A DNA stretch of 64,000 nucleotides. It comes from a virus. The stretch is taken from positions 2,167 through 66,166 of IMG/VR virus record IMGVR_UViG_2816332652_000003. One strand, 5' to 3'. Of the stretch, positions 1-64,000 are shown one piece after another. Both the position numbers and the translations under genes were made by a program. Within the stretch, counting starts at the first letter, position 1. Each line of letters starts with the position of its first letter. The notes below the pieces were generated by a model. That model searched no databases, had not been told where the DNA came from, and saw only the letters and a program-made list of their open reading frames with translations.

Positions 1-11
1 TGAACAGTTTA

Positions 12-248
12 GTGGAAACACAAAAGCGACAATTTTTCTCAGACTGTAGGAAACATAAAGGCACACAAGCAAAAGTGGCTCAAGATAATAAAATCTCAAC
101 GGTTTATGTTCGAATGATTGAGAATGGAACATTCACTCCTGGCAGAGATCTCATGTTCAAATTATCAAAATATTTCGGTCATCCAGCAGAAAAACTGTTT
201 CCTGATTATTTTGAAAGGCTTCTTAGTCATGCAAAAAGCGATAATTAA
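12..248 (+). CDS. Cro/XRE-family HTH regulator
   Basis: TQAKVAQDNKISTVYVRMIENG..PG HTH_3-like pattern; first gene of the early operon. Confidence 0.8.
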   Translation: METQKRQFFSDCRKHKGTQAKVAQDNKISTVYVRMIENGTFTPGRDLMFKLSKYFGHPAEKLFPDYFERLLSHAKSDN

Positions 249-338
249 ATTATCTACTGTTAATATAAACGATAATATAAATATCGTCAATAATGTTGAA
301 TATATTTTTTTTGACCTAATTGATAATTAAATTATCAA
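240..338. promoter_or_regulatory. Three operator-like palindromes, consensus GATAAT-N3-ATTATC
   Basis: GATAATTAAATTATC at 240-254 and 322-336; GATAATATAAATATC at 271-285. Confidence 0.6.
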
Positions 339-342
339 TCTA

Positions 343-630
343 ATGGGAAAGGAGATTTTTATGCTATCGATCAGCGTTGATGAAAAAGAAATAAAAAAAA
401 TCCTGAAAGAGAAAGTAGCAGAGATTTTAAAAGAAGCCGATGCGGAGTATATCTTTTGGGATGCCTCCGAATTGAAGCGCAGGACTTGCATGAGTTGGAA
501 TTTCATACAGGATCAATTCTTCTTTGATCAAAGGTTTCCTAAAAGGAAAGTCGGAAGTAAATGGTACTTTCCAGCAAGAGAAACACGTGAATTTTTGGAA
601 GAGTGGCTAACAGAACAGCCAATAATATAA
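343..630 (+). CDS. Small DNA-binding protein (excisionase/HTH-like)
   Basis: WDASELKRRTCMSWNFI...FPKRKVGSKWYFP winged-helix/Xis-like pattern. Confidence 0.55.
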   Translation: MGKEIFMLSISVDEKEIKKILKEKVAEILKEADAEYIFWDASELKRRTCMSWNFIQDQFFFDQRFPKRKVGSKWYFPARETREFLEEWLTEQPII

Positions 631-666
631 GGATTCTATTTTAAACGTTCTGGAAGGAGAATCAGG

Positions 667-1809
667 GTGTTAATTGACATAAACAAAATCAAAGTCAGTG
701 ACCGAATTCGTAAGGACTTCGGCGGTATCGAAGAACTGGCGCAAGACATTGATCAAAATGGTCTCATTAATCCTATCCTTGTAACACCTGATTATCAGTT
801 AATTGCAGGAGAACGCCGCTTGCGTGCTCATCAGTACCTGGGACGTAAAGAGGTTGTAGTCCGGGTTATGGAAATCAGTGACTTTGAACATCAGCTTCGG
901 CTTGAAATATCTGAGAACGAGCACCGGAAAGAATTTACCTTCTCCGAAAGAGTTGAATGGGCTAAACGGCTGGAAGAAGTCGAACGGATAAAGGCCAAGG
1001 AACGGATGGCAGGAGGCAAGGAAAATGTTCCTGAGCAGCCTGCCGGACAGGTTCGCGATATTGTAGCTGATCAAGCAGGCTTTGGATCAGGTAGAACCTA
1101 TGACAAAGCCAAGTTCATTATGGAAAACGCCACGCCGGAAATCATTCAGCAGCTTGACGCAGGGATCATTTCCACACACAAAGCATATGTGGAGACAAAA
1201 GATCGACTTGAAGCTGCTTTGCAAGAAGCCGAGGCTCGGGCTAACCAAGCAGAACAAGAGAAGGAAGAACTTCAGCGCCGTTACAAGGATGCAATTCCAG
1301 CCGATCAGGTGGACGAAGCAGTAGCAGCGGCAGTAGAACGCCGAGATGAAGAGACAGAAGTTCTTCTCGAACAGAAAGCTCAGGAAGCTGCTAAGAAGAT
1401 AAAAGAGCGTGATCAATACTGGAAGGACAAGCTTCAGGACGATGTGGAAGCTGAGCGTCTGAAGGTAGAAGAACTTAAAGCCGGTTATCAGCGTACGAAA
1501 GAAGAGTTAGAGACTATACAGCTCCAACAGCCTGATAACTTCGATGAACAACATGCTGCTGCTCAAATGAAGAAACTTCGTTTCGAAGCTGATAGAAATA
1601 CCATACAGATCAGCATCCATATAAATCAGTTTCTTCAGAAAGTCGGCATCTCATCGTTTATGCTTGGGGCTGTCTCCGGTGCTAGCGCCGGTGAGAAAAA
1701 ACGGTTATCAGAAGGTCTTGACATGCTCCAATCTTTCATTGACCAGATGCGTCCGGCAATTAATTCAAGAAAGGTGGTAAATCCAAATGACAACATTAAT
1801 GAATCCTAA
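667..1809 (+). CDS. ParB/Srx N-terminal domain protein with HTH and coiled coil
   Basis: GLINPILV...LIAGERRLRA ParB box, SENEHRKEFT, then a long charged coiled coil. Confidence 0.85.
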   Translation: MLIDINKIKVSDRIRKDFGGIEELAQDIDQNGLINPILVTPDYQLIAGERRLRAHQYLGRKEVVVRVMEISDFEHQLRLEISENEHRKEFTFSERVEWAKRLEEVERIKAKERMAGGKENVPEQPAGQVRDIVADQAGFGSGRTYDKAKFIMENATPEIIQQLDAGIISTHKAYVETKDRLEAALQEAEARANQAEQEKEELQRRYKDAIPADQVDEAVAAAVERRDEETEVLLEQKAQEAAKKIKERDQYWKDKLQDDVEAERLKVEELKAGYQRTKEELETIQLQQPDNFDEQHAAAQMKKLRFEADRNTIQISIHINQFLQKVGISSFMLGAVSGASAGEKKRLSEGLDMLQSFIDQMRPAINSRKVVNPNDNINES

Positions 1810-2218
1810 TCAGCCTGACTTCTTGTCAGTTGTTGAAAGACAGATGCAGTTAACTGAAGCTCAAGGTATGGCAATTCGTGGTTTGGTGGATGGCATCAGA
1901 CAGATGCAAGAGGATGTAGCAGAAAAGGTTGGAGAAGTCCAAATGATGGTTCAGGAGGTCCGGGACAGCGTAACGCTGACGGATGCAGAATGCTACCAAC
2001 TCCAGTCTCTTGTTCGCAAGAAATCTAATGGACTGACCAAAGATCGCTATAAAGAGTCAGATGAGAAATTCAAGGATATGGTTGGTCGTTATCGTCGAAT
2101 GATCTGGAGTAAGTTGAAGGAAAGGTTTGAATTAGCGAAATACAGCCATGTACGGCGTATCGACTTTGATGATGCAGTTGATTTCATTAAGGAATTTCGT
2201 CCGGAAGATTATATCTGA
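1787..2218 (+). CDS. ORF6C-domain (antirepressor C-terminal-like) protein
   Basis: IWSKLKERFELAKYSHVRRIDFDDAVDFI matches the ORF6C pattern. Confidence 0.7.
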   Translation: MTTLMNPNQPDFLSVVERQMQLTEAQGMAIRGLVDGIRQMQEDVAEKVGEVQMMVQEVRDSVTLTDAECYQLQSLVRKKSNGLTKDRYKESDEKFKDMVGRYRRMIWSKLKERFELAKYSHVRRIDFDDAVDFIKEFRPEDYI

Positions 2219-2234
2219 GGGGAGTTGAAGAACA

Positions 2235-2342
2235 ATGGCTCACAAATTCATAACGCTTGACGATTTAGCCAGAATGTGGTCACACAAGCCGTTACAACAT
2301 GAGATACTCACTCGAAACATTGATCGGAAGAAGAAATTATGA
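2235..2342 (+). CDS. Small hypothetical protein (35 aa)
   Basis: RBS GAGGGG upstream; MAHKFITLDDLARMWSHKPLQHEILTRNIDRKKKL; stop overlaps the next ATG. Confidence 0.4.
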   Translation: MAHKFITLDDLARMWSHKPLQHEILTRNIDRKKKL

Positions 2343-2701
2343 TTACTGTTCCGCAGAAATTGCTTCAATCCAGAATCATGCGGAAGAAGTTAAGAAATTT
2401 GTATGATGACATCATCGATGCTGAAAAATTTGACCTTGATGACAGAGAGATAAGTATTGAAGCGGCGATTTTATCCGATAAGTTGGAGAGGCTAGAATCC
2501 TCCATTCGTAAAAATCGCAAATATCTCGGATTGGAATGGAAACCTCCAACGGGATATAAAGTGTCTGGAACAGTAATTGGGATATGTCAACTTTGCCAAA
2601 AGGAAATCTTCTCAGGGCAGAAAATTCCTGATCCAAATGAAGAAGGACTCTTTTGTAACTACTATTGCAGAAGAGTCTACCGCAACAACAGTATCAAATG
2701 A
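2339..2701 (+). CDS. Hypothetical phage protein with Cys motifs
   Basis: CQLC and CNYYC motifs; lies within the operon. Confidence 0.6.
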   Translation: MITVPQKLLQSRIMRKKLRNLYDDIIDAEKFDLDDREISIEAAILSDKLERLESSIRKNRKYLGLEWKPPTGYKVSGTVIGICQLCQKEIFSGQKIPDPNEEGLFCNYYCRRVYRNNSIK

Positions 2702-2778
2702 GTCCTTAGGTTAATCGTGCTACCAACACGATCAATTAACAATTCAACTAAACATGACTTTATCATAAATTTATTATT

Positions 2779-3210
2779 TTGCAAATATCTGCATTGAATG
2801 GAGTGCCTGCATTGTCTCTACAAAAACAATATACGCTAGGCGAGCTATACAGTTTAGCAGAACAGTGCAGTCACGATTATCCGGCTACACTGGCGCGGAA
2901 GATTGAGTATTTGACTGAGGTTCAAGTTTTGATAGGCCGTAGAGCTGCTGAGGCAGTGAGGGACTATAAACGTCTCTACGCTGAACGCAAACGTGTCTAT
3001 GACGAGGCATACATTGCAGCCGGTAAAGATAAAGCCCAGCGTGCTGAACTCGCCATTATCCAACTTCGCCTTCAGGAAGCTGATGCTGAGGCAGATAAGG
3101 TTCGCTGGCACAATGCAGTAGAAAGTAACGACCAAGTTATAAACTCATTAAAATACAGCCTGAAGGTTCTGCTGGCTGAGTACAACAATCCTGCCAGCGG
3201 CAGACGGTAG
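2779..3210 (+). CDS. Hypothetical coiled-coil phage protein (start uncertain)
   Basis: Helical ORF directly upstream of the replication initiator. Confidence 0.6.
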   Translation: MQISALNGVPALSLQKQYTLGELYSLAEQCSHDYPATLARKIEYLTEVQVLIGRRAAEAVRDYKRLYAERKRVYDEAYIAAGKDKAQRAELAIIQLRLQEADAEADKVRWHNAVESNDQVINSLKYSLKVLLAEYNNPASGRR

Positions 3211-3232
3211 GGCTGACAATGCGAGGTTAATC

Positions 3233-4270
3233 ATGGCTGAAATAAAATGGATCAAGCTCAGTGCGGACATGTTTAGCGATAGGAAAATTGAGCTTATCGA
3301 AGATATGCCCGAAGCTGACACGATTATTGTTATATGGATTAAGCTACTGACAATGACAGGACAAGCGAATATGGGAGGCTACATCATGTTGACTGAAACG
3401 ATCCCGTATACAGAAGAAATGCTGTTGTCTGCCATTAAGCGTCCCTTACCTGTTATAAAAATGGCTTTATCTATATTTGAAAGATTCGGAATGTTGGAAG
3501 TTTCCGAAAGCGGAGCTTACTTCCTTCCCAATTGGGAAAAACATCAAAACGTAGATGGAATGGACAAGGTTCGTGCGCAAACAAACAAGCGAGTGCAATC
3601 CTTCAGAGAAAGACAGAAGCTTCTTGAACCTGGCAAACGAAAATTGGAACAAAAAAGTAACGTTACAAGAAACGCTACAGGTAACGTTACAGTAACGCCC
3701 AGTAACGGAACAGAACTAGATTTAGAACAAGAAAAAGATAGTAGTTGTTGTTTATCGCCCGAGGCTGATAACAATTCAAAAGATGAGGGGATACCGTCTT
3801 CCCGGCAAGGTACCGTTCCTGCCACTCCTGAAACAGATACTGACTCTGAACAGGATGAAATATCATCCACCGAATTAGATTATCGCAACGCGGTTGCTAA
3901 CAAGTACTTGCAACGCAGGGGAAAGGGAATGGATATTTCTCCGGCTGATGAGATAAGCATTTCTGAATTGCTAAAAAATAAAGTCCCTTTGAAAACAGCT
4001 CTTGGAGGGATTGATAAGGCGTTTGATAACTTCAAGCCTAAACACTCCCGTGATGAAATTAGGAGTGTGAACTACTGCGCTACCGTGATTCTGGCTTTAC
4101 ATGCTCTGAACATGGAAAAACCAAAGCAAGAGCAAACGGTTGAGGTTGATGCAGTTTCAGTTTTACCTGAAGCTTCTGAAACCATGTCTGCTCATGAACC
4201 TAGTTCGCAGTATACAGAGAATGATCTTAAGAAAATGCTGGCTGAATTAAGAGCGAAACAAGGAGTGTGA
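3233..4270 (+). CDS. Phage replisome organiser / replication initiator
   Basis: MAEIKWIKLSADMFSDRKIELIEDMPEADTIIVIWIKLL is the Phage_rep_org_N signature. Confidence 0.9.
   Translation: MAEIKWIKLSADMFSDRKIELIEDMPEADTIIVIWIKLLTMTGQANMGGYIMLTETIPYTEEMLLSAIKRPLPVIKMALSIFERFGMLEVSESGAYFLPNWEKHQNVDGMDKVRAQTNKRVQSFRERQKLLEPGKRKLEQKSNVTRNATGNVTVTPSNGTELDLEQEKDSSCCLSPEADNNSKDEGIPSSRQGTVPATPETDTDSEQDEISSTELDYRNAVANKYLQRRGKGMDISPADEISISELLKNKVPLKTALGGIDKAFDNFKPKHSRDEIRSVNYCATVILALHALNMEKPKQEQTVEVDAVSVLPEASETMSAHEPSSQYTENDLKKMLAELRAKQGV
3657..3707. repeat. Iteron-like repeats, putative replication origin inside the rep gene
   Basis: GTAACGTTAC at 3657 and 3681; GTAACG at 3692 and 3702. An origin inside the rep gene is typical of lambdoid and Firmicute phages. 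Confidence 0.55.
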
Positions 4271-4274
4271 GTGT

Positions 4275-5231
4275 ATGGGCAGCTTTCAAGAAGAGTTAAG
4301 GGCGCTGATCCCTCCTGATTTTGCAGAAAGACGACAGGCAGCTATCCAGAAGATTGATACGCACCCTGAGATTCAGCGACTCAGACAGGCATATGCTGAT
4401 CGTTCAGGCGACCTGACAAGCCCAAGAAGATACAGGGATGTGTCAGAGCATCTTGCTCAATGTGATGCATGCGCGGCGTGTCCTGGTTTAAGAGACTGCC
4501 AGAACGTCCAGAAGGGTCACAGGAGCGTTGAAGAACCTAACCCTAATAAACAAGACGAGTTGGTGTTTAGGCTCAGGAAATGCAATTTATTAAAGGCCTA
4601 CGAGAGACAGCAGGGGATTGGTCAGAGAATCAAAAGCCATTTTATACCCGCTCACATTTTGGACGCGACCTTTGATGAAATCGAACCTGATCCGCAACGA
4701 TTAGCCGCCATTACGGCGGCGGTAAAATTCTGTAGCACATTTGTTCCAGGGCAAACGACAGAAGGGTTGTACTTTTACGGCCCGATGGGTGTAGGTAAAA
4801 GCCTGATCGCTGGAGCGATTGCTCAAGAAATTGCCAAATGTGATATAGATGTTCTCATGGTTTATGTCCCGGATTTTCTACTTGAAGTCAAGGATGCTAT
4901 TGGTTCCAAGACAGAGACGGTAGAGAACAAACTCGACTCTCTCAGGAGTGCTTCTGTACTGATACTCGATGATATCGGAGCTGAGACCTTAACCATTTGG
5001 ACAAGGGATGAAGTAATAGGCCCTATACTCCAGAGACGCATGGAGCGGCTTCCGACAATCTACACATCCAATTTGACTATCAAAGAATTGAGACACCACC
5101 TGGCTAATGTAAAGGATGCTAAAGAGATGGACAGGAAGCAGCATGAGAAGAAGGCGGAGCGGATTATTGAACGGATTGAACCTTTTGCAAAAACAATATC
5201 GGTAGGCGGAAGAAATAGACGGAGGGGATAG
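4275..5231 (+). CDS. dnaI: DnaI/DnaC-like helicase loader
   Basis: N-terminal Cys motifs, Walker A GPMGVGKS, Walker B LILDDIG, TIYTSN. Confidence 0.9.
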   Translation: MGSFQEELRALIPPDFAERRQAAIQKIDTHPEIQRLRQAYADRSGDLTSPRRYRDVSEHLAQCDACAACPGLRDCQNVQKGHRSVEEPNPNKQDELVFRLRKCNLLKAYERQQGIGQRIKSHFIPAHILDATFDEIEPDPQRLAAITAAVKFCSTFVPGQTTEGLYFYGPMGVGKSLIAGAIAQEIAKCDIDVLMVYVPDFLLEVKDAIGSKTETVENKLDSLRSASVLILDDIGAETLTIWTRDEVIGPILQRRMERLPTIYTSNLTIKELRHHLANVKDAKEMDRKQHEKKAERIIERIEPFAKTISVGGRNRRRG

Positions 5232-5235
5232 TAGT

Positions 5236-5376
5236 ATGTGCAAAACTTGTGGTGGAGCAACAGTGAAATATCAGTTTATTGGTGCGATGATGATGCTCGG
5301 ACCTTGCCCAGAATGCAATCCCAACGCCAAGAAAAAACCGCAGGAGGTGAATCAACCTTATGAAAATAGTCGTTGA
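5236..5376 (+). CDS. Small Zn-ribbon protein (46 aa)
   Basis: RBS GGAGG; MCKTCGG...PCPECNP. Confidence 0.55.
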   Translation: MCKTCGGATVKYQFIGAMMMLGPCPECNPNAKKKPQEVNQPYENSR

Positions 5377-6490
5377 TAGCGAACTGCTGGCAGAAGCCTT
5401 GGAGGATGCAAGTAAAGCCATTGCAAGCAAAAATATTATGCCAATCCTGGACTGCTTTTTGATCGAAGCTGGAGCGGATGGGGTAAAGGTCACCGGAACG
5501 GATACAAGAACAACGATACAGTCTTACATTTTCAGTGAACATGTTCATGTTGATTTGCCTGGTCAGATCGCACTCCCTAAGCTATCCCTTGAAGTAATTA
5601 AGAAACTCAATGGTGATGTGAGCATTGAGAAAAAAGGCAACAACGCGATTATCATTTCTCGGAAGAAGGAAATAGACATGGGTGTATTTGATCCAGAAGA
5701 GTTTCCAAGGGTGCCTGACATTGATGACAGCGAATTATTTGAGACAACAGGCAGAGAGCTTAAACGGCTATTCAGAAAAGCGACTTATGCTGCTGATCCA
5801 ACAGGGAAGAATGCGGCAATCCTCGCCGGAGCACATGTATACATTAATGACGGAGTATTTGGCATTGAAGCAACAGATCGGCACAGGCTTGCTAAAACAG
5901 AGCAAGACACAGACGTAGGTAATTTGGGTGGAGCTGTCATAGAGGCCAAGGCATTGGGTGAATTACAAAAGATCATCTTGGATAAAGACAATCTTGAATT
6001 CGGATTTTCGAAATCTTTTACCGGAGAAGTAGTACACGTATTTGCGAGAACAGACCGATTCACTTTTTACTCCAGAGTGTTGGAAGGAGCGTTCCCGGAT
6101 GTAGGTCGGATGTCAATCGTGCCAGATGGTGTTACGGAAGTAAGCGTCGAAAAAAGAGAATTAATGAGTTGCCTTGATCTCATTTACACACTTGCTAAGG
6201 AAGATAAGCATAACCAAATCATCATCAGCATCACAGAGAATGAAGTGAGCATTCGCGGCAAAGGAAAAGAATCTGGAAAGGCAAATGAGAGTTTAGTTCC
6301 ATTGTCATTTAAAGGTGAAAATTTCGCTGTTGCGCTGAATTCCAAGTATTTCATAGATGCTATCAAAGCATTAGAAGGAGATAAGGTGACACTGGTTTTC
6401 GCTGGCAAGTTGAAGCCAATTTATATCTTGGATGAAAGTGACGAGAGATCACTCCACATGGTACTTCCTTATAGGACGGAAGAAGTGTAA
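5360..6490 (+). CDS. dnaN: DNA polymerase III beta sliding clamp (phage-encoded)
   Basis: 376 aa; SKNIMPILDCFLIEA, EATDRHRL, SRVLEGAFPD, ALNSKYFIDAI, MVLPYR are all DnaN motifs. Confidence 0.92.
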   Translation: MKIVVDSELLAEALEDASKAIASKNIMPILDCFLIEAGADGVKVTGTDTRTTIQSYIFSEHVHVDLPGQIALPKLSLEVIKKLNGDVSIEKKGNNAIIISRKKEIDMGVFDPEEFPRVPDIDDSELFETTGRELKRLFRKATYAADPTGKNAAILAGAHVYINDGVFGIEATDRHRLAKTEQDTDVGNLGGAVIEAKALGELQKIILDKDNLEFGFSKSFTGEVVHVFARTDRFTFYSRVLEGAFPDVGRMSIVPDGVTEVSVEKRELMSCLDLIYTLAKEDKHNQIIISITENEVSIRGKGKESGKANESLVPLSFKGENFAVALNSKYFIDAIKALEGDKVTLVFAGKLKPIYILDESDERSLHMVLPYRTEEV

Positions 6491-7003
6491 TGAACAAATA
6501 CAATGCAACCAAGGTGATCGTTACTGAAGACGGGACATTGTTCTCGGAATGGATCGTTAAAAAGCACAATCTGGATATAACCGGTATACGATTCGATAGC
6601 ATGGCTGAGGGGGAGTTTTTATCAGCTCCTACTCCAGCAAAAGAGGTTTGGGGAGATTAAATCCTTTGAATGTCATCCTAAATTTGTTCTTCAAGAGAAA
6701 CCGAAGGTCACTTACATTGCTGACTTCCTGGTAACGGAATTAGATGGCAGTCAGCGGGTGGTGGATATAAAAGGAGTGGAGACCTCCACATTCCGAGTCA
6801 AACTGAAACTATTCCAAGCTAAATATCCGACTTTACCAATAGATATACTTGTTAAAAAGCGAGGAGAATTCATTCCTCTTGCACAATACAAGAAGGAAAA
6901 ATCAGCGCGTAAACGGGCGGCGAATGCACTTAAAAAACGAGTAGATGAGGGGAGAATGCAAAATGAAAATCAAACATACCGTAATCAAAAACGAGGACGT
7001 TAA
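6490..7003 (+). pseudogene. DUF1064-family endonuclease-like gene, frameshifted
   Basis: MNKYNATKV...RFDSMAEGEF reads in frame to 6618; an extra T in TTTTT (6616-6620) gives a stop at 6658; the +1 frame continues YQLLL...TYIADFLV...VVDIKG. Confidence 0.8.
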
Positions 7004-7256
7004 TAAGCACCTTAACCAACAGGAGAAAGAAGACTTGCTTCGCTTGTTTCATAAAATTCAGTATGGTCGAGTATCGGAGGGGAAAGTTGGGTTCAACATG
7101 TACCTGGTCGTAAATACTGACGAAACTTACGCTGAAGATATTGTACGGATCTTACAAGAGAACGGTCATTGGGAACCAACACACGATCCAAGTCAAATCG
7201 AGTTTCGGCAAGAGGGTAATACGATGGAGCTTCCAGAAACTGAGGTGGAGGCATGA
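6957..7256 (+). CDS. Hypothetical phage protein
   Basis: ORF with RBS GAGGGGAG before ATG 6957. Confidence 0.6.
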   Translation, partial: CKMKIKHTVIKNEDVNKHLNQQEKEDLLRLFHKIQYGRVSEGKVGFNMYLVVNTDETYAEDIVRILQENGHWEPTHDPSQIEFRQEGNTMELPETEVEA

Positions 7257-7535
7257 GTGGACAAAGCCCTGAAACCAAGGGCAAAGGAAACATTTCCTTA
7301 CCTCTTGTACGAAACATTCTACTTGAACTTAATAGCCAATTGGGAGGTGTGCTCTGTGACTGAAGCTGAGAAAGATGAATTCTCCACAGATTTATCTGAA
7401 CGGTATACACAGGTTAAACAGTTAAGTTCTTCTAACAGAGAATTGATGAATACTTGGGATGCGGTGATTAGTGACTTGCCTTTAGATATAAAATCAAGGT
7501 TTGAAGAAAAACAGAGTCAAGTTTCGGCTTTGTAA
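7257..7535 (+). CDS. Hypothetical protein
   Basis: ORF within the operon. Confidence 0.5.
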   Translation: MDKALKPRAKETFPYLLYETFYLNLIANWEVCSVTEAEKDEFSTDLSERYTQVKQLSSSNRELMNTWDAVISDLPLDIKSRFEEKQSQVSAL

Positions 7536-7716
7536 GGGAGGTTTGGATGAGAGTACTGTAGATTTGAACAACTTCGATCAGCAACCTCAGGCTATTGCTT
7601 TTTATGTTGGATACACAGTAAGCGGAGTAACTGCTCAGGAAAGACAGACTCATTACGCTGTTTTAGAGCGTGTTGGGTTGTTAGAGCCTATCAAATCCGT
7701 AGTGGGTATGCAGTAA
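7501..7716 (+). CDS. Hypothetical protein (start probably 7547)
   Basis: RBS GGGAGG upstream of ATG near 7547. Confidence 0.45.
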   Translation: MKKNRVKFRLCKGGLDESTVDLNNFDQQPQAIAFYVGYTVSGVTAQERQTHYAVLERVGLLEPIKSVVGMQ

Positions 7717-7762
7717 ATTAGGTTCAAAATATAAGCATAAGGACAGGGAATAGGAAGGAAAG

Positions 7763-8440
7763 GTGGATGAGGAAATGGCCCATCAGACATTCTGGAAACC
7801 GGAGAAAAAAATGAAAGAAAAGAAAATTAGCAGCTTCGGGCGGATTAAGAAAGACAAAAAACCTGTACCGGAATGGAAGAAGGGAATATTATCTCATCAC
7901 CAATTTAGACCAGGCTCGAAGGAGCGCGGCGATTTCCCAAAAGATGTCATAGCTGAGCTTATCGAAGAATCAAACGGAGTTTGTGAATGCTGCAAGATAG
8001 TTGAAGCAACAACTACTCATCATGTCTATCCGAGAGGGAGAAAGGGACGCGGAGTTAAAACGAACGGGCTTCGACTTTGCTGGCCTTGTCATGATCGGAT
8101 TCAAACGAACGAAGAATTGCTTCAGTTTTGGATTTCAGCTTTCCGAGACAAATATGGGGATAGATTCTGGTTCGATGAACAGGATTGGGACGAGTACAAC
8201 CGTAAACAAGAGGTACAGCAAAAAGCAGATCAGGCGAAACAGAATCGCCAGCAAACTTTAAACCCGGTAAAAGAACTTATCTCTTCTGCGGCAGGACGTT
8301 CATTGAAAGCAAAAGAGGTTCGGCTTATTGAAATGATGGATGATAAACAAATCGCAATATTCGAGACTTTGATTAACGATATTGTACGTGTTGATGAGAA
8401 GTTTCAAGTGCCGTTTGGATATGGTAATTTCGATGATTGA
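7763..8440 (+). CDS. HNH endonuclease
   Basis: CECC...THHVYPRG...TNGLRLCWPCHD. Confidence 0.85.
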   Translation: MDEEMAHQTFWKPEKKMKEKKISSFGRIKKDKKPVPEWKKGILSHHQFRPGSKERGDFPKDVIAELIEESNGVCECCKIVEATTTHHVYPRGRKGRGVKTNGLRLCWPCHDRIQTNEELLQFWISAFRDKYGDRFWFDEQDWDEYNRKQEVQQKADQAKQNRQQTLNPVKELISSAAGRSLKAKEVRLIEMMDDKQIAIFETLINDIVRVDEKFQVPFGYGNFDD

Positions 8441-8521
8441 AATCAAATTAATTCATATAACAACGTAAATTATTTATTTATTCATTTAGGGGTCATCCTC
8501 AGGAAGGGAGTACAGACACAC

Positions 8522-9643
8522 ATGATCATCACAGGAAACTGCATCGAAGTGATGCCGCAGCTCGAAGCCGAGTCATTCCACACATGCGTAACATCTCCAC
8601 CGTATTGGGGCCTGCGTGATTACGGCTTGGAACCATCACACTGGTCCGAGATGACATATACGCCTATGCCGGGCCTTCCGTCACTCACAGTGCCTGAGTG
8701 GAGCGGTTGCTTGGGGCTGGAGCCTACGCCGGAAATGTTCGTTGCTCATACGGTGATGGTGTTTCGGGAGGTATGGCGGCTGCTGAGAGCTGACGGAACG
8801 TTATGGATGAATTTTGGTGACAGTTACGCAGGCAGCGGTAAAGGGGCATGGAGTAACACGGATGATCAGAAAGAGGTCTATGTACCTGCACCAGATAGTC
8901 CGCAAACAAAGATACCGAAATCTCCAAGCGGCTTAAAAGCAAAAGATATGGTTGGTATTCCTTGGCGCGTAGCTTTCGCCCTGCAGGCGGAAGGTTGGTA
9001 TCTCAGATTGGACAACATTTGGCATAAGCCTAATCCAATGCCAGAGAGCGTACGCGACCGTCCAACTAAAGCGCATGAATATATGTTTTTGTTAAGCAAA
9101 TCCGAACGATATTACTATGATGCCGAATCTATCCTTGAACCTGTATCTCCCAACACGCATGCGCGTTTATCCCAAGACGTGATGAACCAGATTGGAAGCG
9201 ACCGAGCAAACGGCGGAGCTAAGACCAACGGGAATATGAAGGCAGTCGGTAGAAAACCAAAGGCTTCAAAAGCGGGATCCGGAATCAAATACAACGAGAG
9301 CTATGAATCTGCCTTAGCGCTTCCTGTAACCCAACGTAACAAGCGCAGCGTCTGGACTGTGACAACACAGGGGTTTTCAGAAGCCCACTTTGCTACATTT
9401 CCTGAAGCACTAATCAAACCCTGCATACTGGCAGGCGCTCCGGTGGGCGGTCGTGTACTTGATCCATTCGGCGGATCGGGAACAACGCTGAAAGTCGCCA
9501 TGGAGAACAACCGGGAATGCACCATCATTGAAATGGGACCACATAACGTTGAGATAGCAGAACGGCGTACAGCGGTTGTACAGCCTACATTGATTTTTTT
9601 GAGGAAGGGGCAGAGCCTCTTCCCACCACATACCACAATATAA
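8522..9643 (+). CDS. Orphan beta-class amino-DNA methyltransferase (N4-C/N6-A)
   Basis: Catalytic TSPPY precedes the SAM-binding DPFGGSGTT; no cognate restriction nuclease adjacent. Confidence 0.92.
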   Translation: MIITGNCIEVMPQLEAESFHTCVTSPPYWGLRDYGLEPSHWSEMTYTPMPGLPSLTVPEWSGCLGLEPTPEMFVAHTVMVFREVWRLLRADGTLWMNFGDSYAGSGKGAWSNTDDQKEVYVPAPDSPQTKIPKSPSGLKAKDMVGIPWRVAFALQAEGWYLRLDNIWHKPNPMPESVRDRPTKAHEYMFLLSKSERYYYDAESILEPVSPNTHARLSQDVMNQIGSDRANGGAKTNGNMKAVGRKPKASKAGSGIKYNESYESALALPVTQRNKRSVWTVTTQGFSEAHFATFPEALIKPCILAGAPVGGRVLDPFGGSGTTLKVAMENNRECTIIEMGPHNVEIAERRTAVVQPTLIFLRKGQSLFPPHTTI

Positions 9644-9662
9644 ATTTGAGGGAGCGATTGAA

Positions 9663-10394
9663 TTGAGTAATCAAGAAAATGTTGTTCTTAACCCAGATCA
9701 AAAGGCTGTAGCACTTAAAACACTGAAAGATATGTTTTTCGCGGCACAACAGCTTCATAAATGGATCGAGACCGATAAACTGTCTCAGGAAATGTCTGGT
9801 ACACTGCCAACCCTGATAGAAAGTCATTTCACGGATATCGCCAAACAACTTAACTACGAAAGCAAACTGACAAAAGACCAGGAAGATCGTTACCGGGAAA
9901 TCAGAACAGCCAATGAACGCGTGCACGAACTTGAAAAACAACTAGGCGAGAACAAGCCGATGGACGGATTAAAAGAACAACTTCGGTATCTGGCAAGCAC
10001 AGTTTCGGATTGGTGGAACAAACATGGTTTTTATCATGTGTCAGATGGAAATTTCACTGAATACGGACATTATACCGCTCGTTTCTGTTTCATGCTTGAT
10101 CACCTTTCAATGTATAGTGCCACGCCAGTAACGGATAAGAGAAATTGGAAAGAGCGTATCCGACAACTGATTGACGAAGGTTGGGATATTGTTTTCGAGG
10201 ATGGACAACGTAGCCCAGAACTACTGGACAATGACAAAAACCGCGCAAAATTGGTGGACTTGATTAAGACTCGCTTCCCATCAGCGAAAATCTTTAAGAC
10301 ACGAAATTGGCTACGGAACAATGAAACGGGATATGTGTTTCGGGATTTAGAGGTTTACATCTACGACCTGAAAGACATTCCGGAGAATAAATAA
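9663..10394 (+). CDS. Hypothetical phage protein
   Basis: 243-aa ORF with RBS; no recognisable motif. Confidence 0.7.
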   Translation: MSNQENVVLNPDQKAVALKTLKDMFFAAQQLHKWIETDKLSQEMSGTLPTLIESHFTDIAKQLNYESKLTKDQEDRYREIRTANERVHELEKQLGENKPMDGLKEQLRYLASTVSDWWNKHGFYHVSDGNFTEYGHYTARFCFMLDHLSMYSATPVTDKRNWKERIRQLIDEGWDIVFEDGQRSPELLDNDKNRAKLVDLIKTRFPSAKIFKTRNWLRNNETGYVFRDLEVYIYDLKDIPENK

Positions 10395-10434
10395 AATTCG
10401 GGGGTATAGGCCCACCAAAGGAGAGATAACACAC

Positions 10435-10641
10435 ATGGCAAGGATGTGCCAGAAGTTGACTGAGGTAGTTAAGCTTTCCGTTAGATCACAAATGGAGATC
10501 AGGTCGGAAGAAAAAGCCAACAGGCTAATTGAAATGCTGGAGCTCATTGCAAAAGGGACTAAGTATGAACGTGATGTTTTCGAGGCTCTGGATAACTATC
10601 ACGAAACCACTGGTAGAGAAAACGGAAATGTAGTGGATTGA
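10435..10641 (+). CDS. Hypothetical protein
   Basis: RBS AAAGGAG upstream. Confidence 0.55.
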   Translation: MARMCQKLTEVVKLSVRSQMEIRSEEKANRLIEMLELIAKGTKYERDVFEALDNYHETTGRENGNVVD

Positions 10642-10666
10642 GGCTACGGCCTCTAACCAAGGAGGG

Positions 10667-12063
10667 ATATACAGAAGGCAGGCATACCGATCAAAACGCT
10701 TCTGGCTCATTTTTGCAGGCATCGCGCTGCAAGCTGACTGTTAGTAAGATAATATAAATGAATATAGTACACTTTAACTAAAGGTGGTGATTAAATGATT
10801 CTAGCTAAAAAAGTTAGAATTCGACCAACTCCTGAGCAGGAGAAGCAGTTGTGGCGTTCGGCAGGGACGGCTCGCTGGGTCTACAACTTGACGCTTGCCC
10901 GGCAAATAGAGAATTACCAGAATGGCGGGAAGTTCTTGCACGATGGAGTACTGAGAAAAGAGTTGACGCAACTTAAGAAGCGAGAAGAATATGCTTGGCT
11001 GTACGATGTTTCCAACAATGTAGCAAAACAAGCCGTAAAAGATGCCTGCGATGCCTACAAGAAGATGTTCAAAGGACAATCCAAGAAACCGAAGTTCAAG
11101 ATCAAGAAGCGCTCCAAACCAGCGTTCTACAACGATACAGTCAAGTTCAAGGTCAAAGACAGTAAGGTCTTACTCGAAAAAATAGGCTGGGTGGCAACTT
11201 CTGAACAACTTCCAGAATCGGACAAGTACAGCAATCCGCGAGTATCATTTGACGGTAAGTATTGGTACGTATCCGTAGGTATTGAGCAGAAGCAAGAAAG
11301 CTCTGAACTGTCGGACGAGGCGATTGGTATTGATGTAGGTATTAAAGAACTGGCGGTCTGTAGTAACGGAATGGTCTTTAAGAACATCAACAAGACAGCC
11401 GCCGTAAGAAAGACGGAGAAACGATTGCGGAGGTTGCAACGCAAAGTGTCCCGCAAATATGAAATGAATAAGGAAGGAAGCCGTTTCGTCAAGACATGTA
11501 ACATTGTAAAAGTCGAAAATTCCATTCGTTTGCTTCATCGGAGAATAACTAATATTCGCGGCAATCACATCCATCAAGCAACAAACGCAATAGCGAAAAC
11601 CAAGCCTAGCGCTGTTGTGATGGAAGACTTGAATGTTAAAGGGATCATGAAGAACCGATACTTAAGTAAAGCAATTGCAGGGCAAAAACTGCATGAGTTT
11701 ACCCGACAAATGAAATACAAGTGTGAGAAGATAGGCGCAAGGTTTATCCAAGCCGACAGGTGGTTCTCTTCATCGAAATTGTGTTCGTGTTGTGGGCGGA
11801 TCAAGAAAGACTTGAAATTATCTGATCGTACCTATGAATGCGATTGCGGATTCATTATTGACCGAGATATGAACGCGGCAATCAATTTATCTAAATTGGC
11901 GAATTAACACTTACACGTTATCGCTGATATGTAGGATTCGTTGTATCCGAATTTACGCCCTTGGAGTGTTATATCAAACAAAAGTAGTCTCTGGACAAAA
12001 TTGGGCACGAGGAAAAGGGAAGCAAACAAGGATTGTGTAGATTTATACAACTCTTGGCAACGG
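10667..12063 (+). mobile_element. Non-autonomous IS607-type element (tnpB only, no tnpA); left end inferred
   Basis: The right end terminates in ...CTTGGCAACGG (12063), as IS607-family ends typically do. The left end is placed after AAGGAGGG (10659-10666). No transposase ORF is present. Confidence 0.6.
10795..11907 (+). CDS. tnpB: TnpB RNA-guided endonuclease, catalytic residues intact
   Basis: N-terminal HTH; RuvC-I IGIDVG, RuvC-II VMEDL, Zn finger CSCC..CDC, RuvC-III DRDMNAAIN. Confidence 0.95.
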   Translation: MILAKKVRIRPTPEQEKQLWRSAGTARWVYNLTLARQIENYQNGGKFLHDGVLRKELTQLKKREEYAWLYDVSNNVAKQAVKDACDAYKKMFKGQSKKPKFKIKKRSKPAFYNDTVKFKVKDSKVLLEKIGWVATSEQLPESDKYSNPRVSFDGKYWYVSVGIEQKQESSELSDEAIGIDVGIKELAVCSNGMVFKNINKTAAVRKTEKRLRRLQRKVSRKYEMNKEGSRFVKTCNIVKVENSIRLLHRRITNIRGNHIHQATNAIAKTKPSAVVMEDLNVKGIMKNRYLSKAIAGQKLHEFTRQMKYKCEKIGARFIQADRWFSSSKLCSCCGRIKKDLKLSDRTYECDCGFIIDRDMNAAINLSKLAN

Positions 12064-12083
12064 ATATATAGATGACACAAAAA
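11880..12083 (+). ncRNA. Putative TnpB omegaRNA scaffold plus guide (guide begins at 12064: ATATATAGATGACACAAAAA)
   Basis: ~155-nt non-coding tract after tnpB with hairpins (TAGGATTCGTTGTATCCGAATTTA) ending in GCAACGG. TnpB omegaRNAs derive from the element's right end plus flanking DNA. Confidence 0.7.
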
Positions 12084-12178
12084 AATAATAAATCAAAAAA
12101 ACCAATAAATGACATAAATAAATAAAAAAACAAAAAGAGATAAGGAAATGTTCCTAATCACCTTGAGGAGGTAAAGCA

Positions 12179-12802
12179 TTGAACAACGATGATGTAGTTG
12201 TAGTAGTCAATCGAGAAGATTTCGAGGATACAAATAAAATCATTCAACTTAACTTTTTTTCTGACGTGGACGAAGTAGATATCCGCAAAACCAAATGGTT
12301 ACTTGGAAAATATGTCGACATGGTGGACATTATAAAAAATTATGAATTTTCGCTTCAGCAGATTGAAAACGGGATGTCAGGATACGAGTTATTGTCTGCG
12401 GAGGGTTCGGTTGCTAAACGTGAATCTGGACATGAACTAACTGCTGATGTCACAGCGAACGCGGTAATTATGAAAGACAAGCGGCACGCAAACTACAAAC
12501 TTTATGTAGCAATATCCAACAATGTCCGATTTGCAATAAACAATTTAAGAGATCCACACGAAGGGGTAACAGCTAGATTGCTATTTTTGGAAGGTAAAAA
12601 ATACTTGAAAGCGCAGGAGTATATGGAGAAAGGATATCGAAAGGACGTTCCTGGTATCGCGGCGACTACATTTGCAGATAAGCGGCGCAGGGCCATAGCT
12701 AACATAGCTAACAGTCTTAAATTCAATCGAACTTTAGATTTTGTAGTAATAGATTATGGACGGGGGCGAAGTAAAGAAGGAGAGGTTGGTTTAAAAATGT
12801 AG
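12179..12802 (+). CDS. ArpU/RinA-like late transcriptional activator
   Basis: Position at the end of the early region; C-terminal sigma-region-4-like helix (ARLLFLEG...DKRRRAIANIANSL). Confidence 0.65.
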   Translation: MNNDDVVVVVNREDFEDTNKIIQLNFFSDVDEVDIRKTKWLLGKYVDMVDIIKNYEFSLQQIENGMSGYELLSAEGSVAKRESGHELTADVTANAVIMKDKRHANYKLYVAISNNVRFAINNLRDPHEGVTARLLFLEGKKYLKAQEYMEKGYRKDVPGIAATTFADKRRRAIANIANSLKFNRTLDFVVIDYGRGRSKEGEVGLKM

Positions 12803-12904
12803 AGGTGTATTAAGGTATTTTTAAAAGGAAATTTAATTAATTTCCTTTTAAAAAATCCTGATTTGAAAATATAATAAAAAAACAAACAGAGAGGGTGCTC
12901 TAAA

Positions 12905-13732
12905 TTGAATCTTGACGATGATTCTAAAATAAGTCTATTAAGAATTACATTAGGTTATTTAGAAAAAGAATTAAATCGAAAGAAAAATGAAGTGGAGATG
13001 CTAAAGCAGATGCATCAAAACATTAATAAGCTCGGGGCTAAGTTGGAAAGTGTCTTAGTTTTAAATAAATTAGCCACCAAATTAACCATGAATTCTTACT
13101 TTATCCACGCTACTCCGAAAGTCACATATGATGGAATATCGAAGAAAAGACCGGGTGGTATAGAATTTGGAGATGTTCTGTACATTTATACTGAAGGTGA
13201 TAAGCAAAATAAGATTAGAGAGAATGCGATGCTGTATCAGGCAAAATTGTTTAGTTCCAGTAAAGTAGATGAACATCAATTGAAGTTGTATACTAAATGG
13301 TCGCCTTTTAGTCTCCTTAAAGAAAAAAATCGAAAATATGTGTTGAATACTAATTCAAATCCTCATCCAGGAGCGAGATATCTACTCCTAGATACTAGTA
13401 CACTGAACAAAAAATTCGCTTCAACTATGACACCAGAAGATAATCTTAGAGCAAATCGAAATGATAGCTATTTAGAGAATGATTTAGTTGGGTTGTTAGA
13501 TTTTAGTAGAGGGAAAGAGCTGACAGGAGAGTGGGGGGATGCAATAAACAAAGTTAGGGACGAGATAATAACTAATAATCTTTCTAAAAGTGGGTTCGTA
13601 AAAAATCAAGCTCTGTCTTTATTATCAGAAGGACAAGATAATAATTTGAATGAAGAGATTATGAAAAATGTTGATGTAAAAGGTTTTTGGTTAATACATA
13701 TAGTATCTGAAGTGAGTAACACTGTAGATTAA
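12905..13732 (+). CDS. Accessory AT-rich protein with a PD-(D/E)XK-like motif
   Basis: EFGDVLYIY...AMLYQAK; noticeably AT-richer than its neighbours. Confidence 0.55.
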   Translation: MNLDDDSKISLLRITLGYLEKELNRKKNEVEMLKQMHQNINKLGAKLESVLVLNKLATKLTMNSYFIHATPKVTYDGISKKRPGGIEFGDVLYIYTEGDKQNKIRENAMLYQAKLFSSSKVDEHQLKLYTKWSPFSLLKEKNRKYVLNTNSNPHPGARYLLLDTSTLNKKFASTMTPEDNLRANRNDSYLENDLVGLLDFSRGKELTGEWGDAINKVRDEIITNNLSKSGFVKNQALSLLSEGQDNNLNEEIMKNVDVKGFWLIHIVSEVSNTVD

Positions 13733-13774
13733 GTATAGACTAATGAAAAAGTGTAGTTTGTTTGTAGTAAATCC

Positions 13775-13793
13775 ATGTTATCTTAAATCCATA
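13775..13793 (+). promoter_or_regulatory. Late-promoter-like motif, copy 1
   Basis: ATGTTATCTTAAATCCATA (TGn + -10-like hexamer + CATA); similar motifs at 19306 and 22428. Confidence 0.45.
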
Positions 13794-13807
13794 TAATAAC
13801 GTATTCG

Positions 13808-13836
13808 AAAAGGTCGCTCATTCGAGCGGCCTTTTT
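13808..13836 (+). terminator. Intrinsic terminator-like hairpin
   Basis: AAAAGGTCGCTC-ATTC-GAGCGGCCTTTTT. Confidence 0.75.
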
Positions 13837-13853
13837 GCATTGGAGGAAAGAGT

Positions 13854-14024
13854 ATGGAAGTTAACTATTACAGTAGGAATGAGCCAGCTATACCCGGAGT
13901 TTCGGATAAGCAGCCAGAGCAGTGTCGTGGTTGTGGTTGGGGGACATGGACGGGAGTGAATCAATTATGTATTATGCCGAGATGTTGGAAGGAGAACCAT
14001 GATCCAGAGAAGGTGATGAAATGA
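13854..14024 (+). CDS. Cys-rich micro-protein, copy 1 (56 aa)
   Basis: RBS GGAGG; KQPEQCRGCGWGTWTGVNQLCIMPRC; stop overlaps the recombinase ATG. Confidence 0.65.
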   Translation: MEVNYYSRNEPAIPGVSDKQPEQCRGCGWGTWTGVNQLCIMPRCWKENHDPEKVMK

Positions 14025-14581
14025 GAAAAGTACAGCCGATCCGCGATGAACGGGTTATAGATGGAATGAAAGAATACTTCTATATACGAAGTAAGCGAAA
14101 TTACTTATTTTTTTGTATGGGCATATACAGCGGACTTCGAGTATCTGACTTGCTCGAACTCAAGGCGTGGCAAACTAAAGGGACCCATATCAGTATGGTT
14201 GAGCAGAAAAATAAGCATGCGAAGACTTTTATTATCCATCCGAGTATAAGAGAGGATCTGGACGAATTCACTGCTGACATGCGACCAACTGATTATCTGT
14301 TTGCTAGTCGTCAGATTAAAACGATCAGCCGTATGCGAAATAAACCGATCGATCGGACAACTGCCTATCGTTTTTTACACGAAGCAGCTCAGGAATTCAG
14401 GTTAAAGGATATCGGAGTCCATTCATTGCGGAAGACATGGGCATATAGGCTCTACATGGACAATCCTGAGAACCTAGCGTTACTAATGGATATGTTTGGA
14501 CACAGCGATCCAAGGGAGACTTTGGACTATATCGGGCTGACTCAGGACATGATGGACAAGGCAATCTTGAATTTGAGGTGA
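14021..14581 (+). CDS. Small tyrosine recombinase (catalytic domain only, XerC/D-like)
   Basis: GLRVSDLL (R), HSLRKT (HxxR), FGHS, and Tyr in TLDYIG. Confidence 0.92.
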   Translation: MRKVQPIRDERVIDGMKEYFYIRSKRNYLFFCMGIYSGLRVSDLLELKAWQTKGTHISMVEQKNKHAKTFIIHPSIREDLDEFTADMRPTDYLFASRQIKTISRMRNKPIDRTTAYRFLHEAAQEFRLKDIGVHSLRKTWAYRLYMDNPENLALLMDMFGHSDPRETLDYIGLTQDMMDKAILNLR

Positions 14582-14586
14582 ATTTA

Positions 14587-14701
14587 GTGCAACACAATAC
14601 GGTTTATATTGCACTCATTTTTCAATTAGGAAGACATTAGATGAAGAAACATGTTTTTTCATGCCTGAAATGAGTGCAACAGAATTACCTTTATGTTTCA
14701 C
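14587..14701 (+). repeat. Two directly repeated dif/lox-like 11-6-11 sites
   Basis: GTGCAACACAA-TACGGT-TTATATTGCAC (14587-14614) and GTGCAACAGAA-TTACCT-TTATGTTTCAC (14674-14701), 87 bp apart. Confidence 0.7.
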
Positions 14702-14843
14702 TCAACTTACATTATTTAGTGAATATGAGTACAGAACAACAGCCTGCGATTCAGACGGAGGCTTATTTTGATTCGTAACGTTTGACTATTACTGACCTTA
14801 AATAGGAATTCCAACTCAATTACATGAAAGTGGTGATAATTTT

Positions 14844-15572
14844 GTGAGCAGGAAGCAGAATCCGAATCGTAAGAAGGCGTTCAAAATTTGGAAAGATAGT
14901 GGCGCTGTGATGAAGCCGAAAGAGATTGCGGAAAAGTTGGGCATCACATCTGAGTCAGTCCGGAAGTGGAAGTCACTTGATCAATGGGAAGGAAAGATGG
15001 CGAATGCTAAACCCGGTGCTCCTCGTGGCAATCAGAATGCTAAAGGTAATCGAGGTGGTAAAGGCGGTCCGCTCGGGAATCAGAAAGCTGTAACACATGG
15101 ATTGTTCCGTAAGTTCGAGCCGCAAGATCCTGAGTATTTAGAACTCATAGATATTGTTCAGCAAATGGAACCTATAGACATGATCTGGCATAACATCACT
15201 CAGGGATTCCGTAAAATCATTTGGGCGCAGCGTATCTTCTTCATCAAAGACAAAGAGGATATGACGAAAGAGTTGAAAAGGGAGAAACCAGGTGAGTATG
15301 GAGACGAATACGAATGGGAAATTCAATTCGCTTGGGATAAATATGCGAGTTTCATCAAGGCAGAGGCTACAGTCATGCGTGAGATCAGGGGAGCTATCAA
15401 ACAATTCCTTGATATCGCGCCGCAGGAAGATGAGCGCCGATTGAAACTGGATCAGATGCAGGCCAAAGTCGAGAAAACCCGCCTTGAGATTGAAAAACTG
15501 AAGAATGGTGATGGAGATACCGAGGATGATCTGATCGAAGATTGGGTGAAGGCGGTGGAAACTGGTGAGTAA
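14844..15572 (+). CDS. terS: Terminase small subunit
   Basis: N-terminal HTH (KEIAEKLGITSESVRKWK), GAPRGNQNA motif; overlaps terL. Confidence 0.88.
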   Translation: MSRKQNPNRKKAFKIWKDSGAVMKPKEIAEKLGITSESVRKWKSLDQWEGKMANAKPGAPRGNQNAKGNRGGKGGPLGNQKAVTHGLFRKFEPQDPEYLELIDIVQQMEPIDMIWHNITQGFRKIIWAQRIFFIKDKEDMTKELKREKPGEYGDEYEWEIQFAWDKYASFIKAEATVMREIRGAIKQFLDIAPQEDERRLKLDQMQAKVEKTRLEIEKLKNGDGDTEDDLIEDWVKAVETGE

Positions 15573-17019
15573 AGAGTCTCCACAAACTAAACGCAGATTC
15601 GCTGCATTCAAAAAACGTATTCCCGAGTACCGGAAGAATCCGGTTCTTTTTTGCGTGGAATTACTGAAATTTACTCCTGATGAGTGGCAAGCAGAAGTAA
15701 TGATGGACATAGCTGGAGGTCCGCGAGTGTCGGTGCGATCTGGACAGGGTGTTGGAAAGACCGGCCTTGAGGCTGCGGTGGCATTATGGTTCCTATCGTG
15801 CTTCCCGTTTCCGAAGGTTATCTGTACTGCACCGACTCGTCAGCAGTTGCATGATGTCTTATGGGCTGAGATTAGCAAATGGCAAGAGAAAAGTCCGTTG
15901 CTTAAACGGATACTCAAATGGACAAAGACTAAGATTTACATGCGAAATTATGAGGAACGCTGGTTTGCTACAGCCCGGACAGCTACCAAGCCCGAGAACA
16001 TGCAGGGTTTCCATGAGGACTACATGCTCTTTATTGTGGACGAAGCTTCCGGGGTTGAAGATCGTATCATGGAGGCTATCCTGGGGACGCTCTCGGGTGA
16101 ATTTAATAAGCTGCTAATGTGCGGGAACCCAACTCGGACCAGTGGTGTATTCTATGACTCTCACAACAGGGACCGGGCAGATTACAACACGCACAAAGTT
16201 TCCTGTCTGAACAGTCCTCGGACAAGTAAAGAGAACATAGCCATGCTTGAACGAAAATATGGTAAAGGATCTGATGTATGGCGTGTCCGAGTTGAAGGGG
16301 AGTTTCCGCGGGGCGAGTCAGAAACCTTTATCGCTCTGGAAGTGGCTGAGTTTGCTACCAAAGATGTAACCTTGGAACCGTCTGGAGATACCTTAACCAT
16401 CGGCTGTGACGTTGCCCGTTTTGGTGATGATGAAACATCTATGTACGCGGGGATAGGCCCAGTAACAGTTGGGCAGCATCATCATTTCAAGAAAGACACA
16501 ATGGTTACTGCTGGCTGGGTGTTGAACTTAATAAGAGAATTGCTTCCGCAGTTTCCAGAAGTCGTTCATACGAGAATCAGGATAGATGATACAGGTGTCG
16601 GTGGTGGTGTGACTGATCGGTTGAATGAAGTAATAGCAGAAGAAGGACTTCCGTATGAATTAGTTCCAATAAATAATGGATCGTCATCTTTGGATGAACA
16701 TTATGGAAACCTGGGCGCAGAAATGTGGGCGCATATAAAGGGACAACTGGAACAAAACATGAGCAATTATATAAACAATGAGTCCGCGGTCTTACAACTT
16801 CCTGATGATGATGTATTGACCTCCCAATTGACTACGAGAAAATGGTCAATGACCAGCAAAGGTAAGATACTTCTTGAAAGCAAGAAGGATATGAAAAAAC
16901 GTGGTCTCAAGTCACCGGATAGGGCTGACGCATACGTTCTCACCTTTGGTGAATATTTGCTGGGGGCACCTCAGTCAATAATGCTTCCAACAATAGGAGG
17001 TGTATCAATAAAAAGATAA
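15565..17019 (+). CDS. terL: Terminase large subunit (resembles the P1 PacB type)
   Basis: VRSGQGVGKT, LFIVDEASGV, GNPTRTSGVFYDSH, nuclease IGCDVARFGDD, SPDRADA. Confidence 0.95.
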   Translation: MSKESPQTKRRFAAFKKRIPEYRKNPVLFCVELLKFTPDEWQAEVMMDIAGGPRVSVRSGQGVGKTGLEAAVALWFLSCFPFPKVICTAPTRQQLHDVLWAEISKWQEKSPLLKRILKWTKTKIYMRNYEERWFATARTATKPENMQGFHEDYMLFIVDEASGVEDRIMEAILGTLSGEFNKLLMCGNPTRTSGVFYDSHNRDRADYNTHKVSCLNSPRTSKENIAMLERKYGKGSDVWRVRVEGEFPRGESETFIALEVAEFATKDVTLEPSGDTLTIGCDVARFGDDETSMYAGIGPVTVGQHHHFKKDTMVTAGWVLNLIRELLPQFPEVVHTRIRIDDTGVGGGVTDRLNEVIAEEGLPYELVPINNGSSSLDEHYGNLGAEMWAHIKGQLEQNMSNYINNESAVLQLPDDDVLTSQLTTRKWSMTSKGKILLESKKDMKKRGLKSPDRADAYVLTFGEYLLGAPQSIMLPTIGGVSIKR

Positions 17020-17089
17020 CAAGAAACTTTGAAATCATATTAAGAGGGAGGGTGATTATAAAGTAACTTGAATCTTCAATAAAACTGAT

Positions 17090-17391
17090 CTGCTGCGGGC
17101 AAGACGGCAAACGCTACGATTCTTATAGAGAAACAGCGCTGGGTGTACAAAAGATAGGACTTCTATACACACCAGTTGGAAAGGGCGCAGCGGCTAATCA
17201 AAGACGAAGAAGCCCGTAAAGCCGTTGATTACAGATACATTCAAGGTTATTCACGCAAAGAAACGATACTCTTCTTCCGGCGCGCTCTCAATGATAGTAC
17301 AATCAAGCGCAAGATCGATGAGGGGCTGGAGAGTGTCGCAAATACCTTGAAGCTAATCGGCTTTTTTGAGCAAGATGATGCAGAATACTAA
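17090..17391 (+). pseudogene. Relic of a second ArpU-like regulator (5' truncated, internal TAG)
   Basis: KTANATILIEKQRWVYKR*DFY...EGLESVANTLKL aligns by eye with VTANAVIMKDKRHANY...IANIANSLKF of 12179-12802. Confidence 0.65.
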
Positions 17392-17427
17392 AAGAGAAGC
17401 TGACGATTAATCGTCAGCTTCTCTTTT
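17390..17427. terminator. Perfect 38-bp palindrome, bidirectional terminator
   Basis: AAAAGAGAAGCTGACGATT/AATCGTCAGCTTCTCTTTT between convergent genes. Confidence 0.85.
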
Positions 17428-17435
17428 TTGCACTG

Positions 17436-19154
17436 TTATCCTTTAATGAAATCTTGCAGTTCGCTCTTAAAGAATTCCAATTTTTCTGGAGTGTTGTTTA
17501 ACACTAATTCAGTCAGTTCCATTCCATGAACTATTTTATTGTAGTGTAAAGAGTAACTTTCAAATAAGCGTTCTAACACTTCACTTCCAACGACATCTTT
17601 TAATACATTTGTAGAACCTTTTTTAGGGAATAATTTATTGTCATCGATTGATAATAATAAATGGTCGATTTTGCTCTTTATTAGATCTGGATCTGCAGCA
17701 GCTATTGATAAATTTCGATTAATGATTTCAGAAAGCTCATGATAACAGTCTAAAAAGTAGTTCTCGTACTCTCGTCGTCCCAAGATAATTATACTATCTC
17801 CATAGCTTTCTCTTAATGTGAGAAGTTTTTCGTCGGTTTTGTTATCTGCATCAATAATTATTTTATAAGGTATTGGACTCTCTGATATGCCACTTAGAAT
17901 TAAGTCAAGTTTGCCTTTATACGCTCGCATAGAAGAATTCTTATTAAAATAATTACCAGTTCCCTTCATATTTAATATTCTGTAATTATAACCAATCTGT
18001 TTTAAGCCGAAATGAGTGAGGATCATCGGAATTACAAGTTCCTCAGTTTGTCCTTCTACAAATATTACTTTATCAGATAAAGCAAAGTCACTATTACTAA
18101 CACCTATATCAGACAACACTTCTTGAATATGTTCTAACTGTGTGAAGGAACTTATCCCATTCAACTTACTTACATGAATTAAATATTTATCAGATGGATA
18201 ATTAATTAAAATAGGGGAATGCGTAGTGAATACAAACTGGTGTTCATTGCTATCGCTTACTAAATCATAGATGGCCTTCTCGGCAGAAGGATGTAAGAAT
18301 ACTTGTGGCTCATCAAATAGAACTATACTGTTTTCTTTTGTATAGAGTACACACAATAGTAATAAAACGTGAGTATAGCCACTTCCGCAATCTGATAAGG
18401 GAATTGGCGTATCTAAGCCTTCGAAGGATACACTTATAAAAGTCTGGTTACCTCCATCAATAGGAGTCCTAATAGTTATAACGTCAGTAAATATTTGTTT
18501 AAACGTTTCCACAATTTTATCAAAAGTTTCTTCTTCATTATTGTGCATAGAGTAAAGAAACCCATTAAGATTTGTCCCATCAATTTTTAAGTAATTGTTT
18601 AAAGTTGAAGTCTCAGTCGAAGGTACATGTCTAGAACCAGTTATATAAACAATTTTCTTGTTTAAAAGGTTCATGAAATTAGAAATAAATGTACTATTGG
18701 GGACTAATACGCTGTCTTCTTGATCGGGTATCACGAACATATATTTTGGAGCTACTCCAACTTTATGATAATTACTGTTAATGTAAACATCTTGAAAATG
18801 ATCGTTGTAGTATCCTTGTACTTTATTAAAAACTGTCACATTATGACTATTGAAATATCTTAAAAAAAGTCTGAACTTTTCTGAATACTGGATTGTAAAT
18901 CCTGGAGGTACATTATCATTTAGATAATTTACTTCTTCGTCTGACAAGGATAATTCTAATTCAATTTCGGTTGATTGAGTATCTAAGGCCGGGGAGTTTA
19001 GCATACCTTGTAGAACTTTATACAACGCTTCAATGAAAGCTGATTTACCTGTATTATTTTTACCTGCTAAAACATTCATTTTATTATGTAATTTAATCTC
19101 TCCTGAATCATCGATACTTTTGTGATTTTTAATACGAACGTTAAGAATTATCAT
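17436..19154 (-). CDS. OLD-family ABC-ATPase + TOPRIM nuclease (candidate anti-phage gene)
   Basis: Walker A GKNNTGKS, signature LSDCGSG, Walker B LFDEP, H-loop TTHSP, TOPRIM VEGQTEE and IIDAD; start set at ATG 19154 with its RBS. Confidence 0.88.
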   Translation of the reverse strand: MIILNVRIKNHKSIDDSGEIKLHNKMNVLAGKNNTGKSAFIEALYKVLQGMLNSPALDTQSTEIELELSLSDEEVNYLNDNVPPGFTIQYSEKFRLFLRYFNSHNVTVFNKVQGYYNDHFQDVYINSNYHKVGVAPKYMFVIPDQEDSVLVPNSTFISNFMNLLNKKIVYITGSRHVPSTETSTLNNYLKIDGTNLNGFLYSMHNNEEETFDKIVETFKQIFTDVITIRTPIDGGNQTFISVSFEGLDTPIPLSDCGSGYTHVLLLLCVLYTKENSIVLFDEPQVFLHPSAEKAIYDLVSDSNEHQFVFTTHSPILINYPSDKYLIHVSKLNGISSFTQLEHIQEVLSDIGVSNSDFALSDKVIFVEGQTEELVIPMILTHFGLKQIGYNYRILNMKGTGNYFNKNSSMRAYKGKLDLILSGISESPIPYKIIIDADNKTDEKLLTLRESYGDSIIILGRREYENYFLDCYHELSEIINRNLSIAAADPDLIKSKIDHLLLSIDDNKLFPKKGSTNVLKDVVGSEVLERLFESYSLHYNKIVHGMELTELVLNNTPEKLEFFKSELQDFIKG

Positions 19155-19305
19155 TATCTCTACCTCTATTCTTTTTCTATTAAACACAACAATACCATTA
19201 TAGTCCATCTTAGTATGTAATTAAGAGAGTGAATTATTGACCCAAATGAGAACCCTACATGACCTCGTTTAGAGATCATGTTGAACCCCACAAGACTATT
19301 TTCCC

Positions 19306-19325
19306 GTGATACATTAGGAACATAG
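19306..19325 (+). promoter_or_regulatory. Late-promoter-like motif, copy 2, preceded by TTGACCC/TTGAACCC repeats
   Basis: GTGATACATTAGGAACATAG; repeats at about 19238 and 19281. Confidence 0.5.
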
Positions 19326-19460
19326 AAAAAGGTGCGAATGAAATGCACAGCCGCACATACGGCATATGACTGGGACGTTCCTATTCTCGCCTTTTCTATT
19401 TTCAGGATTATCATTCCGTGAGCTTCAACGATATGATCATGTCGAGGTAATGCTCGGTAT
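19322..19460 (+). ncRNA. Putative structured RNA leader
   Basis: Closing stem ATAGAAAAAGG(19322) with CCTTTTCTAT(to 19399) encloses hairpins GCCG-CACATA-CGGC and GTGC..GCAC; a second GAGC..GCTC domain follows. Confidence 0.4.
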
Positions 19461-19503
19461 GATATGTAGCAAGAAGACGTTCCATTGAGAGAGGAGAAAG
19501 ATA

Positions 19504-19767
19504 ATGGATTCAACTATTAATGAGGAATTACAAGAAACAGCAATTGCATTTCTAAAGTGGGCTAGAAACACGCTTGAGAATGAGCCAGCTAATTTCGAAA
19601 CAATGAATTTGGTCCCTCAAGTTTCAGAAGTAGCTTGCACTATAATTACTCACTTAAGAGATCAGGGAGCTGGAGAGAGCCCTGAACATTATGTTCAAAA
19701 GCTCCAGCAACCACAAATAAAAGAATTAATATGTAAGACTATTTCTGAGTCTCTAAATAAGTTGTAA
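19504..19767 (+). CDS. Hypothetical accessory protein
   Basis: Strong RBS GAGAGGAG. Confidence 0.6.
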   Translation: MDSTINEELQETAIAFLKWARNTLENEPANFETMNLVPQVSEVACTIITHLRDQGAGESPEHYVQKLQQPQIKELICKTISESLNKL

Positions 19768-19987
19768 GTTCTTTGTGATATTGTTTTAGAACTTTGTTTG
19801 TCAATGAAGCTGATGCAGCTAATGTAATAGACGAAAGCATAATTAGTTCGGCGCGATCACCTACAAGTGATTGTAAACTTGCATAATTAGGTCCTTTTAT
19901 CGCTTCGTTAAGATTGTCTACAATAGCATCGGTTAATTCGGAAACCAATTCCTTTGTAACTCTATCAAAATCAAATTCAAAACTCAT
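19739..19987 (-). CDS. Hypothetical accessory protein
   Basis: RBS AAGGAGAG on the minus strand; 3' end overlaps 19504-19767. Confidence 0.6.
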   Translation of the reverse strand: MSFEFDFDRVTKELVSELTDAIVDNLNEAIKGPNYASLQSLVGDRAELIMLSSITLAASASLTNKVLKQYHKELTTYLETQK

Positions 19988-20339
19988 GTTTAATCTCTCC
20001 TTAAATAAAGTGTTGTGTGCAAATTACATTTTAGCAGAAAGAGGAAATAGCATGTTGGACTAATTACGAATTAGCAAGCAATCCGTAGTAAATGACGGGT
20101 TTGTTCCAGCTCATCGGGACTCACCCGTTTTCTGTTCCTTGACCTGCATATGGTAGCTTCAGTAAAATGGTCTTGTTCTTCCTCTAAAGTTACATAGTAC
20201 GTATGCATTTAAAGCAAAGAGCGTAGCGTTTTTGCGGCGACCGTTTCGGGCGCATGCTTTTAAGACGTATCACCAACATAATACATATCATTTTAAAGTC
20301 GTTCCTTATGGATCGGCTTTTTTTATTGGAGGAATTGAA

Positions 20340-20495
20340 GTGATCAGCAGCAGAAGACGGAAGAAGCAACGCATCCGTCTCAACAAGCAGCCAGAGAAAT
20401 GCAAAGGATGTGTATGGGGTAGATGGGATGGAGTGAAGCAGTTCTGTAGTAGACCTGTCTGCCCAAAAGAGGTAAAATATCCCTATCATATTTGA
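20340..20495 (+). CDS. Cys-rich micro-protein, copy 2 (51 aa, GTG start)
   Basis: Preceded by a terminator and GGAGG; KQPEKCKGCVWGRWDGVKQFCSRPVC. Confidence 0.65.
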   Translation: MISSRRRKKQRIRLNKQPEKCKGCVWGRWDGVKQFCSRPVCPKEVKYPYHI

Positions 20496-20512
20496 CATGG
20501 AAGGGAATTTAG

Positions 20513-21151
20513 ATGAGCGAAATTGATTATACTGGCTTGCTATTAATACCAGTAGCTACTGCACTCCTTACTACAGGAGCATTGTTAATTAAAGAATGGT
20601 TTCAAAGTAGCAATGCTACCAAAAGGGCTCTAACCGAGAAAAAGTTGGTTGAACTTTACAACCATTTGTACAGCACGGTTATTCGATACGAAGGAAGGTT
20701 GAGCATAAAATATAATAAAGAAGTCTATGATGTTGATCCGAACGGAAAAGAGATGTATAGGGAGATACCTGAGGCCGAAGATCCTGAAGTATGGGAAGAA
20801 GCTATCCAAAACGTCTCAAATGAAATTTATAATAAGATACATCTTTTAGAATATGATGATCTTGTTCTATGGCTTAAAGTTGAAAATGGTGCTCAAGAAG
20901 AATATGCACTGGAAGAACACTCTGTTAATAAAGCCCTGTCATATCGGAATTTTAGCAAAAATGTTAAGAAAAGCTATGGCCGATTATATAACGAATTCCA
21001 TTTAAGCACCCGAAAAAGGAAGAAAGCGAGAATCAAAGATATAAAAATCAGTATAAAGAATTTAAAACGAAATCCGTTTCTTGAGAAAGACGAGCGTAAG
21101 AAACAGAAAAAGAAGTTAAAAAAAGAAATTAAAACTATCAAGAGAACGTAG
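20513..21151 (+). CDS. Accessory protein with N-terminal TM helix and basic C-terminus
   Basis: GLLLIPVATALLTTGALLI; Lys/Arg-rich tail. Confidence 0.7.
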   Translation: MSEIDYTGLLLIPVATALLTTGALLIKEWFQSSNATKRALTEKKLVELYNHLYSTVIRYEGRLSIKYNKEVYDVDPNGKEMYREIPEAEDPEVWEEAIQNVSNEIYNKIHLLEYDDLVLWLKVENGAQEEYALEEHSVNKALSYRNFSKNVKKSYGRLYNEFHLSTRKRKKARIKDIKISIKNLKRNPFLEKDERKKQKKKLKKEIKTIKRT

Positions 21152-21325
21152 CACCCACAGTGGTGCTTTTTCTTTTGCTCTCATATGACAGAATGTGAGT
21201 CGGTTTAAGCTTCTCAGCATGAGAACGTCCGTTTGTAAGGATCAAACCATTGAAGAGCGGAGAACACCGTCTGATTGAGCGTACGCACGAATATGAAGCT
21301 CACCCAAACGTCGAAACCAACTCAA
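21150..21325 (+). repeat. ~175-nt conserved non-coding element, copy 1 (terminator + structured tract)
   Basis: Clearly homologous to 25427-25600. Confidence 0.8.
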
Positions 21326-21392
21326 CACAAATATTTATGTTCCTTCGCTCACATTTTGGAGGAAAAGGCTTGTTTTTGTTGAATTATTGTAG

Positions 21393-21941
21393 TTGAGGAG
21401 GGATTATATGGATATTCAAAAGTATCTTGATTCATTAAACAGCTCTGGTAAACACCATCTCGTTTTGGTTGTTGCTCCTAAAGGTGAATTTCCAACAGAT
21501 ATTATTGATCAAAAGTATTTGATGTTTGAGAAAAGCATTTTGAAAAATCCTAAATCTTATATAGGACTCTATGAAAATGAATTAGATGAGATTATGCAAT
21601 TCACAGCATTTCGGATATTTTTAAAAGATGAAGTAACTGATCACTACAATCTCCCATATAGCACTGTTGAGGGAAAGAAACGCGCGACCTCAGAAGAAGT
21701 TCTGAATTTCTTTGTGGTTAAGGAATTTTATAATCATGTGCCTCATGGAAATAAAAGTGAGGAAGATGCAATAACCGAAGGGACAGAGTCTGGAAGGGAA
21801 TTCCTGAAGAAGTACAATAATGATGAATACGAGTATGTTATCACTTCTTTGGGTAAGCACAGCAATGCTGCAAATGTATTGCTTGATATCAATTTCACGT
21901 CCAACGAGGCTTATCACTTCGACAAGGTTTATATTTATTAA
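21393..21941 (+). CDS. Accessory hypothetical protein (weak likeness to a relaxase fold)
   Basis: EFLKKYNNDEYEYVITSLGKHSNAANVLLDIN resembles MOBP motifs II-III without the His triad. Confidence 0.55.
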   Translation: MRRDYMDIQKYLDSLNSSGKHHLVLVVAPKGEFPTDIIDQKYLMFEKSILKNPKSYIGLYENELDEIMQFTAFRIFLKDEVTDHYNLPYSTVEGKKRATSEEVLNFFVVKEFYNHVPHGNKSEEDAITEGTESGREFLKKYNNDEYEYVITSLGKHSNAANVLLDINFTSNEAYHFDKVYIY

Positions 21942-22029
21942 GAGCTACAACTGTAATATACAAAGATGAAGGACTGACCAAAAGGTTAGTTCTTTTTTTG
22001 TTGCCACATTACTATAGGAGGTAGAGGAT

Positions 22030-22209
22030 ATGAACATCAGAATCGTGCCAATTGATCAGATTAATGCAGCAGCCTACAACCCCCGTGTTGACCTTCAACC
22101 TGGTGATGTTGAATATGAGAAGCTTCGCCGCAGTATAGAGGAATTCGGTTATGTGGAGCCGATTGTCTGGAATGAACTCACAGGGCATATGGTCGTCGGT
22201 CATCAGTGA
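22030..22209 (+). pseudogene. Truncated ParB-like phage gene
   Basis: YNPRVDLQPGDVEYEKLRRSIEEFGYVEPIVWN...VVGHQ then TGA where Arg is expected. Confidence 0.8.
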
Positions 22210-22213
22210 TACA

Positions 22214-22396
22214 AGAAAATACTCAATGAACAGCAAGGGTAAGATATTACTTGAAAGTAAAAAGAACATGAAGAAGCGCGGATTAAAATCACCGGACAGA
22301 GCTGACGCATATGTTCTCACCTTCGGTGAATATTTGATGGGAACACCACAGTCTATAATGCTTCCGTCAATAAGTAGTATGTCAATAAAAAGGTAA
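22214..22396 (+). pseudogene. Second, diverged copy of the terL 3' end (60 codons)
   Basis: 51 of 60 residues identical to the TerL C-terminus; many additional synonymous differences. Confidence 0.92.
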
Positions 22397-22427
22397 ACTG
22401 AAGATTCGATATCTCAGTCTTATAGTA

Positions 22428-22448
22428 GTGATAATATAAAGAGCATAG
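22428..22448 (+). promoter_or_regulatory. Late-promoter-like motif, copy 3
   Basis: GTGATAATATAAAGAGCATAG. Confidence 0.45.
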
Positions 22449-22800
22449 CAAACACACTAAAGGATTGAAGAATGCTTTGGCCCTCCCAAAGGGAAGGTAT
22501 GTTGGCAATCGAATGACCGTGAAACAGCAATACATCTAGGCAGAGAGGTTATGCCCTCTCCGGTGTGCCTAGTGCCCGTTATCGTACTATGACTCAAGCA
22601 TGCTGAGTGACCCAACAAGATTTTTAGTGACATCTTGCAGATGTGGCGGTGTTGGCGTGGGGGAAAGCGGATAGGATAATCGCTATTCTATTGTATCCTA
22701 TCAAGTGTAGCTGGAGGCATGTCCCTCCAAGGACTACTAGAAGGTTTGAATATGCTTTGCTCCTTCTTAGTGAGACATCCAAACGGGTGGTTCTTTTTTG
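22445..22800 (+). ncRNA. Putative large structured non-coding RNA (~350 nt)
   Basis: No credible ORF; at least 7 hairpins in series, ending in a U-tract terminator. Confidence 0.5.
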
Positions 22801-22877
22801 ATACTTGAACAGAGAGGGAACTGGAAGATGTTGTCGAATAATAACTAAAAACATCTAATTAAGGGGTTATAGACAAC

Positions 22878-24209
22878 ATGAAATTTTTATTTCCTGGTTA
22901 TTATAAACTTACTAACGTTGAATTAAGAGAATTGTGGGAAAGATGTAATTTTGTACTTGACACTAATACTCTGCTTAATCTTTTTAGATACCCAAAAGAA
23001 ACGAGTAACGTTATGTTGAAATTGCTCGAAAGTATTAAAGATAGGATTTGGATTCCGCATCAAGTAGCGCTAGAGTATCATAGAAATCTGGAAACGGTAT
23101 TATATGAACAAAAGAATGAGTACGAAACTCTTGAGAAAGAATGTATGTCTGAACTTTCTAAACTTATTTCAAAATTTAAAAAATTAAGACATTCTCATAT
23201 AAGTACTAATACTATGGTGCAGACATTAGAACAAAGTAGTGAAATCATAAGAAAAGAATTATCAAATCAACGTGAACAGCAACCTGATTTACAGGAAATA
23301 AAAAAAAGAATCAACAACTTGGTAGGAGAAAATATAGGATCACAATTTGAACAAGCTGAGTTGGTTAAAATATTCGCAGAGGGGGCTCAAAGGTACGGAA
23401 ATAAAGTCCCTCCTGGATATATGGATTCTAAGAAAAACTTCTCTTACCTTCATAATGGTATTGAATATCAGGCAGCATATGGAGATTTGATTTTTTGGAA
23501 ACAGACTCTAAAATACGCTCAAAATAAAGAGGTTAGTTCTATCATTTTAGTAAGCGATGATAGAAAAGAAGATTGGATTCTAGAAGTATCTGGTGAGAAA
23601 AAAGGAATACATCCGTACTTAACAAATGAATTTCATGATCAAAGCAAAGGTAAGTTATTTAACTCGTATAACTCTGTTCAATTTATTAGTGAAGCTGAGC
23701 ATTTTTTAGGATTTAAGAGTAGTGCAATTGTAAGTGATGTCATAAAGGAAATTGAAACTGTTTATAGTAAGGCGGATTCTTTCAAGGATAGTGAGAATCT
23801 AACTTATAATAATACTTTTAAGGAAAAATATAATTATAGAGAAAGACTCTATGATCATTATCTTGAAGATAAAAAGCGCAGAATAGGTGAAACAGAGTTT
23901 TACTTTTATAAATTTTTCTTTGACGTGAGTAAATCTTTTGTTGAAACAGAGGAAAGGAACAGCAATTCAGTTTATAATTCTAATAATCATAACGCTTTCC
24001 CAGTTATACTTAAAAAAATTGTAAAAGATTATATTATTAATGCCGAAATAGTTGAGATCAAATATGAAGGCGAATTTCTTACTGTAATAGTTGCAACTCC
24101 TTTTGAATTTGAATATTCTTCAATAGATAATCTAGCGGAAGCTATTAGTAAAGAAATGAATCAATACTATACTGAAGAAACTATTAGATTATTAAGAATA
24201 TTTGTCTAG
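22878..24209 (+). CDS. PIN-like domain protein (DUF4935 type), candidate defence RNase
   Basis: FVLDTNTLL, IWIPHQVALEY, YGDLIFW, VSDDRKEDW. Confidence 0.85.
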   Translation: MKFLFPGYYKLTNVELRELWERCNFVLDTNTLLNLFRYPKETSNVMLKLLESIKDRIWIPHQVALEYHRNLETVLYEQKNEYETLEKECMSELSKLISKFKKLRHSHISTNTMVQTLEQSSEIIRKELSNQREQQPDLQEIKKRINNLVGENIGSQFEQAELVKIFAEGAQRYGNKVPPGYMDSKKNFSYLHNGIEYQAAYGDLIFWKQTLKYAQNKEVSSIILVSDDRKEDWILEVSGEKKGIHPYLTNEFHDQSKGKLFNSYNSVQFISEAEHFLGFKSSAIVSDVIKEIETVYSKADSFKDSENLTYNNTFKEKYNYRERLYDHYLEDKKRRIGETEFYFYKFFFDVSKSFVETEERNSNSVYNSNNHNAFPVILKKIVKDYIINAEIVEIKYEGEFLTVIVATPFEFEYSSIDNLAEAISKEMNQYYTEETIRLLRIFV

Positions 24210-24590
24210 TAATTTAACTATGTTAAAACATTCTCTCTTTAATGAATGGTTTCTTTTATGTGTTCCGTGTTAAAGGTAAAAGCTTTCCAAAATGACCCTG
24301 ATATGTGACAGCTGAATTAGTAAATCAATATGCATACAAGAAGTGATATTAATTTGAATCTCGGCAAGAATAATGTGCCCTTTAATAGTCGATGGCCATT
24401 TCTAAGCCTGCATTCCCAATTGATTATGAAAAGAGGGGGAGGGAAAGAAAATGCCTAAAGTTACGTATAGATCAAAATTTTAGATGCCGCTACAGCTGAG
24501 GATGGGACAATAGATGAGTACAGTATGGGTTAAACCTATTGGAAAGCGACACCTAAGTTCGGATGCAATCAAAGAGCCACCTGTACCTTG

Positions 24591-24680
24591 ATGCAACCAG
24601 ACAAATGCAAAGGTCTCGTATGGGGCAGATGGGATGGAGTAAAGCAGTTTTGTAGTAATCCCTTTTTTTGAAAAATTTAA
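24591..24680 (+). pseudogene. Cys-rich micro-gene, copy 3 (degenerate)
   Basis: MQPDKCKGLVWGRWDGVKQFCSNP; the second Cys is replaced by Leu and the last Cys is missing. Confidence 0.7.
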
Positions 24681-24710
24681 AATAAACAAAATGAAGGGGG
24701 TGAGAGTGAC

Positions 24711-25427
24711 ATGGATAAACGGAAAGATTTATCAGCGCTGACTAACTTACTTGAAATTGATCCTGAATCGACTTTTAGCACAGCAATTGAATATACTATA
24801 AACCAGATGCCTTTTATAGGAAAGGTGTACAACACTTTGAAAATGAGGGCATTTGAGAAGAAAATAAATCGCTTAGAATCAAGATTGCATGTCTTATCTA
24901 ATCATTTATTGGAAAGGCCTGACGACCTCGTTAGTCAGTTCATTAAAAACAGAGCATTTCCCTTTATGTTAGATCAATTGTTAGAAGAACAACAAGAAGA
25001 AAAAACAGATTTGATAATGAATGGAATAGAATACATTTATGAACAAAGAATAACTGAAGAAAATAAGATGTTAATGCATTTTGATATTCTAAAAGAACTA
25101 AGAGTCAATGAGCTTAAATTCCTCTTAAGATTTACAGAGGAAGCTAAAGAAGTTGCTAGTAAAGAAGATCAACATGAGGAACCATCAGAAGATGAATGGA
25201 TTTACTATGAGTACATTATGACTCATCTCGAAGCACTAGGACTTATTGATACAGACGAAAGTTCTATTAATGTAACCAAGTTTAATATTGTAACTATTTT
25301 AAATGATATAGCTGCTAGTAAAGGGAAATATACCATACGTGCAACTCGACCGAGGCTAACAAAATTCGGGCATGAGTTTGTGAAATTTTTCGATTTAAAG
25401 TCATTAATAAGATTACCTGCACAGTAA
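24711..25427 (+). CDS. DUF4393/Abi-alpha-like accessory protein
   Basis: MPFIGKV...DILKELRVNELKFL...HLEALGLI...RLTKFGHEFVKF winged-helix-like ending. Confidence 0.55.
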   Translation: MDKRKDLSALTNLLEIDPESTFSTAIEYTINQMPFIGKVYNTLKMRAFEKKINRLESRLHVLSNHLLERPDDLVSQFIKNRAFPFMLDQLLEEQQEEKTDLIMNGIEYIYEQRITEENKMLMHFDILKELRVNELKFLLRFTEEAKEVASKEDQHEEPSEDEWIYYEYIMTHLEALGLIDTDESSINVTKFNIVTILNDIAASKGKYTIRATRPRLTKFGHEFVKFFDLKSLIRLPAQ

Positions 25428-25600
25428 GCACCCAACCGTGGTGCTTTTTCTTTTGCTCTCATATGATTAATATGAGCCGTTTTAAGCTTTATTCAGCAAG
25501 AATGTATTTGCAGGGATCAACCCGTTCAAGAGCGGAGAAGAGGCGCTGAGTGAGCGTATCCACGAATATGAAGCTAGTTCAGAAGTTGAAACCAACTCAA
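25427..25600 (+). repeat. ~175-nt conserved non-coding element, copy 2
   Basis: Homologous to 21150-21325. Confidence 0.8.
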
Positions 25601-25664
25601 TTTAAATAAGGATATTTTTGTTTATTTATAGTAAAATAATTACAAAAAATTAGGAGTTGGTATA

Positions 25665-26483
25665 GTGAGCACGTTTACTCAGAAGGAAGTCAAAAGAGCC
25701 ATCAGAGATTTTGAAGTTATTGCGACTTCTTTACTTAATGCTTCTTCGACTCATTTTTCAGCTAGAGTCACTCAATTTATTGATTTTATAGAAAGGAACC
25801 TTGTTATTAACTCAGTCCTAGGAGAATACCTTAATCTCCCAATAAATATTGAAGATATTGAATCGGATGAATCTGGGTGGTTACAGGTTTCTCTGCCTTC
25901 TGAGATGGACTATCAGATCGCATACATTTTACAGACTCTTGTATCTTTTAGACGGGATGAGAATGCTGTAATTAACTACACATTCCATCTATATAAAAAT
26001 AAAGGTATAGATTATAATATTCAATTATTTAATGAGGATATGTTGCAACCGATTGTACGGGAGATTTTTAATAGGTTAGAGGATTTAGTTGAAGACGAAG
26101 TTGAGGGGAAGGATAATATCCCGAGTTCCTCCTTATCTATTACACATATTGGAGATATTATCGCACATACAGGTAGTAATATTGCAGTAGGCAAGAACAT
26201 AACTCAAAATTTGAAAACAGGTGACATACGAACTGAAATCATAGATAAGCTCAAGGAACAAGGTGCTATTCCTGAAGATAAGATATCTGAAGTAGAGCCA
26301 ATAATTGCTGAGATTGAAGAGGTGTTAAGTGATGAGAGTAACCCTAATTCCGGAAAATTAAAAGATTTAGTTGGGAAAGTATACAACCTTGGAAAAAACG
26401 CTGCTTTAACTGTATTTAAGGATACTATAAAAGATCCACGCTGGTCTTCAGCTATCGCAGATTTCTTCCTTGGAGGAAACTAA
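25665..26483 (+). CDS. Accessory hypothetical protein
   Basis: 272-aa AT-rich ORF with RBS; no recognised motif. Confidence 0.7.
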   Translation: MSTFTQKEVKRAIRDFEVIATSLLNASSTHFSARVTQFIDFIERNLVINSVLGEYLNLPINIEDIESDESGWLQVSLPSEMDYQIAYILQTLVSFRRDENAVINYTFHLYKNKGIDYNIQLFNEDMLQPIVREIFNRLEDLVEDEVEGKDNIPSSSLSITHIGDIIAHTGSNIAVGKNITQNLKTGDIRTEIIDKLKEQGAIPEDKISEVEPIIAEIEEVLSDESNPNSGKLKDLVGKVYNLGKNAALTVFKDTIKDPRWSSAIADFFLGGN

Positions 26484-26763
26484 GATAAAAAGTTGCGATA
26501 CTATAAATAGTTGTTGACTTATCAGCAAAGAAAAGTCATTCCAACATTAGCGGTAAGATGCTTAATATAAACATAATCAAATCATGCTGTGATGGGAGAC
26601 TGTTGCAACTTTTTTTAGTGGGGGGGAGGTATGAGGATTGATGATTAAATCCGTAGTAACACTATAGTAACTCGATGATATTATTAATCCATAGAAGTAT
26701 GAAGAACTTTAGAAGGTAAGGAAACTTTTCCTGCCTTCTATTTTTATGTCTGGAGGTGAAACA

Positions 26764-28212
26764 TTGAAATGGTATCATAAAGCCATTTATTCATTTGCAA
26801 ATTCTGTTCTCCCAGCTGCGGTGAAGCGTCAGATGATGGGTTTTGGCAGGATGACCTCTCCAAGATCATCAAACGGATGGGATATATTCAATTGGCTCCC
26901 GAAAAAGTATCAGAGTGCTCATAATATTGATCTGACCAAACTCCAAAACCATACAGCTGAGGAATTGCTTGAGATTCTTGTGTCTGTTCATCCCGATATT
27001 TCGCATGCGCTCTACAATTTTTTGCGTATGGGTGACACTCCACTTACATTTACAGCAAAGAAGCAGAGTGGTAGTGACGATAAGAATGGGCAGAGGAATT
27101 TGGATTCAATCAAGAACTTATTGGATTCTCCACTTCCTTCACCTGGTTATCAACATGGAAGGTCTCTGGACAAGCTTGATACGATTCAGCGGATGATGAT
27201 CATGGTGCGTGGAGCTTGTGCTGGTGAAGTAGTTCTGAATGAGCGATGTAACGATGTGATTGATATCGTACCTGTTGACCCAGCGACGATTTGGTTCAGA
27301 AGAGAAGAGGGAACGGATCGACTTGTGCCTTGGCAATTCATCAAGAATCCACGTCCTCGTTCTGGTGAAGAATGGTTTGGGCAATACAAAAAGATTGATA
27401 CGCCGACATTTATATATGAAGAGTTCGATCCGATGATCGATGATCCATATGGGCGAACACCGATACTACCAGTTCTTCAAGCGGTTTTTTTTCATCTACA
27501 GGTTTTGCAGGACTTGAAGGCTGTTGTTCACAATCAGGGATATCCAAGACTGGATATTTCTGTAGTTGAGGAAGTTTTGCTCAAAAACATTCCTAATCAA
27601 TATAAGAATAATCCTGCGGGGCAGCAAACGTGGTTGACTGAACGTATGAGTGAAATTATGGGACATTTTAATTCACTTAATCCAGACGATGCTATGATTC
27701 ATTGGGATAGTGTGAAAGTTGAATATCTCAAGGGCGGCAATGCGGGCCCAATGATTGATATCAAGAAATTGATAGATATTATTGATACGCAGATGGCAAC
27801 CGGATTGAAAACGTTGCTCACATTACTATCCAGGCATCAAGGTTCTACTGAGACATACAGCTCCGTGGATACTCAAATATATATCAAGTCCGTAGAGTCC
27901 GCTCGAAACGTAACCAAGCGTTTCTGGAAGCGGGCTTTTTCTATGGCTACAAGAGTGCGTGGTGTTCAAACGCAGGTTGAAGCAGATTATGCTCCTATTG
28001 ATCTACGTTCTGAAATGGAGAGAGAGCGTGATCTGAGAGCGAAGCTTAACAACTATGTTCTGGCGGAGAAAGAACGCTACATCACTGCCAAAGAAGCGGC
28101 GACAGAAGCGCGGTGGATTATGGGGATTGATCCTAATATACCGTCTGAGTTGCTTGCTGGTCTTGAGAAGAAGTATGGGTCTGATGATGACGATCATGAT
28201 TCAGCAAGTTGA
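26764..28212 (+). CDS. Portal protein
   Basis: Size, position before the head genes, and PYGRTPILP motif; TTG start after GGAGGTG. Confidence 0.8.
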   Translation: MKWYHKAIYSFANSVLPAAVKRQMMGFGRMTSPRSSNGWDIFNWLPKKYQSAHNIDLTKLQNHTAEELLEILVSVHPDISHALYNFLRMGDTPLTFTAKKQSGSDDKNGQRNLDSIKNLLDSPLPSPGYQHGRSLDKLDTIQRMMIMVRGACAGEVVLNERCNDVIDIVPVDPATIWFRREEGTDRLVPWQFIKNPRPRSGEEWFGQYKKIDTPTFIYEEFDPMIDDPYGRTPILPVLQAVFFHLQVLQDLKAVVHNQGYPRLDISVVEEVLLKNIPNQYKNNPAGQQTWLTERMSEIMGHFNSLNPDDAMIHWDSVKVEYLKGGNAGPMIDIKKLIDIIDTQMATGLKTLLTLLSRHQGSTETYSSVDTQIYIKSVESARNVTKRFWKRAFSMATRVRGVQTQVEADYAPIDLRSEMERERDLRAKLNNYVLAEKERYITAKEAATEARWIMGIDPNIPSELLAGLEKKYGSDDDDHDSAS

Positions 28213-28255
28213 GAAAGAAGAGAGTTTATTACATGAAGGAGGTGAAAAGGAGTAG

Positions 28256-29545
28256 ATGGCAAAGCCAACAACTGAGCAATTAGCGAGAATTAATCAACTT
28301 GCGCGTGTTCCACTCACGGAAGAAGAAGCCTATGTATTTCCTGCAAAGCTTGTGGGGGATCAAATCATCCCACGTCGATTTTACCGATTAACACCTAACT
28401 TCCTTCGAAAGATGGCTGTCCAAGCCAGAGAAGGTGTGTCGCTGCTGTTGGATCACTCATGGGCCAACTTAGGCATCATGACAATTCCACTCGGCAGAAC
28501 CTTTGACAGCCGATTGCAAATGGATGGCGATGAACTGGCATTATATGCCGACCATTACATGAAGCTGGGACAAGAGGTCGGTGACATCAAGATAGATCAG
28601 ATAGCGGAAGGTATTGATGCCGGAACGATCTTTGATACCTCAATCGGCTTCACGGTAAGTAGCCAAACGTGTTCCATCTGTGGTCAAGAATATTTCGGTG
28701 GAAGTTGCCCTCATATTCGTGGAAGAGAGTATGATTCTAAACTTTGTACGGTTGACATTAATGATGGCGACCTGATGGAAAATTCCCTTGTCTTTGACGG
28801 TGCTTATCCGGGTGCTGGAGTAGTGGGGATGAGCAATGCCACTGAGCAACAACCGACTGTGAAATGGGAAGCTTTATCTGAAGATACGAAGTCGCTTCCT
28901 AGCGGCGGACGTGTCTTTTATTCTTTTAGCGGAAAATCCGGTCTTGATGGATTCGTAATCAAGCAAGAAAAAAACAATGTGGCCGAAACGCAGGCCGAAG
29001 GAGATGACACTGTGACAGAAGAACAAAAGGCTGCTTTGGCAGCATCACAAACTCAAACAATCGCGCTGACTGCTGCGAATAGTGTACTCGGACAAGTCCG
29101 GGCTGCGCTGGGCGTTGAAAATGATGCGGACATTACCTCAAAGTTGGCTACACTTAGCGCTCAGGCTGCTGATGGTGCAGTTTACAAAACAAAGGTTACG
29201 GAGCAAGCTTGCGGCGCTGGTGTACGTGCGTTGGGAGAAGCGTTTAATACAGAAACTATGAAAGCTATGCTGTCCCACTTGCCAGTATCTGAGATTGAAA
29301 AAATCGGCGCGACTTACGAAGCTCAGGCTCAAGCTGCATTGGGTGGTGGTGGTCGTCATACCGAGGGTGATAACCCTGATCTTCCTGCAGGAGCTGCCAA
29401 TGGAACAGCGCCAACTAACGCGCAGGCAGCTGGTCAAAAGACACCAGAACAACTCCAAACAGAGGCAAAGGAAATGGCTAGAGCTGATGCTATAGCCGCC
29501 CTCAAAAATACCGGCAGAAGTAATCTGCTGAAGGAGGATAAGTAA
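28256..29545 (+). CDS. Prohead protease / scaffold
   Basis: LLLDH, TSIGF, CSICG..CPH, ENSLV; Ala/Gln-rich scaffold-like C-terminus. Confidence 0.75.
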   Translation: MAKPTTEQLARINQLARVPLTEEEAYVFPAKLVGDQIIPRRFYRLTPNFLRKMAVQAREGVSLLLDHSWANLGIMTIPLGRTFDSRLQMDGDELALYADHYMKLGQEVGDIKIDQIAEGIDAGTIFDTSIGFTVSSQTCSICGQEYFGGSCPHIRGREYDSKLCTVDINDGDLMENSLVFDGAYPGAGVVGMSNATEQQPTVKWEALSEDTKSLPSGGRVFYSFSGKSGLDGFVIKQEKNNVAETQAEGDDTVTEEQKAALAASQTQTIALTAANSVLGQVRAALGVENDADITSKLATLSAQAADGAVYKTKVTEQACGAGVRALGEAFNTETMKAMLSHLPVSEIEKIGATYEAQAQAALGGGGRHTEGDNPDLPAGAANGTAPTNAQAAGQKTPEQLQTEAKEMARADAIAALKNTGRSNLLKEDK

Positions 29546-29546
29546 T

Positions 29547-29915
29547 ATGATTGGATCTCAATACAACGGTGCACCGGGACCTGGTCAGATTAACACACAG
29601 GAGTTTGTTGAAGTTCTGGCTTCCACCGACTTGCAAGCGCGGATTCCTGGTGGCGTGTTGCTTGCAAAAGGGAACGGATTAATTAAGAAAGGTACTGTCC
29701 TTGGAAGGGTAACAGCTACTAATAAATTCGTTCCCTATCTCTCTTCAGCATCCGATGGTTCGCAAGACGCTGTTTGCATTTTGGACAATGATCAGGATAC
29801 TTCGCTTACCGATATGGGCGCTTCAGCGTGGATTGCTGGAATTTTCACTGAATCAAAATTGACCGGCATTGATGCAGCGGCTAAAACAGCGCTGAAGCTT
29901 TGCTACTTTGTATAA
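29547..29915 (+). CDS. Head decoration protein (lambda gpD-like)
   Basis: GTVLGRVTATNKFVPY...DGSQDAVCIL; lies upstream of the capsid gene. Confidence 0.8.
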   Translation: MIGSQYNGAPGPGQINTQEFVEVLASTDLQARIPGGVLLAKGNGLIKKGTVLGRVTATNKFVPYLSSASDGSQDAVCILDNDQDTSLTDMGASAWIAGIFTESKLTGIDAAAKTALKLCYFV

Positions 29916-29930
29916 GGGGGAACAAACTAA

Positions 29931-30944
29931 ATGGCAAACGTACTCGACCCGTACTTTTTGACGGAAGTTGTTCAGAATATTCGTACAGACATTAACAGTT
30001 TTCGAGGTGCTCAAATTCTGACAAATGGTGTGGATTTCAAACCAGAACTCGGCCTGACAATTAAATATGACGTTACCTACGATGATACCGGCATGACTCC
30101 ACCTACTGGACTCAATGATCCCTCACCAATCCATGCCGCTCCTGTTGTGAAACAAATGGAATTCACTAACCAGGAATGGCGTGAAAAAGCGATCATTGAT
30201 CGAGAAAAAATCGCTACCCTTCGCAAGCCTGGAAACAGTCTTGAGCAAACTTGGGGCGAAGAATATATGATTGAAAAAATGGTGAATCTCAACCAACGTC
30301 TTGAAACTCGATTCGAGTGGATGCGTTGGCAATCACTTACAGGGAACCTTGTTGTTCCAGCAACTGCGAATAAACCTTCTCGGACTATCGACTACGGCGT
30401 TCCGGCAAATAACAAGCCTACAGCTGATGTCCTTTGGAACAATATCGCAACTGCTGATCCTTTGAAAAATCTTGATGAATGGCTTCTTAGATTCCGGGGG
30501 AGTGGCGCAAGAGGTGTTAAAGTTGTAGCTAATAAAAAAGTAGACAGTTACCTGAAGCAAAACGAAAAAATCCGCGATCTGATCAAATTCACCTATGGCA
30601 AAGATATTGTAACGGATGGTTCGCTTTCAGAAATTGTCAGCCAAAACCTGAATGGTCTTCAATACGAAGTATATGATGGCGGATATATTGACGATACAGG
30701 AACATTCTTCCCGTTCATCCCTGACAACGCCGTAATTATCATTGGTCAAGGTATGACAGGTTCTATCATGGACCTAGTGACGAGCCCGAACAACTACGAA
30801 GACATCTTTACTGGTCACACCGGAAAATTCGCACTCGCTAAACTGATTCAAGGCGACCCTGACCAATGGCAAGTAATTAACGGGGCAACTGTGCTGCCAC
30901 GTTTGAAATACGTCAACTGGCACATTTTTGCTACAGTGGCGTGA
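29931..30944 (+). CDS. Major capsid protein (lambda gpE-like)
   Basis: 337 aa; RLETRFEWMRWQSLTG, IDYGVP. Confidence 0.88.
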   Translation: MANVLDPYFLTEVVQNIRTDINSFRGAQILTNGVDFKPELGLTIKYDVTYDDTGMTPPTGLNDPSPIHAAPVVKQMEFTNQEWREKAIIDREKIATLRKPGNSLEQTWGEEYMIEKMVNLNQRLETRFEWMRWQSLTGNLVVPATANKPSRTIDYGVPANNKPTADVLWNNIATADPLKNLDEWLLRFRGSGARGVKVVANKKVDSYLKQNEKIRDLIKFTYGKDIVTDGSLSEIVSQNLNGLQYEVYDGGYIDDTGTFFPFIPDNAVIIIGQGMTGSIMDLVTSPNNYEDIFTGHTGKFALAKLIQGDPDQWQVINGATVLPRLKYVNWHIFATVA

Positions 30945-30958
30945 GGGAGGAATAACCT

Positions 30959-31369
30959 ATGACTACTGTGAAAATTTTGGTTGATGCTGTTGGTGAATAC
31001 AACGCAGGGGACATCGTAAAAGATGCCCCTGATGGACTTGTTGAGATTGCTAAAAAGCAAGTTCGCAATGCAGCAACTGGTGAGTTACTGGCAGAGATCG
31101 TTGAAGTCGGTTCAATTTCTACGCACACCCCTTCGGAACGAGAATTAATGCTTCAGGAAGAGTTGGACGAATCAAAGAAGCGCGAGGCTGAACTTTTGGC
31201 GCAGATTGATGAACTGCAATCTGACATCCAAAATAGTGATTCGGATGATGAACTGAAAGAATTGAAATCTGTTGCGAAGGAAATGAAAATCCCTGGCTAT
31301 ACAAAAATGGGTATCGAAGAATTGAAAGAGGCCATTGCCGCAACTGGCGGTGACGCTGGTGGCGAATAA
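30959..31369 (+). CDS. Head-associated protein with a Rho-N/HeH-like C-terminus
   Basis: ELKSVAKEMKIPGYTKMGIEELKEAI. Confidence 0.65.
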   Translation: MTTVKILVDAVGEYNAGDIVKDAPDGLVEIAKKQVRNAATGELLAEIVEVGSISTHTPSERELMLQEELDESKKREAELLAQIDELQSDIQNSDSDDELKELKSVAKEMKIPGYTKMGIEELKEAIAATGGDAGGE

Positions 31370-31793
31370 GATACTTACGACAGGAACATATCACGAAGAA
31401 ATAAGAGGGCGTCTAGGCGTTGGTGAGGATGTAATATCTGACTCTGACATAGACGCTATTTCTGTTTTGCCAATCGCTGAAGCGAGGATTGTAAAGCAAG
31501 TTCCAGATTACGCTGATTTGATTGGTGATGATCAAGCCTATATATATGTAGCAGCTATTTGTATGGTTGCTGCTATACTGGCTCCATCTATGGCTGCGAG
31601 AATCAAAAAAACGATGAAAGATTTCGATTTCTCTTTCGAAAATCAGGCAGTCAATTGGGATAGACGTGCCTCACAACTGGTTGATGAGGCAAATGAGTTC
31701 ATCGGCTTGATCTCAAGTTTTCAAGAGACCTTGGATGCTCCATTATTTATGTTGTCTGGTCCCACGAGGGAGAAGGAAAGGCGGCGCTTCTAA
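31335..31793 (+). CDS. Head-tail adaptor
   Basis: Synteny and size. Confidence 0.6.
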   Translation: MPQLAVTLVANKILTTGTYHEEIRGRLGVGEDVISDSDIDAISVLPIAEARIVKQVPDYADLIGDDQAYIYVAAICMVAAILAPSMAARIKKTMKDFDFSFENQAVNWDRRASQLVDEANEFIGLISSFQETLDAPLFMLSGPTREKERRRF

Positions 31794-32368
31794 TGTTTAA
31801 AGATTTCGCTCATAGACATTCTCCCTGTACTGTAAATGGGGAACCGGATAAAGTCATTCTGTCCAGAGAAACAAAGGCGACTACGGTTCTTGGTAAAGAG
31901 TATATGTACAACGGCCTTTTTGCCCCTAAGTCGCCTGTATTACCTGGGAATGTCGTCCAGAATGATATGAGATTTTTGGTTCAAACTCTCCGTAATACTG
32001 CAACCAAAGACAAATACTGTTCCTTAATCAAAACGAATGTTACCGCGGAAGTTCAACGGTACATGCAGGAATACGATGCGAATGACAATCCAAAGGGCAA
32101 ACCTGAGTTTACACCTGTTGCCGCTGAAGTTATTGGTTTCGCTCAACATGTCTCTGCTCAGCTGAGACAAGAAGAACCTGGTCTTCTATCTACAACTTCG
32201 CTGGTTCTTCTTTTGCAGACCAGTGTTGATGTAAGGGAACCGAGTGATCCGTCATTGGTAAGTCCAGACCGCATCATGATTGCTGGAAAGAAATATCAAG
32301 TGGATGTGGTGGATCGGATCAAGTATCCGAATCTTCTACATATTCAGTTGTGCGAGGACAGGCGATGA
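31793..32368 (+). CDS. Head closure / connector protein
   Basis: Synteny; DRIMIAGKKYQVDVVD. Confidence 0.55.
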   Translation: MFKDFAHRHSPCTVNGEPDKVILSRETKATTVLGKEYMYNGLFAPKSPVLPGNVVQNDMRFLVQTLRNTATKDKYCSLIKTNVTAEVQRYMQEYDANDNPKGKPEFTPVAAEVIGFAQHVSAQLRQEEPGLLSTTSLVLLLQTSVDVREPSDPSLVSPDRIMIAGKKYQVDVVDRIKYPNLLHIQLCEDRR

Positions 32369-32943
32369 TTGCGGGATATGATGCTGAACGTGCAGCGAAG
32401 GACTTAGAAAATAGGCTGGCTGTTGAAATTACAGGTCTAACGAAAATCATTATGCTTACTGCAAAGACTGGTATCAGGTATTATCCGGCTGTCAGAGAAA
32501 GCCTGGCAATGCACATGACTGTGCTGGCAAACCAGATGATATCAGGAGACATCACTGCTGATTACTGGCAAGCATGGCTTGAACAGTTTGGTAAAGGATC
32601 GCTCATGGCGGGTCCGAGTCAAAACCCGGGTTTGATCAGCTACATGAACAGTGAGGCGTGGAACAAACTGAGGTCAAAAGGTAGCCGAGTTGTTGTGGGG
32701 CGCGGTAGAGGTACTTACCGAGCTATAGACGGCACAATTAAAAAGTCCAAAGGCGGATACGTAGGTGTAGATTTGGAGGAGTTGGCAGAACGCGGGGACC
32801 TTGATCCTTCGTTCAAAGCCACTCCTCCTACTTATTTTATGCGTATAGCTCTTGAATCCAATCGTGATCGGATATTAAACGGTATTAGTCGTGTCATAAC
32901 CGAGTTTCCGTATCATCGTTACTTCAGGGAGGTGAGAGATTGA
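32350..32943 (+). CDS. Neck / tail completion protein
   Basis: Synteny; EQFGKGS and PTYFMRIAL motifs. Confidence 0.55.
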   Translation: MRGQAMIAGYDAERAAKDLENRLAVEITGLTKIIMLTAKTGIRYYPAVRESLAMHMTVLANQMISGDITADYWQAWLEQFGKGSLMAGPSQNPGLISYMNSEAWNKLRSKGSRVVVGRGRGTYRAIDGTIKKSKGGYVGVDLEELAERGDLDPSFKATPPTYFMRIALESNRDRILNGISRVITEFPYHRYFREVRD

Positions 32944-33374
32944 GTCTTCAATTGTTGGATGCAGTTCAGCATGCGCTTAAAAATGATGCCGAACTTATGG
33001 AGTTACTTGAGCTTGACTCATCTTCACCTTCCGTGGAGGTAGCGAAGAGATTGACAAAGGGGATGGAACCTGAAATCACTGTAAGTCATGAAACGGTTCC
33101 TCATATCTGCCAATATGTGATGCCAGGGCGCTTTTCTCCAAATCAATTAGTCTTCGAAGGAAAGTTTTGTTTAGATTTTTATGCTGGTACTGGTTATGCA
33201 GCAAAGTTGCTCTTTGAAAGAGCGTTTCGTATCTTACACGATAAACGGATAACGATGCCAGGTTGGGCGACATACCTATGTGTACTGACGTACGATGCTG
33301 ATTTTGCAACGGGTATACAAGGTGTCAAAGGGTATAAGGCAATATTTGATGTTGACTATCTCCGGATGAATTGA
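32940..33374 (+). CDS. Tail terminator-like protein
   Basis: Synteny and size. Confidence 0.55.
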   Translation: MSLQLLDAVQHALKNDAELMELLELDSSSPSVEVAKRLTKGMEPEITVSHETVPHICQYVMPGRFSPNQLVFEGKFCLDFYAGTGYAAKLLFERAFRILHDKRITMPGWATYLCVLTYDADFATGIQGVKGYKAIFDVDYLRMN

Positions 33375-33387
33375 GGTGGATGTTTTG

Positions 33388-33522
33388 ATGGTAAGCATTG
33401 AAGAAATGAGTGTAGCAATTGCAAATGCATCTAAAATTATCAGAGCAACTGGAGTTTCCATCGGTTCGAATTGGAAGAAAGTTTATCGCAAAGTAGGTGA
33501 AAAAGATGAACGAAGCAACTGA
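33388..33522 (+). CDS. Small hypothetical protein (44 aa)
   Basis: Open frame after GAGGTGG. Confidence 0.35.
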   Translation: MVSIEEMSVAIANASKIIRATGVSIGSNWKKVYRKVGEKDERSN

Positions 33523-33700
33523 TAAACAACAAGAAGCTAAGGAAGAATTTCCTGAGCTGGAGAAGTTGATCCGAGAAAAGATTCGTCTTGCCCAAAAACT
33601 CGGCTTGATGGATGGCAAGGAACCGGTTGAAGGATATAAAGAAACGAAGGAATACAAAAGAATTGAAGAGATTGATGCGCGGCTCTGGGAGCTTGTCTAA
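33497..33700 (+). CDS. Small hypothetical protein
   Basis: ORF within the operon. Confidence 0.55.
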   Translation: MKKMNEATDKQQEAKEEFPELEKLIREKIRLAQKLGLMDGKEPVEGYKETKEYKRIEEIDARLWELV

Positions 33701-33728
33701 TCAACTCTATATCTAAGGAGGATAATTC

Positions 33729-34499
33729 ATGAGACCACTCGTTTTTGATGGCGTAGGAACAATCGTAGCCCGTAATTTGGATGGAACAATTAAGTATGTT
33801 GAGGACAAGGTAACAAAAGTTACGTTACAACTGCAATTTGACTGGCAGGCAGTCATGGGCGGCGACAGTGGATATGCATTCCACTACACAGCGGGGGATC
33901 TACAAGACAAAGTGAGCATTGAAGTACCACGTTACTCTGCGGCAATCGCTGATATGTCTCAAGGCGGAAAAACAGAGAAGAAAGAAATTGTGTTTGACGA
34001 AATGGAAACGGCTTTTCTGAAGAATGGCGAATACAAACTGGCCTTTGGAGAAACCTTGGTAGCGGACAGTGACGAAGTCTATCTCAAGGACCCGGATACA
34101 GATGCATTGACTCAACTTACCCGTGTAGCATCAACGCCGACTGATCAACAATACACAATCACTGCTGAGGGAGTGATTGAATCTACCACGGCAAATAATG
34201 ATAAAGAGTTGCTTGTTACCTATAAGTGGTCTAACCAGGGCACAGAAACTTCATTCGATGGAACTCGTCGCCCAACAGCTTTCAAATTTACTCACAGATT
34301 CAAACTGATCGATGACAAAACGAGCAATGAGATTCAATGCCAGCTCACCATTTACAAAGCCTTGGGCGGTGGTACGCTTGACGTATCCCAAGAACGTAAA
34401 AAAGCTAATACTTCCACCATGGATTTGCAAGTTATGGAGCCTGAGCGCACACCAGATAACCCGAATGGTCATGCAATGACTATCAAGTTCGGAATTTAA
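33729..34499 (+). CDS. Major tail protein
   Basis: Position and size; beta-rich composition. Confidence 0.7.
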   Translation: MRPLVFDGVGTIVARNLDGTIKYVEDKVTKVTLQLQFDWQAVMGGDSGYAFHYTAGDLQDKVSIEVPRYSAAIADMSQGGKTEKKEIVFDEMETAFLKNGEYKLAFGETLVADSDEVYLKDPDTDALTQLTRVASTPTDQQYTITAEGVIESTTANNDKELLVTYKWSNQGTETSFDGTRRPTAFKFTHRFKLIDDKTSNEIQCQLTIYKALGGGTLDVSQERKKANTSTMDLQVMEPERTPDNPNGHAMTIKFGI

Positions 34500-34542
34500 A
34501 CTATCATACACAACCCTGCCGGTAATCGGTGGGGTTCTTTTT

Positions 34543-34962
34543 TTGGTAAAAACTATGCTCTCAAACCAAAGGAGAATGAACATGAGTGAAGTGGAACAAG
34601 CAGTTGAAACCCATGAAGAGAAAACGTTGGACCAGACCTTGAACATTGGCAGCACCGTACGTTTGGCTGAGGATCTACAGAAGACAATTAAGGTCGGAAC
34701 GATTAAGTTGATCCGGGAAGTACGGCAGCATGCGAAAAACCTCGGTGGTATTCGCTTCAGCTATGTAATTGGACGTGATCCTATTGAAGCAACGCAAGTT
34801 GGTGAGCAGGATATCCCAGCTATTGACTGTCCATCTATTGAGCAGGCGTATAAAAAAGCCTTCGACCTGATTTTTGTTGAGGGTTTAACGGATGAAGAGT
34901 ATGAACACGTGGACATGGAGGGCATCCAGGCTTTGGATAACGTTTTGGATCGATTTCTATAA
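34543..34962 (+). CDS. Tail assembly chaperone (gpG-like; start probably 34576)
   Basis: Lies between the major tail and tape measure genes. Confidence 0.7.
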   Translation: MVKTMLSNQRRMNMSEVEQAVETHEEKTLDQTLNIGSTVRLAEDLQKTIKVGTIKLIREVRQHAKNLGGIRFSYVIGRDPIEATQVGEQDIPAIDCPSIEQAYKKAFDLIFVEGLTDEEYEHVDMEGIQALDNVLDRFL

Positions 34963-35251
34963 GGAGTCTTTTCCTCCAGATCCTGATTCCGATGACGATG
35001 ATGAGGAATCGGAGGATGGTGAAGTAGATCAACCAGGAACGGACTGGATGGGTCTATGGGCACTCTGTATCAGCAACGGTATATCTGATACAGAGTGGCC
35101 AAATATGACCATACCTAAAATCCGAGCGCTGATGAATGAAAAACAGCGCTCTCGTGAATTCGAAATCACTCTTCATGGTGGTTCGGTTGAAAACAAAAAG
35201 CCGAAGAAAGCAAAATACTTATCAGATCTTGGTTTCTTCCAGCCAAGGTAG
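34955..35251 (+). CDS. Tail assembly chaperone extension (gpGT-like), in the +1 frame
   Basis: Overlapping frame FYKESFPPD...GLWALCISNG...MTIPKIRAL. Confidence 0.6.
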   Translation, partial: FYKESFPPDPDSDDDDEESEDGEVDQPGTDWMGLWALCISNGISDTEWPNMTIPKIRALMNEKQRSREFEITLHGGSVENKKPKKAKYLSDLGFFQPR

Positions 35252-35263
35252 GAAGGAGGCAAA

Positions 35264-38200
35264 ATGGCAGAGGGCACCAATAGAGATGTAGTTGCTGCGC
35301 GGATAAAATTAGACACTGGTACAGTGCTACAATCATTTAAAAACATTGATACGGGTGCTAAGGGTAATGCTGATGCGTTCAAGGCTCTGAATGTTGAGTT
35401 ATCATCCGCTGAGAAGTCATACAAGAATATATCATCAGCAATGGATAAGATGGCCTTAACTGCGGATCAACGCCGCCAAAAGATACTCGCTGAAGTTGAA
35501 GCTCAACATAAGCAAAAACTTGCTCAAACTGCCTTGCTTGGTGCGAGGGCTCAACAGTTGGAGCAAACCAATCGCTTGATTGATGCTAAAATGCAGGCTC
35601 AGCAAGCCTTGATCAAAAGGCGTAATCAACAGATTGAGCAATCCGAACGTGAACATCAACAAAAGATGCAGATTCTTCAGAATCGTTCTGTTAAGACCGG
35701 GCAGGAGGCAGCAAAGGCAACGGGGACAGGGACGGATGACCGGACGAGAGAGCGCGTACTACAAGAGGAACAGAAGATTCGCATGGCCTTGACTGAGCGA
35801 CAACGTAAAGAAGAAGCTCTCAGGGAAAAAGTGTTACAAGAGGAACAACGGATCAGACAAGCCTTGTCACAAACTGAACAGCAAACCAAACGGATGGGGT
35901 CCACAATGGATGCTGTCTCTAAAAGTTGGATTGGTAGAATAGGAGACATGGCTTCACATGCGGTTGTCTTCCATACGATGTACAAAGCGATGCACGAAGT
36001 CACCCAGGCCATGAAAGAAGGCTTGGTTGACATCGAATCAAACATGGCCGGTTACGTTCAGACCAATGAGCATTATTTTGTACATTTCGAAGATGGCACC
36101 AACAAGATGGTAATGGATACACAAAAGCTAAACCGTGAGACAAAAGCCTTTATCCAAACTGCTCACGAACTTGGATCAAACATATTGGATGTAACCGAAT
36201 CGGCGCGGCTTTGGGGCAGGATGTACAAGGATGTTAATGTGGTCCAGGAGCTTGTCCGTCAGTCTACAAAGTTGTCCACGGTCGATATGGTGGAACTCGA
36301 AGACGCAACCAAATCTATGGAATCCGTTATGTCTCAGTATGGTGTACACATCAGTAATGCGAATGAAGCCATGGTTATCGGCAACCGGGTTCTGGATTCC
36401 TGGTCTAAGGTAGCACACGATACGATGGCTCCAGCGCGTGACCTTGGCGCTGCTTTCCAACGAACCGGTAAGATAGCCGCCGAAACAGGCGTATCATTCG
36501 ACGTAATGAACGGTCTGATATCCTCTGGTGTGCGGAATACAGCCTTATCCGGGGAGAATTTAGGTAACATGTGGAAAACGGTTCTGGGTACAATCCGGAC
36601 AGACAAAGCCGTGGATGAGATTGAGCGTCTTGGTGTCAAAACCAAAGAGGTTGTCGATGGCGTTGAACAATGGCGCAAAGCGGAAGATATTCTACTGGAT
36701 CTTTCTATCCAGGTAACGGATAAAAACTATGACCTCACACAATCCTATGCGGATATCTCTCGGGGTGTCTATCAGTATGCGAAACTGGCGGCTTCTCTTA
36801 ATGTGGGGGATATCTTGCTTGGTACGGCTGCATCTGTAGGTTCCACTGGTTCAACAATGCAGTACCTAACCGTTCAGATGGATACAATTCAGCGGAAGGC
36901 TGCACAGACCAAAACCTCTCTCCTTGAGATATTTAACACAGCTGGAGAAGACGGCCTTCGCCAGATGATCAAAGATGTGCTGGACGGTATAGATCAACTC
37001 CTGATCGGATTAACTAAAATACCAACAGGTGTTTATGCTGCAACTGCGGGTTTGACTGGTCTATTACTTGCGTATAAAGCGTTGCGTGGTCCTGTTATGG
37101 CGGTAGTTGCTGCAATTGAAGTGCTAAATGTGGCTAAAGCGAAAGAAGCTGCTACAACGGTTGCTGGTACAGCGGCTACGGCTGCAAATAGTGCTGCGAA
37201 TACAGTCAATATCGTTTCAAGTGAAGGAGTCATCGTTTCTACTGTGCAACAGACTGCTGCAAGGGAGGCGCAAGTAGTCGCTACAGGAGCAGCTACCGTG
37301 GCTACTAGTGCCCTTAGTAAAGCGCAAGCGACAGCAACAATAACGATGGCCGCAGCAACTGCTGGATTATCCTTACTCGTAGGGGCAATTGCAATATTTG
37401 CATTTAAGAGTGGCGAAGCAGATAAGGCCGAGCGTGAAAGGATTCAGAGTCTTAAGGATAACGACTCAGCCAGTCAGCAGATGATCAGCCAGTATCAACG
37501 GCAAATTGATTTGTTACCTAAAATGGTCAATGCACATAACTCGCTTAAACAAATGATTGATAGTGGAACGTTATCTTCTAGTAAACAAGAACAGGCAAAG
37601 AGACAACTTGAAGAAGTATCCAAAGCCCTTACAATGACGATTGGTAAAGAAGGAATGGCTCAACTTGAAGCAGCTGGATTTACAGATGAAGCTACCAAGC
37701 AACAAATACAAAACCTTAATTTGTTAATCGAGAAGCAGAGAGAGTCCCGTCTAAACGTGCTGGAGGGCCAAAAAACGGCAATGAATGATCAACTCACTGC
37801 AAACGTTGCTGCTATTGAAGATGCTATGTCTAAGATAAGTGCAGTCAATAAAAGTATTGAGTCTTTTGGTTCAAGTGTAAACAGAACGGAGCAGCTTAAA
37901 TCTTTTGAAAATGATTTGGCTTCTTTAGAAGCGAAGAACCGTGAATTGCAGGCATCTTTAAGCGATGTTGACGTTCAAATGGGTCAAATGACATTGGAAG
38001 CCTTAGACGCACAAAAAGAGATGGATTCTTTAGCGGGCTTAAATGGGAAAGTTTCTGAGACCATTGAAGAACTGACTGAAAATCTAATTAAACAAACAGA
38101 AGCCTTACGTGAATCTGTTCAAACGAGTATTTCTTCAGTTTCTGAATTAAACCAAGTGGCTGAGACGCTTGCTGATGGACAATCTTTAAGCGCTTCTGCT

Positions 38201-41200
38201 GTGGCGGATTTAATTCTCAAGTACCCTGAACTCGCTTCTCAGATAAGAAAAACTACAGATGGATGGATATTTGAAGGACAAGTCTTAGAGAAGTTGCGGC
38301 AAGCAAAAATAAAGAAGGCTCTAGATGATCTGAGAGCAGAAAGAGATGCAACTCGTTTTGTAGCTTTGGAGAGTTTAAAACGCATTCAATTCTACGGAAA
38401 AGAATTTGAGGCTATTACAACCTTTGCCGAAGCGAAACAAAAGATTGCAGATATTGAATCTGATATTGCAGAACAGCAAAAAAAGAATGCTGCGAATCCA
38501 CCGTTCTCTAATTTGACATCAAGCCTACCAGCCGGACTTGCCGATGCATTGAAAAGTCAAAGCGAGATGCTAAATAAGATGTCAAATGATCAGTTAGCCG
38601 GAAAAAAACAACGAGTGCAAGAGCTGAACGATATCATCAAGCAATATGCTGGGCAATTACAGTTGAGCAATGATCAAATTAAAGCTATGACTGAACTTCT
38701 CGAAGATGACACTTACGGGGTAGAAGACAACAACAAGGCTCGCAAAGAAACCGTAGAAATCATGACAGAGCTGCAGAAAGCGATCGAAGGGTATAACAAA
38801 TCACTTGAAAAATTGGACTCCCAGCAGAAACGTGTTGCGAAGTCATCCAAAGAATACCTTGATATACTGGCTGAGAAGCGTAAAGCGTTGCTGGAGGAAC
38901 AAAAACTCTACGAACAAGGATACAACGATCCATCACAACTCGTATCATCACAAGCAGAAATAACAACAAGTGGGGCACCATCTACAGATATCACTAAGAT
39001 GCTATCTACTGCTGTTGATTTAGCGAACTCTGGCGTGATGAAGTACAAACAAATACCAGGTAACTTTAATGGTTCGTTTGATGAGTTCAAACAACGAGCC
39101 TATTCGGATTGTTCCCAGTTTGTCCAGGAAATGTTTGAGACAATAGGTGTACAAGTGCCTAGAACTGCGGCTCAACAAGCTAAATCCGGACTGGCTGTTT
39201 CTAAGAATAACCTGCAAGCGGGGGACCTTGTATTCTTCAACACAACGGGTAAGGATAACTCACACGTTGGAATTTACATGGGGGATAGCAAGTTCATCCA
39301 AATGGGCAATTCCGGACTAAAGGTTCAGGATTTGAACAGTGACTATTGGGCGACAAAATACAACGGGGCAACTCGTGTTCCTGGTGTATCAATTGATAAT
39401 GCATCTCCGGGTTCGGCAACTGTTTCTCAGGCTAGTGGTGGCGTGAAGTATGCTGGTAAATATGCTGCTGAGATTAACGCTGCCGCCAATCAATTTAATG
39501 TTGATCCATACCTTGTCGCTGCTGTGATTCAACGCGAATCAACTTTTGGAGCTAAGGGCGTAACCAATGTCATGCAAGTTAATGGCATGAACAATGCGAC
39601 AGTAAAACAGAGTATTGATGCAGGAACGAAGATGCTCTCCGAGTTACTGAAGAAATCTGGTGGAGATGTCGCTATGGCTCTGGGCGGATACAACATGGGA
39701 TCGGGAATTATTGATTGGTTCAAAAAGTCTGGTGGATACAATAAAGCTGATATGGCTGCGTATTCAGAGAAATACAAGAAAGTTTATAAAAGCAAGGTAT
39801 ATGGTGATGTAGGATATGTTGATAAAATCTTAGCTGATTATTCTCCACAAAAGGCCGGTACAACTACACAACCTACACAGAAGCAATTGAAGGATGCAAA
39901 AAACACTGCTGATAGTGAACTACTTCGGATTAGTGATGAACTTTATAACATTGATGTTTCAGAACTTGAGAGTAAACTCGGTATCAAAGATATGAAAATC
40001 TCAGACAAAGAGTTGGCTTTAAAACAATCTGAAGCGCGGCAGAAAAACTTGAAGAAAGACTCCCAAGAATACAAAACCGAATATGAGCTTCAATTGAAAC
40101 TCAAAACAGAAATACAGAAACTGATGCAGGAGCAGCGTCAGATGATCGAACAGTCCGGGCTAAAATCGGATGAATTGACTAATAAGCGGCGAAGTCTGAC
40201 TGAGAAAATCGGGGATGTGCAGACCGAGAAAGAAGACATGAAGGATCAGTATGCCAGCGACCAATTTGATACCGCACAGGCGAATATGGAAGCTCGTGTT
40301 GAACGGATGCGTCAGCAAGGACGTTCCGAGATGGAAATGACCAAGACGCAACTTCAGTTTCATCAGGGACAACTCAAGAATACAGCTCTCACTGAGGAAC
40401 AACGTGTTGAATCAGCTAAACAAGTGTATGACTTGACGAACAAGGTTACGGATCTGAAATTTAAAAATTCAACGAATTGGATTGATAAACAAACGGATCA
40501 GATGGAGCGCCAAGGTAAGTCTGAGGTTGAAATATATCAGATGCAAGCTGAAGCTTACAATCGTATGCGAAACGATACCACACTAAAAGCAGAGCAACGA
40601 GCCGAAGCAGAGAAAATGTATCAAGATACTTCCAAAAATTGATTACATCTCGTTATGAATTTTCTGAAAAGTGGATGACTAAAGAAGCTTTGAAAATGGA
40701 AATGTCCGGCGCTCAAAAAGTAGACATCATGAAATGGGAGCTGCAAGAGTACCTGAAAATGCAGGCTGATAAAACCCTATCTGCTGAACAACAATGGGAT
40801 CTTGAACAGAAAATATATAAGCAGAGACTGGATTTAGATAAAGAATACTACTCTGCTGCTGAAAAACGGATCAACCACTTGAAGGCCATCGGCGAAATGA
40901 CTACTCAGCAGGAACTTGCAGAGTATATGAAGCTTCAGGCAGCTTACCTCGTAGGAAGCGATCAACGAATGGATGCGGATGAAAAGGTCTACGATCTCAA
41001 GAAAAAACTGATGGACGAAATGACCAAGGCAGTATCTGAATCGGTAACGAAACAGAAAAAGCTATTTGACAGCGCGAGAGATGAGGAAATTAAACGTATC
41101 CAAGCCGAAAAGGACGCGTTCACCTCAGCACAAGAAGCCAAAATCAAAGCCATAGATGATCTGATTCAAGCCATGGAGCGAAGTAATGATCAGGATGACT

Positions 41201-42162
41201 ATGAGAGACAGCGTGCAGAGAAAGACGCTCGTCTTGAAAAGCTCCAGTCTGCTGTTGGTCCAGAGGGTATTGCTGAGCGTAAACAAGTCCAAAAGGATAT
41301 TGAGGATCTGGATCGAGAACATGGTCGTAAACTTGCGAAACAGGCGCTCGAAGATCAGAAAACGGCGTTGCAAGAGGAAAAAACAACTCGTGAAAAAGAT
41401 TTTGACGATAAAATTCAAGATGCTAAATCACATTATGATAATCTTTCAGCAGCCTTTGATGAATTTTCTTCAAATACTGAATTGTCTGCCGAAAACCTGA
41501 AAAACATTCAGATACTGAAAGAGAGCGAGAAGAACGAAACGATCCTCGGAATGCTTGATGCATTTGTGCTGGAGTATCAGAGCCGTCTTGATCAGATTGC
41601 TGCGGCAAGTGCTTCACTTGGAGTGATTGATGTTTCCAGAGGAGCTTTGGCTCCAGGCACCGCTTCGAAGGACTCTTCATATCAAAAGGAAATCGATCTT
41701 TACACCTATAACGCTAATAAGGATGCTTGGGATGCAGCTAAAGCTCGTGGCGATGCTGAAACCATGCGACTCCTTCAAGAACAAAACGATGCCATTCGTA
41801 AGAAATATGGAATCGATAAAGACACAGGCAAACTCCAGCATTTTAGTGAAGGGGGAGTAGTCAAAGGTCCTCGCGGTGCGGCTGTCCCGGTTATTGCGCA
41901 CGCTGGAGAAGCTATCCTTAATGACCGACAGCAGGATTCGTTGTTTAATCTCCTAAACCTACGAATGCACAGACTAGACTTCACAATGCCTGAGTTCTCA
42001 GTTCCTCAAGGTTCAAACGGAGTAAATCCGGAGAGAACCAGTAATCAATTCGTAATTAAATCAGGAGATACTTATATCGCGGACGAATCGGCTGCGAAAG
42101 TCTTCTGGAGTGAACGTGATAATTTGATGCGGAGGATGCAGGCAAGGGGAGGTAAAGGCTGA
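35264..42162 (+). CDS. Tape measure protein with NlpC/P60 and SLT domains, split by a frameshift at about 40635
   Basis: TP901-like core. NlpC/P60 (SDCSQF...SHVGIY, ~39060-39385); lytic transglycosylase (VIQREST...MQV...GYNMG, ~39450-39845). ORFs 35264-40642 and 40639-42162 join if TCC-AAAAA-TTG had six As. Confidence 0.9.
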
Positions 42163-42719
42163 TGATTGATGCAACAGCGGATGGAAAGTCTTTCCGATCA
42201 ATCGGGCTTGGGTTGAAGAAACATAACATACCAGTGTTGCCGCCAACGAGGGACTACAGTGTTGAGATTGCAGGGCGTGACGGAGAAATCGACTTTGGAA
42301 GCACCTACGGTCCGAGAGTAATTAATTTGGAGTGTATCGTCATGGCTGATGATCCCACCTTTGACTACCATAGAAGAGTCGCCCAAGTGGCGGCTCTTTT
42401 TAATGCTAAAAAAGGGGATATCGTATTTACATTCGACGATTTACCAGGCAGAAGATACATCGGAAGATATGCCGGTACTCTTGATATTGAAAAGATTCTA
42501 TTCGATGGGGAACTGACAATTCCAATCAAAATGGGCGAACATCCTTTTCCGGAAAGCGATGAAAACATGCTGGAAGAAACTATTATTCATTCTCCGGAAA
42601 AGATCAAAGTAATTTCTTTGGGTGATGAACGCGCAAGTCCAGTGATTGTTTTAACCAACACAGGTTCCATAACAATTCAAAAGTTCAAGATTCAGAATGA
42701 ATACTTGTTAGAGGGGTGA
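42162..42719 (+). CDS. Distal tail (Dit) protein, N-terminal part
   Basis: EIAGRDG...YGPRVINLEC...FDDLPGRRY, immediately after the tape measure gene. Confidence 0.8.
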   Translation: MIDATADGKSFRSIGLGLKKHNIPVLPPTRDYSVEIAGRDGEIDFGSTYGPRVINLECIVMADDPTFDYHRRVAQVAALFNAKKGDIVFTFDDLPGRRYIGRYAGTLDIEKILFDGELTIPIKMGEHPFPESDENMLEETIIHSPEKIKVISLGDERASPVIVLTNTGSITIQKFKIQNEYLLEG

Positions 42720-42723
42720 TCTA

Positions 42724-43164
42724 ATGAACATCAGTAAGTATTTAGCGACCAAACAATTGAATGTATCAGCAAGAGGGGAAAAATTCACTTTCCCAGATAG
42801 GCTATATGTCGCTCTTTATAATTCCGATCCGACCTGGAATGATACGGGACAAGAGGTGTCCGGTGGAGGTTATGGCAGGCAAGTGATAACCTTTGCCGAC
42901 CCTGCTCAAATTACAGTTCAAGAGTTTAACCCGATCACAGGTGTATTGATGAATAACATACAAAAGATGTCCATCAAATCTGCGGCAGATGTAGCTTTTG
43001 CGGTAGCGACAGCCAATTGGAGTACAGTTACACATTTTGGTCTGCGGGACGCCGCTACAGGCGGAAACCTCTACTACTTCGGGACTCTCGAAACACCACG
43101 TAGCATTTTGAATAATGATATTTTCAAATTCTTGGCGGGTCAAGTTGAGATCCGCTTGAACTAA
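42724..43164 (+). CDS. Baseplate / tail-fibre attachment protein
   Basis: LYVALYNSDP...EVSGGGYGRQ...THFGLRDAATGGNLYY. Confidence 0.65.
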   Translation: MNISKYLATKQLNVSARGEKFTFPDRLYVALYNSDPTWNDTGQEVSGGGYGRQVITFADPAQITVQEFNPITGVLMNNIQKMSIKSAADVAFAVATANWSTVTHFGLRDAATGGNLYYFGTLETPRSILNNDIFKFLAGQVEIRLN

Positions 43165-43174
43165 GGAGGAATGA

Positions 43175-44443
43175 ATGATGCTTGAAACAATGTATCCGGC
43201 AGCGGTCAATAGCAGGCAAACCGAATTGGCTGCTGCAATCAATGACACACAAACCAGCTTTACAGTATTGGATGGATCTGTTTTACCTCCTGCACCGAAC
43301 CAACTGACGCTAGGGACGGATGAATCTGCTGAAACGATACTTTACACAGGAAAGAGCGGAAATGAGATCACAGGCATAACCAGAAGTTTTGAGGGTGTGG
43401 CTAAATCATGGGTAGCTGGAACGAAACTGGCGAGATACTTCACCGCCTACGATCACGAAACCTTTAGACAAAATGTCTCTGATCTTGATGAACGTATAAA
43501 CAATATCCCTGCGCCGGAAGATGCATCTTTGACCCAAAAAGGGATTGTTCAGCTCTCCAATTCAACGTCTGGAGATCGAGATAATATAGCAGCTACTGAA
43601 TCGGCAGTGGGTGCGGTACATCAGCAGGTCATCGATCTGGAAGATACATTAATTGAAACATCTCTTAACTATATCCGACAGCCTGGTTATGCTGTCACAA
43701 GTGGCACATCAACAGTTTACATCGCAACTCTTAGCCCTGCGCCTGCGACATTACCGGATGGATTTGGAATTACGATTGTGCCGCACGTTGCAAACGGAGC
43801 AAATCCTACCCTAAACGTCAACGGACTGGGAGCTGTTCCGTTAAAAGACCAAAAAGGAGTGGCGTACACGGCGGGTAAACTGATCGCTGGAAGGCCATAC
43901 ACATTTCGTAAAGTTGGATCGGATTTTTTGGCCGATAGCTCTGGTGGCTCTGGTAACGCAGTAGCGGGAGATATCAGAGCAGGGAAAACGGCGACAAACG
44001 ATGGCGGGGATGTCGTAGGAAACGTAGTTGTTCGGAATACGTCCCAAACGAGTATTACACCAACAACAAGTGCACAAACGCTGCAACCTGGAATTTATGA
44101 CTATCCCATTGTGGTAGCAGGTGTTCCCGCAGCAACAGCAGATCTGCTCACTCAAACTCAATCGGTGCCTGCGAATTCAAGTAGAGCTTTTAATTATGCA
44201 ACCCAACCTAATATAGCATTTGTTACTACAAGTGCATCGATGGCCCAACAGCACTCAATGATGCTACTGGGGCCTACTCCTAGAATTAACCATAACGGAA
44301 CTGTCCTTTTCACAGACACTTTGAACCCAAATTCTTACAACTCAGCCCTTTCTTATACGAGTTGGAATGGGTCAAGTTACCAAATATATAACAATAATGG
44401 CGTAGCAGCAAACCTCACTGTGGAAGCGTATTTCAAACGATAA
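43175..44443 (+). CDS. Tail fibre protein 1
   Basis: Fibre repeat DASLTQKGIVQLS...AATESAV; PHVANGANPTLNVNGLGA. Confidence 0.8.
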   Translation: MMLETMYPAAVNSRQTELAAAINDTQTSFTVLDGSVLPPAPNQLTLGTDESAETILYTGKSGNEITGITRSFEGVAKSWVAGTKLARYFTAYDHETFRQNVSDLDERINNIPAPEDASLTQKGIVQLSNSTSGDRDNIAATESAVGAVHQQVIDLEDTLIETSLNYIRQPGYAVTSGTSTVYIATLSPAPATLPDGFGITIVPHVANGANPTLNVNGLGAVPLKDQKGVAYTAGKLIAGRPYTFRKVGSDFLADSSGGSGNAVAGDIRAGKTATNDGGDVVGNVVVRNTSQTSITPTTSAQTLQPGIYDYPIVVAGVPAATADLLTQTQSVPANSSRAFNYATQPNIAFVTTSASMAQQHSMMLLGPTPRINHNGTVLFTDTLNPNSYNSALSYTSWNGSSYQIYNNNGVAANLTVEAYFKR

Positions 44444-44456
44444 GGAGAGGGTAAAT

Positions 44457-44693
44457 GTGAATTCTACAGAGTGGATCAAATCAAACTATTTGGTGGTTAA
44501 TGACCCCTATATAGGCGAATCTGTTTACTGGGGTAACGGAATTGTTTATTACGGCATCCTTACCCCAATAGATAAATTTATCGAGATGTTTGGTGATTTG
44601 ATCGAAGAGTCAATCGAATCTAATGTTGATGTTAAACAGGCAATTAGAAATAGCGATCCCGATAACATCAAAGGATTCAATGAAATACTGTAG
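44457..44693 (+). CDS. Small fibre-associated protein
   Basis: GTG start after GGAGAGG. Confidence 0.55.
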   Translation: MNSTEWIKSNYLVVNDPYIGESVYWGNGIVYYGILTPIDKFIEMFGDLIEESIESNVDVKQAIRNSDPDNIKGFNEIL

Positions 44694-44800
44694 CAGCGTT
44701 CCGACATCGGAGCACTATTTTTATGTCTGATTCCAGACCATTTAACAACTTATTAACTAAATCGTATAGTCCTAGTAACAACTTAATTTGGAGGGATTAT

Positions 44801-46321
44801 ATGCCGATTGAAACAAGTCGATTAAAACTGCCGTTACCTTTGGGAAATGAGAGTGTCAGCCGTGTGGGAATTAATACGATCTTTGAAAAGATTGATGATA
44901 GTGTTGCAACACAGGAAGATTTGGGAGAGCTCCGTCACCATACAGATAGAACAATTGGCATTCTTGATGACTTGCAAACAACGAACAAGGTAAACCTTGT
45001 TGATGCTCTCAACGAGGTTTTTACATCTGGCGTTAATGGGAAAGAACAGGTTTCATCCGCCATTATCGCCAAAGGGGGAACGGTAGCAGGGACTTCCCCG
45101 CATTCATTCCAACAGCTTGCAGACGGGATCGATACCATTGAGACATCAACAGTTATTAACGGCCAGCAAAAAGTTTTTCGAACCTATGCGGAAGCGATAT
45201 CAGCAAATGATCCGGTGTATGTGTCAACAACGTTTGTTCCAGATGTAACTATACCGGAGCGACCGGGGAATAATGTACTAGATCTGTCTTGGAGTCCTGA
45301 TGGTCAATATCTTGCTTGTCCTATCCAATCAGCTCCCTATCTCTATATATACAAATGTGTAGGTAAATCCTTAATCAAGTTACCAGACCCAGATGTTATG
45401 CCAACTGGGGCTGGATATAGCACAAGTTTCAGTCTAGACGGAAATTATCTTGCGGTTGCTCATAGCGTTTCACCATTCGTCACTATCTATAAAAGGACGG
45501 GTGATACATTTACCAAATTAGCCAATCCTGCGACATCACCGACTGGGGGTGGTCAAGGAGTAAGTTTCGATTTAGACGGGAATTATCTGGCGGTTTCTCA
45601 TAGTACATCTCCTTACATAACTATTTATAAACGGACAGGTGATACATTTACAAAATTGGCTAATCCTACGTCATTAGAGACGTCGTCAGGTCGGGCTGTA
45701 GCTCTCAGCCCAGACGGAACATACTTGGCAATCGCTCATTTCTCGTCACCTTATCTTTCTATCTATAAACGGACAGGTGATACATTTACAAAATTGGCTA
45801 ATCCCACTGCTTTGCCAAACGGTGTAGGTAATTGCGTGACATTCAGCAGAGACGGAAATACTTTAGCTCTAGTGAGCAGCAGCACTACGAATAATCTGCT
45901 GTTGTATAGTCGAAATGGTGATGTGTTTACTAAAGCTGACTTGACCTACACAATACCATCTACATCAGTTTATAGAGCAGCGTTTATATACTTCAATGAT
46001 GCCGTTTATTTGGCTATAGGTGTCAATCTTGATCCTTACGTTATTCTGTATCGGTTTGTAAACAACGAACTCGTGAGGCAACCTGATATTACTGGCTTGC
46101 CTGGGGGCAGTAACGGCTTGTCTGCTAATCCTAATGGCGAGTTATTAGCTGTAGGGCACGTGGGATTGCCGTACCTAACCGTCTACAGCGGTAACTACGA
46201 CTACGTTCGAAAAAGTACAAATTCAGTTACTAGCTTGTCGAACTATATGACTGGCGTGGGATATGCACTGGAAAGTGGGCAACGAGGGGAATTAAAGGAG
46301 ATTATGACGATATGGAGATAA
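44801..46321 (+). CDS. Tail fibre / RBP 2 with a beta-propeller
   Basis: Repeated blades (SxDGxYLAVxH..SPY.TIYKRTGDTFTKLANP) with a 46-aa period; RBS GGAGGG before ATG 44801. Confidence 0.75.
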   Translation: MPIETSRLKLPLPLGNESVSRVGINTIFEKIDDSVATQEDLGELRHHTDRTIGILDDLQTTNKVNLVDALNEVFTSGVNGKEQVSSAIIAKGGTVAGTSPHSFQQLADGIDTIETSTVINGQQKVFRTYAEAISANDPVYVSTTFVPDVTIPERPGNNVLDLSWSPDGQYLACPIQSAPYLYIYKCVGKSLIKLPDPDVMPTGAGYSTSFSLDGNYLAVAHSVSPFVTIYKRTGDTFTKLANPATSPTGGGQGVSFDLDGNYLAVSHSTSPYITIYKRTGDTFTKLANPTSLETSSGRAVALSPDGTYLAIAHFSSPYLSIYKRTGDTFTKLANPTALPNGVGNCVTFSRDGNTLALVSSSTTNNLLLYSRNGDVFTKADLTYTIPSTSVYRAAFIYFNDAVYLAIGVNLDPYVILYRFVNNELVRQPDITGLPGGSNGLSANPNGELLAVGHVGLPYLTVYSGNYDYVRKSTNSVTSLSNYMTGVGYALESGQRGELKEIMTIWR

Positions 46322-46617
46322 CGGGGATGAGTAAATTTTATTTTCAATTAGAAGGCAATATCATTCGTGATGCAATCACATATCCACACGATGGATATTC
46401 GGAAGTTGAGCTGGATGTAACACACTTGCCTGTTGGCATTAACGCAGGCTACTACCGTTTGCAAGATGGCGTGCCGGTTCTTGACCAGGCGCTGAAAGAA
46501 GAAGTGGAAAAGGCCAGTCGTTCGGGTGTTTACGTAGATCGGAATAACAAACAGGAAAACCCAAAGCAGAAAGCAAAAAGATGGTTGGAGAGATTAACTC
46601 GAAAAAACAGGGATTGA
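46312..46617 (+). CDS. Fibre-associated small protein
   Basis: IRDAITYPHDGYSEVEL...INAGYYRL. Confidence 0.55.
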   Translation: MEITGMSKFYFQLEGNIIRDAITYPHDGYSEVELDVTHLPVGINAGYYRLQDGVPVLDQALKEEVEKASRSGVYVDRNNKQENPKQKAKRWLERLTRKNRD

Positions 46618-46678
46618 TCAAAACAAAAGTATTGATTAACAAGCGTTCCAATAATGGAGCGCTATTTTTTATGGGAGA

Positions 46679-47209
46679 GTGAAGGCCGTGTTTAACAGAG
46701 GGGCTTTTAACCGCATGGCCTTTAACCGCCTAATATCCGTATTCGTCTTTGGCCGGGCAGTTGCTGACATATCAGGATCTGCTGTAGCTGCTGCAACGAT
46801 GGAAATGACGGGTTCGGCGGTTATGGATGTCAATGCGGGAGCGGCAGGGGATTTTGTCCGTGAAATCTCATTTGCGGCTGTTATGGATGTAGCTGCGGGC
46901 ACAAAGGCGGATTTCATTCGTGAGATTACCAAACGAGCTGTTATGAATGTCGGTTTTGGTGCAGTTGCCAAAGGCAGTAGGTACCATGTGGAGTTTCTTG
47001 AATTCACCGGACCATTCAAACCAGGTGATCAAGTTATCATTGATGCCAACACATACAAGATCACCCAAAACGGAGTGAATGTTTCACACTTGCTCGAAGG
47101 TGATTTCTTTGACTTAAATCTTGGAGAAAACAATCTCACATGGACAGATCCTGAAACAGGTAGAAACGTTCTGATCCGTGTTACACATAGAGACAAATTC
47201 CTGTATTAA
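46679..47209 (+). CDS. Tail component with a Dit C-terminal-like region
   Basis: FKPGDQVIIDANTYKITQNGVN...GDFFDLNLGENNL. Confidence 0.6.
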   Translation: MKAVFNRGAFNRMAFNRLISVFVFGRAVADISGSAVAAATMEMTGSAVMDVNAGAAGDFVREISFAAVMDVAAGTKADFIREITKRAVMNVGFGAVAKGSRYHVEFLEFTGPFKPGDQVIIDANTYKITQNGVNVSHLLEGDFFDLNLGENNLTWTDPETGRNVLIRVTHRDKFLY

Positions 47210-47221
47210 TTGAGGTGTGAT

Positions 47222-49423
47222 ATGCCTAACCCAACAATGAAAGTATTCGACAAAAATCTTCGGCGTGTAGGTACGCTGATAGACAGTCATGAAATTCAAC
47301 GAAGAAGACGTATTAACAGTGATTACGAGCTAACATTCATGGTCCCAATGACTTCGGATGATTACCGCGAAAAAATAGCAATCAAAGGCCACGTTCAAGA
47401 TGAGCGTGGCCAATTTTATGTCATTCAGTCTCGGAGCCGGTCTCGTGAAGGTCGTAAGCTCATGGCTTCAATCTATTGCAACCACATTATGTTCAAACTG
47501 AATGATTTCAAGTTTCCCTATACTTCATACATCGATGAAGCTTATGGCGTACATCTCAACGAACTGACGGAGTTAATTACAAAAGCTACAGGCGGGAGAT
47601 TTACATTTGTTCTCCATGATACGTTTGATTTACATGACGTGAAAGATTTTGGGCGGGGAACATGTCTGGAAGCTTTGAATAAAATCGTCGATATGTATGA
47701 ATGTGAGGTTGAACCTGATAATTTCGTTATTAACCTCAAGAAGAGAATCGGATCTGACCATGGCTTGCAGTATAGGCTCAAGAAAAACATCGTATCCAGT
47801 TCCTTCAAAGACAAAGGCGAATCCCTGGTAACCCGGATGTATGCTCAAATGAAAGATGGCCGGACATTCATCGGTATGGATGCATCCTTGCTGACGGATC
47901 TGGAAAGAAGTTTATTGTCGAGCATACCAGGAACGATTGTGAACGGTAAACTCGCGGTTAACTACCTCATATCACCATTTGCTCAATACTGGGCAAGTGA
48001 TTCAGTTCCATTTTATGATGGGGAGATCATTGAGCAGGATATTGAAGAAGCAAAGGACTTGCTGAAGGCTACACGTAAAGCGTTGCTTGAACAAGAGGTA
48101 GTTTCTCTGGAGGCAACTATCTCCACGGCAGACTTGTTTAAAATCGACCACACCGAACCTAAACCTCATTTGGGCGATGATGTCATGTGTATCGACCCGG
48201 ACATGGGCATGAATCGATTGAAAGCTCGTATCACTGAACTGACAGAGTATCCATACAGTATCGACAAGCATGCTGAACCGACAATCTCCAATATCAATTT
48301 AAGAGATTACGATGATATTATCAGTGACCTGGAACGAAATAAAAATATCACCAACAACCTGTTCTCAAATGGGAAGATCCGGACAGATGTTTTTGAATCA
48401 TTTGCCAAGCAAGCTGTTATTGATATCAACAACAGCAAAACCGAGCTGATCTATCCACCAGAAGGCGGGATACTTGCCCAAGAGAAAACGAATCCGTTGG
48501 AACAAGTCAGATTCACTTCTAAAGGGGTGGGAATATCCACTGACGGATGGAACTCAATTAGGGCTGCAATCACAGCACGAGGTGTTGTGGCGGAGCAAGT
48601 TATAGGTCAACTCGGTAACTTTGTCTCCATGCTAATTGGTAATGGTGAGGACATTGTCCAGGTCAATACAAACGGCATTGCAGCAGGAGCTTCCTCGTTT
48701 AATAATGCTCCTTTCAGACTAAACATGAAAGGTGACTTGATTGCGAATAGCTTAACTGCTAACTATGCCAATATTGAGTACTCAAACTTTAAAAATGGAG
48801 CAATAGTAGGTTCCTCAATAAACGTAGGCAATGGGATGTTCACAGTTACTTCAGGCGGAATTATGTCTGCTGTAGGAGCAAACTTCTCTGGATCAATTAC
48901 TGCTTCCACTGTAACAGGAACAAATATTAATGGGGGTACAATCACCGGTGCTTTGATCCGTACAGCAGCAAGTGGAAGGCGGATTGAGCAAGACTCTTTA
49001 GGATTCCGTTCGTATGATGCTGGTAATAGAGTACGTATACAAATTGCTACTACAGAGGATGCAACAGCAGCGGCAATAATTTGGAGAGATGCTAACGGGT
49101 CGTCAGTAGGGGAAATTAATTCTTATGATTCAAGCGGACAATTGACTATTTTCAGTAACAACCTGTTTCTTGGATCAAATAATACGGGCAATCCCATAAG
49201 GCTATATGGTCGTGTGATTTTTAGTGGACAGACTAGTGGATTGACACTAACTATAGATGATGTAAGCGGATTGAGACAGAGATTAACAAATTTACAATCA
49301 GATATAGATAATCTCACTCGCTTGTTCAATAATCATAGTCACAGTGTAACCTTGCCAACTCATAACCATGGACTTTCTAATGCTTCAAATTGGGGTGGGA
49401 CCTTCCCAACATCAACACCGTAA
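47222..49423 (+). CDS. Tail spike / Tal-like hub protein
   Basis: Prophage_tail-like N-terminus (YRLKKNI, LVTRMY, LGDDVMC); Gly/Thr beta-helical repeats in the C-terminus. Confidence 0.85.
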   Translation: MPNPTMKVFDKNLRRVGTLIDSHEIQRRRRINSDYELTFMVPMTSDDYREKIAIKGHVQDERGQFYVIQSRSRSREGRKLMASIYCNHIMFKLNDFKFPYTSYIDEAYGVHLNELTELITKATGGRFTFVLHDTFDLHDVKDFGRGTCLEALNKIVDMYECEVEPDNFVINLKKRIGSDHGLQYRLKKNIVSSSFKDKGESLVTRMYAQMKDGRTFIGMDASLLTDLERSLLSSIPGTIVNGKLAVNYLISPFAQYWASDSVPFYDGEIIEQDIEEAKDLLKATRKALLEQEVVSLEATISTADLFKIDHTEPKPHLGDDVMCIDPDMGMNRLKARITELTEYPYSIDKHAEPTISNINLRDYDDIISDLERNKNITNNLFSNGKIRTDVFESFAKQAVIDINNSKTELIYPPEGGILAQEKTNPLEQVRFTSKGVGISTDGWNSIRAAITARGVVAEQVIGQLGNFVSMLIGNGEDIVQVNTNGIAAGASSFNNAPFRLNMKGDLIANSLTANYANIEYSNFKNGAIVGSSINVGNGMFTVTSGGIMSAVGANFSGSITASTVTGTNINGGTITGALIRTAASGRRIEQDSLGFRSYDAGNRVRIQIATTEDATAAAIIWRDANGSSVGEINSYDSSGQLTIFSNNLFLGSNNTGNPIRLYGRVIFSGQTSGLTLTIDDVSGLRQRLTNLQSDIDNLTRLFNNHSHSVTLPTHNHGLSNASNWGGTFPTSTP

Positions 49424-49441
49424 TGTATCATAATAGGTAAA

Positions 49442-50032
49442 TTGCACCATTACGGAGGTAGAATGATGAAGAGGTTCTCGCATAAAGTAGCGTATATGAC
49501 TGGTGGTATCATTATAGGAATAGTTTTTTCGACAACCGCAGGGGCGTTTGCGGATCAGGTCAAATCGCTTGTTGGGAAAAAGGTTACAGGAGAATATACA
49601 ATTGTCGTTGATGGGAAAAAATTATCTGACAAGGGAGCTGTAATTGATTCTAAAGCTAACGTTCCGGCTCGCGCCTTGTCTGAAGCACTGGGGGCTGATG
49701 TGCTAGTGGAAGGGAAAACAATTAATATAACGTCAGTTTCTAAGACTGATCAAAATGTAGTGATCGATACAAAGGCGGATGTCAATAACAAGTACATTGG
49801 AGATACAAAAAGCAGTTTAGAACAACTTAAAGCAAGTATTCTAGCCAACATATTAAATCCAACAATTGAAGGTAAAAATAAAATTCAAGCTGATATCGAA
49901 GAGTTAAAAACTTTCGGTGCGAACGATGCAGTTGCTGCAAAAGAAAAACAACTTGCACAGTATAAAGAGGACATTGAAAAGTATGAGAAGGAATTAGTAC
50001 TTATTGATGAAGCTTTACTTACTGCTAAATAA
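49442..50032 (+). CDS. Secreted protein with a copper-amine-oxidase N-terminal (stalk)-like domain
   Basis: Signal-like N-terminus; VIDSKANVPARALSEALGADV. Confidence 0.65.
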   Translation: MHHYGGRMMKRFSHKVAYMTGGIIIGIVFSTTAGAFADQVKSLVGKKVTGEYTIVVDGKKLSDKGAVIDSKANVPARALSEALGADVLVEGKTINITSVSKTDQNVVIDTKADVNNKYIGDTKSSLEQLKASILANILNPTIEGKNKIQADIEELKTFGANDAVAAKEKQLAQYKEDIEKYEKELVLIDEALLTAK

Positions 50033-50197
50033 ATCAGATTTTGAGAGTCTCTCAATTGTGGACTCTTTTTTTATTTTGCTTATATTTAACCTGTAAATCC
50101 GTAGCCACTCCGTAACAAAGATAAAAGATAATAAATCTATGAAGCCCTATTCCTTAATTGGAATGGGCTTATTTTCGTATAGAGAGGAGGAAAGGTC

Positions 50198-50404
50198 TTG
50201 GCAAAGATGACACATACACTCCAAGTTGAACTGGATCTGAATAAACCAGTTGAAGAATTGACTCAGGTAATCTCTGCGGTTCTTAGTTCACATTCACTTA
50301 ATCAAAAAGAGATTCTGACAGCTTTAGATTTGGAGATTGGGAATGCACTGGCAGCAATTGAGATTCAAGAGCAAAAGCAAGTGAATGAAGAAACAGGAAC
50401 TTAG
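50198..50404 (+). CDS. Hypothetical protein
   Basis: TTG start after GAGGAGG. Confidence 0.55.
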   Translation: MAKMTHTLQVELDLNKPVEELTQVISAVLSSHSLNQKEILTALDLEIGNALAAIEIQEQKQVNEETGT

Positions 50405-50443
50405 CTCAGGAAAATTATCCTTAGCAGAAATGAGGAGAACAAA

Positions 50444-50914
50444 TTGGATAAATGGAAAGCATTCTTTGCTTCATTAGGGGCGGTGACGGTGCCTGTGTTT
50501 GAATACTTATACGGTAGAGACGAAGCGGTAATTGGTTTTATGACGGCTGTTTTATTCTTCGTGATTTTGGATTGGATGTCAGGAATCAGTGCAGCCAAGC
50601 AAGATAATTCATATGGTAGTCGCTATGGGCTTGAAGGGATCTGGCGTACATTTTTTATACTGTTGCTTCCCGCCGGAGGACATTTATTAGATGTGGTGTT
50701 AAAAATGCCTGGTCTTATCTTTGGAGCCTTGTCTCTCGGTACTCTTTATCACGTAATTCAAAGCATGGTAGCTAACTCCATTAGGGCAGGATGGGGCCAA
50801 TGGATTCCACTACCGGTCTTTAACTGGTTAATCAACTGGGTAAAGTCTGAACTGGATAAAAAGATGGAACGGGCCGAATCCCGGAAAGGAGCTGGCACAG
50901 ATGACGCAACGTAA
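50444..50914 (+). CDS. Holin (toxin-secretion/phage-lysis family)
   Basis: TM segments; FVILDWMSGISAA; QSMVANSIRAGW. Confidence 0.85.
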   Translation: MDKWKAFFASLGAVTVPVFEYLYGRDEAVIGFMTAVLFFVILDWMSGISAAKQDNSYGSRYGLEGIWRTFFILLLPAGGHLLDVVLKMPGLIFGALSLGTLYHVIQSMVANSIRAGWGQWIPLPVFNWLINWVKSELDKKMERAESRKGAGTDDAT

Positions 50915-51596
50915 AATATCTCAAGCAGGAATTGCTCTGATTAAATCATTTGAGGGTTGTAAACTTACGGCATACAAGCCTGTTCAGTCCGAGAAGTATT
51001 GGACGATCGGCTGGGGGCATTACGGCTCTGATGTCAAACAAGGCCAGACGATCACGCAAGCTCAAGCTGATGCAATGCTTGTAGAGGACTTGGCCAAGTA
51101 TGAGGCTTTCGTCAATAACAAGGCTTACGTGCCAGTAATTGATCAGCTCACAAAGAATCAATTTGATGCATTGGTGAGCTTCTGTTACAACTGTGGTGCT
51201 GGTAATCTCAAAACGTTGTGTAACGGCCGTACCGTGGCCCAGATCGGTCAAAACATCACCAAGTACAACAAGTCCAACGGGATAGTATTGGCTGGACTGG
51301 TACGCCGCAGACAGGCTGAGCTTAACCTGTTTAACTCACCAGATAAAATTGTGCAGGAGGACAAGCCCGTGACATTAGAAGTAATGAAGCAGTTAGAGGA
51401 ACTAAAGACTACTGTTGAATCTCAGGCCAAGTGGATTGCGGCTCAGAAGGCTAAGGAGAACATGGAATGTCCTAAATGGGCAGAGGAAGCTTATGGATAC
51501 TATAAGGGATATATATCGGATAGAAATGGAAGTTATGACTTTTGGAGATACTTAACTATTAGTTATCGCAAAGAAAGAGGACTTAAGTCTAATTGA
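50901..51596 (+). CDS. Endolysin, GH24 lysozyme
   Basis: IKSFEG..LTAY...WTIGWGHY; QFDALVSFCYNCG; GLVRRRQAE. Confidence 0.92.
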   Translation: MTQRKISQAGIALIKSFEGCKLTAYKPVQSEKYWTIGWGHYGSDVKQGQTITQAQADAMLVEDLAKYEAFVNNKAYVPVIDQLTKNQFDALVSFCYNCGAGNLKTLCNGRTVAQIGQNITKYNKSNGIVLAGLVRRRQAELNLFNSPDKIVQEDKPVTLEVMKQLEELKTTVESQAKWIAAQKAKENMECPKWAEEAYGYYKGYISDRNGSYDFWRYLTISYRKERGLKSN

Positions 51597-51688
51597 CATA
51601 TTATTGTTGACAGAATAGTGTTTCTCTAGGAAAATTGTGGAATGGATAATCGGATAATTCACAATGATCTAAAAGAAAGGCTTGTTTA

Positions 51689-52219
51689 ATGATGAGTATA
51701 CCTGACTTTTTTGATAATTATCATTTGCCTGATGGTGTTCACGAGTGTACAATTGAAGAAATAGAACAGAGGTTCTTGTTTTCTTCAAAAAGGATTGAGC
51801 AATGGAAGTTATTCAAACAGATGCTAAATCGCCTTATTGGTTTGGGGCTTAAACCTTCGGCTATATTGATTGACGGCAGTTTTGTTACGGGTAGATTAGA
51901 ACCAGGAGATGTGGATTTTGCTGCGTTAATTCCGCCTGAAACTGTGCTAGAAGCCATGAAAACGATTGATGATCATGATAAAGCAGGTATTCAGCTTTTT
52001 ATGAATCCCGAAAATCAATTAGCATTAAGGAATCTTTTTGGCGCTCATTTGCTCTTGGCTGACAATGAATATACACTTGATCTATGGGCGGATTTTTTTC
52101 GTACTGGTGGACAAAATGGAAAATTGAGAGAACGGGATGAAGAAAGGGACCCTGAATGGGTAATAGTCCCTTCTGCCAAGGGTATACTAAAAGTGTACTT
52201 AGATGGGGGTGAAGTATGA
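51689..52219 (+). CDS. Pol-beta-superfamily nucleotidyltransferase (DUF6932-like)
   Basis: YHLPDGVHECT...ILIDGSFVT...PGDVD. Confidence 0.75.
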   Translation: MMSIPDFFDNYHLPDGVHECTIEEIEQRFLFSSKRIEQWKLFKQMLNRLIGLGLKPSAILIDGSFVTGRLEPGDVDFAALIPPETVLEAMKTIDDHDKAGIQLFMNPENQLALRNLFGAHLLLADNEYTLDLWADFFRTGGQNGKLRERDEERDPEWVIVPSAKGILKVYLDGGEV

Positions 52220-53298
52220 TGGAGAAATTCGACATTTCAGAACAGGTTAAAAAGCTTAATCTTGCTAAAGATAATTTGGAACGTATTCAGAAGGAATATG
52301 CTGACCAACCTGAGTTGTTAAGTTTCTATGAGCCCTCTGCTTCCTTCATGGTGAAATCCTTAAAGAAACAACTAAGTGAGTCTTTAGTTCATGAAACTGG
52401 ACATGGATTAGTTCTTGATGATGATATTGATCTTTGGGTTAGAATAGAAGGAGAAGAATTTCATGGAGGAAAAGGCCCAATTGGAGTAATTGGGTCATTC
52501 CTAAATAAATTGAACAACGCCAATAAATTTGCAGCTAGCGTTGTCTCCAGAATGAAAAATTTCACCGAGGAAATGCTTGAGATTGATGGTACCTTTGATC
52601 TTGCCGCTACAGCAAGTGGCAGCCTAAAATTAGGACTTAAACGTCATGAACTAAGTATTGTGAATGATGAGCAGATTAAATTTAATTTTTCTGAAGAACA
52701 TGATTCCGAGCCTGACAATTGGGAGATCCTTAAACGAGGAGCTAAACGTGAAGAGGTTTTTAACGACTCAATAAATCTTGTTTTAGCTGCGATAGCATCT
52801 GCAGAAGATGAAGACACTTTTGAGAAATTATCTGAAAGTTATGATCGAAAAGACATCTTAAAAGTAATTCATTTTGCTAAAGATTTACTTCCAAGTTCAC
52901 AATCGAATATTGAGGCAATATCATTTGAAATTGAACATCTACAATTTCCAAAAAAAATAATTCGTACTAATAAAGAAACAAGAAAATTGTTGTCTAGTCG
53001 TGCTAAAAAACTGATTCCGGATAAAGAGTTTATTAAAGGAAAAGGGATGATACGCGCTCTAGATCTTGATGAAAAGACCATAACTATTAGACCATTGAAA
53101 TACGAAGACAACATCCATGAAGAAGTTAAATGTATCTTTACAAAAGGGATTGATCTGAACGATCTACAACTATTAATTGATAAACCGATTAATTTAGAAG
53201 GATTCTTGGTTTTCTCCTCAAATAATCATTTATTAAGATTAGAGATCGAAGAATTCGAACTAGTTAAAAGCTTCAACGAAGTAACAGATACCAACTAA
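52216..53298 (+). CDS. Uncharacterised partner protein with an OB-fold-like C-terminus
   Basis: ATGA overlap with the upstream gene; GMIRALDLDEKTITIR...VKCIF...INLEG. Confidence 0.7.
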   Translation: MMEKFDISEQVKKLNLAKDNLERIQKEYADQPELLSFYEPSASFMVKSLKKQLSESLVHETGHGLVLDDDIDLWVRIEGEEFHGGKGPIGVIGSFLNKLNNANKFAASVVSRMKNFTEEMLEIDGTFDLAATASGSLKLGLKRHELSIVNDEQIKFNFSEEHDSEPDNWEILKRGAKREEVFNDSINLVLAAIASAEDEDTFEKLSESYDRKDILKVIHFAKDLLPSSQSNIEAISFEIEHLQFPKKIIRTNKETRKLLSSRAKKLIPDKEFIKGKGMIRALDLDEKTITIRPLKYEDNIHEEVKCIFTKGIDLNDLQLLIDKPINLEGFLVFSSNNHLLRLEIEEFELVKSFNEVTDTN

Positions 53299-53324
53299 GG
53301 AAAATGAAAAAAAGATAAGCAATG

Positions 53325-53362
53325 AAAAACTCTGTTTGCGTATTATCGCAAACAGAGTTTTT
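53325..53362. terminator. Bidirectional terminator (16-bp perfect stem)
   Basis: AAAAACTCTGTTTGCG-TATTAT-CGCAAACAGAGTTTTT. Confidence 0.85.
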
Positions 53363-53382
53363 AGAAATGAGCGATTAAATTT

Positions 53383-53937
53383 TTAACGTGATAATTCACC
53401 AGAACCTACATATTTATCTTTCTTACTATTCCACTTGTAATAGGCTACCGAAGTATCCCATCCTCCTTCAGGGAAATAATTCTTCCACGCTTGTCTGATC
53501 TCACCTGATTTTGATATTTGAATACTTACATCACCGATAATGGAGAGTTTCTTTTTAAGCGTACCATCCTGGTACTTAAAAACAAATAGTTCAGTGTTTG
53601 AAGGTGGGTAGTCTAACGTTATAGCAACATGTTTTTCTTTTGGAGAGATATTAATTATATGGAAGGTAGGATCTTCTTCGTTGTAGTAATTCGTATCTAT
53701 AAGTACTATTACACCTTTAGAGTTTATGAAATAAAAGTTGTTTGAGTCGGTGATCAATAAGTGTTCCTTTTTGTTATCGCCGTTCAGATCAATGGACTTA
53801 CTGACGGTAACGCGTTCTCTGGGGTATTTCTTTTCCAACAGTTTCTTTGGATTGATTTCAGCAGCATCCATTGTAGACGCTAGTAGACTGAATATGATTG
53901 ATAAGGAACATAACAGTGAAATTACTTTACGCAACAC
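53383..53937 (-). CDS. Secreted hypothetical protein
   Basis: Signal peptide; DLNGDNKKE (VCBS/FG-GAP-like). Confidence 0.7.
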   Translation of the reverse strand: MLRKVISLLCSLSIIFSLLASTMDAAEINPKKLLEKKYPRERVTVSKSIDLNGDNKKEHLLITDSNNFYFINSKGVIVLIDTNYYNEEDPTFHIINISPKEKHVAITLDYPPSNTELFVFKYQDGTLKKKLSIIGDVSIQISKSGEIRQAWKNYFPEGGWDTSVAYYKWNSKKDKYVGSGELSR

Positions 53938-53960
53938 AAGTCATCCTCTTCTTTTAAGTA

Positions 53961-54593
53961 TTATTGTACTTTTACAAACTCATCCACAAACTTTTGACGT
54001 TCATTTTTATTAAAATACTTACTACTTAATTGTGATTTCCAAGATTCAGGATCTGAATTTAAAGCGTTGAAATTTACATCGAAATAGGTTTCTGCAACGG
54101 ATTTATCCAAATCGACAGAGTATGTCTTTCCATCGAAAGGAACGGCAATATTAATAGTATCGGCAGAGGTGAATTGCTTCAAGAGCCGCGAAGATTCTTC
54201 CATAAGGATCTTATTGATTTCATCACCGGTACTGAAGTAATTAGTATAATCTTCTTCTGAAACACTTGATTGAGGATTGGCAGAGATGTAGTTTTCATAT
54301 GTATCATAGAACTCTACATTTATGTTGTGATCTCCGACTAATACTTCTTTTACAAAGGTACGTCCTCTAATATTTGCTGTATAGGTCAACACAGCTTCTT
54401 GATCTAGAATAGTAAGTTCCTTTTCTTCATCGCGTTCTATCAACTCATTCACATCCCCTTTATCACCTTGATCGTTACTTATAGCAGTTTGACTAGCTTC
54501 TGGTTCAGTTTTATCTCCCATGCTACCAATAGCGGCAACTAGTAGAACAATTAACAACCAAAACCACCATTTTTTATAAATAGGCTTTTTCAA
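53961..54593 (-). CDS. Membrane-anchored extracellular protein
   Basis: KKPIYKKWWFWLLIVLLVAAIG anchor; TTG start after GGAGG. Confidence 0.75.
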   Translation of the reverse strand: MKKPIYKKWWFWLLIVLLVAAIGSMGDKTEPEASQTAISNDQGDKGDVNELIERDEEKELTILDQEAVLTYTANIRGRTFVKEVLVGDHNINVEFYDTYENYISANPQSSVSEEDYTNYFSTGDEINKILMEESSRLLKQFTSADTINIAVPFDGKTYSVDLDKSVAETYFDVNFNALNSDPESWKSQLSSKYFNKNERQKFVDEFVKVQ

Positions 54594-54684
54594 TCTTCTT
54601 CCTCCTGATATAGTAATAATTAACAACATGAATAGTCTATCAGACCTAGGTGAAATTTTCTATAAAATAGTATGGGTGTGGAAA

Positions 54685-54906
54685 ATGAATACATATCGAG
54701 TGTTGGAAACAAATGAAGAGTTCTTTGTCGCTGCTTTATCACAGATACGTGTCTCTGTATGGCTTGTTCTACAGGATCAAGAGGTGATTATGGATTATGG
54801 AGGGGTATTAGAAGCGTACAGTGATGTATTAGTAAAGATTGCTGGAAATCGATATTTTAGAGACAAGTTTGAGTTTAGAGCGCACATAGTAATTAACTAT
54901 AATTGA
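54685..54906 (+). CDS. Hypothetical protein
   Basis: MNTYRVL...DYGGVLEAYSDVLVKIAGNRYFR. Confidence 0.55.
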   Translation: MNTYRVLETNEEFFVAALSQIRVSVWLVLQDQEVIMDYGGVLEAYSDVLVKIAGNRYFRDKFEFRAHIVINYN

Positions 54907-55922
54907 AACTGCATAAGGGAGAACGTTATAAGATGGGCAAATTGCAAGATTATTTGATGAAAATTATTTATTTGTTCTTAAAGATATCAGAATGGATAAA
55001 GAACAGAAATTTGTTGAGATGGTTACTTCAAAACAAAACAAAATTTTTCAATGCATTAGCTATATTTGTTGCTATTCTTGGTGTAGGTTTAATCCAAATA
55101 TTTAAACCGTACATAATGGACATTTCAGTTGTAAGGGAAAAAATATATGAGGACAAATTACAAAAAGTTAAAATCGGGTATTCTAAGAAATATGTTGAAG
55201 ATTCGATGGGCACTCCAGAAAGAGAACAAAAAATAGCTTGGTCAGATTCATACGGAAATGACCATTTAATAACAAGAACTGATTATATCAAAAAAGACTT
55301 TTTGTATACGGTTTTCTATAAAGATGATTTAAATGTTCTAGGGTACGGTCTAATATCAAGAAATAAAAATTTCAATCCAAGATTACCCTCAAAAGAATCT
55401 CCAGGTCTTTTGAAAAAAAGCCAAAATAGTTATTTGAGTGAGCATGGAGAGGTAAGATTTACAACATTTCACATAGGAACTAGGGGTGACGTTTCAGATT
55501 ACGAAATGGATTTTGATTACGGTTCATTAAGTACTCAAGGGATAATAACTGGGTATGGAGTTTCCGAATTTGGTTATCAACAACATAAGGATTCACTTCC
55601 GATTTATATTATAAATTCCTTGTTTAATGCTCCCTTCACTGAGAACTTTTACGACAATAATGGCTTTTACAACTTGCTAGGCAATACTGTCAGAACATAC
55701 GCACAATTTAGCGAGGTTGAAAAAAACAGAAGTATCGACCCGTCTGATGAAAATAGAAAGGTGTTGATCCCAAATGTAGTTCTTGTTTTTGATGGAACAA
55801 GCGGTTACGGCTATACAGAAATCAACAATTTTGACATAGCCTTTGAATTTATAATTGATCAACTCAAGTTTGGTTTTTTGTATGAAAGAGGAGAGTTCAA
55901 TAACATAACAGAGAGATTTTAA
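54903..55922 (+). CDS. Membrane-anchored accessory protein
   Basis: Single TM helix FFNALAIFVAILGVGLIQI followed by a large soluble domain. Confidence 0.7.
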   Translation: MKLHKGERYKMGKLQDYLMKIIYLFLKISEWIKNRNLLRWLLQNKTKFFNALAIFVAILGVGLIQIFKPYIMDISVVREKIYEDKLQKVKIGYSKKYVEDSMGTPEREQKIAWSDSYGNDHLITRTDYIKKDFLYTVFYKDDLNVLGYGLISRNKNFNPRLPSKESPGLLKKSQNSYLSEHGEVRFTTFHIGTRGDVSDYEMDFDYGSLSTQGIITGYGVSEFGYQQHKDSLPIYIINSLFNAPFTENFYDNNGFYNLLGNTVRTYAQFSEVEKNRSIDPSDENRKVLIPNVVLVFDGTSGYGYTEINNFDIAFEFIIDQLKFGFLYERGEFNNITERF

Positions 55923-56054
55923 TGAAACTGAAGTATGAATTCAGCGAATTGGCTAGTAATCAAGATTAGTACAAGGTGATTTAGCAATTAATTAAACATA
56001 TATAGACAAAAAAAATTTAGAGCAGCAAAGTATCATCGCTGCTCTTTTGAATCT

Positions 56055-56726
56055 TTAGATTACCTCTTTAACTAGACCCTCAGTGTTATTCCGTACATTA
56101 CCAACTTCCTTTGGTACCTCGTATGCTCGCATCTCAGACGCTTGATATGGCTTCAAAAGGCCAAGCAAAGACTGAACATTGTCATTATCCCTACCAAGCC
56201 ATTCCGACTCATCCTCGGGTCTTAGGATAACCGGCATACGATTATGAATGTCTTCCATAAGACTATTTGGTTCCGTTGTAATGATGGTGCACGTACTCAA
56301 TTTGTTTCCATCCGGATCTGTCCAGGTATCGTACAGGCCAGCCAGCGAGAATAGACTGTCATCCTTCATCAGAATACGCATTGGTTGCTTTTCCGTTCCT
56401 TCCTTACGCCACTCATAAAATCCATTCGTCGGTATAATACACCTCTTAGAGCTGATCAGACGTTTAAAGGCTGGCTTTTCTGCTAGTGTCTCGGCCCGAG
56501 CGTTAATCATCTTATTACCAATCTTGTCATCCTTAGCCCAAACGGGAACCAATCCCCATCGGAGTGCACCCAATCGATTGCCGTCTTTGCTCCCGATGAT
56601 CGTGGGAATGTTTTGCATGGGTGCTGCATTGTAATTAGGTTTGTACTCAAACCCATCAGCTATAGAAGCATAGTACCTGTCCATTATCGCGTCTAAGGGA
56701 TCAGTGATTGTAAATCTTCCGCACAT
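56055..56726 (-). CDS. SOS response-associated peptidase (SRAP/HMCES-like)
   Basis: MCGRF N-terminus, INARAET, GFYEW, HNRMPVIL. Confidence 0.95.
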   Translation of the reverse strand: MCGRFTITDPLDAIMDRYYASIADGFEYKPNYNAAPMQNIPTIIGSKDGNRLGALRWGLVPVWAKDDKIGNKMINARAETLAEKPAFKRLISSKRCIIPTNGFYEWRKEGTEKQPMRILMKDDSLFSLAGLYDTWTDPDGNKLSTCTIITTEPNSLMEDIHNRMPVILRPEDESEWLGRDNDNVQSLLGLLKPYQASEMRAYEVPKEVGNVRNNTEGLVKEVI

Positions 56727-56931
56727 GATAATGCCTCCTTTGAGACTCTATAATATGTAATTTTACTCAAATATTTAAGAATAGAAACGGGTAATTTGTG
56801 GAGATGTGTATCCAAAATAAAATAAAAATGCAATAAATTGGATGATATTTATAGATCAGCAAGTTTATGTTTAGACACACTTATAAGATCAGTGTATCTT
56901 GTTACGAGATTGAAACAAAAGATGTGGAGGA

Positions 56932-57744
56932 ATGATTATGAGAAAGTTGTTTACTAGAAAGGTAGGAATTTTACTTGTTGCATTTTTAATTTCTACAGGA
57001 GCTCTTTTCCAAACAGAAGTAAAAGCTGCTACAGATTATACAGGAGGATTATTGGACAACAAAGTTTTTAAATTCTTAAAACCAACAAACTTTAGTACCA
57101 ATTTAAGTGATTATGATACTTCTACTGATTATGCGAAGTTAATTACTGATAACAATGAAGCTACCTCCAATACATTAGCCATGAATAACCCTTCAAAGAC
57201 TACATACAACCAAGCGATGGTAGTTTACAAGTTTGATACTGAGGTTAAAGTTTACTCATTCATATTAAAAGCAGATAATCGTGCAACTATTACGTTTTTT
57301 GATTCTGAGGGAAAATATATACCAATTGTTTGGGACACTGCCATTGATGGTATGGTTCATGAATCCGAGACAATAGAAGGTGTTCGTTATGTTGCGTTGA
57401 CAAATCCTAACGTTAATATCGGGATTAAAGTTAGTGAATTTAATGTCTATGGAGTTCCTATGCAAGAGCCCGAGCCACAACCAGAGCCTGGCTCAGATCC
57501 ACAAGAACCATCAGGTACCCGCGCGATGCTAGTAATTACAATGACTACTGGCTTGGAGAAAGAGTTTGACCTAAGCATGCTGGAGGTAAATAACTTCATT
57601 GATTGGTATGAAGCCAAACAAACTGGGAGTGGGAAGGCATCTTATGCAATCGACAAGCATGATAATAACAAAGGACCGTTTAAGAGTCGTAAAGACTACA
57701 TCCTGTTTGATCGAGTTCTAACGTTTGAAGTGAGCGAATATTAA
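56932..57744 (+). CDS. Secreted modular protein with a Pro-rich linker
   Basis: Signal peptide; EPEPQPEPGSDPQEP linker; distinct C-terminal domain. Confidence 0.75.
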   Translation: MIMRKLFTRKVGILLVAFLISTGALFQTEVKAATDYTGGLLDNKVFKFLKPTNFSTNLSDYDTSTDYAKLITDNNEATSNTLAMNNPSKTTYNQAMVVYKFDTEVKVYSFILKADNRATITFFDSEGKYIPIVWDTAIDGMVHESETIEGVRYVALTNPNVNIGIKVSEFNVYGVPMQEPEPQPEPGSDPQEPSGTRAMLVITMTTGLEKEFDLSMLEVNNFIDWYEAKQTGSGKASYAIDKHDNNKGPFKSRKDYILFDRVLTFEVSEY

Positions 57745-57797
57745 ACAGTCAATACAAAAGGCTCCGCATTAAGTTGCGAAGCCTTTTTTGCATTATC

Positions 57798-58688
57798 TCA
57801 GACAATAAATTGATCAAATACAGGTATACGCAGTAAGCCCGATTTGGTCCAGTTCCGCATTTTGACCCTGGCTTGTATACGTGGTTCCAGGTAAACGTGA
57901 TTCTTGTCCTCTCCAGTCACAAGCTGCTGGCACACTCCGCGGAAAGCTTGCTTATGTTTTGGACTCGGGCCATGCTCAATAATCCCTACCGGACGCATCC
58001 TGCCAGTTGGATCTGGAACGGCAGCAAGCCACCCAAATTCGGCCTTTTTGTATCCTGTGATGAACACATCTGTATAGGACCAGTTAATAACCTTCAGCCA
58101 ATCCTTGGACCGTCTGCTGACGTACTGACTGTCTTTGCTTTTACCAACTACTCCTTCCATACCCATAGCCTCTATCTGAGCGTATAGATCTTCTCCAGCA
58201 CCTTCTATATAGGGCACAACTCCAAAGTTAGAGGAAGGAAGAGATAGACTGTGTAGGATCATCTTGCGTTCCATAAGAGGTAGCTTACGTAGATCTCGTC
58301 CTTGGTAGAAAAGAATATCAAATATAGCAAACGTGGCAGGCAGTTTATGAGTGAGCTGTGTTATCTTGCTGGCCTGCTTGGTGCTGAATCTACTCATGAC
58401 TGCTTCAAAGTCGTTAAGCCCTGTCTCTGGATCGGTGCAAGCGACCTCGCCGTCCAGGATAATATCAGAGTCAAACGGCAGAAGCAATTCCGGGTACTGA
58501 TGGGTGCAGTCGTTGTTGTGACGAGTGAATAGCCGGACTTCTCCAGCTTGTTGCGAATATATCAACCGGTGACCGTCAACTTTAGGTTCAAAAATGAATT
58601 CTGAATGTGAGAAGGGACCTGGTGCTGTTTCAAGTAACATAGGACTTATGAACATAAAAACACCTCTGATCCAATTATAGCGTTTCAA
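57798..58688 (-). CDS. ATP-dependent DNA ligase (LigD-type ligase domain)
   Basis: EPKVDG, ILDGEV, IFDIL, MEGVVGK, WLKV; start probably 58655. Confidence 0.9.
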   Translation of the reverse strand: MKRYNWIRGVFMFISPMLLETAPGPFSHSEFIFEPKVDGHRLIYSQQAGEVRLFTRHNNDCTHQYPELLLPFDSDIILDGEVACTDPETGLNDFEAVMSRFSTKQASKITQLTHKLPATFAIFDILFYQGRDLRKLPLMERKMILHSLSLPSSNFGVVPYIEGAGEDLYAQIEAMGMEGVVGKSKDSQYVSRRSKDWLKVINWSYTDVFITGYKKAEFGWLAAVPDPTGRMRPVGIIEHGPSPKHKQAFRGVCQQLVTGEDKNHVYLEPRIQARVKMRNWTKSGLLRIPVFDQFIV

Positions 58689-58726
58689 TACAATAGATAG
58701 AGGCGGTAAGTTATGGAATTGTCATC

Positions 58727-59011
58727 TTAATTCTGCGATGATTTTTCAATGAGCTGTTCTAAAGTTAAATCTTTGTTATTAATCCACCACGATGCAGAAG
58801 TCTTATTTTGGAGCGGCAACAAAGTCTCTAAATTTTTATCTTTGTCGTGGGCTTGATTTAAAAATTTGATCCTGATATCTCGTGCCCATTTAATCTGAGC
58901 TACAGAACCCTTGAGGTCTGGTATATTATAGTGGATTTCGATTTCACTTGCTAGGTTATTTGAATAATCTTCCATCTCTTTAGAGCGTACAATCTTAACC
59001 AGGATAATCAC
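58727..59011 (-). CDS. Small hypothetical protein
   Basis: PDLKGSVAQIKWARDIR...ASWWINNK. Confidence 0.6.
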   Translation of the reverse strand: MIILVKIVRSKEMEDYSNNLASEIEIHYNIPDLKGSVAQIKWARDIRIKFLNQAHDKDKNLETLLPLQNKTSASWWINNKDLTLEQLIEKSSQN

Positions 59012-59380
59012 CTCGTTTTTAGTTTATAAGGATTATTAGTATTGTTTAGAAGAGTTTCTTCATATTGATTAGCCTGTTTTTTTATAGAATATCTTTTTCA
59101 TTCTTCTTTCTCCTGATATAGTAATAATTAACAACAAAACATAGTCTATCAGACCTAAGAAAATGTTTCTATATTTATATTGGGATAATTTACAATAATA
59201 TCGAATTAGGCTATAATATAACCAAATCCGAAAGTATCGGTGAAAAAGCACTGCTGGCAAACGCTCGCAGTGCTTTTTTTGTATTATTTTATATATGTTT
59301 CATATTATATGGGTGTTTATATACATAAAAATATTTAAATGGTATATTGTGTATCTAAAATGTAATTAGGAGGAAATAAA

Positions 59381-59884
59381 ATGAAGAAACTAGCAAGTGG
59401 TTTAATAGCAGGAGCTTTGTTACTTTCACTAACAGCAGGGGTAGCATCAGCTGATTCAAGTGTACATAATCTTCCCAGTGTACCTCCTGTAAACAACACA
59501 AATGTAATTGTGCCATTTGGTCAAGATAAACCAGGTACTAATGCTTCTACACATGATTTATCTGTAAGTAGCTATAACTATCAAGTACAAAAAGTTGGAT
59601 ATGAGGTTTTTACTGACAAGTGGCTTACAGGTGCTACTTCAATTAAAGTTCAAGTACTCAATTGGGCTTTGGTAAATAATGGTGGTGGGGCAACCAATAA
59701 ACTAATTATTTCTATTTATAGTGCAAATGGTTTAGTTGCGAATAAACAAATTAATCCTAATAATACTCTTTCCCATACATTTACTGGCCTGAACAAAAGC
59801 ACTAAATATTACGTTAAATTCTCTGTAGATACTGGAAATGATAATACCTACTCCTTTAACGGCGCTATATCCTCAGTAAAATAA
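59381..59884 (+). CDS. Secreted hypothetical protein
   Basis: Signal peptide ending ASA; RBS GGAGG. Confidence 0.75.
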   Translation: MKKLASGLIAGALLLSLTAGVASADSSVHNLPSVPPVNNTNVIVPFGQDKPGTNASTHDLSVSSYNYQVQKVGYEVFTDKWLTGATSIKVQVLNWALVNNGGGATNKLIISIYSANGLVANKQINPNNTLSHTFTGLNKSTKYYVKFSVDTGNDNTYSFNGAISSVK

Positions 59885-59916
59885 TATTTTGTATTAATGT
59901 AGAAAGGCTATGGACT

Positions 59917-60456
59917 TTGTCCGTAGCCCTATTAATTTTTGAAAGGAGTACTATGAGACGTTTGTTAAACAAAAAAATAGTAAACTATATATTTTACATC
60001 TATATATTTTGCTTAATTAATTTTGTAGTTGTTAAATTTTTTGGAGACTTCGACTCAATAATTGCAAGAATTAATGGTGTTCTAGAACAAAGAAAATTTT
60101 TTGGAACTTGGAATTATTCATTTAAATTTTTTAGTACAATTTCTACTGCGATAAGCTCATATAAACAAGATCCAAGTTTAGGACTTGCCATAAAACTATT
60201 CATCGCAAATATTCTATGTTTTGTACCTCTGGGGTATTTATTGGCTTTAAAATTAGAAAAGAATTCAATGATTAGAGTGGCATTAATTTCTCTGGCTATA
60301 ATCTTATGTATCGAGGTAACACAATTTATAACATGTCTCGGTATTGCAGATGTAGACGATGTAATCCTTAATATGCTAGGTAGTGGATTAGGGTACATTC
60401 TTTTCGTTGTAATTGAGAGAATATATCCTTTGAAATCAAAAATAAATAGAATGTAA
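59917..60456 (+). CDS. VanZ-like membrane protein
   Basis: ANILCFVPLG, IEVTQF, DVDDVILNMLG. Confidence 0.85.
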   Translation: MSVALLIFERSTMRRLLNKKIVNYIFYIYIFCLINFVVVKFFGDFDSIIARINGVLEQRKFFGTWNYSFKFFSTISTAISSYKQDPSLGLAIKLFIANILCFVPLGYLLALKLEKNSMIRVALISLAIILCIEVTQFITCLGIADVDDVILNMLGSGLGYILFVVIERIYPLKSKINRM

Positions 60457-60757
60457 CTAAAAAGTAACCCCAAAAACTTTTGATATTGAGGTTACTTTTT
60501 GCTTACATAAATATTTTTATCAAACAGTGTGTCCGGTCTTATTTGTCTAGAAGCTCAGAGGTAGCCTTGCGCCCAGTAGACGTTTGACGATCCGGACCAC
60601 TTAATAATACTTATCTACATCAATAAAGGTACTGCTGGCATAATTGCTGGCAGTGCCTTTTTTTATTTCTTGCCGGTAGGGGGCTATCCACTTATCTAGG
60701 TTAGTATTAGTGGAAATCAGTTTGTCATTCAAAAAGTGTATACTAGGGTTTTAATGC

Positions 60758-60810
60758 GCATAATTTATGCACATTATTTATTGACGTGCATAAATTATGC
60801 ATGTTATAAT
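60758..60810 (+). promoter_or_regulatory. hicAB sigma-A promoter with two operator palindromes
   Basis: TTGACG(60781)-18 bp-TATAAT(60805) with extended TG; GCATAAWTTATGC at 60758 and 60788. Confidence 0.75.
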
Positions 60811-60834
60811 ATAATAAGAGAGGAGGAAATACAT

Positions 60835-61029
60835 TTGAAAATATACTCATCACGTGAGATGGCTAAGATCATCGGAGCTGATGGGTGGTACTTAGTAAGT
60901 CACAATGGAACAAGTCATCAACAGTATAAACATCCAACCAAAAAGGGTCGCGTAACAATTCCTCATCCGAGGAAAGAATTAGACCCTAAAACAGCGAAGT
61001 CAATTCTCAAGCAGGCGGGGCTTTCATAG
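60835..61029 (+). CDS. hicA: HicA toxin
   Basis: GTSHQQYKHP..KGRVTIPHP; TTG start after GAGGAGG. Confidence 0.9.
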   Translation: MKIYSSREMAKIIGADGWYLVSHNGTSHQQYKHPTKKGRVTIPHPRKELDPKTAKSILKQAGLS

Positions 61030-61057
61030 CCCTTCCTCAAAGGAGGTTATAATATAA

Positions 61058-61477
61058 ATGAATGATAAGTACATCTACCCGGCAATATTTGAAAAGGGTG
61101 AAATCAAAGGTTATGTAGTCACATTTCCTGATCTTCCTGGAGCAATTACCGAGGGTGACGACATCGAAGAAGCGTTGCGGATGGCAAGAGAATGTTTAGA
61201 ACTACACTTGTACGGAATGGAAGAGGACGATGAGGAATTACCGATTGCTTCAGATCCCGCAAGCATTGTAGTCCCAGCGCTGTCATTTCTGACAATGATT
61301 GAAATAAGAATGGGTGCAATCAGGGATGAAATGATGAATAAATCTGTAACGAAAAATGTAACTATCCCACGCTGGCTTGAAAAAGAAGCAGCTCGTGAAC
61401 AGCTTAACTTCTCACAAGTATTACAACATGCATTGAAAGAACGGCTTGGAGTTAAGGACTATCCAACAGCTAAATAA
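61058..61477 (+). CDS. hicB: HicB antitoxin
   Basis: YVVTFPDLPGAITEGD; KNVTIPRWL...NFSQVLQ. Confidence 0.92.
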   Translation: MNDKYIYPAIFEKGEIKGYVVTFPDLPGAITEGDDIEEALRMARECLELHLYGMEEDDEELPIASDPASIVVPALSFLTMIEIRMGAIRDEMMNKSVTKNVTIPRWLEKEAAREQLNFSQVLQHALKERLGVKDYPTAK

Positions 61478-61621
61478 GACGAGTGTAGTGCGTGGATTGA
61501 AATGCCACAGGTGTAAAATAAAGAATAAAAATAAATAAATATTGACTATAAACGTCAAAGAAAGTATTAGCCCCTATTGGCAATTGAATTGCTAATAGGG
61601 TTTTTTTTCTTGTTGAATAAA

Positions 61622-61656
61622 GAACGTTTGTTCGCATATAATACAAACAAACGTTC
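61622..61656. promoter_or_regulatory. LexA/DinR (SOS) box(es)
   Basis: GAAC-GTTT-GTTC at 61622-61633 and a near match AAAC-AAAC-GTTC at 61645-61656, overlapping TATAAT. Confidence 0.75.
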
Positions 61657-61667
61657 TTATTGGAGGG

Positions 61668-61868
61668 ATGAACATGCCAATGAAATACCTGGGCTGGTTA
61701 GTTGAAATCATTTATGAAGATCAAAGCGGAAAGATCACGAAACGCCGTATCCAGGTCAAAAGCATTCGATCCGGGATGATCAAAGCTGATGATCTATTGT
61801 CGGGGCAGCCGCGGACGTTTAAAGAATCCGGTTTGCTGGCATGCTATCCAATTAGAACAACAGCTTAG
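61668..61868 (+). CDS. Small WYL/YolD-like protein
   Basis: VEIIYEDQSGKITKRRIQV...GQPRTFK; preceded by an SOS box. Confidence 0.6.
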   Translation: MNMPMKYLGWLVEIIYEDQSGKITKRRIQVKSIRSGMIKADDLLSGQPRTFKESGLLACYPIRTTA

Positions 61869-61879
61869 GAGGCGGTTAT

Positions 61880-62173
61880 ATGTTATCTGATTATGAACGT
61901 AAAATATTGAGGATCTTGTTTAATTACAGTAGTGGCCGCAGACGATTACCGACGATTCATGAACTTACGGTTAAAACAGGTAAGGATAATACGGATGTCA
62001 CGGCTGCTTTGGATGCCCTTGTGTCTGCGAATTACATACAATGGGATGACAAATCAGATTCAGCGAATATCGTCATTTTGGAAGGCTGGGAGCGGGAATC
62101 TGAAAAGCCCCAGCTTCCTGCGTCACCACAGACCATTAAGCCGAATAACACGGATTACTGGACACAATATTGA
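61880..62173 (+). CDS. Winged-helix protein (LexA-N-like)
   Basis: RRLPTIHELTVKTG...ALDALVSANYIQW. Confidence 0.55.
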   Translation: MLSDYERKILRILFNYSSGRRRLPTIHELTVKTGKDNTDVTAALDALVSANYIQWDDKSDSANIVILEGWERESEKPQLPASPQTIKPNNTDYWTQY

Positions 62174-62293
62174 GGAGGAATGAACAGTCTACTATATTTC
62201 CACTTGTCCTAAAAGGGGCATTTGTGTAAGGGATAATGCCATGTTCAATCCTTCTAAATTTTAATAGAGTACATTATATCTAATTTAGGAGGA

Positions 62294-63886
62294 ATGGTAA
62301 TGGCAGATTCAGAGTGTAATCAAAATGCCTCAGGACTTTGTTCTGAGACCGAAGGGAACACAACGACCGCAAGCGGGTTTGCTTCTCACGCGGAAGGATA
62401 CCAAACGACCGCAAGTGCATCTGCTTCCCATGCCGAAGGATATCAAAGCAGCGCCAGCATGGATTCAGCCCATACGGAAGGAAGCCATACACTCGCCTCG
62501 GGAGCTGCATCTCACGCCGAAGGGTATATGACGCCGGCTACAATCGATGCGGCCCATGCGGAGGGAGCCTATATAACAGCATCCGGTTATGAGGCCCATG
62601 CTGAAGGTTACCTTACCGTATCATCAGGACACGCTGCCCATGCTGAAGGCTCCCGAACCACTGCATCAGGATATGGAGCTCATGCGGAGGGTGCTGATTC
62701 AGATGCGAGTGGAAGTGCTTCTCACGCTGAAGGAGTAGGGGCGGCGGCTGTCGGCGATGCATCCCATGCGGAAGGTACGAATACAACAGCACTTGGGGCA
62801 GGGGCTCATGCTGAAGGGCAGTTTACAATAGCCAGTGAAGATGCTTCTCATGCTGAGGGGTTTCGAACAACAGCAAGTGGGATATATTCTCATGCCGAAG
62901 GGTCTTATACATTATCTTCTGGAATGTCAGCGCACGCAGAAGGTGGTTTAGGTAATACGGCTTCAGGAGAATACTCTCATGCGGAAGGAGTGGGTACGAA
63001 AGCTCTTGGCGGTGCTTCACATGCTGAAGGTCAAGCTACTAATGCAGCATCTCATGCCGAGGGTGGATCGTCATTAGTTAGCGGTGTATATTCCCATGCA
63101 AGAGGTCAAGAAACGAGATCAACCGGTACAGCTTCAAGCTCAGAAGGCGGCTTAACTCAGGCTAATGCAAATTATTCACATACTGAAGGGAACTTTACTA
63201 ACGTTCTTTCCGATCATGTTGCCTCACATATAATGGGCATAAATGGAGCAACGTTATACCCTGCTTCATGGCATTTAGCCAATGGTATAAGTCCTCGCTA
63301 TGGATTAGCCGCTGTACTCCAAGGTTCAACCGGGAATCTGTATATTGATGGAACTGTTATGTCACCTGCGGCTGATTACGCAGAAATGTTTGAAACAGTC
63401 GATGGGCAGCCAATTGAACCGGGATATTTCGTGACCCTGGATGGTGATAAAGTTCGGAAAGCAACAAGTTCAGATGACTATGTTGCAGGTATTGTCAGTG
63501 CCAGGCCGTCATTTATAGGGGGAGCCAGCCACCTAAATTGGATAGGCAAATATGAAACAGATGAATGGGGCAAGATCCAATACGAAGACAGAGTGGTTCC
63601 GGAGCAGAAGGATGAGCGGGGAGAAGTTATAATACCAGCTTATACAATCAACAGTGCTGTCATTAGCACCTCTTATGACCATTCACGCGAATATGTCTCC
63701 CGCATAGATCGAATGGAATGGGTTGCCGTAGGAATGATGGGTAAACTCCTTGTTCGGGATGATGGAACCTGCCAAGTGGATGATTACTGCCGACCCAATG
63801 ATGAAGGAATTGCAACTGCTGCTGCTGAAGGGTTCCGAGTATTAGCAAGAACAGGAGCCAATCAGATTAAAGTCCTTGTTAAATAA
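62294..63886 (+). CDS. HAEG-repeat protein with a peptidase-G2 autoproteolytic C-terminal domain (probably chromosomal)
   Basis: More than 20 (S/A)HAEG 14-aa repeats; ADYAEMFE; EWVAVGMMGKLLVRDDG. Confidence 0.85.
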   Translation: MVMADSECNQNASGLCSETEGNTTTASGFASHAEGYQTTASASASHAEGYQSSASMDSAHTEGSHTLASGAASHAEGYMTPATIDAAHAEGAYITASGYEAHAEGYLTVSSGHAAHAEGSRTTASGYGAHAEGADSDASGSASHAEGVGAAAVGDASHAEGTNTTALGAGAHAEGQFTIASEDASHAEGFRTTASGIYSHAEGSYTLSSGMSAHAEGGLGNTASGEYSHAEGVGTKALGGASHAEGQATNAASHAEGGSSLVSGVYSHARGQETRSTGTASSSEGGLTQANANYSHTEGNFTNVLSDHVASHIMGINGATLYPASWHLANGISPRYGLAAVLQGSTGNLYIDGTVMSPAADYAEMFETVDGQPIEPGYFVTLDGDKVRKATSSDDYVAGIVSARPSFIGGASHLNWIGKYETDEWGKIQYEDRVVPEQKDERGEVIIPAYTINSAVISTSYDHSREYVSRIDRMEWVAVGMMGKLLVRDDGTCQVDDYCRPNDEGIATAAAEGFRVLARTGANQIKVLVK

Positions 63887-63911
63887 GCCGAGCTAGAATT
63901 GTTTCGATACA

Positions 63912-63941
63912 GGTCCAATCTTTCAAAAGTTGGACTTTTTT
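63912..63941 (+). terminator. Intrinsic terminator
   Basis: GTCCAA-TCTTTCAAAAG-TTGGAC followed by a T-tract. Confidence 0.6.
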
Positions 63942-64000
63942 GTATTCTGATATCGTCACGCCGAGAGTGTTTAACTCTTTAAATGATGACGTTATGTGCA

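Follow-up and report, generated by a model that had tools for sequence, protein, structure and literature searches.

Results

The element and its surroundings

The window, a stretch of 64,000 nucleotides covering positions 2,167 to 66,166 of the IMG/VR record IMGVR_UViG_2816332652_000003, carries the packaging genes terS and terL and, between terL and the portal gene, two full-length copies (A and B) of a non-coding element in direct orientation, 4.3 kb apart (Table 1). Each copy opens with an intrinsic terminator overlapping the stop codon of the upstream ORF, which is followed by about 164 nt of conserved non-coding sequence. Copy B was retrieved when copy A was used as the BLAST query against the record (E 4.4e-36), and the mean column identity of the two copies in a MAFFT alignment was about 79%. 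The pair described in an earlier note on this DNA, which had been made from the letters alone, was therefore borne out. The extent of about 175 nt given there was present in both copies, with the conservation reaching a little further, so that copy A spans 21150-21330 and copy B 25426-25605.

Table 1. Features of the late region, in window coordinates
Feature	Position	Strand	Remarks
Candidate late transcription regulator, 207 aa	12179..12802	+	Sigma-70 region-4-like C-terminal domain; model pLDDT 80
Paralogous zinc-ribbon ORF of the putative resident late-control region	13854..14024	+	
Resident, strongly diverged third version of the element	14654..14822 (approx.)	+	Directly 5' of terS; T-run/CATGCC motif at 5' end; CCAACTCAA at 14811-14819
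Resident packaging genes	14844..17019	+	terS 14844-15572; terL 15565-17019
Regulator-family C-terminal relic (second regulator)	17176..17391	+	Family profile E 6e-11; start of the putative stacked second late region
Small zinc-ribbon ORF, 51 aa	20340..20498	+	Basic N-terminus, CxxC...CxxxxC; conserved upstream partner of copy A
Cargo ORF, 212 aa, no family match	20513..21151	+	Slot between zinc-ribbon ORF and copy A; TAG stop
Copy A intrinsic terminator	21150..21177	+	Hairpin 21150-21167, then T-run; overlaps TAG of ORF 20513-21151
Copy A core, type 1, 164 nt	21167..21330	+	P1 stem 21180-21199, conserved middle blocks, 3' block AAACCAACTCAAC; 139.5 bits
Cargo ORF, 182 aa	21393..21941	+	Downstream of copy A; terminator 21968-21995 after it
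ParB_N-DNA methylase N-terminal stub, about 70 aa	22018..22230	+	76-86% identity to full genes in L003, L011, L073 and L080
terL 3' end relic	22210..22396	+	About 79% DNA identity with 16833-17036 (repeat D2); end of the putative stacked second late region
Degenerate zinc-ribbon ORF relic	24594..24668	+	5' of copy B; repeat D4
Cargo ORF, 238 aa	24711..25427	+	Upstream of copy B; TAA stop
Copy B intrinsic terminator	25426..25456	+	Hairpin 25426-25446; overlaps TAA of ORF 24711-25427
Copy B core, divergent type 1 copy	25445..25605	+	109.6 bits
Cargo ORF, 272 aa	25665..26483	+	Downstream of copy B; portal gene next, at 26746

Most of the anatomy first described was found again. Both copies have the terminator at their 5' end, with the same T-run after each hairpin, as well as all of the conserved blocks and the CTCATAT/ATRTGAG stem, which in copy B lies at 25457-25475 and whose loops are not alike in the two copies. 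The downstream ORF, placed at about 65 nt by the earlier note, starts 60-79 nt past the conserved part (ATG at 21409 or TTG at 21393 for copy A, GTG at 25665 for copy B). That the element begins exactly at a cargo stop codon holds for the window, where the TAG and the TAA overlap the hairpins; in homologues the stop lies 0-10 nt before the hairpin or within it. The core of copy A shares 85-87% identity with copies from other genomes but only 74% with that of copy B, which is altered at positions that are almost invariant elsewhere.

The repeat had been called twofold, and two full copies do exist, but a third, strongly diverged version precedes terS, with the ribosome-binding site and GTG start of that gene about 25 nt beyond its CCAACTCAA block. 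It shares with copies A and B only the motif at its 5' end and this 3' block, of which there are only three exact sites in the window (14811, 21317 and 25592). In relatives with 48-99% TerS identity the block is kept before terS amid differing surrounding sequence, 10-15 nt ahead of the terS ribosome-binding site. With nhmmer, the only match obtained for this version was weak and confined to the 5' end (E 3). Judged by these short end motifs only, the terS-proximal region of the window appears to be a homologue of the element.

Distribution and conserved gene order

One genus-level group of Paenibacillus was searched with a model for homologues, whose collection the earlier note had proposed, and 45 of its 93 genomes had the element. 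Each of these carries 1-3 copies, in most genomes one per prophage. Other sampled genomes of the family gave weaker full-length matches, and blastn of the element against the INPHARED collection of sequenced phages gave no match. Types with different middle sequences still keep to a length of 161-167 nt, and a 5' terminator is predicted in nearly all homologues, its hairpin sequences differing with compensatory changes. The element is real: a conserved non-coding component of Paenibacillus prophages.

About 50 independent loci share a fixed order: a member of the regulator family, the zinc-ribbon ORF, cargo, the terminator and element, cargo, and then either a ParB-methylase gene and terS, or the portal gene. 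The element lies 3' of the gene for the sigma-region-4-like regulator and of the small zinc-ribbon ORF, homologues of which are found on the same strand, 350-1500 nt 5' of the element, at nearly all loci. The first late gene comes after the element and is either terS or a ParB-methylase gene with terS behind it. Where cargo is absent, its ribosome-binding site begins 3-17 nt past the 3' block of the element; in L073 and L080 this block abuts the ribosome-binding site of the ParB-methylase gene, with terS next. Cargo genes are intercalated between the element and the late genes at many loci, placing it 1.5-4 kb upstream of terS, and at others it comes after terL; the same element is accompanied by terS genes with only 31-44% identity. 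The genes between element and terS are co-directional, with few strong terminators among them. Several copies have their own sigma-A-like promoter 10-30 nt downstream of the element, so the cargo there can do without it.

The window regulator protein had no significant hit in Pfam or NCBIfam. The C-terminal domain of its model aligned with sigma region 4 in VIA-align at Z 6.0-7.3 (sigL 7.3 and 7.1, sigE region 4 6.4), and Foldseek gave a probability of 0.9 for 2h27 and 3hug, although all the structural matches are at Z < 8 and may reflect a common helical arrangement. DUF1492 was matched by 1 of 22 members of the regulator family (E 0.009) and is found on 43% of the members of an Atlas neighbour cluster. 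The family profile placed a member ahead of type 1, 2 and 4 elements and of terS-proximal versions. We regard the 207-aa protein as a candidate late transcription regulator.

Variable flanks and a proposed origin of the extra copies

The survey of flanking genes showed that the boundaries of the element are sharp and its flanks hypervariable: at about 48 distinct loci, the upstream flanks fall into 47 clusters and the downstream flanks into 41. Among the cargo are predicted defence-like genes, including OLD-like, PIN_8, Mrr_cat, FRG and AbiC-like ones. Accessory genes, many of them defence-like, would insert on either side of the module, which could explain its appearance as a conserved island with sharp edges.

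The resident version would be the one before terS, while copies A and B could represent two further late-control regions stacked between terL and the portal gene. Pfam hits were obtained on the full-length ParB-methylase genes; where cargo is absent, a gene of this kind is the first of the backbone downstream of the element. After copy A, the stub of such a gene is fused to a terL 3' relic, indicating that this copy came from the late region of a different phage. The order in the source phage would have been element, ParB-methylase and terS, and a later deletion may have removed the 3' part of the methylase gene, terS and the 5' part of terL.

Discussion

We consider it probable that the element is a terminator together with a late promoter/leader region of the ltr-terS kind, located ahead of the DNA-packaging genes. 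It would then be the cis-acting head of the late (packaging and morphogenesis) operon in a family of temperate Paenibacillus siphoviruses. The intrinsic terminator would end transcription, early or lysogenic, that runs in from the regulator, zinc-ribbon and cargo genes. The middle part of about 130 nt, which differs between phage lineages, probably carries an activator-dependent late promoter, and the almost invariant C/A-rich 3' block AAACCAACWCAAC could be the start or the 5' leader of the late mRNA, just 5' of the ribosome-binding site of the first late gene.

This reading is drawn from the fixed synteny, the direct contact with the first late gene and the 5' terminator; from the match to mapped ltr-terS regions, the sigma region-4-like model of the regulator and the low copy number; and from the history of copy A, the co-directional genes and a conservation pattern in which primary-sequence blocks are invariant without a supporting fold. 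Among the options that had been listed for the element, a promoter module is the best supported, by its position after a regulator gene and a terminator and, where cargo is absent, against the ribosome-binding site of the first late gene. A scan for sigma-A-type promoters inside the element gave nothing that scored, and no convincing -35/-10 pair of any sigma type could be assigned there. We infer that the promoter lies within the element, that the sigma-region-4-like protein acts there and that copies A and B still fire.

The element could instead be an autonomous structured RNA, with the fold and not the DNA sequence as the functional unit, for example an sRNA, a ribozyme, a site bound by the basic zinc-ribbon protein or a processive antitermination leader like put or EAR, but we think this unlikely. 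The hairpins P1 and P2 have variable loops and are retained by the majority of type 1 and type 2 copies, and on the + strand G-U pairs outnumber A-C pairs (58:22 in P1 and 38:22 in P2), so an RNA-level role for part of the element is conceivable. The steady length despite type-specific middle sequence points the same way, as does a stem, AGAGC/GCNCT, that by eye is apparently swapped for ACGGC/GCCGT in type 4, and antitermination would benefit a long late operon broken by cargo terminators. Pairs changed on both sides were seen in 26 cells, compared with 16.7 in shuffles, of which 3 out of 500 reach 26; this count is inside the range that the tool states for unconstrained related sequences, and covariation was not convincingly above the controls. 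Across types the middle part aligns poorly, so a type-specific fold is conceivable. The named helices were paired in 80.9% of cells, against 79.3% in shuffles, and each pair was broken in 10-25% of the sequences.

Moreover, P1 is missing from several type 3 and type 4 copies, the single-sequence folds disagree with each other, the blocks that vary least are predicted to be unpaired, and compensatory replacement was found in the terminator hairpin only. The folding z-scores of the two copies were -0.70 and -0.73. RNAalifold gave -11.9 kcal/mol with a covariation term near 0 for 21 copies, and no structure for 52 copies. In Rfam, both copies had terminator-like sub-threshold hits only, the best being ctRNA_p42d (21.7 bits against a threshold of 50), and a scan of the window at gathering thresholds returned RAGATH-18 at 11958-12021 only, outside the element. 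As an autonomous structured RNA, one of the options in the earlier note, the element was not supported by these tests.

Another option, also raised in the earlier note, is a recombination site or linker delimiting exchangeable cassettes, serving a site-specific recombinase as its target or providing a homology arm through which related phages swap cassettes; this appears quite improbable. It would fit the sharp boundaries, with flanks that are nearly always different on both sides, the stacked copies with terL 3' relics between them and the mini tyrosine recombinase in the equivalent slot of the resident region, and the zinc-ribbon ORF and the element would make two homology arms around the cargo slot. 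However, a recombinase is linked to the element in the window and in L065 only, the ends of the element showed no inverted core sites of the recombinase type, and the conservation of the internal blocks and of the pre-terS 3' block is greater than a passive linker would require. Cassette exchange through homologous recombination is compatible with the regulatory reading too, and could be a mere by-product of it. What stands of this option is the sharp boundaries and variable flanks, and not a dedicated site. An integron attC-like site was rejected, as the Phage_integrase (186 aa) occurs in a cargo slot at the same two loci only and no inverted repeat spanning the element was seen; so was a MITE or non-autonomous transposon, with 1-3 copies per genome of 5-7 Mb, always in the same prophage context, and no terminal inverted repeats in the alignments.

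A packaging signal (a pac or cos region recognised by the terminase) would also be found near terminase genes, with conserved primary sequence and one copy per prophage in most genomes. We hold this to be very improbable: cargo often separates the element from terS, or it follows terL; the window has two full direct copies in addition to the terS-proximal version; the same element sits beside widely divergent terS genes; and the 3' block adjoins ribosome-binding sites, as a leader would. Finally, a decaying protein-coding relic or small-peptide gene can hardly be entertained, because the one frame open across the 3' half of the consensus of type 1 copies, with a TTG after a weak ribosome-binding-site-like AGGGA in most copies (by eye), is offset by indels of 1-2 nt in L003, L009, L021, L023 and window copy B, by loss of the TTG from copy B, L005 and L018, by lengths that are not multiples of 3, by an invariant 3' block read in different frames by types 1 and 2 (hand translation), leaving no reading frame common to the different types, and by unrelated flanking genes, all in agreement with the non-coding nature first proposed.

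The late promoter/leader reading matches the mapped ltr-terS regions of Gram-positive phages, in which a terminator after the activator gene is followed by activator-specific repeats and the terS promoter, with transcription starting 28-118 nt before terS (PMC3753634). Examples are those of RinA in phi11/80alpha, ArpU in the phiFL phages, and LtrA, LtrB and LtrC (PMC3753634, PMC3152322). The Paenibacillus element likewise lies between a putative late activator gene and the first packaging gene on the same strand, has a predicted 5' terminator that would block read-through from the activator gene, and has lineage-specific sequence upstream, with a short putative leader between it and the first late gene; the modelled activator candidate, like LtrA, appears to have a sigma region-4-like domain. 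Unlike those regions, to which it has no sequence similarity, the element is separated from the activator gene by a zinc-ribbon ORF at nearly all loci, has cargo slots on both sides, and is often followed by a ParB-methylase gene as the first late gene and not terS. The activator candidate is above threshold for no Ltr Pfam family, and promoter and activator binding are deduced here, in contrast to the mapped regions.

Similarities can also be seen with the lambda late switch (PR', qut, 6S RNA and tR') and the HK022 put RNAs, which are conserved non-coding units of 150-200 nt that include a terminator and precede a long late operon; the Paenibacillus unit could similarly set RNA polymerase to read through later terminators. 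Its terminator is, however, at the 5' and not the 3' end, the locus has no Q-like protein, and the two-hairpin fold is without covariation support.

In T4-type phages, PeSL (promoter-early stem-loop) cassettes are short conserved units of a stem-loop and a promoter that flank hypervariable accessory ORFs and can serve as recombination linkers; they are short, occur in many copies per genome and are found in early regions. The Paenibacillus element would be comparable as a short conserved regulatory unit beside hypervariable accessory ORFs, but it is about 165 nt long, normally single-copy and located at the late operon. Prophage defence hotspots, such as those of P2 and P4, are bordered by conserved core genes, which act as anchors around slots of varied defence-like genes. 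The same arrangement of conserved anchors around slots of predicted defence-like cargo is seen here, except that one of the anchors would be a non-coding regulatory module instead of a core gene.

Features of the two copies

When aligned with MAFFT, copies A and B of the element were 79% identical with long identical runs, and a BLAST search with copy A against the 67.5-kb provirus record returned copy B at E 4.4e-36 and no other match, confirming the twice-repeated element described in the earlier note. Each copy opens with a terminator-like hairpin and T-run overlapping the stop codon of the upstream ORF, also as described, and has a sharp 3' limit of conservation (21330 in copy A and 25605 in copy B). 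The downstream ORFs begin 60-79 nt past these limits. The sequence CCAACTCAA was found at exactly three sites in the window: in copy A, in copy B and at 14811, before terS. Outside the elements in the related loci it was seen 5 times against 3.75 expected, and this chance-level count ruled it out as a dispersed motif.

Coordinates of features in the window and in related loci (L-numbers)
Feature	Position	Remark
Putative regulator gene	12179-12802	200-aa protein family
Regulator, relic	17176-17391	
Zinc-ribbon ORF, paralogue	13854-14024	
Zinc-ribbon ORF	20340-20495	
Zinc-ribbon ORF, relic	24594-24668	
terS	14844-15572	
terL	15565-17019	
Terminator-like hairpin and T-run, copy A	21150-21167	overlaps stop codon of ORF 20513-21151
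ParB-methylase N-terminal stub	22018-22230	76-86% identical to full genes; fused to terL 3' relic (22210-22396)
Terminator-like hairpin and T-run, copy B	25426-25446	overlaps stop codon of ORF 24711-25427
Portal gene	26746-28212	
Defence-like cargo around zinc-ribbon ORF/element	17436-19208	window
Defence-like cargo around zinc-ribbon ORF/element	22878-24209	window
Defence-like cargo around zinc-ribbon ORF/element	L008:1926-2537	
Defence-like cargo around zinc-ribbon ORF/element	L011:2142-2909	
Defence-like cargo around zinc-ribbon ORF/element	L011:5084-5869	

Distribution and sequence types

In the INPHARED phage collection, no match was found to either copy by blastn, or to the regulator and the zinc-ribbon ORF by tblastn. 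Viral contigs contained no match to a strict pattern, but looser patterns succeeded, and the pattern scans recovered a single copy from each of 10 IMG/VR proviruses and 11 Paenibacillus genomes. A sequence-only covariance model (R1), built from alignment A3, matched 45 of the 93 genomes in the genus-level group around P. amylolyticus, with 1-3 copies per genome. When the same model was applied to the family sample, 16 of 151 genomes were matched, 10 of which had already been found in the genus search, and the matches in the other six were full-length but weak. The homology of these new copies to those in the window was supported by a profile made from five of them together with the copies of loci L073 and L076, which matched the two copies in the window (E 2.7e-12 and 7.6e-07).

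Four sequence types could be distinguished, the window copies being type 1. The terminator, the first ~45 nt and the 3' block AAACCAACWCAAC are common to all four types, while the middle ~100 nt varies by type, yet most copies measure 161-167 nt. In the region before terS in the window, which carries a putative, strongly diverged resident version, the type 1 profile gave no nhmmer match, and the type 3/4 profile matched the 5' end only, at E 3.

Genes and promoters around the element

A zinc-ribbon ORF is located 350-1500 nt upstream of the element, on the same strand, in nearly all loci. Its product has an arginine/lysine-rich N-terminus (RRRKKQRIR) followed by a CxxC...CxxxxC motif, and searches of Pfam, PHROGs and NCBIfam assigned it to no family. 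In the window, a 65-nt piece of this small cysteine-rich ORF is repeated at 13910, 20387 and 24593; with a recurring terL 3' end, this repeat links the parts of the island that lies between terL and the portal gene.

Farther upstream is the putative regulator, whose family profile found members with type 1, 2 and 4 elements and with the terS-proximal versions. Searches of Pfam, NCBIfam, PHROGs and PDB sequences gave no meaningful match, and sequence comparison provided a weak lead to its possible family assignment. In the AlphaFold model (pLDDT 80), the top structural matches of the C-terminal domain were sigma-factor region 4 (VIA-align Z 7.3, 7.1 and 6.4), with a Foldseek probability of about 0.9 for region 4 of sigE and sigL. 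In tblastn comparisons, identity to the C-terminal relic of the window regulator did not follow element type: loci of type 1 ranged over 46-99% and those of type 2 over 59-86%.

In lineage-2 loci, co-directional genes extend from the element to terS and the ParB_N-DNA methylase gene, which is conserved; these two lie 1.5-4 kb downstream. Loci L073 and L080 are cargo-free, and in these the ribosome-binding site of the methylase gene begins at most 17 nt from the element, with terS following. In lineage-1 phages, including the window, a homologous 3' block precedes the ribosome-binding site of terS by 10-15 nt and is retained across relatives with 48-99% TerS identity, while the neighbouring sequence varies. 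In a compact version, present in L094 and L095, the terminator and a T-run with CATCGC are followed, after about 60 nt, by the 3' block and then by terS.

No promoter was found inside the element by a sigma-A promoter scan, and manual fits of ECF-type, sigma-54 and extended -10 promoters were unsuccessful because the spacing was wrong or key bases were not conserved. Downstream, nine loci whose following genes differ (L009, L011, L043, L049, L050, L052, L057, L058 and L061) share a conserved sigma-A-like promoter module (TTGACC or TTGACT, 17-18 nt, GATACT, then GGAAG) 10-30 nt past the element, and similar sequence was present downstream of the element in L005, L040 and L053. Another module, TTGTTT, 17 nt and TATGAT, recurred after the element in L021 and L041.

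RNA structure and other readings of the element

The earlier note had suggested a structured RNA as one of its options, which the present tests do not support. No Rfam family was found at the element, and its folding energies were no better than those of shuffled sequences (z -0.70 and -0.73). With RNAalifold, 21 type 1 copies gave a weak consensus in which covariation was limited to the terminator hairpin, and 52 copies gave no consensus. The named helices (candidate hairpins P1 and P2 and two more) had 80.9% of cells paired, compared to 79.3% in shuffles, each of their pairs was broken in 10-25% of sequences, and folding by type and by single sequence produced mutually inconsistent structures. 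The excess of double changes in these helices was within the range of related, unconstrained sequences. The terminator hairpin is clearly maintained by compensatory change. As there are more G-U than A-C pairs on the plus strand and the loops of P1 and P2 are variable, part of the element may act at the RNA level, but this is unsupported as the main explanation.

A coding relic was rejected, in line with the original view that the element is non-coding: there are 1-2 nt indels between copies, copy lengths are not multiples of three, and by hand translation the invariant 3' block falls in different reading frames in types 1 and 2. A MITE was excluded because of the copy number and the fixed context, and readings of the element as an integron attC site or as a pac/cos site were also rejected.

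Cargo slots and the origin of the copies

Among about 48 distinct loci, the flanks fell into 47 upstream and 41 downstream clusters; the element is a conserved island flanked by two hypervariable slots. The cargo of these slots includes defence-like genes for a restriction endonuclease of the Mrr_cat type, a protein with an FRG domain, a putative AbiC, an OLD-like nuclease (AAA_15/TOPRIM) and a PIN_8 protein, and many other ORFs with no family match.

The window is from an IMG/VR provirus of siphovirus type, in which a 9.7-kb island (17020-26745) separates terL from the portal gene and contains the OLD-like nuclease (minus strand), the PIN_8 protein, several unknown ORFs and copies A and B. 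The identity of copy A to copies from other genomes is 85-87%, but to copy B only 74%, and the two copies are therefore not a recent local duplication. Copy A is followed by a single cargo ORF, a terminator, the ParB-methylase stub of 70 aa and the terL 3' relic, the terL 3' end recurring at 22210-22413. This region is the remnant of a lineage-2 late region, starting at the regulator relic, from which the 3' part of the methylase gene, terS and the 5' part of terL have been deleted. A third unit, before the portal gene, begins with PIN_8 and the zinc-ribbon relic and continues with copy B, which has cargo on either side. The island contains two further late-control regions, stacked one after the other; the close relatives L009, L010 and L021 have a single such unit after terL. 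Repeated or split terL fragments were likewise observed in L015 and L020.

Further features were also present in the window. A 186-aa tyrosine recombinase with the catalytic domain only (14021-14581; Phage_integrase, E 3.7e-16) occupies the cargo slot immediately ahead of the predicted terS leader, and its gene overlaps the stop codon of the zinc-ribbon paralogue, an arrangement that recurs in L065 (about 6854-7319, minus strand; 41% identical). At 10795-12021 there is a TnpB gene (IS605 OrfB, with HTH_OrfB_IS605 and Cas12f1-like TNB domains) and an RNA match; this match, to RAGATH-18 (Rfam RF03064, 66.7 bits) at 11958-12021, lies directly after the gene and just upstream of the putative regulator gene, and no tnpA was found among the ORFs scanned. 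Three 138-nt units are in tandem at 45401-45814, copies of a 30-nt repeat are spaced in multiples of 42 nt at 62341-62902, within ORF 62294-63886, and an intergenic repeat of 59 nt plus 33 nt occurs as a pair 4.5 kb apart (54570-54664 and 59078-59173).

Discussion

Our analysis points to the element being a real, conserved and previously unannotated cis-regulatory module, with a putative regulatory role of a known kind. In a widespread Paenibacillus prophage group without a sequenced phage in INPHARED, it offers a signature by which the head of the late operon can be recognised in sequence. The element is chiefly of value as an anchor for a hotspot of cargo: the two hypervariable slots next to it collect defence-like and many unknown genes, and it can therefore be used for mining new cargo. 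For phage evolution, the window illustrates that whole late-control regions can stack inside the packaging module without destroying it.

A more novel function is conceivable, although we consider it unlikely: the transcribed part could be a new phage leader RNA, perhaps bound by the zinc-ribbon protein, that makes RNA polymerase resist the cargo terminators, and the element could in addition be the fixed docking point of a two-slot exchange of defence genes in Paenibacillus prophages.

The element has a layout matching that of the ltr-terS control regions of Gram-positive phages, in which a terminator after the activator gene is followed by an activator-specific sequence and then by the terS promoter, with the mapped transcription start 28-118 nt before terS (PMC3753634). 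From this match, the element is probably a terminator followed by a predicted late promoter or leader of the packaging operon, in which the type-specific middle part would likely be the activator-specific portion, and the invariant 3' block may mark where the late mRNA begins or form its 5' leader.

Follow-up and report, generated by a model that had tools for sequence, protein, structure and literature searches.

The non-coding tract at 22445-22800 of the window (the whole 64,000-nucleotide stretch of DNA analysed) is, by homology, structure and context, a genuine member of a family of structured RNAs carried by Paenibacillus prophages. It is probably a displaced, promoterless and partly eroded copy of the anti-termination late leader of these prophages, a relative of the EAR RNA. 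In the family, the RNA most likely works in cis as a processive antiterminator of the late operon of the phage, a reading that we infer from homology and from the position of the RNA between a promoter and a terminator. The late promoter of many Paenibacillus prophages would transcribe the leader RNA first, and the RNA would act in cis on its own polymerase, which could then read through the leader terminator and later ones, in parallel with HK022 put and lambda Q/tR'. The window copy would have arrived in a hotspot between terL and the portal gene together with the PIN_8 gene behind it. Its activator gene, apart from 18 codons, has been lost, as have its repeats, its -10-like hexamer and 3 nt where transcription is presumed to start; the RNA core is nearly intact.

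The window comes from an IMG/VR provirus of 67.5 kb and, judging from its relatives and their protein names, probably belongs to a Paenibacillus phage. Cargo of 9.7 kb lies between terL and the portal gene (Table 1). Going from terL to the portal gene, the first element is an OLD/GajA-like nuclease gene on the minus strand, followed by a cassette of two genes and then by a ParB-N stump joined to a duplicate of the terL 3' end. The tract and the PIN_8 gene come next, and a second cassette, encoding a 272-aa protein with a match to PADLOC PDC-M14B, is last. Among the relatives, terL abuts the portal gene in some and is separated from it by 3-7 kb of differing cargo in others; the terL-portal interval is thus a cargo hotspot. 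The ParB-N stump is part of a recombination scar upstream of the tract, and the fused stump and terL end are also found in three relatives (L004, L005 and L030). The two cassettes (20387-21333 and 24593-25608) have conserved flanks, comprising a 65-nt block upstream and a block of about 175 nt between the genes, and differ in their ORFs.

Table 1. Positions of the tract, its parts and the neighbouring genes in the window
Feature	Position	Strand	Basis or detail
terS	14844-15572		
terL (real copy)	15565-17019		
ParB-N/DNA-methylase gene stump	22030-22209	+	59 codons, then stop; Pfam ParB_N, phrog_620/498; blastn to phage methylase genes
terL 3' end, second copy	22210-22396	+	last ~60 codons; tblastn to ends of phage terL genes
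Activator-gene remnant	22433-22486	+	last 18 codons, stop-interrupted; tblastn with P0002 residues 114-131, 78% identity; alignment with L034, L038, L039
Eroded activator-repeat array and promoter-proximal block	22487-22542	+	comparison with L039, L046 and others
5' hairpin	22543-22560	+	GAGAGG-TTATGC-CCTCTC
EAR-like core	22561-22683	+	R1 match and covariation; includes GGUGU and GUGGGGG
Core, P1	22568-22574/22585-22591	+	loop CCCGUUAUCG
Core, P2a	22593-22596/22658-22661	+	
Core, P2b	about 22598-22605/22647-22655	+	
Core, variable hairpin	22616-22637	+	CAAGAT/ATCTTG
Core, P5	22667-22683	+	GCGG-ATAGGATAA-TCGC
Degenerate tRNA-like minihelix	22696-22733	+	TCCT..TGGAGG-CATGTC-CCTCCA..AGGA; by-eye alignment with L038, L041, L046
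Intrinsic terminator	22776-22799	+	CATCC-AAAC-GGGTG and T run; terminator scan
PIN_8 (PF18476) cargo gene, downstream of leader	22878-24209	+	Pfam, 3e-55
Portal gene	26746-28212		

Other parts of the window also bear on late control. The resident late-control region upstream of terS (13715-13840) has TGTAG-type repeats about 11 nt apart, a TATAAT-like hexamer and a strong terminator hairpin; an EAR-like RNA is absent from it. Directly behind the real terL (17067-17427) there is a decayed sigma-/ArpU-like gene, of which 17158-17391 matches phrog_21810 (1e-29) and the N-terminal part is frame-broken; a perfect 19-bp palindromic terminator follows (17390-17427), without a leader RNA. At 19306-19335 there is a second relic of the leader start, TACATTAGGAACATAG, which consists of a TAnnnT hexamer and TAGGnACATAG, diverges thereafter and suggests that another late-control unit was once stacked here. 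A RAGATH-18 RNA (66.7 bits) is located at 11958-12021, just after a 370-aa ORF.

Searching the phage and plasmid collections with blastn gave no match to the tract, and 31 prophages related via the portal gene gave none either, except for a short collinear similarity behind terL in L003. A pattern taken from this similarity led to a clear homologue, L034, in which the element starts immediately behind the stop codon of a 131-aa ORF; this ORF is the activator gene whose last 18 codons can still be recognised at 22433-22486 of the window. Anchoring in IMG/VR on the PIN_8 protein or the activator protein alone yielded one locus each; with short or degenerate DNA patterns, a protein alignment scan and genus-wide BLAST, the total came to about 60 distinct copies. 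The best blastn relative of the window, L046, is up to 79% identical over 277 nt (E 1.6e-62). L036 was discarded as a chance match of an 18-base pattern, in which the covariance model R1 described below has no hit, and pattern matches in metagenomes were mostly due to chance too. Two other identities for the tract were also rejected. One was decayed coding sequence: tblastn with the 161-aa ORF that fills the corresponding slot of L003 finds nothing in the tract, and the indels of the family leave no ORF conserved. The other was a tRNA or tmRNA: ARAGORN calls neither, whether in the window or in the six relatives scanned, and the tRNA-like part is a minihelix only.

In the canonical late-control unit of Paenibacillus prophages, a small sigma-region-4/ArpU-like activator gene is followed by direct repeats, a TAnnnT hexamer, the structured RNA, an intrinsic terminator, and then terS and the late genes. 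Of the 67 loci examined, 44 have an activator homologue, with identity down to 29%, whose gene ends within about 120 nt on the upstream side of the element, and 15 have terS 0.7-2.6 kb downstream. Homologues of the activator protein match phrog_21810, sigma region 4 more weakly and ArpU below the cut-off only; in Paenibacillus they are named as a specialised sigma subunit. The direct repeats, three to six in number and spaced by about 11 nt, directly follow the activator stop codon. Their words differ by locus (TGACGG, GTCTGT, TGAGAC or TGGGGG, including the upstream regions of L066-L110), which suggests that they may represent specificity classes of the activator proteins. The TAnnnT hexamer is present in 55 of 57 copies and its final T opens an invariant TAGGSACATAG; transcription would start near the A of ATAG. 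A terminator closes most units, with a T run in 43 of the 57. The layout of the unit matches the one established by experiment for Ltr-dependent late promoters, where the Ltr activators have been shown to bind direct repeats located just beyond the end of the ltr gene (PMC3753634).

The RNA cores can be sorted into classes 1-3. Class-1 relatives match the Rfam model RF01735 (epsC, that is, EAR) at 35-68 bits, and a subset passes the curated cut-off of 42 bits; a B. subtilis positive served as the control. Class 2, to which the window belongs, and the longer class 3 are undetected by Rfam. RF01735 has no match at E <= 10 in the window and none in its closest relative, L046, which counts against the leader reading. 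Common to all three classes and the EAR of the host are GGUGU, P1 with its CCGUUAUC loop, ACUC opening P2, GUGRGG closing P2, and P5. In class 2, GUGACCC and one variable hairpin replace the P3 and P4 hairpins (GGGxx..xxCC UUA GACG..CGUC), which are absent from the window, and it is this replacement that puts the window class below the Rfam cut-off. The window has CAAGAU/AUCUUG as its variable hairpin; L034 has GAGAG/CUCUC and L051 has CCAGU/ACUGG. By eye, no equivalent of P3/P4 was found in the window's class, nor were partners for a pseudoknot of the kind reported for the EAR motif (PMC2864571) identified. We use 'EAR-like' for class 2 in a qualified sense, from the shared flanking helices and a chain of homology rather than from the curated model.

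The link between the classes was made with R1, a covariance model built from 11 class-2 and class-3 relatives, the window left out. R1 hits the window at 22545-22699 on the plus strand over its full length (model positions 1-158) with 80.5 bits (E about 1e-24), the only significant match in the 64 kb, and 17 of the 20 model pairs are standard there. Relatives outside the training set score 60-97 bits, a range that includes the window. Every class-1 member is also found full length, at 24-68 bits, which ties the classes together; the best-preserved members of this RNA family are EAR.

Each of the EAR helices can be compared with its counterpart in the window. P1 (22568-22591) encloses CCCGUUAUCG, the conserved EAR loop being ACCGUUAUC; it covaries in the family (GC/AU 29:25, CG/GC 45:10) and has one non-standard pair in the window. 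For P2 (CUCG.../...GUGAGG in EAR), the window has CUCA/UGGG and GCAUGCUG/CGGUGUUGG, with two non-standard pairs in P2b, and a compensatory swap from G-C to A-U is seen at the fourth pair. As in EAR, the P5 hairpin, GCGG-AUAGGAUAA-UCGC, comes directly after GUGRGG. In the family as a whole, RNAalifold on the relatives recovers P1, P2 and P5. When 60 distinct sequences are aligned by fitting to R1, a procedure that favours the structure, 95.7% of cells pair, compared with 87.6% in shuffles and 32-54% with slid partners; double changes occur in 13 of the 20 pairs, and the observed values were reached by 0 of 500 shuffles. In an alignment-free check, stems are much more stable with their own partner arms than with the arms of other copies: -6.3 versus -2.2 kcal/mol in the 5' hairpin (19 distinct stems) and -6.7 versus -2.9 kcal/mol in P5 (48 distinct stems). 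Conserved U-G/G-U pairs, present in 55, 43 and 51 of the 60 sequences, identify the plus strand as the RNA strand. The host genus has an EAR of its own, a chromosomal copy (92-110 bits) in 70 of 93 genomes. In one genome it is located in an eps-like operon, between tyrosine-kinase-like and galU-like genes (identified by eye), and its ACTC..CATGCTG..GTGAGG-hairpin layout is common to the phage elements.

In these prophages the family promoter block consists of phased repeats and TAnnnT directly before TAGG. The window copy has neither an intact activator gene nor phased repeats nor TAnnnT: the repeat array is gone, with one degenerate TGACCG left; the hexamer is destroyed by an inserted T and reads ACATCT; and TAGGCA shows where the CAT of the invariant ACATAG has been deleted, a 3-nt loss seen in no other copy. 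An earlier note, made from the DNA letters of the window, had seen a late-promoter-like motif ahead of the tract. That motif, at about 22428, is not the family promoter, the real block being the eroded one at 22470-22537, and the first ~35 nt of the tract belong to the dead remnant of a gene's 3' end (22433-22486) rather than to RNA structure. Within the RNA, the variable hairpin has lost its inner part and has a T-rich stretch instead, and the minihelix has kept its T-stem and lost the canonical T-loop of the relatives, GGTTCGAATCC. The core blocks common to the host EAR (GGUGU, CCGUUAUC, ACUC and GUGGGG) are kept. So is closure by a terminator, which is homologous to the leader-closing terminators and has the same motif in L034, L038, L045, L048 and L049.

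With its promoter block lost, the window copy can work only if it is transcribed from upstream. The terminator scan finds a terminator upstream of the tract at 21968-21995, and no good promoter is found between the leader terminator and PIN_8; sites in a sigma-70-type promoter scan are no more numerous than in shuffles. The copy may thus go untranscribed, and that it still helps polymerase past its own terminator into PIN_8 seems to us possible though somewhat doubtful. Also to be weighed is a fully functional copy, an internal re-arming site at which polymerase from upstream would be made terminator-resistant, with PIN_8, the next cassette and the portal and head genes expressed as a result in spite of the terminators in the stacked cargo. 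The R1 score and pairing, within the range of the non-training relatives, the conserved single-stranded blocks and the lack of a good promoter in front of PIN_8 all point this way. So does the presence of the element directly behind terL in three phages of the window's lineage (L050, L052 and L058), two of them with cores that pass the Rfam cut-off. We nevertheless regard full function as rather unlikely, given the destroyed promoter block, the terminator upstream, and the losses in the variable hairpin and the T-loop. In the L050 hotspot copy the 5' strand of P2 is scrambled, so hotspot copies do decay. PIN_8 also follows the element in L039, L047 and L052 (by tblastn, 223-372 nt past it), and leader and PIN_8 have thus probably moved together. 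Viewed together, the hotspot copies appear to be transplanted late-control units in various states of decay, and the window copy is best read as one of these, a displaced and partly eroded leader.

Many relatives (L041, L044, L046, L048, L049, L051, L076, L097 and others) have a tRNA-like minihelix 150-300 nt after the start of the element. Its acceptor-like stem covaries (GGCCTT/AAGGCC, GGTCTT/AAGACC, GACCTT/AAGGTC), and it has a short GG-containing connector and a T-arm with the canonical GGTTCGAATCC loop, with no tRNA call from ARAGORN. The T-loop motif is found in 31 of 57 relatives, and the minihelix may serve as a signal for processing or mimicry. P5 doubles as the leader terminator in some of the short class-1 copies (L039, L040), where a T run follows it. 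The order of promoter, RNA and terminator fits a stand-alone late small RNA equally well: an RNA of about 300 nt with tRNA-like parts that is trans-acting or processed. Closure of most members by a terminator, the canonical T-loop and the covarying acceptor-like stems, with their suggestion of processing or mimicry, agree with such an RNA. Against it, class-1 members pass the curated EAR model, and in every case the unit is oriented towards terS and the late genes, with no sign of another promoter block. We consider a stand-alone RNA quite improbable and retain the anti-termination leader for the family.

The earlier note had drawn attention to the tract as dense in hairpins, a property that does not distinguish it: the minimum free energy (MFE) of the plus strand is -107.1 kcal/mol, compared with -102.6 +/- 6.2 kcal/mol for shuffles (z = -0.74), so hairpin density alone is no evidence. 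The minus strand has z = -2.19; the z-scores thus favoured the wrong strand and are uninformative as evidence. Only about half of the stems listed in the note are conserved ones. GAGAGG/CCTCTC is the 5' hairpin of the family, with its 19 distinct covarying stems, and TGGAGG/CCTCCA is supported by relatives in the T-stem position of the minihelix. CTAGGCA/TGCCTAG overlaps the promoter-proximal block and P1 of the family and has partial support only. Three others compete with structures supported by covariation: ACTCA/TGAGT with P2, ACATCT/AGATGT with CAAGAT/ATCTTG, and GATAGGATA/TATCCTATC with P5. CCCT/AGGG and AGAAGG/CCTTCT are specific to the window and absent from relatives. The GATAGGATA/TATCCTATC pairing is a perfect 9-bp helix (22670-22702), also found in the window only and created by changes in the P5 loop and a minihelix strand; chance may account for it, with roughly 0.1 such helices expected per tract, or it may represent a new fold. 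That the tract as a whole is a DNA-level site (cos/pac, recombination or integration) or a set of chance hairpins in decaying DNA is highly improbable: packaging genes are nearby, phased repeats resemble terminase or iteron sites and the MFE is not below shuffles, but the stems differ in sequence and still pair, the G-U pairs are specific to one strand, loops vary, as do the lengths of the helices, chance is excluded by the E-values of the homology, and the window lacks the phased repeats.

Other points made at that stage have held. There is no credible ORF in 22445-22800; G+C is 0.47 in 22500-22799, compared with 0.30-0.37 in the flanks (beyond 22800 and 22200-22499); and the terminal hairpin with a U-tract is a terminator-like hairpin and T run, also backed by relatives. 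Nor could the note match the tract to the large RNAs GOLLD or ROOL, and the Rfam models of both are without a hit; Rfam finds nothing in the tract even at E <= 10. Covarying homologues, which it proposed to look for, exist in the form of about 60 distinct relatives with double changes in 13 of 20 pairs. It had suggested either a new non-coding RNA or an antitermination leader. The second is best supported at the family level, from context and the Rfam EAR matches, and what had seemed new is a divergent class of a known RNA. Since the window copy is a displaced relic, a discrete induced transcript from it is not assured.

EAR makes RNA polymerase resistant to terminators and serves the eps operon of B. 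subtilis as its processive antiterminator (PMC2864571, PMC7858274). A 2021 paper gives put and EAR as the only RNA-based processive antiterminators besides its own conAn2, with EAR described only in polysaccharide operons of Bacilli (PMC8191782), and we found no paper on EAR in phages in the literature searched. Features common to the phage RNAs and EAR are P1 with its CCGUUAUC loop, a long P2 that begins with ACUC and ends with GUGRGG, and a P5 hairpin whose loop resembles a T-loop; in addition, class-1 relatives score above the cut-off of the curated model, and the host genus has a chromosomal EAR in an eps-like operon. They differ in that the window class has one variable hairpin for P3/P4 and is not scored by RF01735, and in the extra parts of the phage elements, namely the 5' hairpin, a CCGGGCG hairpin, the tRNA-like minihelix and a terminator of their own. 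Whereas EAR is located in or before an eps/cps operon, the phage elements follow an activator-dependent promoter and head the transcript, and the window copy is in a prophage cargo hotspot.

Other known systems share single features with the family. Like HK022 put, the phage element would be a cis-acting RNA right after a promoter and would make polymerase terminator-resistant without a phage protein (PMC9378689; PMC8191782); however, the two have no sequence or structural similarity, put consisting of two stem-loops in early operons of a lambdoid coliphage. The Ltr-dependent late promoters of Gram-positive temperate phages (RinA, ArpU, LtrA-C) also have an activator gene just upstream of terS and, immediately after its stop codon, direct repeats that are binding sites (PMC3753634), but a structured antiterminator RNA is undescribed there. 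The conAn system of pLS20-type plasmids likewise has a large RNA heading a long operon of a Firmicutes mobile element (PMC8191782), although conAn2 is much larger and needs the ConAn1 protein.

The presence of EAR relatives at the start of late operons in prophages would offer a testable answer to how polymerase passes the terminator after an activator-dependent late promoter. A broader claim is that EAR-type RNAs are the usual late-operon antiterminators in a large group of Gram-positive temperate phages, with at least three core designs, two of them undetected by Rfam, and that hotspot copies still re-arm transcription across the terminators of stacked defence cargo; at present we think this unlikely. 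The natural variants in which P3/P4 are replaced may help to show which parts of EAR are required for its action on polymerase. Because the same genus carries both the phage RNA and the EAR of the eps operon, exchange between phage and host eps operon becomes a question. For annotation, two of the three phage classes escape RF01735. The window copy itself matters less: it would be a molecular fossil, indicating that whole late-control units move into the terL-portal hotspot with defence-like genes.

Follow-up and report, generated by a model that had tools for sequence, protein, structure and literature searches.

A nucleotidyltransferase gene pair of a Paenibacillus-type prophage, a divergent Bacillota branch of the defence candidate PDC-M63

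By comparison with catalogued families, the two adjacent genes (here called A and B) that follow the lysis genes of a Paenibacillus-type prophage form a divergent Bacillota branch of PDC-M63, a phage-defence candidate that is already catalogued in PADLOC and is unvalidated, and not a new kind of system. The pair is probably conflict-related.

A coupled cargo cassette behind the lysis genes

The window, which is the whole stretch of DNA that was analysed (64,000 nucleotides), covers most of the record that underlies it, a 67.5-kb provirus in IMG/VR. On the + strand the tail genes are followed by a holin gene (50444-50914; Phage_holin_4_1), a gene for a lysozyme-type endolysin (50901-51596; PF00959), a spacer of 92 nt, gene A (51689-52219; 176 aa) and gene B (52216-53298; 360 aa), with the stop codon of A and the start codon of B overlapping in an ATGA (52216-52219, + strand) that was read from the sequence. 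The pair is a translationally coupled two-gene cargo cassette, flanked by the endolysin gene on one side and, close to the end of the prophage, by a conserved gene on the other. A preliminary description of this DNA had made out a two-gene unit with an ATGA overlap, an upstream intergenic region of its own and a strong terminator, all placed after the lysis cassette; each of these features was recovered here.

The 92-nt spacer behind the endolysin gene holds the top promoter-like match of the region (TTGACA-17-GAAAAT; 51607-51635, + strand), which agrees with the consensus at 10 of 12 positions and is a consensus match only; the total number of sites in the promoter scan was not above the count in shuffled sequence. 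Downstream, a bidirectional intrinsic terminator (53325-53362) separates gene B from a convergent gene of 184 aa. It consists of a perfect 16-bp stem and a 6-nt loop, preceded by an A-run and followed by a T-run, with a folding free energy (ΔG) of −23.2 kcal/mol (z −6.4); in 200 shuffles of the sequence no fold was as good. The GC content is 0.30-0.39 in the pair versus 0.43-0.47 in the lysis genes. Public runs labelled 'RNA?' that carry this DNA behave as DNA, with flat and complete cover. In a rhizosphere metatranscriptome, 52770-53018 is matched by a single contig of 251 nt, which cannot show transcription because carry-over of DNA is possible.

Comparison with a sister prophage (L042), whose endolysin is 90% identical, delimits the cassette. 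In blastn the homology between the two spans 50091-51492 of the window (89%) and resumes from 53384 (77%), leaving 51493-53383 without a counterpart; between the same flanks the sister prophage has an unrelated stretch of 2.76 kb. It encodes three ORFs (407, 219 and 162 aa), none of which has a Pfam or PADLOC match. The cassette is thus dispensable. The pair is, on this evidence and that of its other locations (below), a swappable cargo cassette and is mobile. A 19-nt direct repeat that flanks the cassette (at 51653 and 53390) is 79% identical between its copies and was treated as chance.

Features of the two proteins

Gene A is predicted to encode a minimal nucleotidyltransferase (NTase) of the Pol-beta type with an intact signature. 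Its product matches the Pfam family DUF6932 (PF22014; E 1.5e-23, 84.3 bits against a cut-off of 27) and, over residues 13-139, the PADLOC model of PDC-M63A (PDLC04744; E 8.5e-10, 36.8 bits), and weakly matches phrog_9194. The Pol-beta motif that had been read from the sequence in the preliminary description is made up of DGSFVT (residues 62-67) and GDVD (residues 73-76), and G63, S64, D74 and D76 are invariant among 25 close homologues. Across 22 DUF6932 proteins, drawn from all partner contexts collected, R35, G63, S64, P72, D74, D76 and G165 are invariant, and comparison of the same 22 identified no third catalytic carboxylate. In contrast to the NTases of MNT-HEPN toxin-antitoxin pairs (below), A bears an extension at the N-terminus (IPDF..YHLP.G) that is specific to its family, together with C-terminal elements.

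In AlphaFold DB the clusters nearest to the AF2 model of A (pLDDT 93.9) bear the name 'Polymerase nucleotidyl transferase domain', at TM 0.6-0.7 and E 1e-10. Its matches to solved structures are weak but consistently NTases: 2rff scores best (Z 5.7), and behind it come HI0073, MntA antitoxins, ANT enzymes and Pol X; a search of the PDB by sequence with the A profile yielded nothing meaningful among solved structures.

Gene B gave no match in Pfam or NCBIfam and no meaningful one in PADLOC or PHROG. As had been described, its 360-aa product is soluble and has no transmembrane (TM) segment (the highest 19-residue Kyte-Doolittle mean is 0.86; pI 5.1), nor was a nuclease match found in Pfam or PADLOC, in keeping with the earlier remark that no nuclease motif can be recognised. 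A word search retrieved 12 close homologues, all from Bacillota, and a profile search of 1.84 billion representatives retrieved 189 clusters, including 41 at E<1e-30.

In the AF2 model of B (pLDDT 79.5, pTM 0.74) three parts can be distinguished: (i) an antiparallel helical hairpin (residues 1-65; 52216-52410, + strand) with model helices at 4-27 and 32-61, which matches generic coiled-coils only (Z 8-9); (ii) a central alpha/beta and helical part (residues 66-269; 52411-53022, + strand) that contains a GKGPIG loop and a G135-S136 dipeptide and is covered by no PDB match in Foldseek or VIA-align; (iii) an OB-like five-stranded barrel (residues 270-352; 53023-53271, + strand), whose structural matches are to OB folds, led by the C-terminal domain of SilB (Z 8.7, rmsd 2.5, 79 residues aligned) and including PriB (Z 8.1-8.3) and RPA and Ten1 (Z 7.5-7.8). 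The label 'OB-fold-like' of the preliminary description holds for residues ~270-352 only. DNA ligases that also appeared in the fold search were dismissed, their rmsd being 12-13.

The barrel carries a net charge of −4 here and of −5 on average over the 12 homologues, being acidic in all but one of them, and the only basic stretch of B is formed by residues 226-269. 'OB-like' is therefore not to be read as nucleic-acid binding: an acidic domain of this kind does not favour a classical surface for binding nucleic acids or nucleotides.

The same overall arrangement as in B was found in many uncharacterised bacterial and phage proteins of AlphaFold DB, the ESM Atlas and BFVD. One AlphaFold DB cluster named DUF4868 (Kiwa KwaB) ranked 13th for B (E 6e-8, TM 0.32); B has no Pfam match to DUF4868, and no KwaB structure was among its PDB matches.

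Conservation within the wider superfamily of B is confined to few positions. Among 149 members the G135-S136 dipeptide is kept in 99% and G277 in 92%, with no other residue above 90%, and S136 is the sole conserved hydroxyl; the GKGPIG loop is invariant within the branch to which B belongs and is specific to it. B is a faster-evolving, obligate partner of A and is probably not an enzyme.

Relation to PDC-M63 and linkage in other loci

The PDC set comprises the PADLOC phage-defence candidates of Payne et al. (bioRxiv 10.1101/2024.01.29.577857), which were picked for being embedded in BREX, DISARM or restriction-modification (RM) loci; the main text of that paper does not name M63. A literature search returned no paper on DUF6932 or PF22014, and a 2026 NAR paper on BREX does not treat the A/B pair. 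In the sole published test, deletion of PDC-M63AB in E. coli NILS69 left infection by 10 phages unchanged.

Gene A reaches PDC-M63 directly, through the model match given above, and gene B through relatives. Against the PADLOC PDC-M63B models B has no match at E<=1, and PADLOC would therefore not call the locus as PDC-M63. Remote members of the B profile family match the PDC-M63B and PDC-M32A models, however, and two intermediates (P0088 and P0097) match both the B profile (1e-29 and 1e-16) and the PDC-M63B models (1e-4 and 2e-5). The link depends on such intermediates, because hhalign of small alignments (12 sequences of the B family versus 17 canonical ones) was not significant (probability 1.4%). 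With 113 B-family sequences against 36 canonical PDC-M63B sequences, the probability reached 96.3% (E 1.5e-9) over 277 collinear columns, and hmmsearch with the expanded B family matched canonical PDC-M63B at 30-38 bits; thus B, which has no Pfam or PADLOC family of its own, is a divergent member of the PDC-M63B superfamily.

Canonical PDC-M63 occurs in Bacillota genomes too, as in L015 (A 3e-31, B 9e-15) and L020 (A 2e-31, B 3e-23). Common to the canonical pairs and the present one are a DUF6932 NTase followed directly on the same strand by a partner of 310-360 aa, usually with overlapping codons, and carriage by prophages and other mobile DNA. The partners also share the order of their parts: a hairpin, a central part with a G-S dipeptide and a C-terminal barrel. 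They differ in that B is 12-13% identical to canonical PDC-M63B and ~40 aa longer, and in that the GKGPIG loop, invariant in its branch, is present in it while the canonical NQPSEKGKIP motif is absent. The branch of B was found in Bacillota only (Paenibacillus, Sporolactobacillus and Psychrobacillus).

The earlier proposal of a new system does not survive these results: A matches PDC-M63A, B joins the PDC-M63B superfamily, and the pair largely belongs to a system that the catalogue already holds. The anti-phage candidacy that went with the proposal is likewise weakened by the E. coli NILS69 deletion, which found no defence. Co-occurrence of the two genes elsewhere, set beforehand as a test, was found throughout. 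In each of 16 independent loci (three of which were reached solely via remote relatives of B), A immediately precedes B in the same orientation, and B starts within ~30 nt of the stop of A, the two frames overlapping or abutting in 10 of them. Homologues exist for both proteins, and no locus that was examined has the two genes apart; the pairing is therefore more than chance. A is the more conserved of the two in 106 of 120 locus pairs; identity to the P. crassostreae copy, for instance, is 76% for A and 52% for B.

As in the present locus, the pair follows lysis genes in L001 and L039; in L002, L004 and L041 its neighbour is an integrase or repressor gene, and in L003 a resolvase gene and an AbiJ/Abi_C gene lie near it. 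Among 25 phage contigs with related endolysins that were scanned downstream, not one has the pair behind the endolysin gene, and tblastn of 50,697 GenBank phage records returned no relative of A or B.

Residence in prophages, behind lysis genes or beside lysogeny genes, could point to a role that serves the phage outside defence, such as counter-defence, regulation of how the prophage is maintained or induced, or a modification made to nucleic acid of the phage or the host in the lytic cycle. The occurrence of the B fold in uncharacterised phage proteins and the unchanged infection in the sole published test of the family would agree with such a role. We nevertheless consider it unlikely, as the cassette is dispensable and is replaced in the sister prophage, neither protein of this A/B subfamily was found in the GenBank phage records, the PDC candidates were selected from BREX, DISARM or RM loci, and one copy (L003) has a resolvase and an AbiJ/Abi_C gene nearby.

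Partners of DUF6932 and candidate modes of action

A DUF6932 gene above the cut-off was found in 10 of 401 sampled Bacillota genomes. In one group of cassettes (L021-L026) the proteins encoded directly downstream are of 145-166 aa and four of five have a clear Xre-type helix-turn-helix (HTH); in three of five a calcineurin-like phosphoesterase (metallophosphoesterase) is added. These cassettes share with the A/B pair the NTase family, its invariant residues and a partner placed directly downstream. Like B, the Xre-HTH partners open with a helical stretch of ~65 residues; they end in the HTH, whereas B has its central part and OB-like barrel instead. Homology between their N-terminal stretches and the hairpin of B was considered and set aside, the best score of 8.9 bits being too weak to count. 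Moreover, one protein of 400 aa joins a DUF6932 domain to a C-terminal extension that contains an S-H-S-F-G stretch and has no Pfam match. Across these arrangements the DUF6932 NTase stays constant and its partner changes.

With the MNT-HEPN (MntA/HepT) toxin-antitoxin (TA) systems of type II/VII, the pair shares a small Pol-beta-type NTase as the first component and a partner as the second. In MNT-HEPN operons the NTase gene comes first and the partner second, with overlapping codons, and the NTase signature of these systems (G-S-x9-11-D-x-D) is found in A as G63-S64 and D74-x-D76. Furthermore, the solved structures nearest to A are minimal NTases including MNT antitoxins (7aer, 7ae2, 8xeh and 1no5). 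On this model B would be toxic or growth-arresting, A would silence it by nucleotidylation (for example at Ser136), and loss of A activity at the time of infection would free B; the almost universal G135-S136, with its unique conserved hydroxyl, is consistent with a modified residue of that kind. Unlike the MNT-HEPN partner, which is a HEPN domain with an R-x4-6-H motif, B has no HEPN family in Pfam or PADLOC, nor any other recognisable toxic domain, and its predicted fold is different; little else is conserved in its superfamily, which would be unusual for an enzyme toxin; and the structural scores of A are low (Z 3-6). Xre-HTH proteins are typical antitoxins, and their pairing with A in other cassettes suggests that A is the regulated component. 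A toxic B silenced by A therefore seems to us rather improbable.

A second known logic, that of CBASS, Hailong and Panoptes, has a signal and a receptor: A would make a nucleotide or short oligonucleotide, and the OB-like barrel of B would bind it. The intact Pol-beta signature of A is in accord with such a scheme, as is the resemblance of the terminal barrel to PriB, SSB and RPA, and the metallophosphoesterase of some DUF6932 cassettes could degrade the signal. The reading is disfavoured, and is in our view very unlikely: an effector module is missing from B (it shows neither a TM segment nor a match to a nuclease, TIR, SIR2 or phospholipase family), and the barrel of B is acidic, as in all 12 homologues but one. 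In CBASS a cGAS/DncV-like CD-NTase is joined by an effector with a nucleotide-sensing domain; at 176 aa A is far smaller than the CD-NTases, neither a CD-NTase nor a Cap model of PADLOC was matched, and CD-NTase structures align with A at Z of only 2.7-3.2; Hailong has a transmembrane effector, HalA, and B has no hydrophobic segment. For AbiE/MenT, where an NTase toxin of the DUF1814 type is paired with an antitoxin (AbiEi or MenA), neither A nor B has a match in Pfam or PADLOC. The earlier observation that the partner is unlike the effectors of known NTase systems thus stands: B shows neither a HEPN domain nor a TM segment, and PADLOC gave no match to CBASS or AbiE.

On balance we lean towards a conflict module in which catalysis falls to A and regulation or sensing to B. 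Expressed in the lysogen, such a module would act by phage exclusion, abortive infection or TA-like addiction. A, as the constant catalytic component, would move a nucleotide onto a macromolecular target or onto B; B, as the faster-evolving partner that binds A, would control or aim it, and would release or activate it on meeting a phage-derived cue. A is taken as the active component because its partners vary, because those of the sister cassettes are of Xre type and because few residues are conserved in B.

Several observations weigh on the other side. The sole published test of PDC-M63AB was negative, and B reaches no PDC-M63B model directly; the matches of A to solved NTases are weak (best Z 5.7), and a third catalytic carboxylate was not identified in it. 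In addition, with MNT antitoxins among its closest solved NTases, A points to a neutraliser rather than an effector.

The conflict module with A at its core can be extended into a far more speculative scheme, which we regard as a long shot. In it, the DUF6932 NTases would be a general, partner-programmable effector core onto which interchangeable partners (an OB-type B or an Xre-HTH protein, each with its hairpin, or a fused C-terminal extension) dock via a shared N-terminal helical hairpin; the invariant Gly-Ser of B would be a nucleotidylation switch, and the Bacillota branch a prophage-encoded exclusion system. If true, its mechanism would have no described counterpart among validated defence systems.

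Pairs of the PDC-M63 type are widespread among prophages. As the Bacillota branch escapes the PADLOC models, the catalogue understates both the size and the diversity of the PDC-M63 family. Experimental handles are at hand in D74 and D76 of A, in the superfamily-invariant S136 of B and in the natural swap of the sister prophage L042, which can serve as a control. Should the pair not exclude phages, PDC-M63, a popular database candidate, would need rethinking; should it exclude them, the known mechanisms would gain one that is based on an NTase and has an unusual partner that is not an enzyme.

Copies and fragments of the pair

In one Bacillota genome (L028:148-1878), the gene for the DUF6932 nucleotidyltransferase (NTase), which corresponds to gene A of the window, is broken across two reading frames and its partner, the gene B homologue, is whole; this locus is probably a decaying copy of the pair. 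Within the window, a 33-nt stretch of gene B (52925-52957), which occurs there once, is all that the window has in common with extra contigs found in three isolate sequencing runs, and these contigs differ from the window both 5′ and 3′ of it. Their source may be a strain variant, or else a short word shared with another part of the genome.

The slot of the pair and its downstream flank

In the sister prophage L042, the exact slot of the pair (6593-9351) is filled by three ORFs unrelated to it, of 407, 219 and 162 aa (6880-8103, 8072-8731 and 8749-9237, respectively), none of which was matched by Pfam or PADLOC. This set may represent another uncharacterised cargo or defence cassette.

Low GC content (0.30-0.36) persists past the pair over window positions 53383-55922, where three more genes without an assigned family are located: two on the minus strand (184 and 222 aa), each with a hydrophobic stretch at its start, and one on the plus strand (339 aa). 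The 184-aa and 222-aa genes are common to the window and L042, with 77% DNA identity over 53384-54400.

GC content climbs back near 56000, and 3′ of the low-GC stretch lie genes for a SRAP (YedK-like) protein (56055-56726, minus strand), an ATP-dependent DNA ligase (57798-58688, minus strand) and a VanZ-like protein (59917-60456, plus strand). Because these genes (56055-60456) look like host genes, the prophage may end near 56000, though the provirus record extends further. A protein of 530 aa (62294-63886) carries a Peptidase_G2 domain (an autoproteolytic intramolecular chaperone) and a YadA-head repeat; such an architecture is characteristic of tail spikes or tail fibres of phages, yet the gene is located past the apparent host genes.

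Other arrangements of DUF6932 NTases

In a 400-aa protein (L027:1492-2694), DUF6932 is positioned at the N-terminus and followed by a C-terminal extension of ~260 residues, which includes an S-H-S-F-G stretch and had no match in Pfam. Gene A was also matched by the N-terminal part of a 403-aa AlphaFold DB entry, whose cluster bears the name 'Alpha/beta hydrolase'. At three further loci (L023:295-2154, L024:468-2285 and L026:312-2010), three-gene cassettes combine a DUF6932 NTase with a partner of 165-166 aa and a calcineurin-like metallophosphoesterase that weakly matches PADLOC PDC-S10; at two of these loci the partner harbours an Xre-type HTH. Such cassettes are a second context of DUF6932 NTases, and one that is apparently undescribed.
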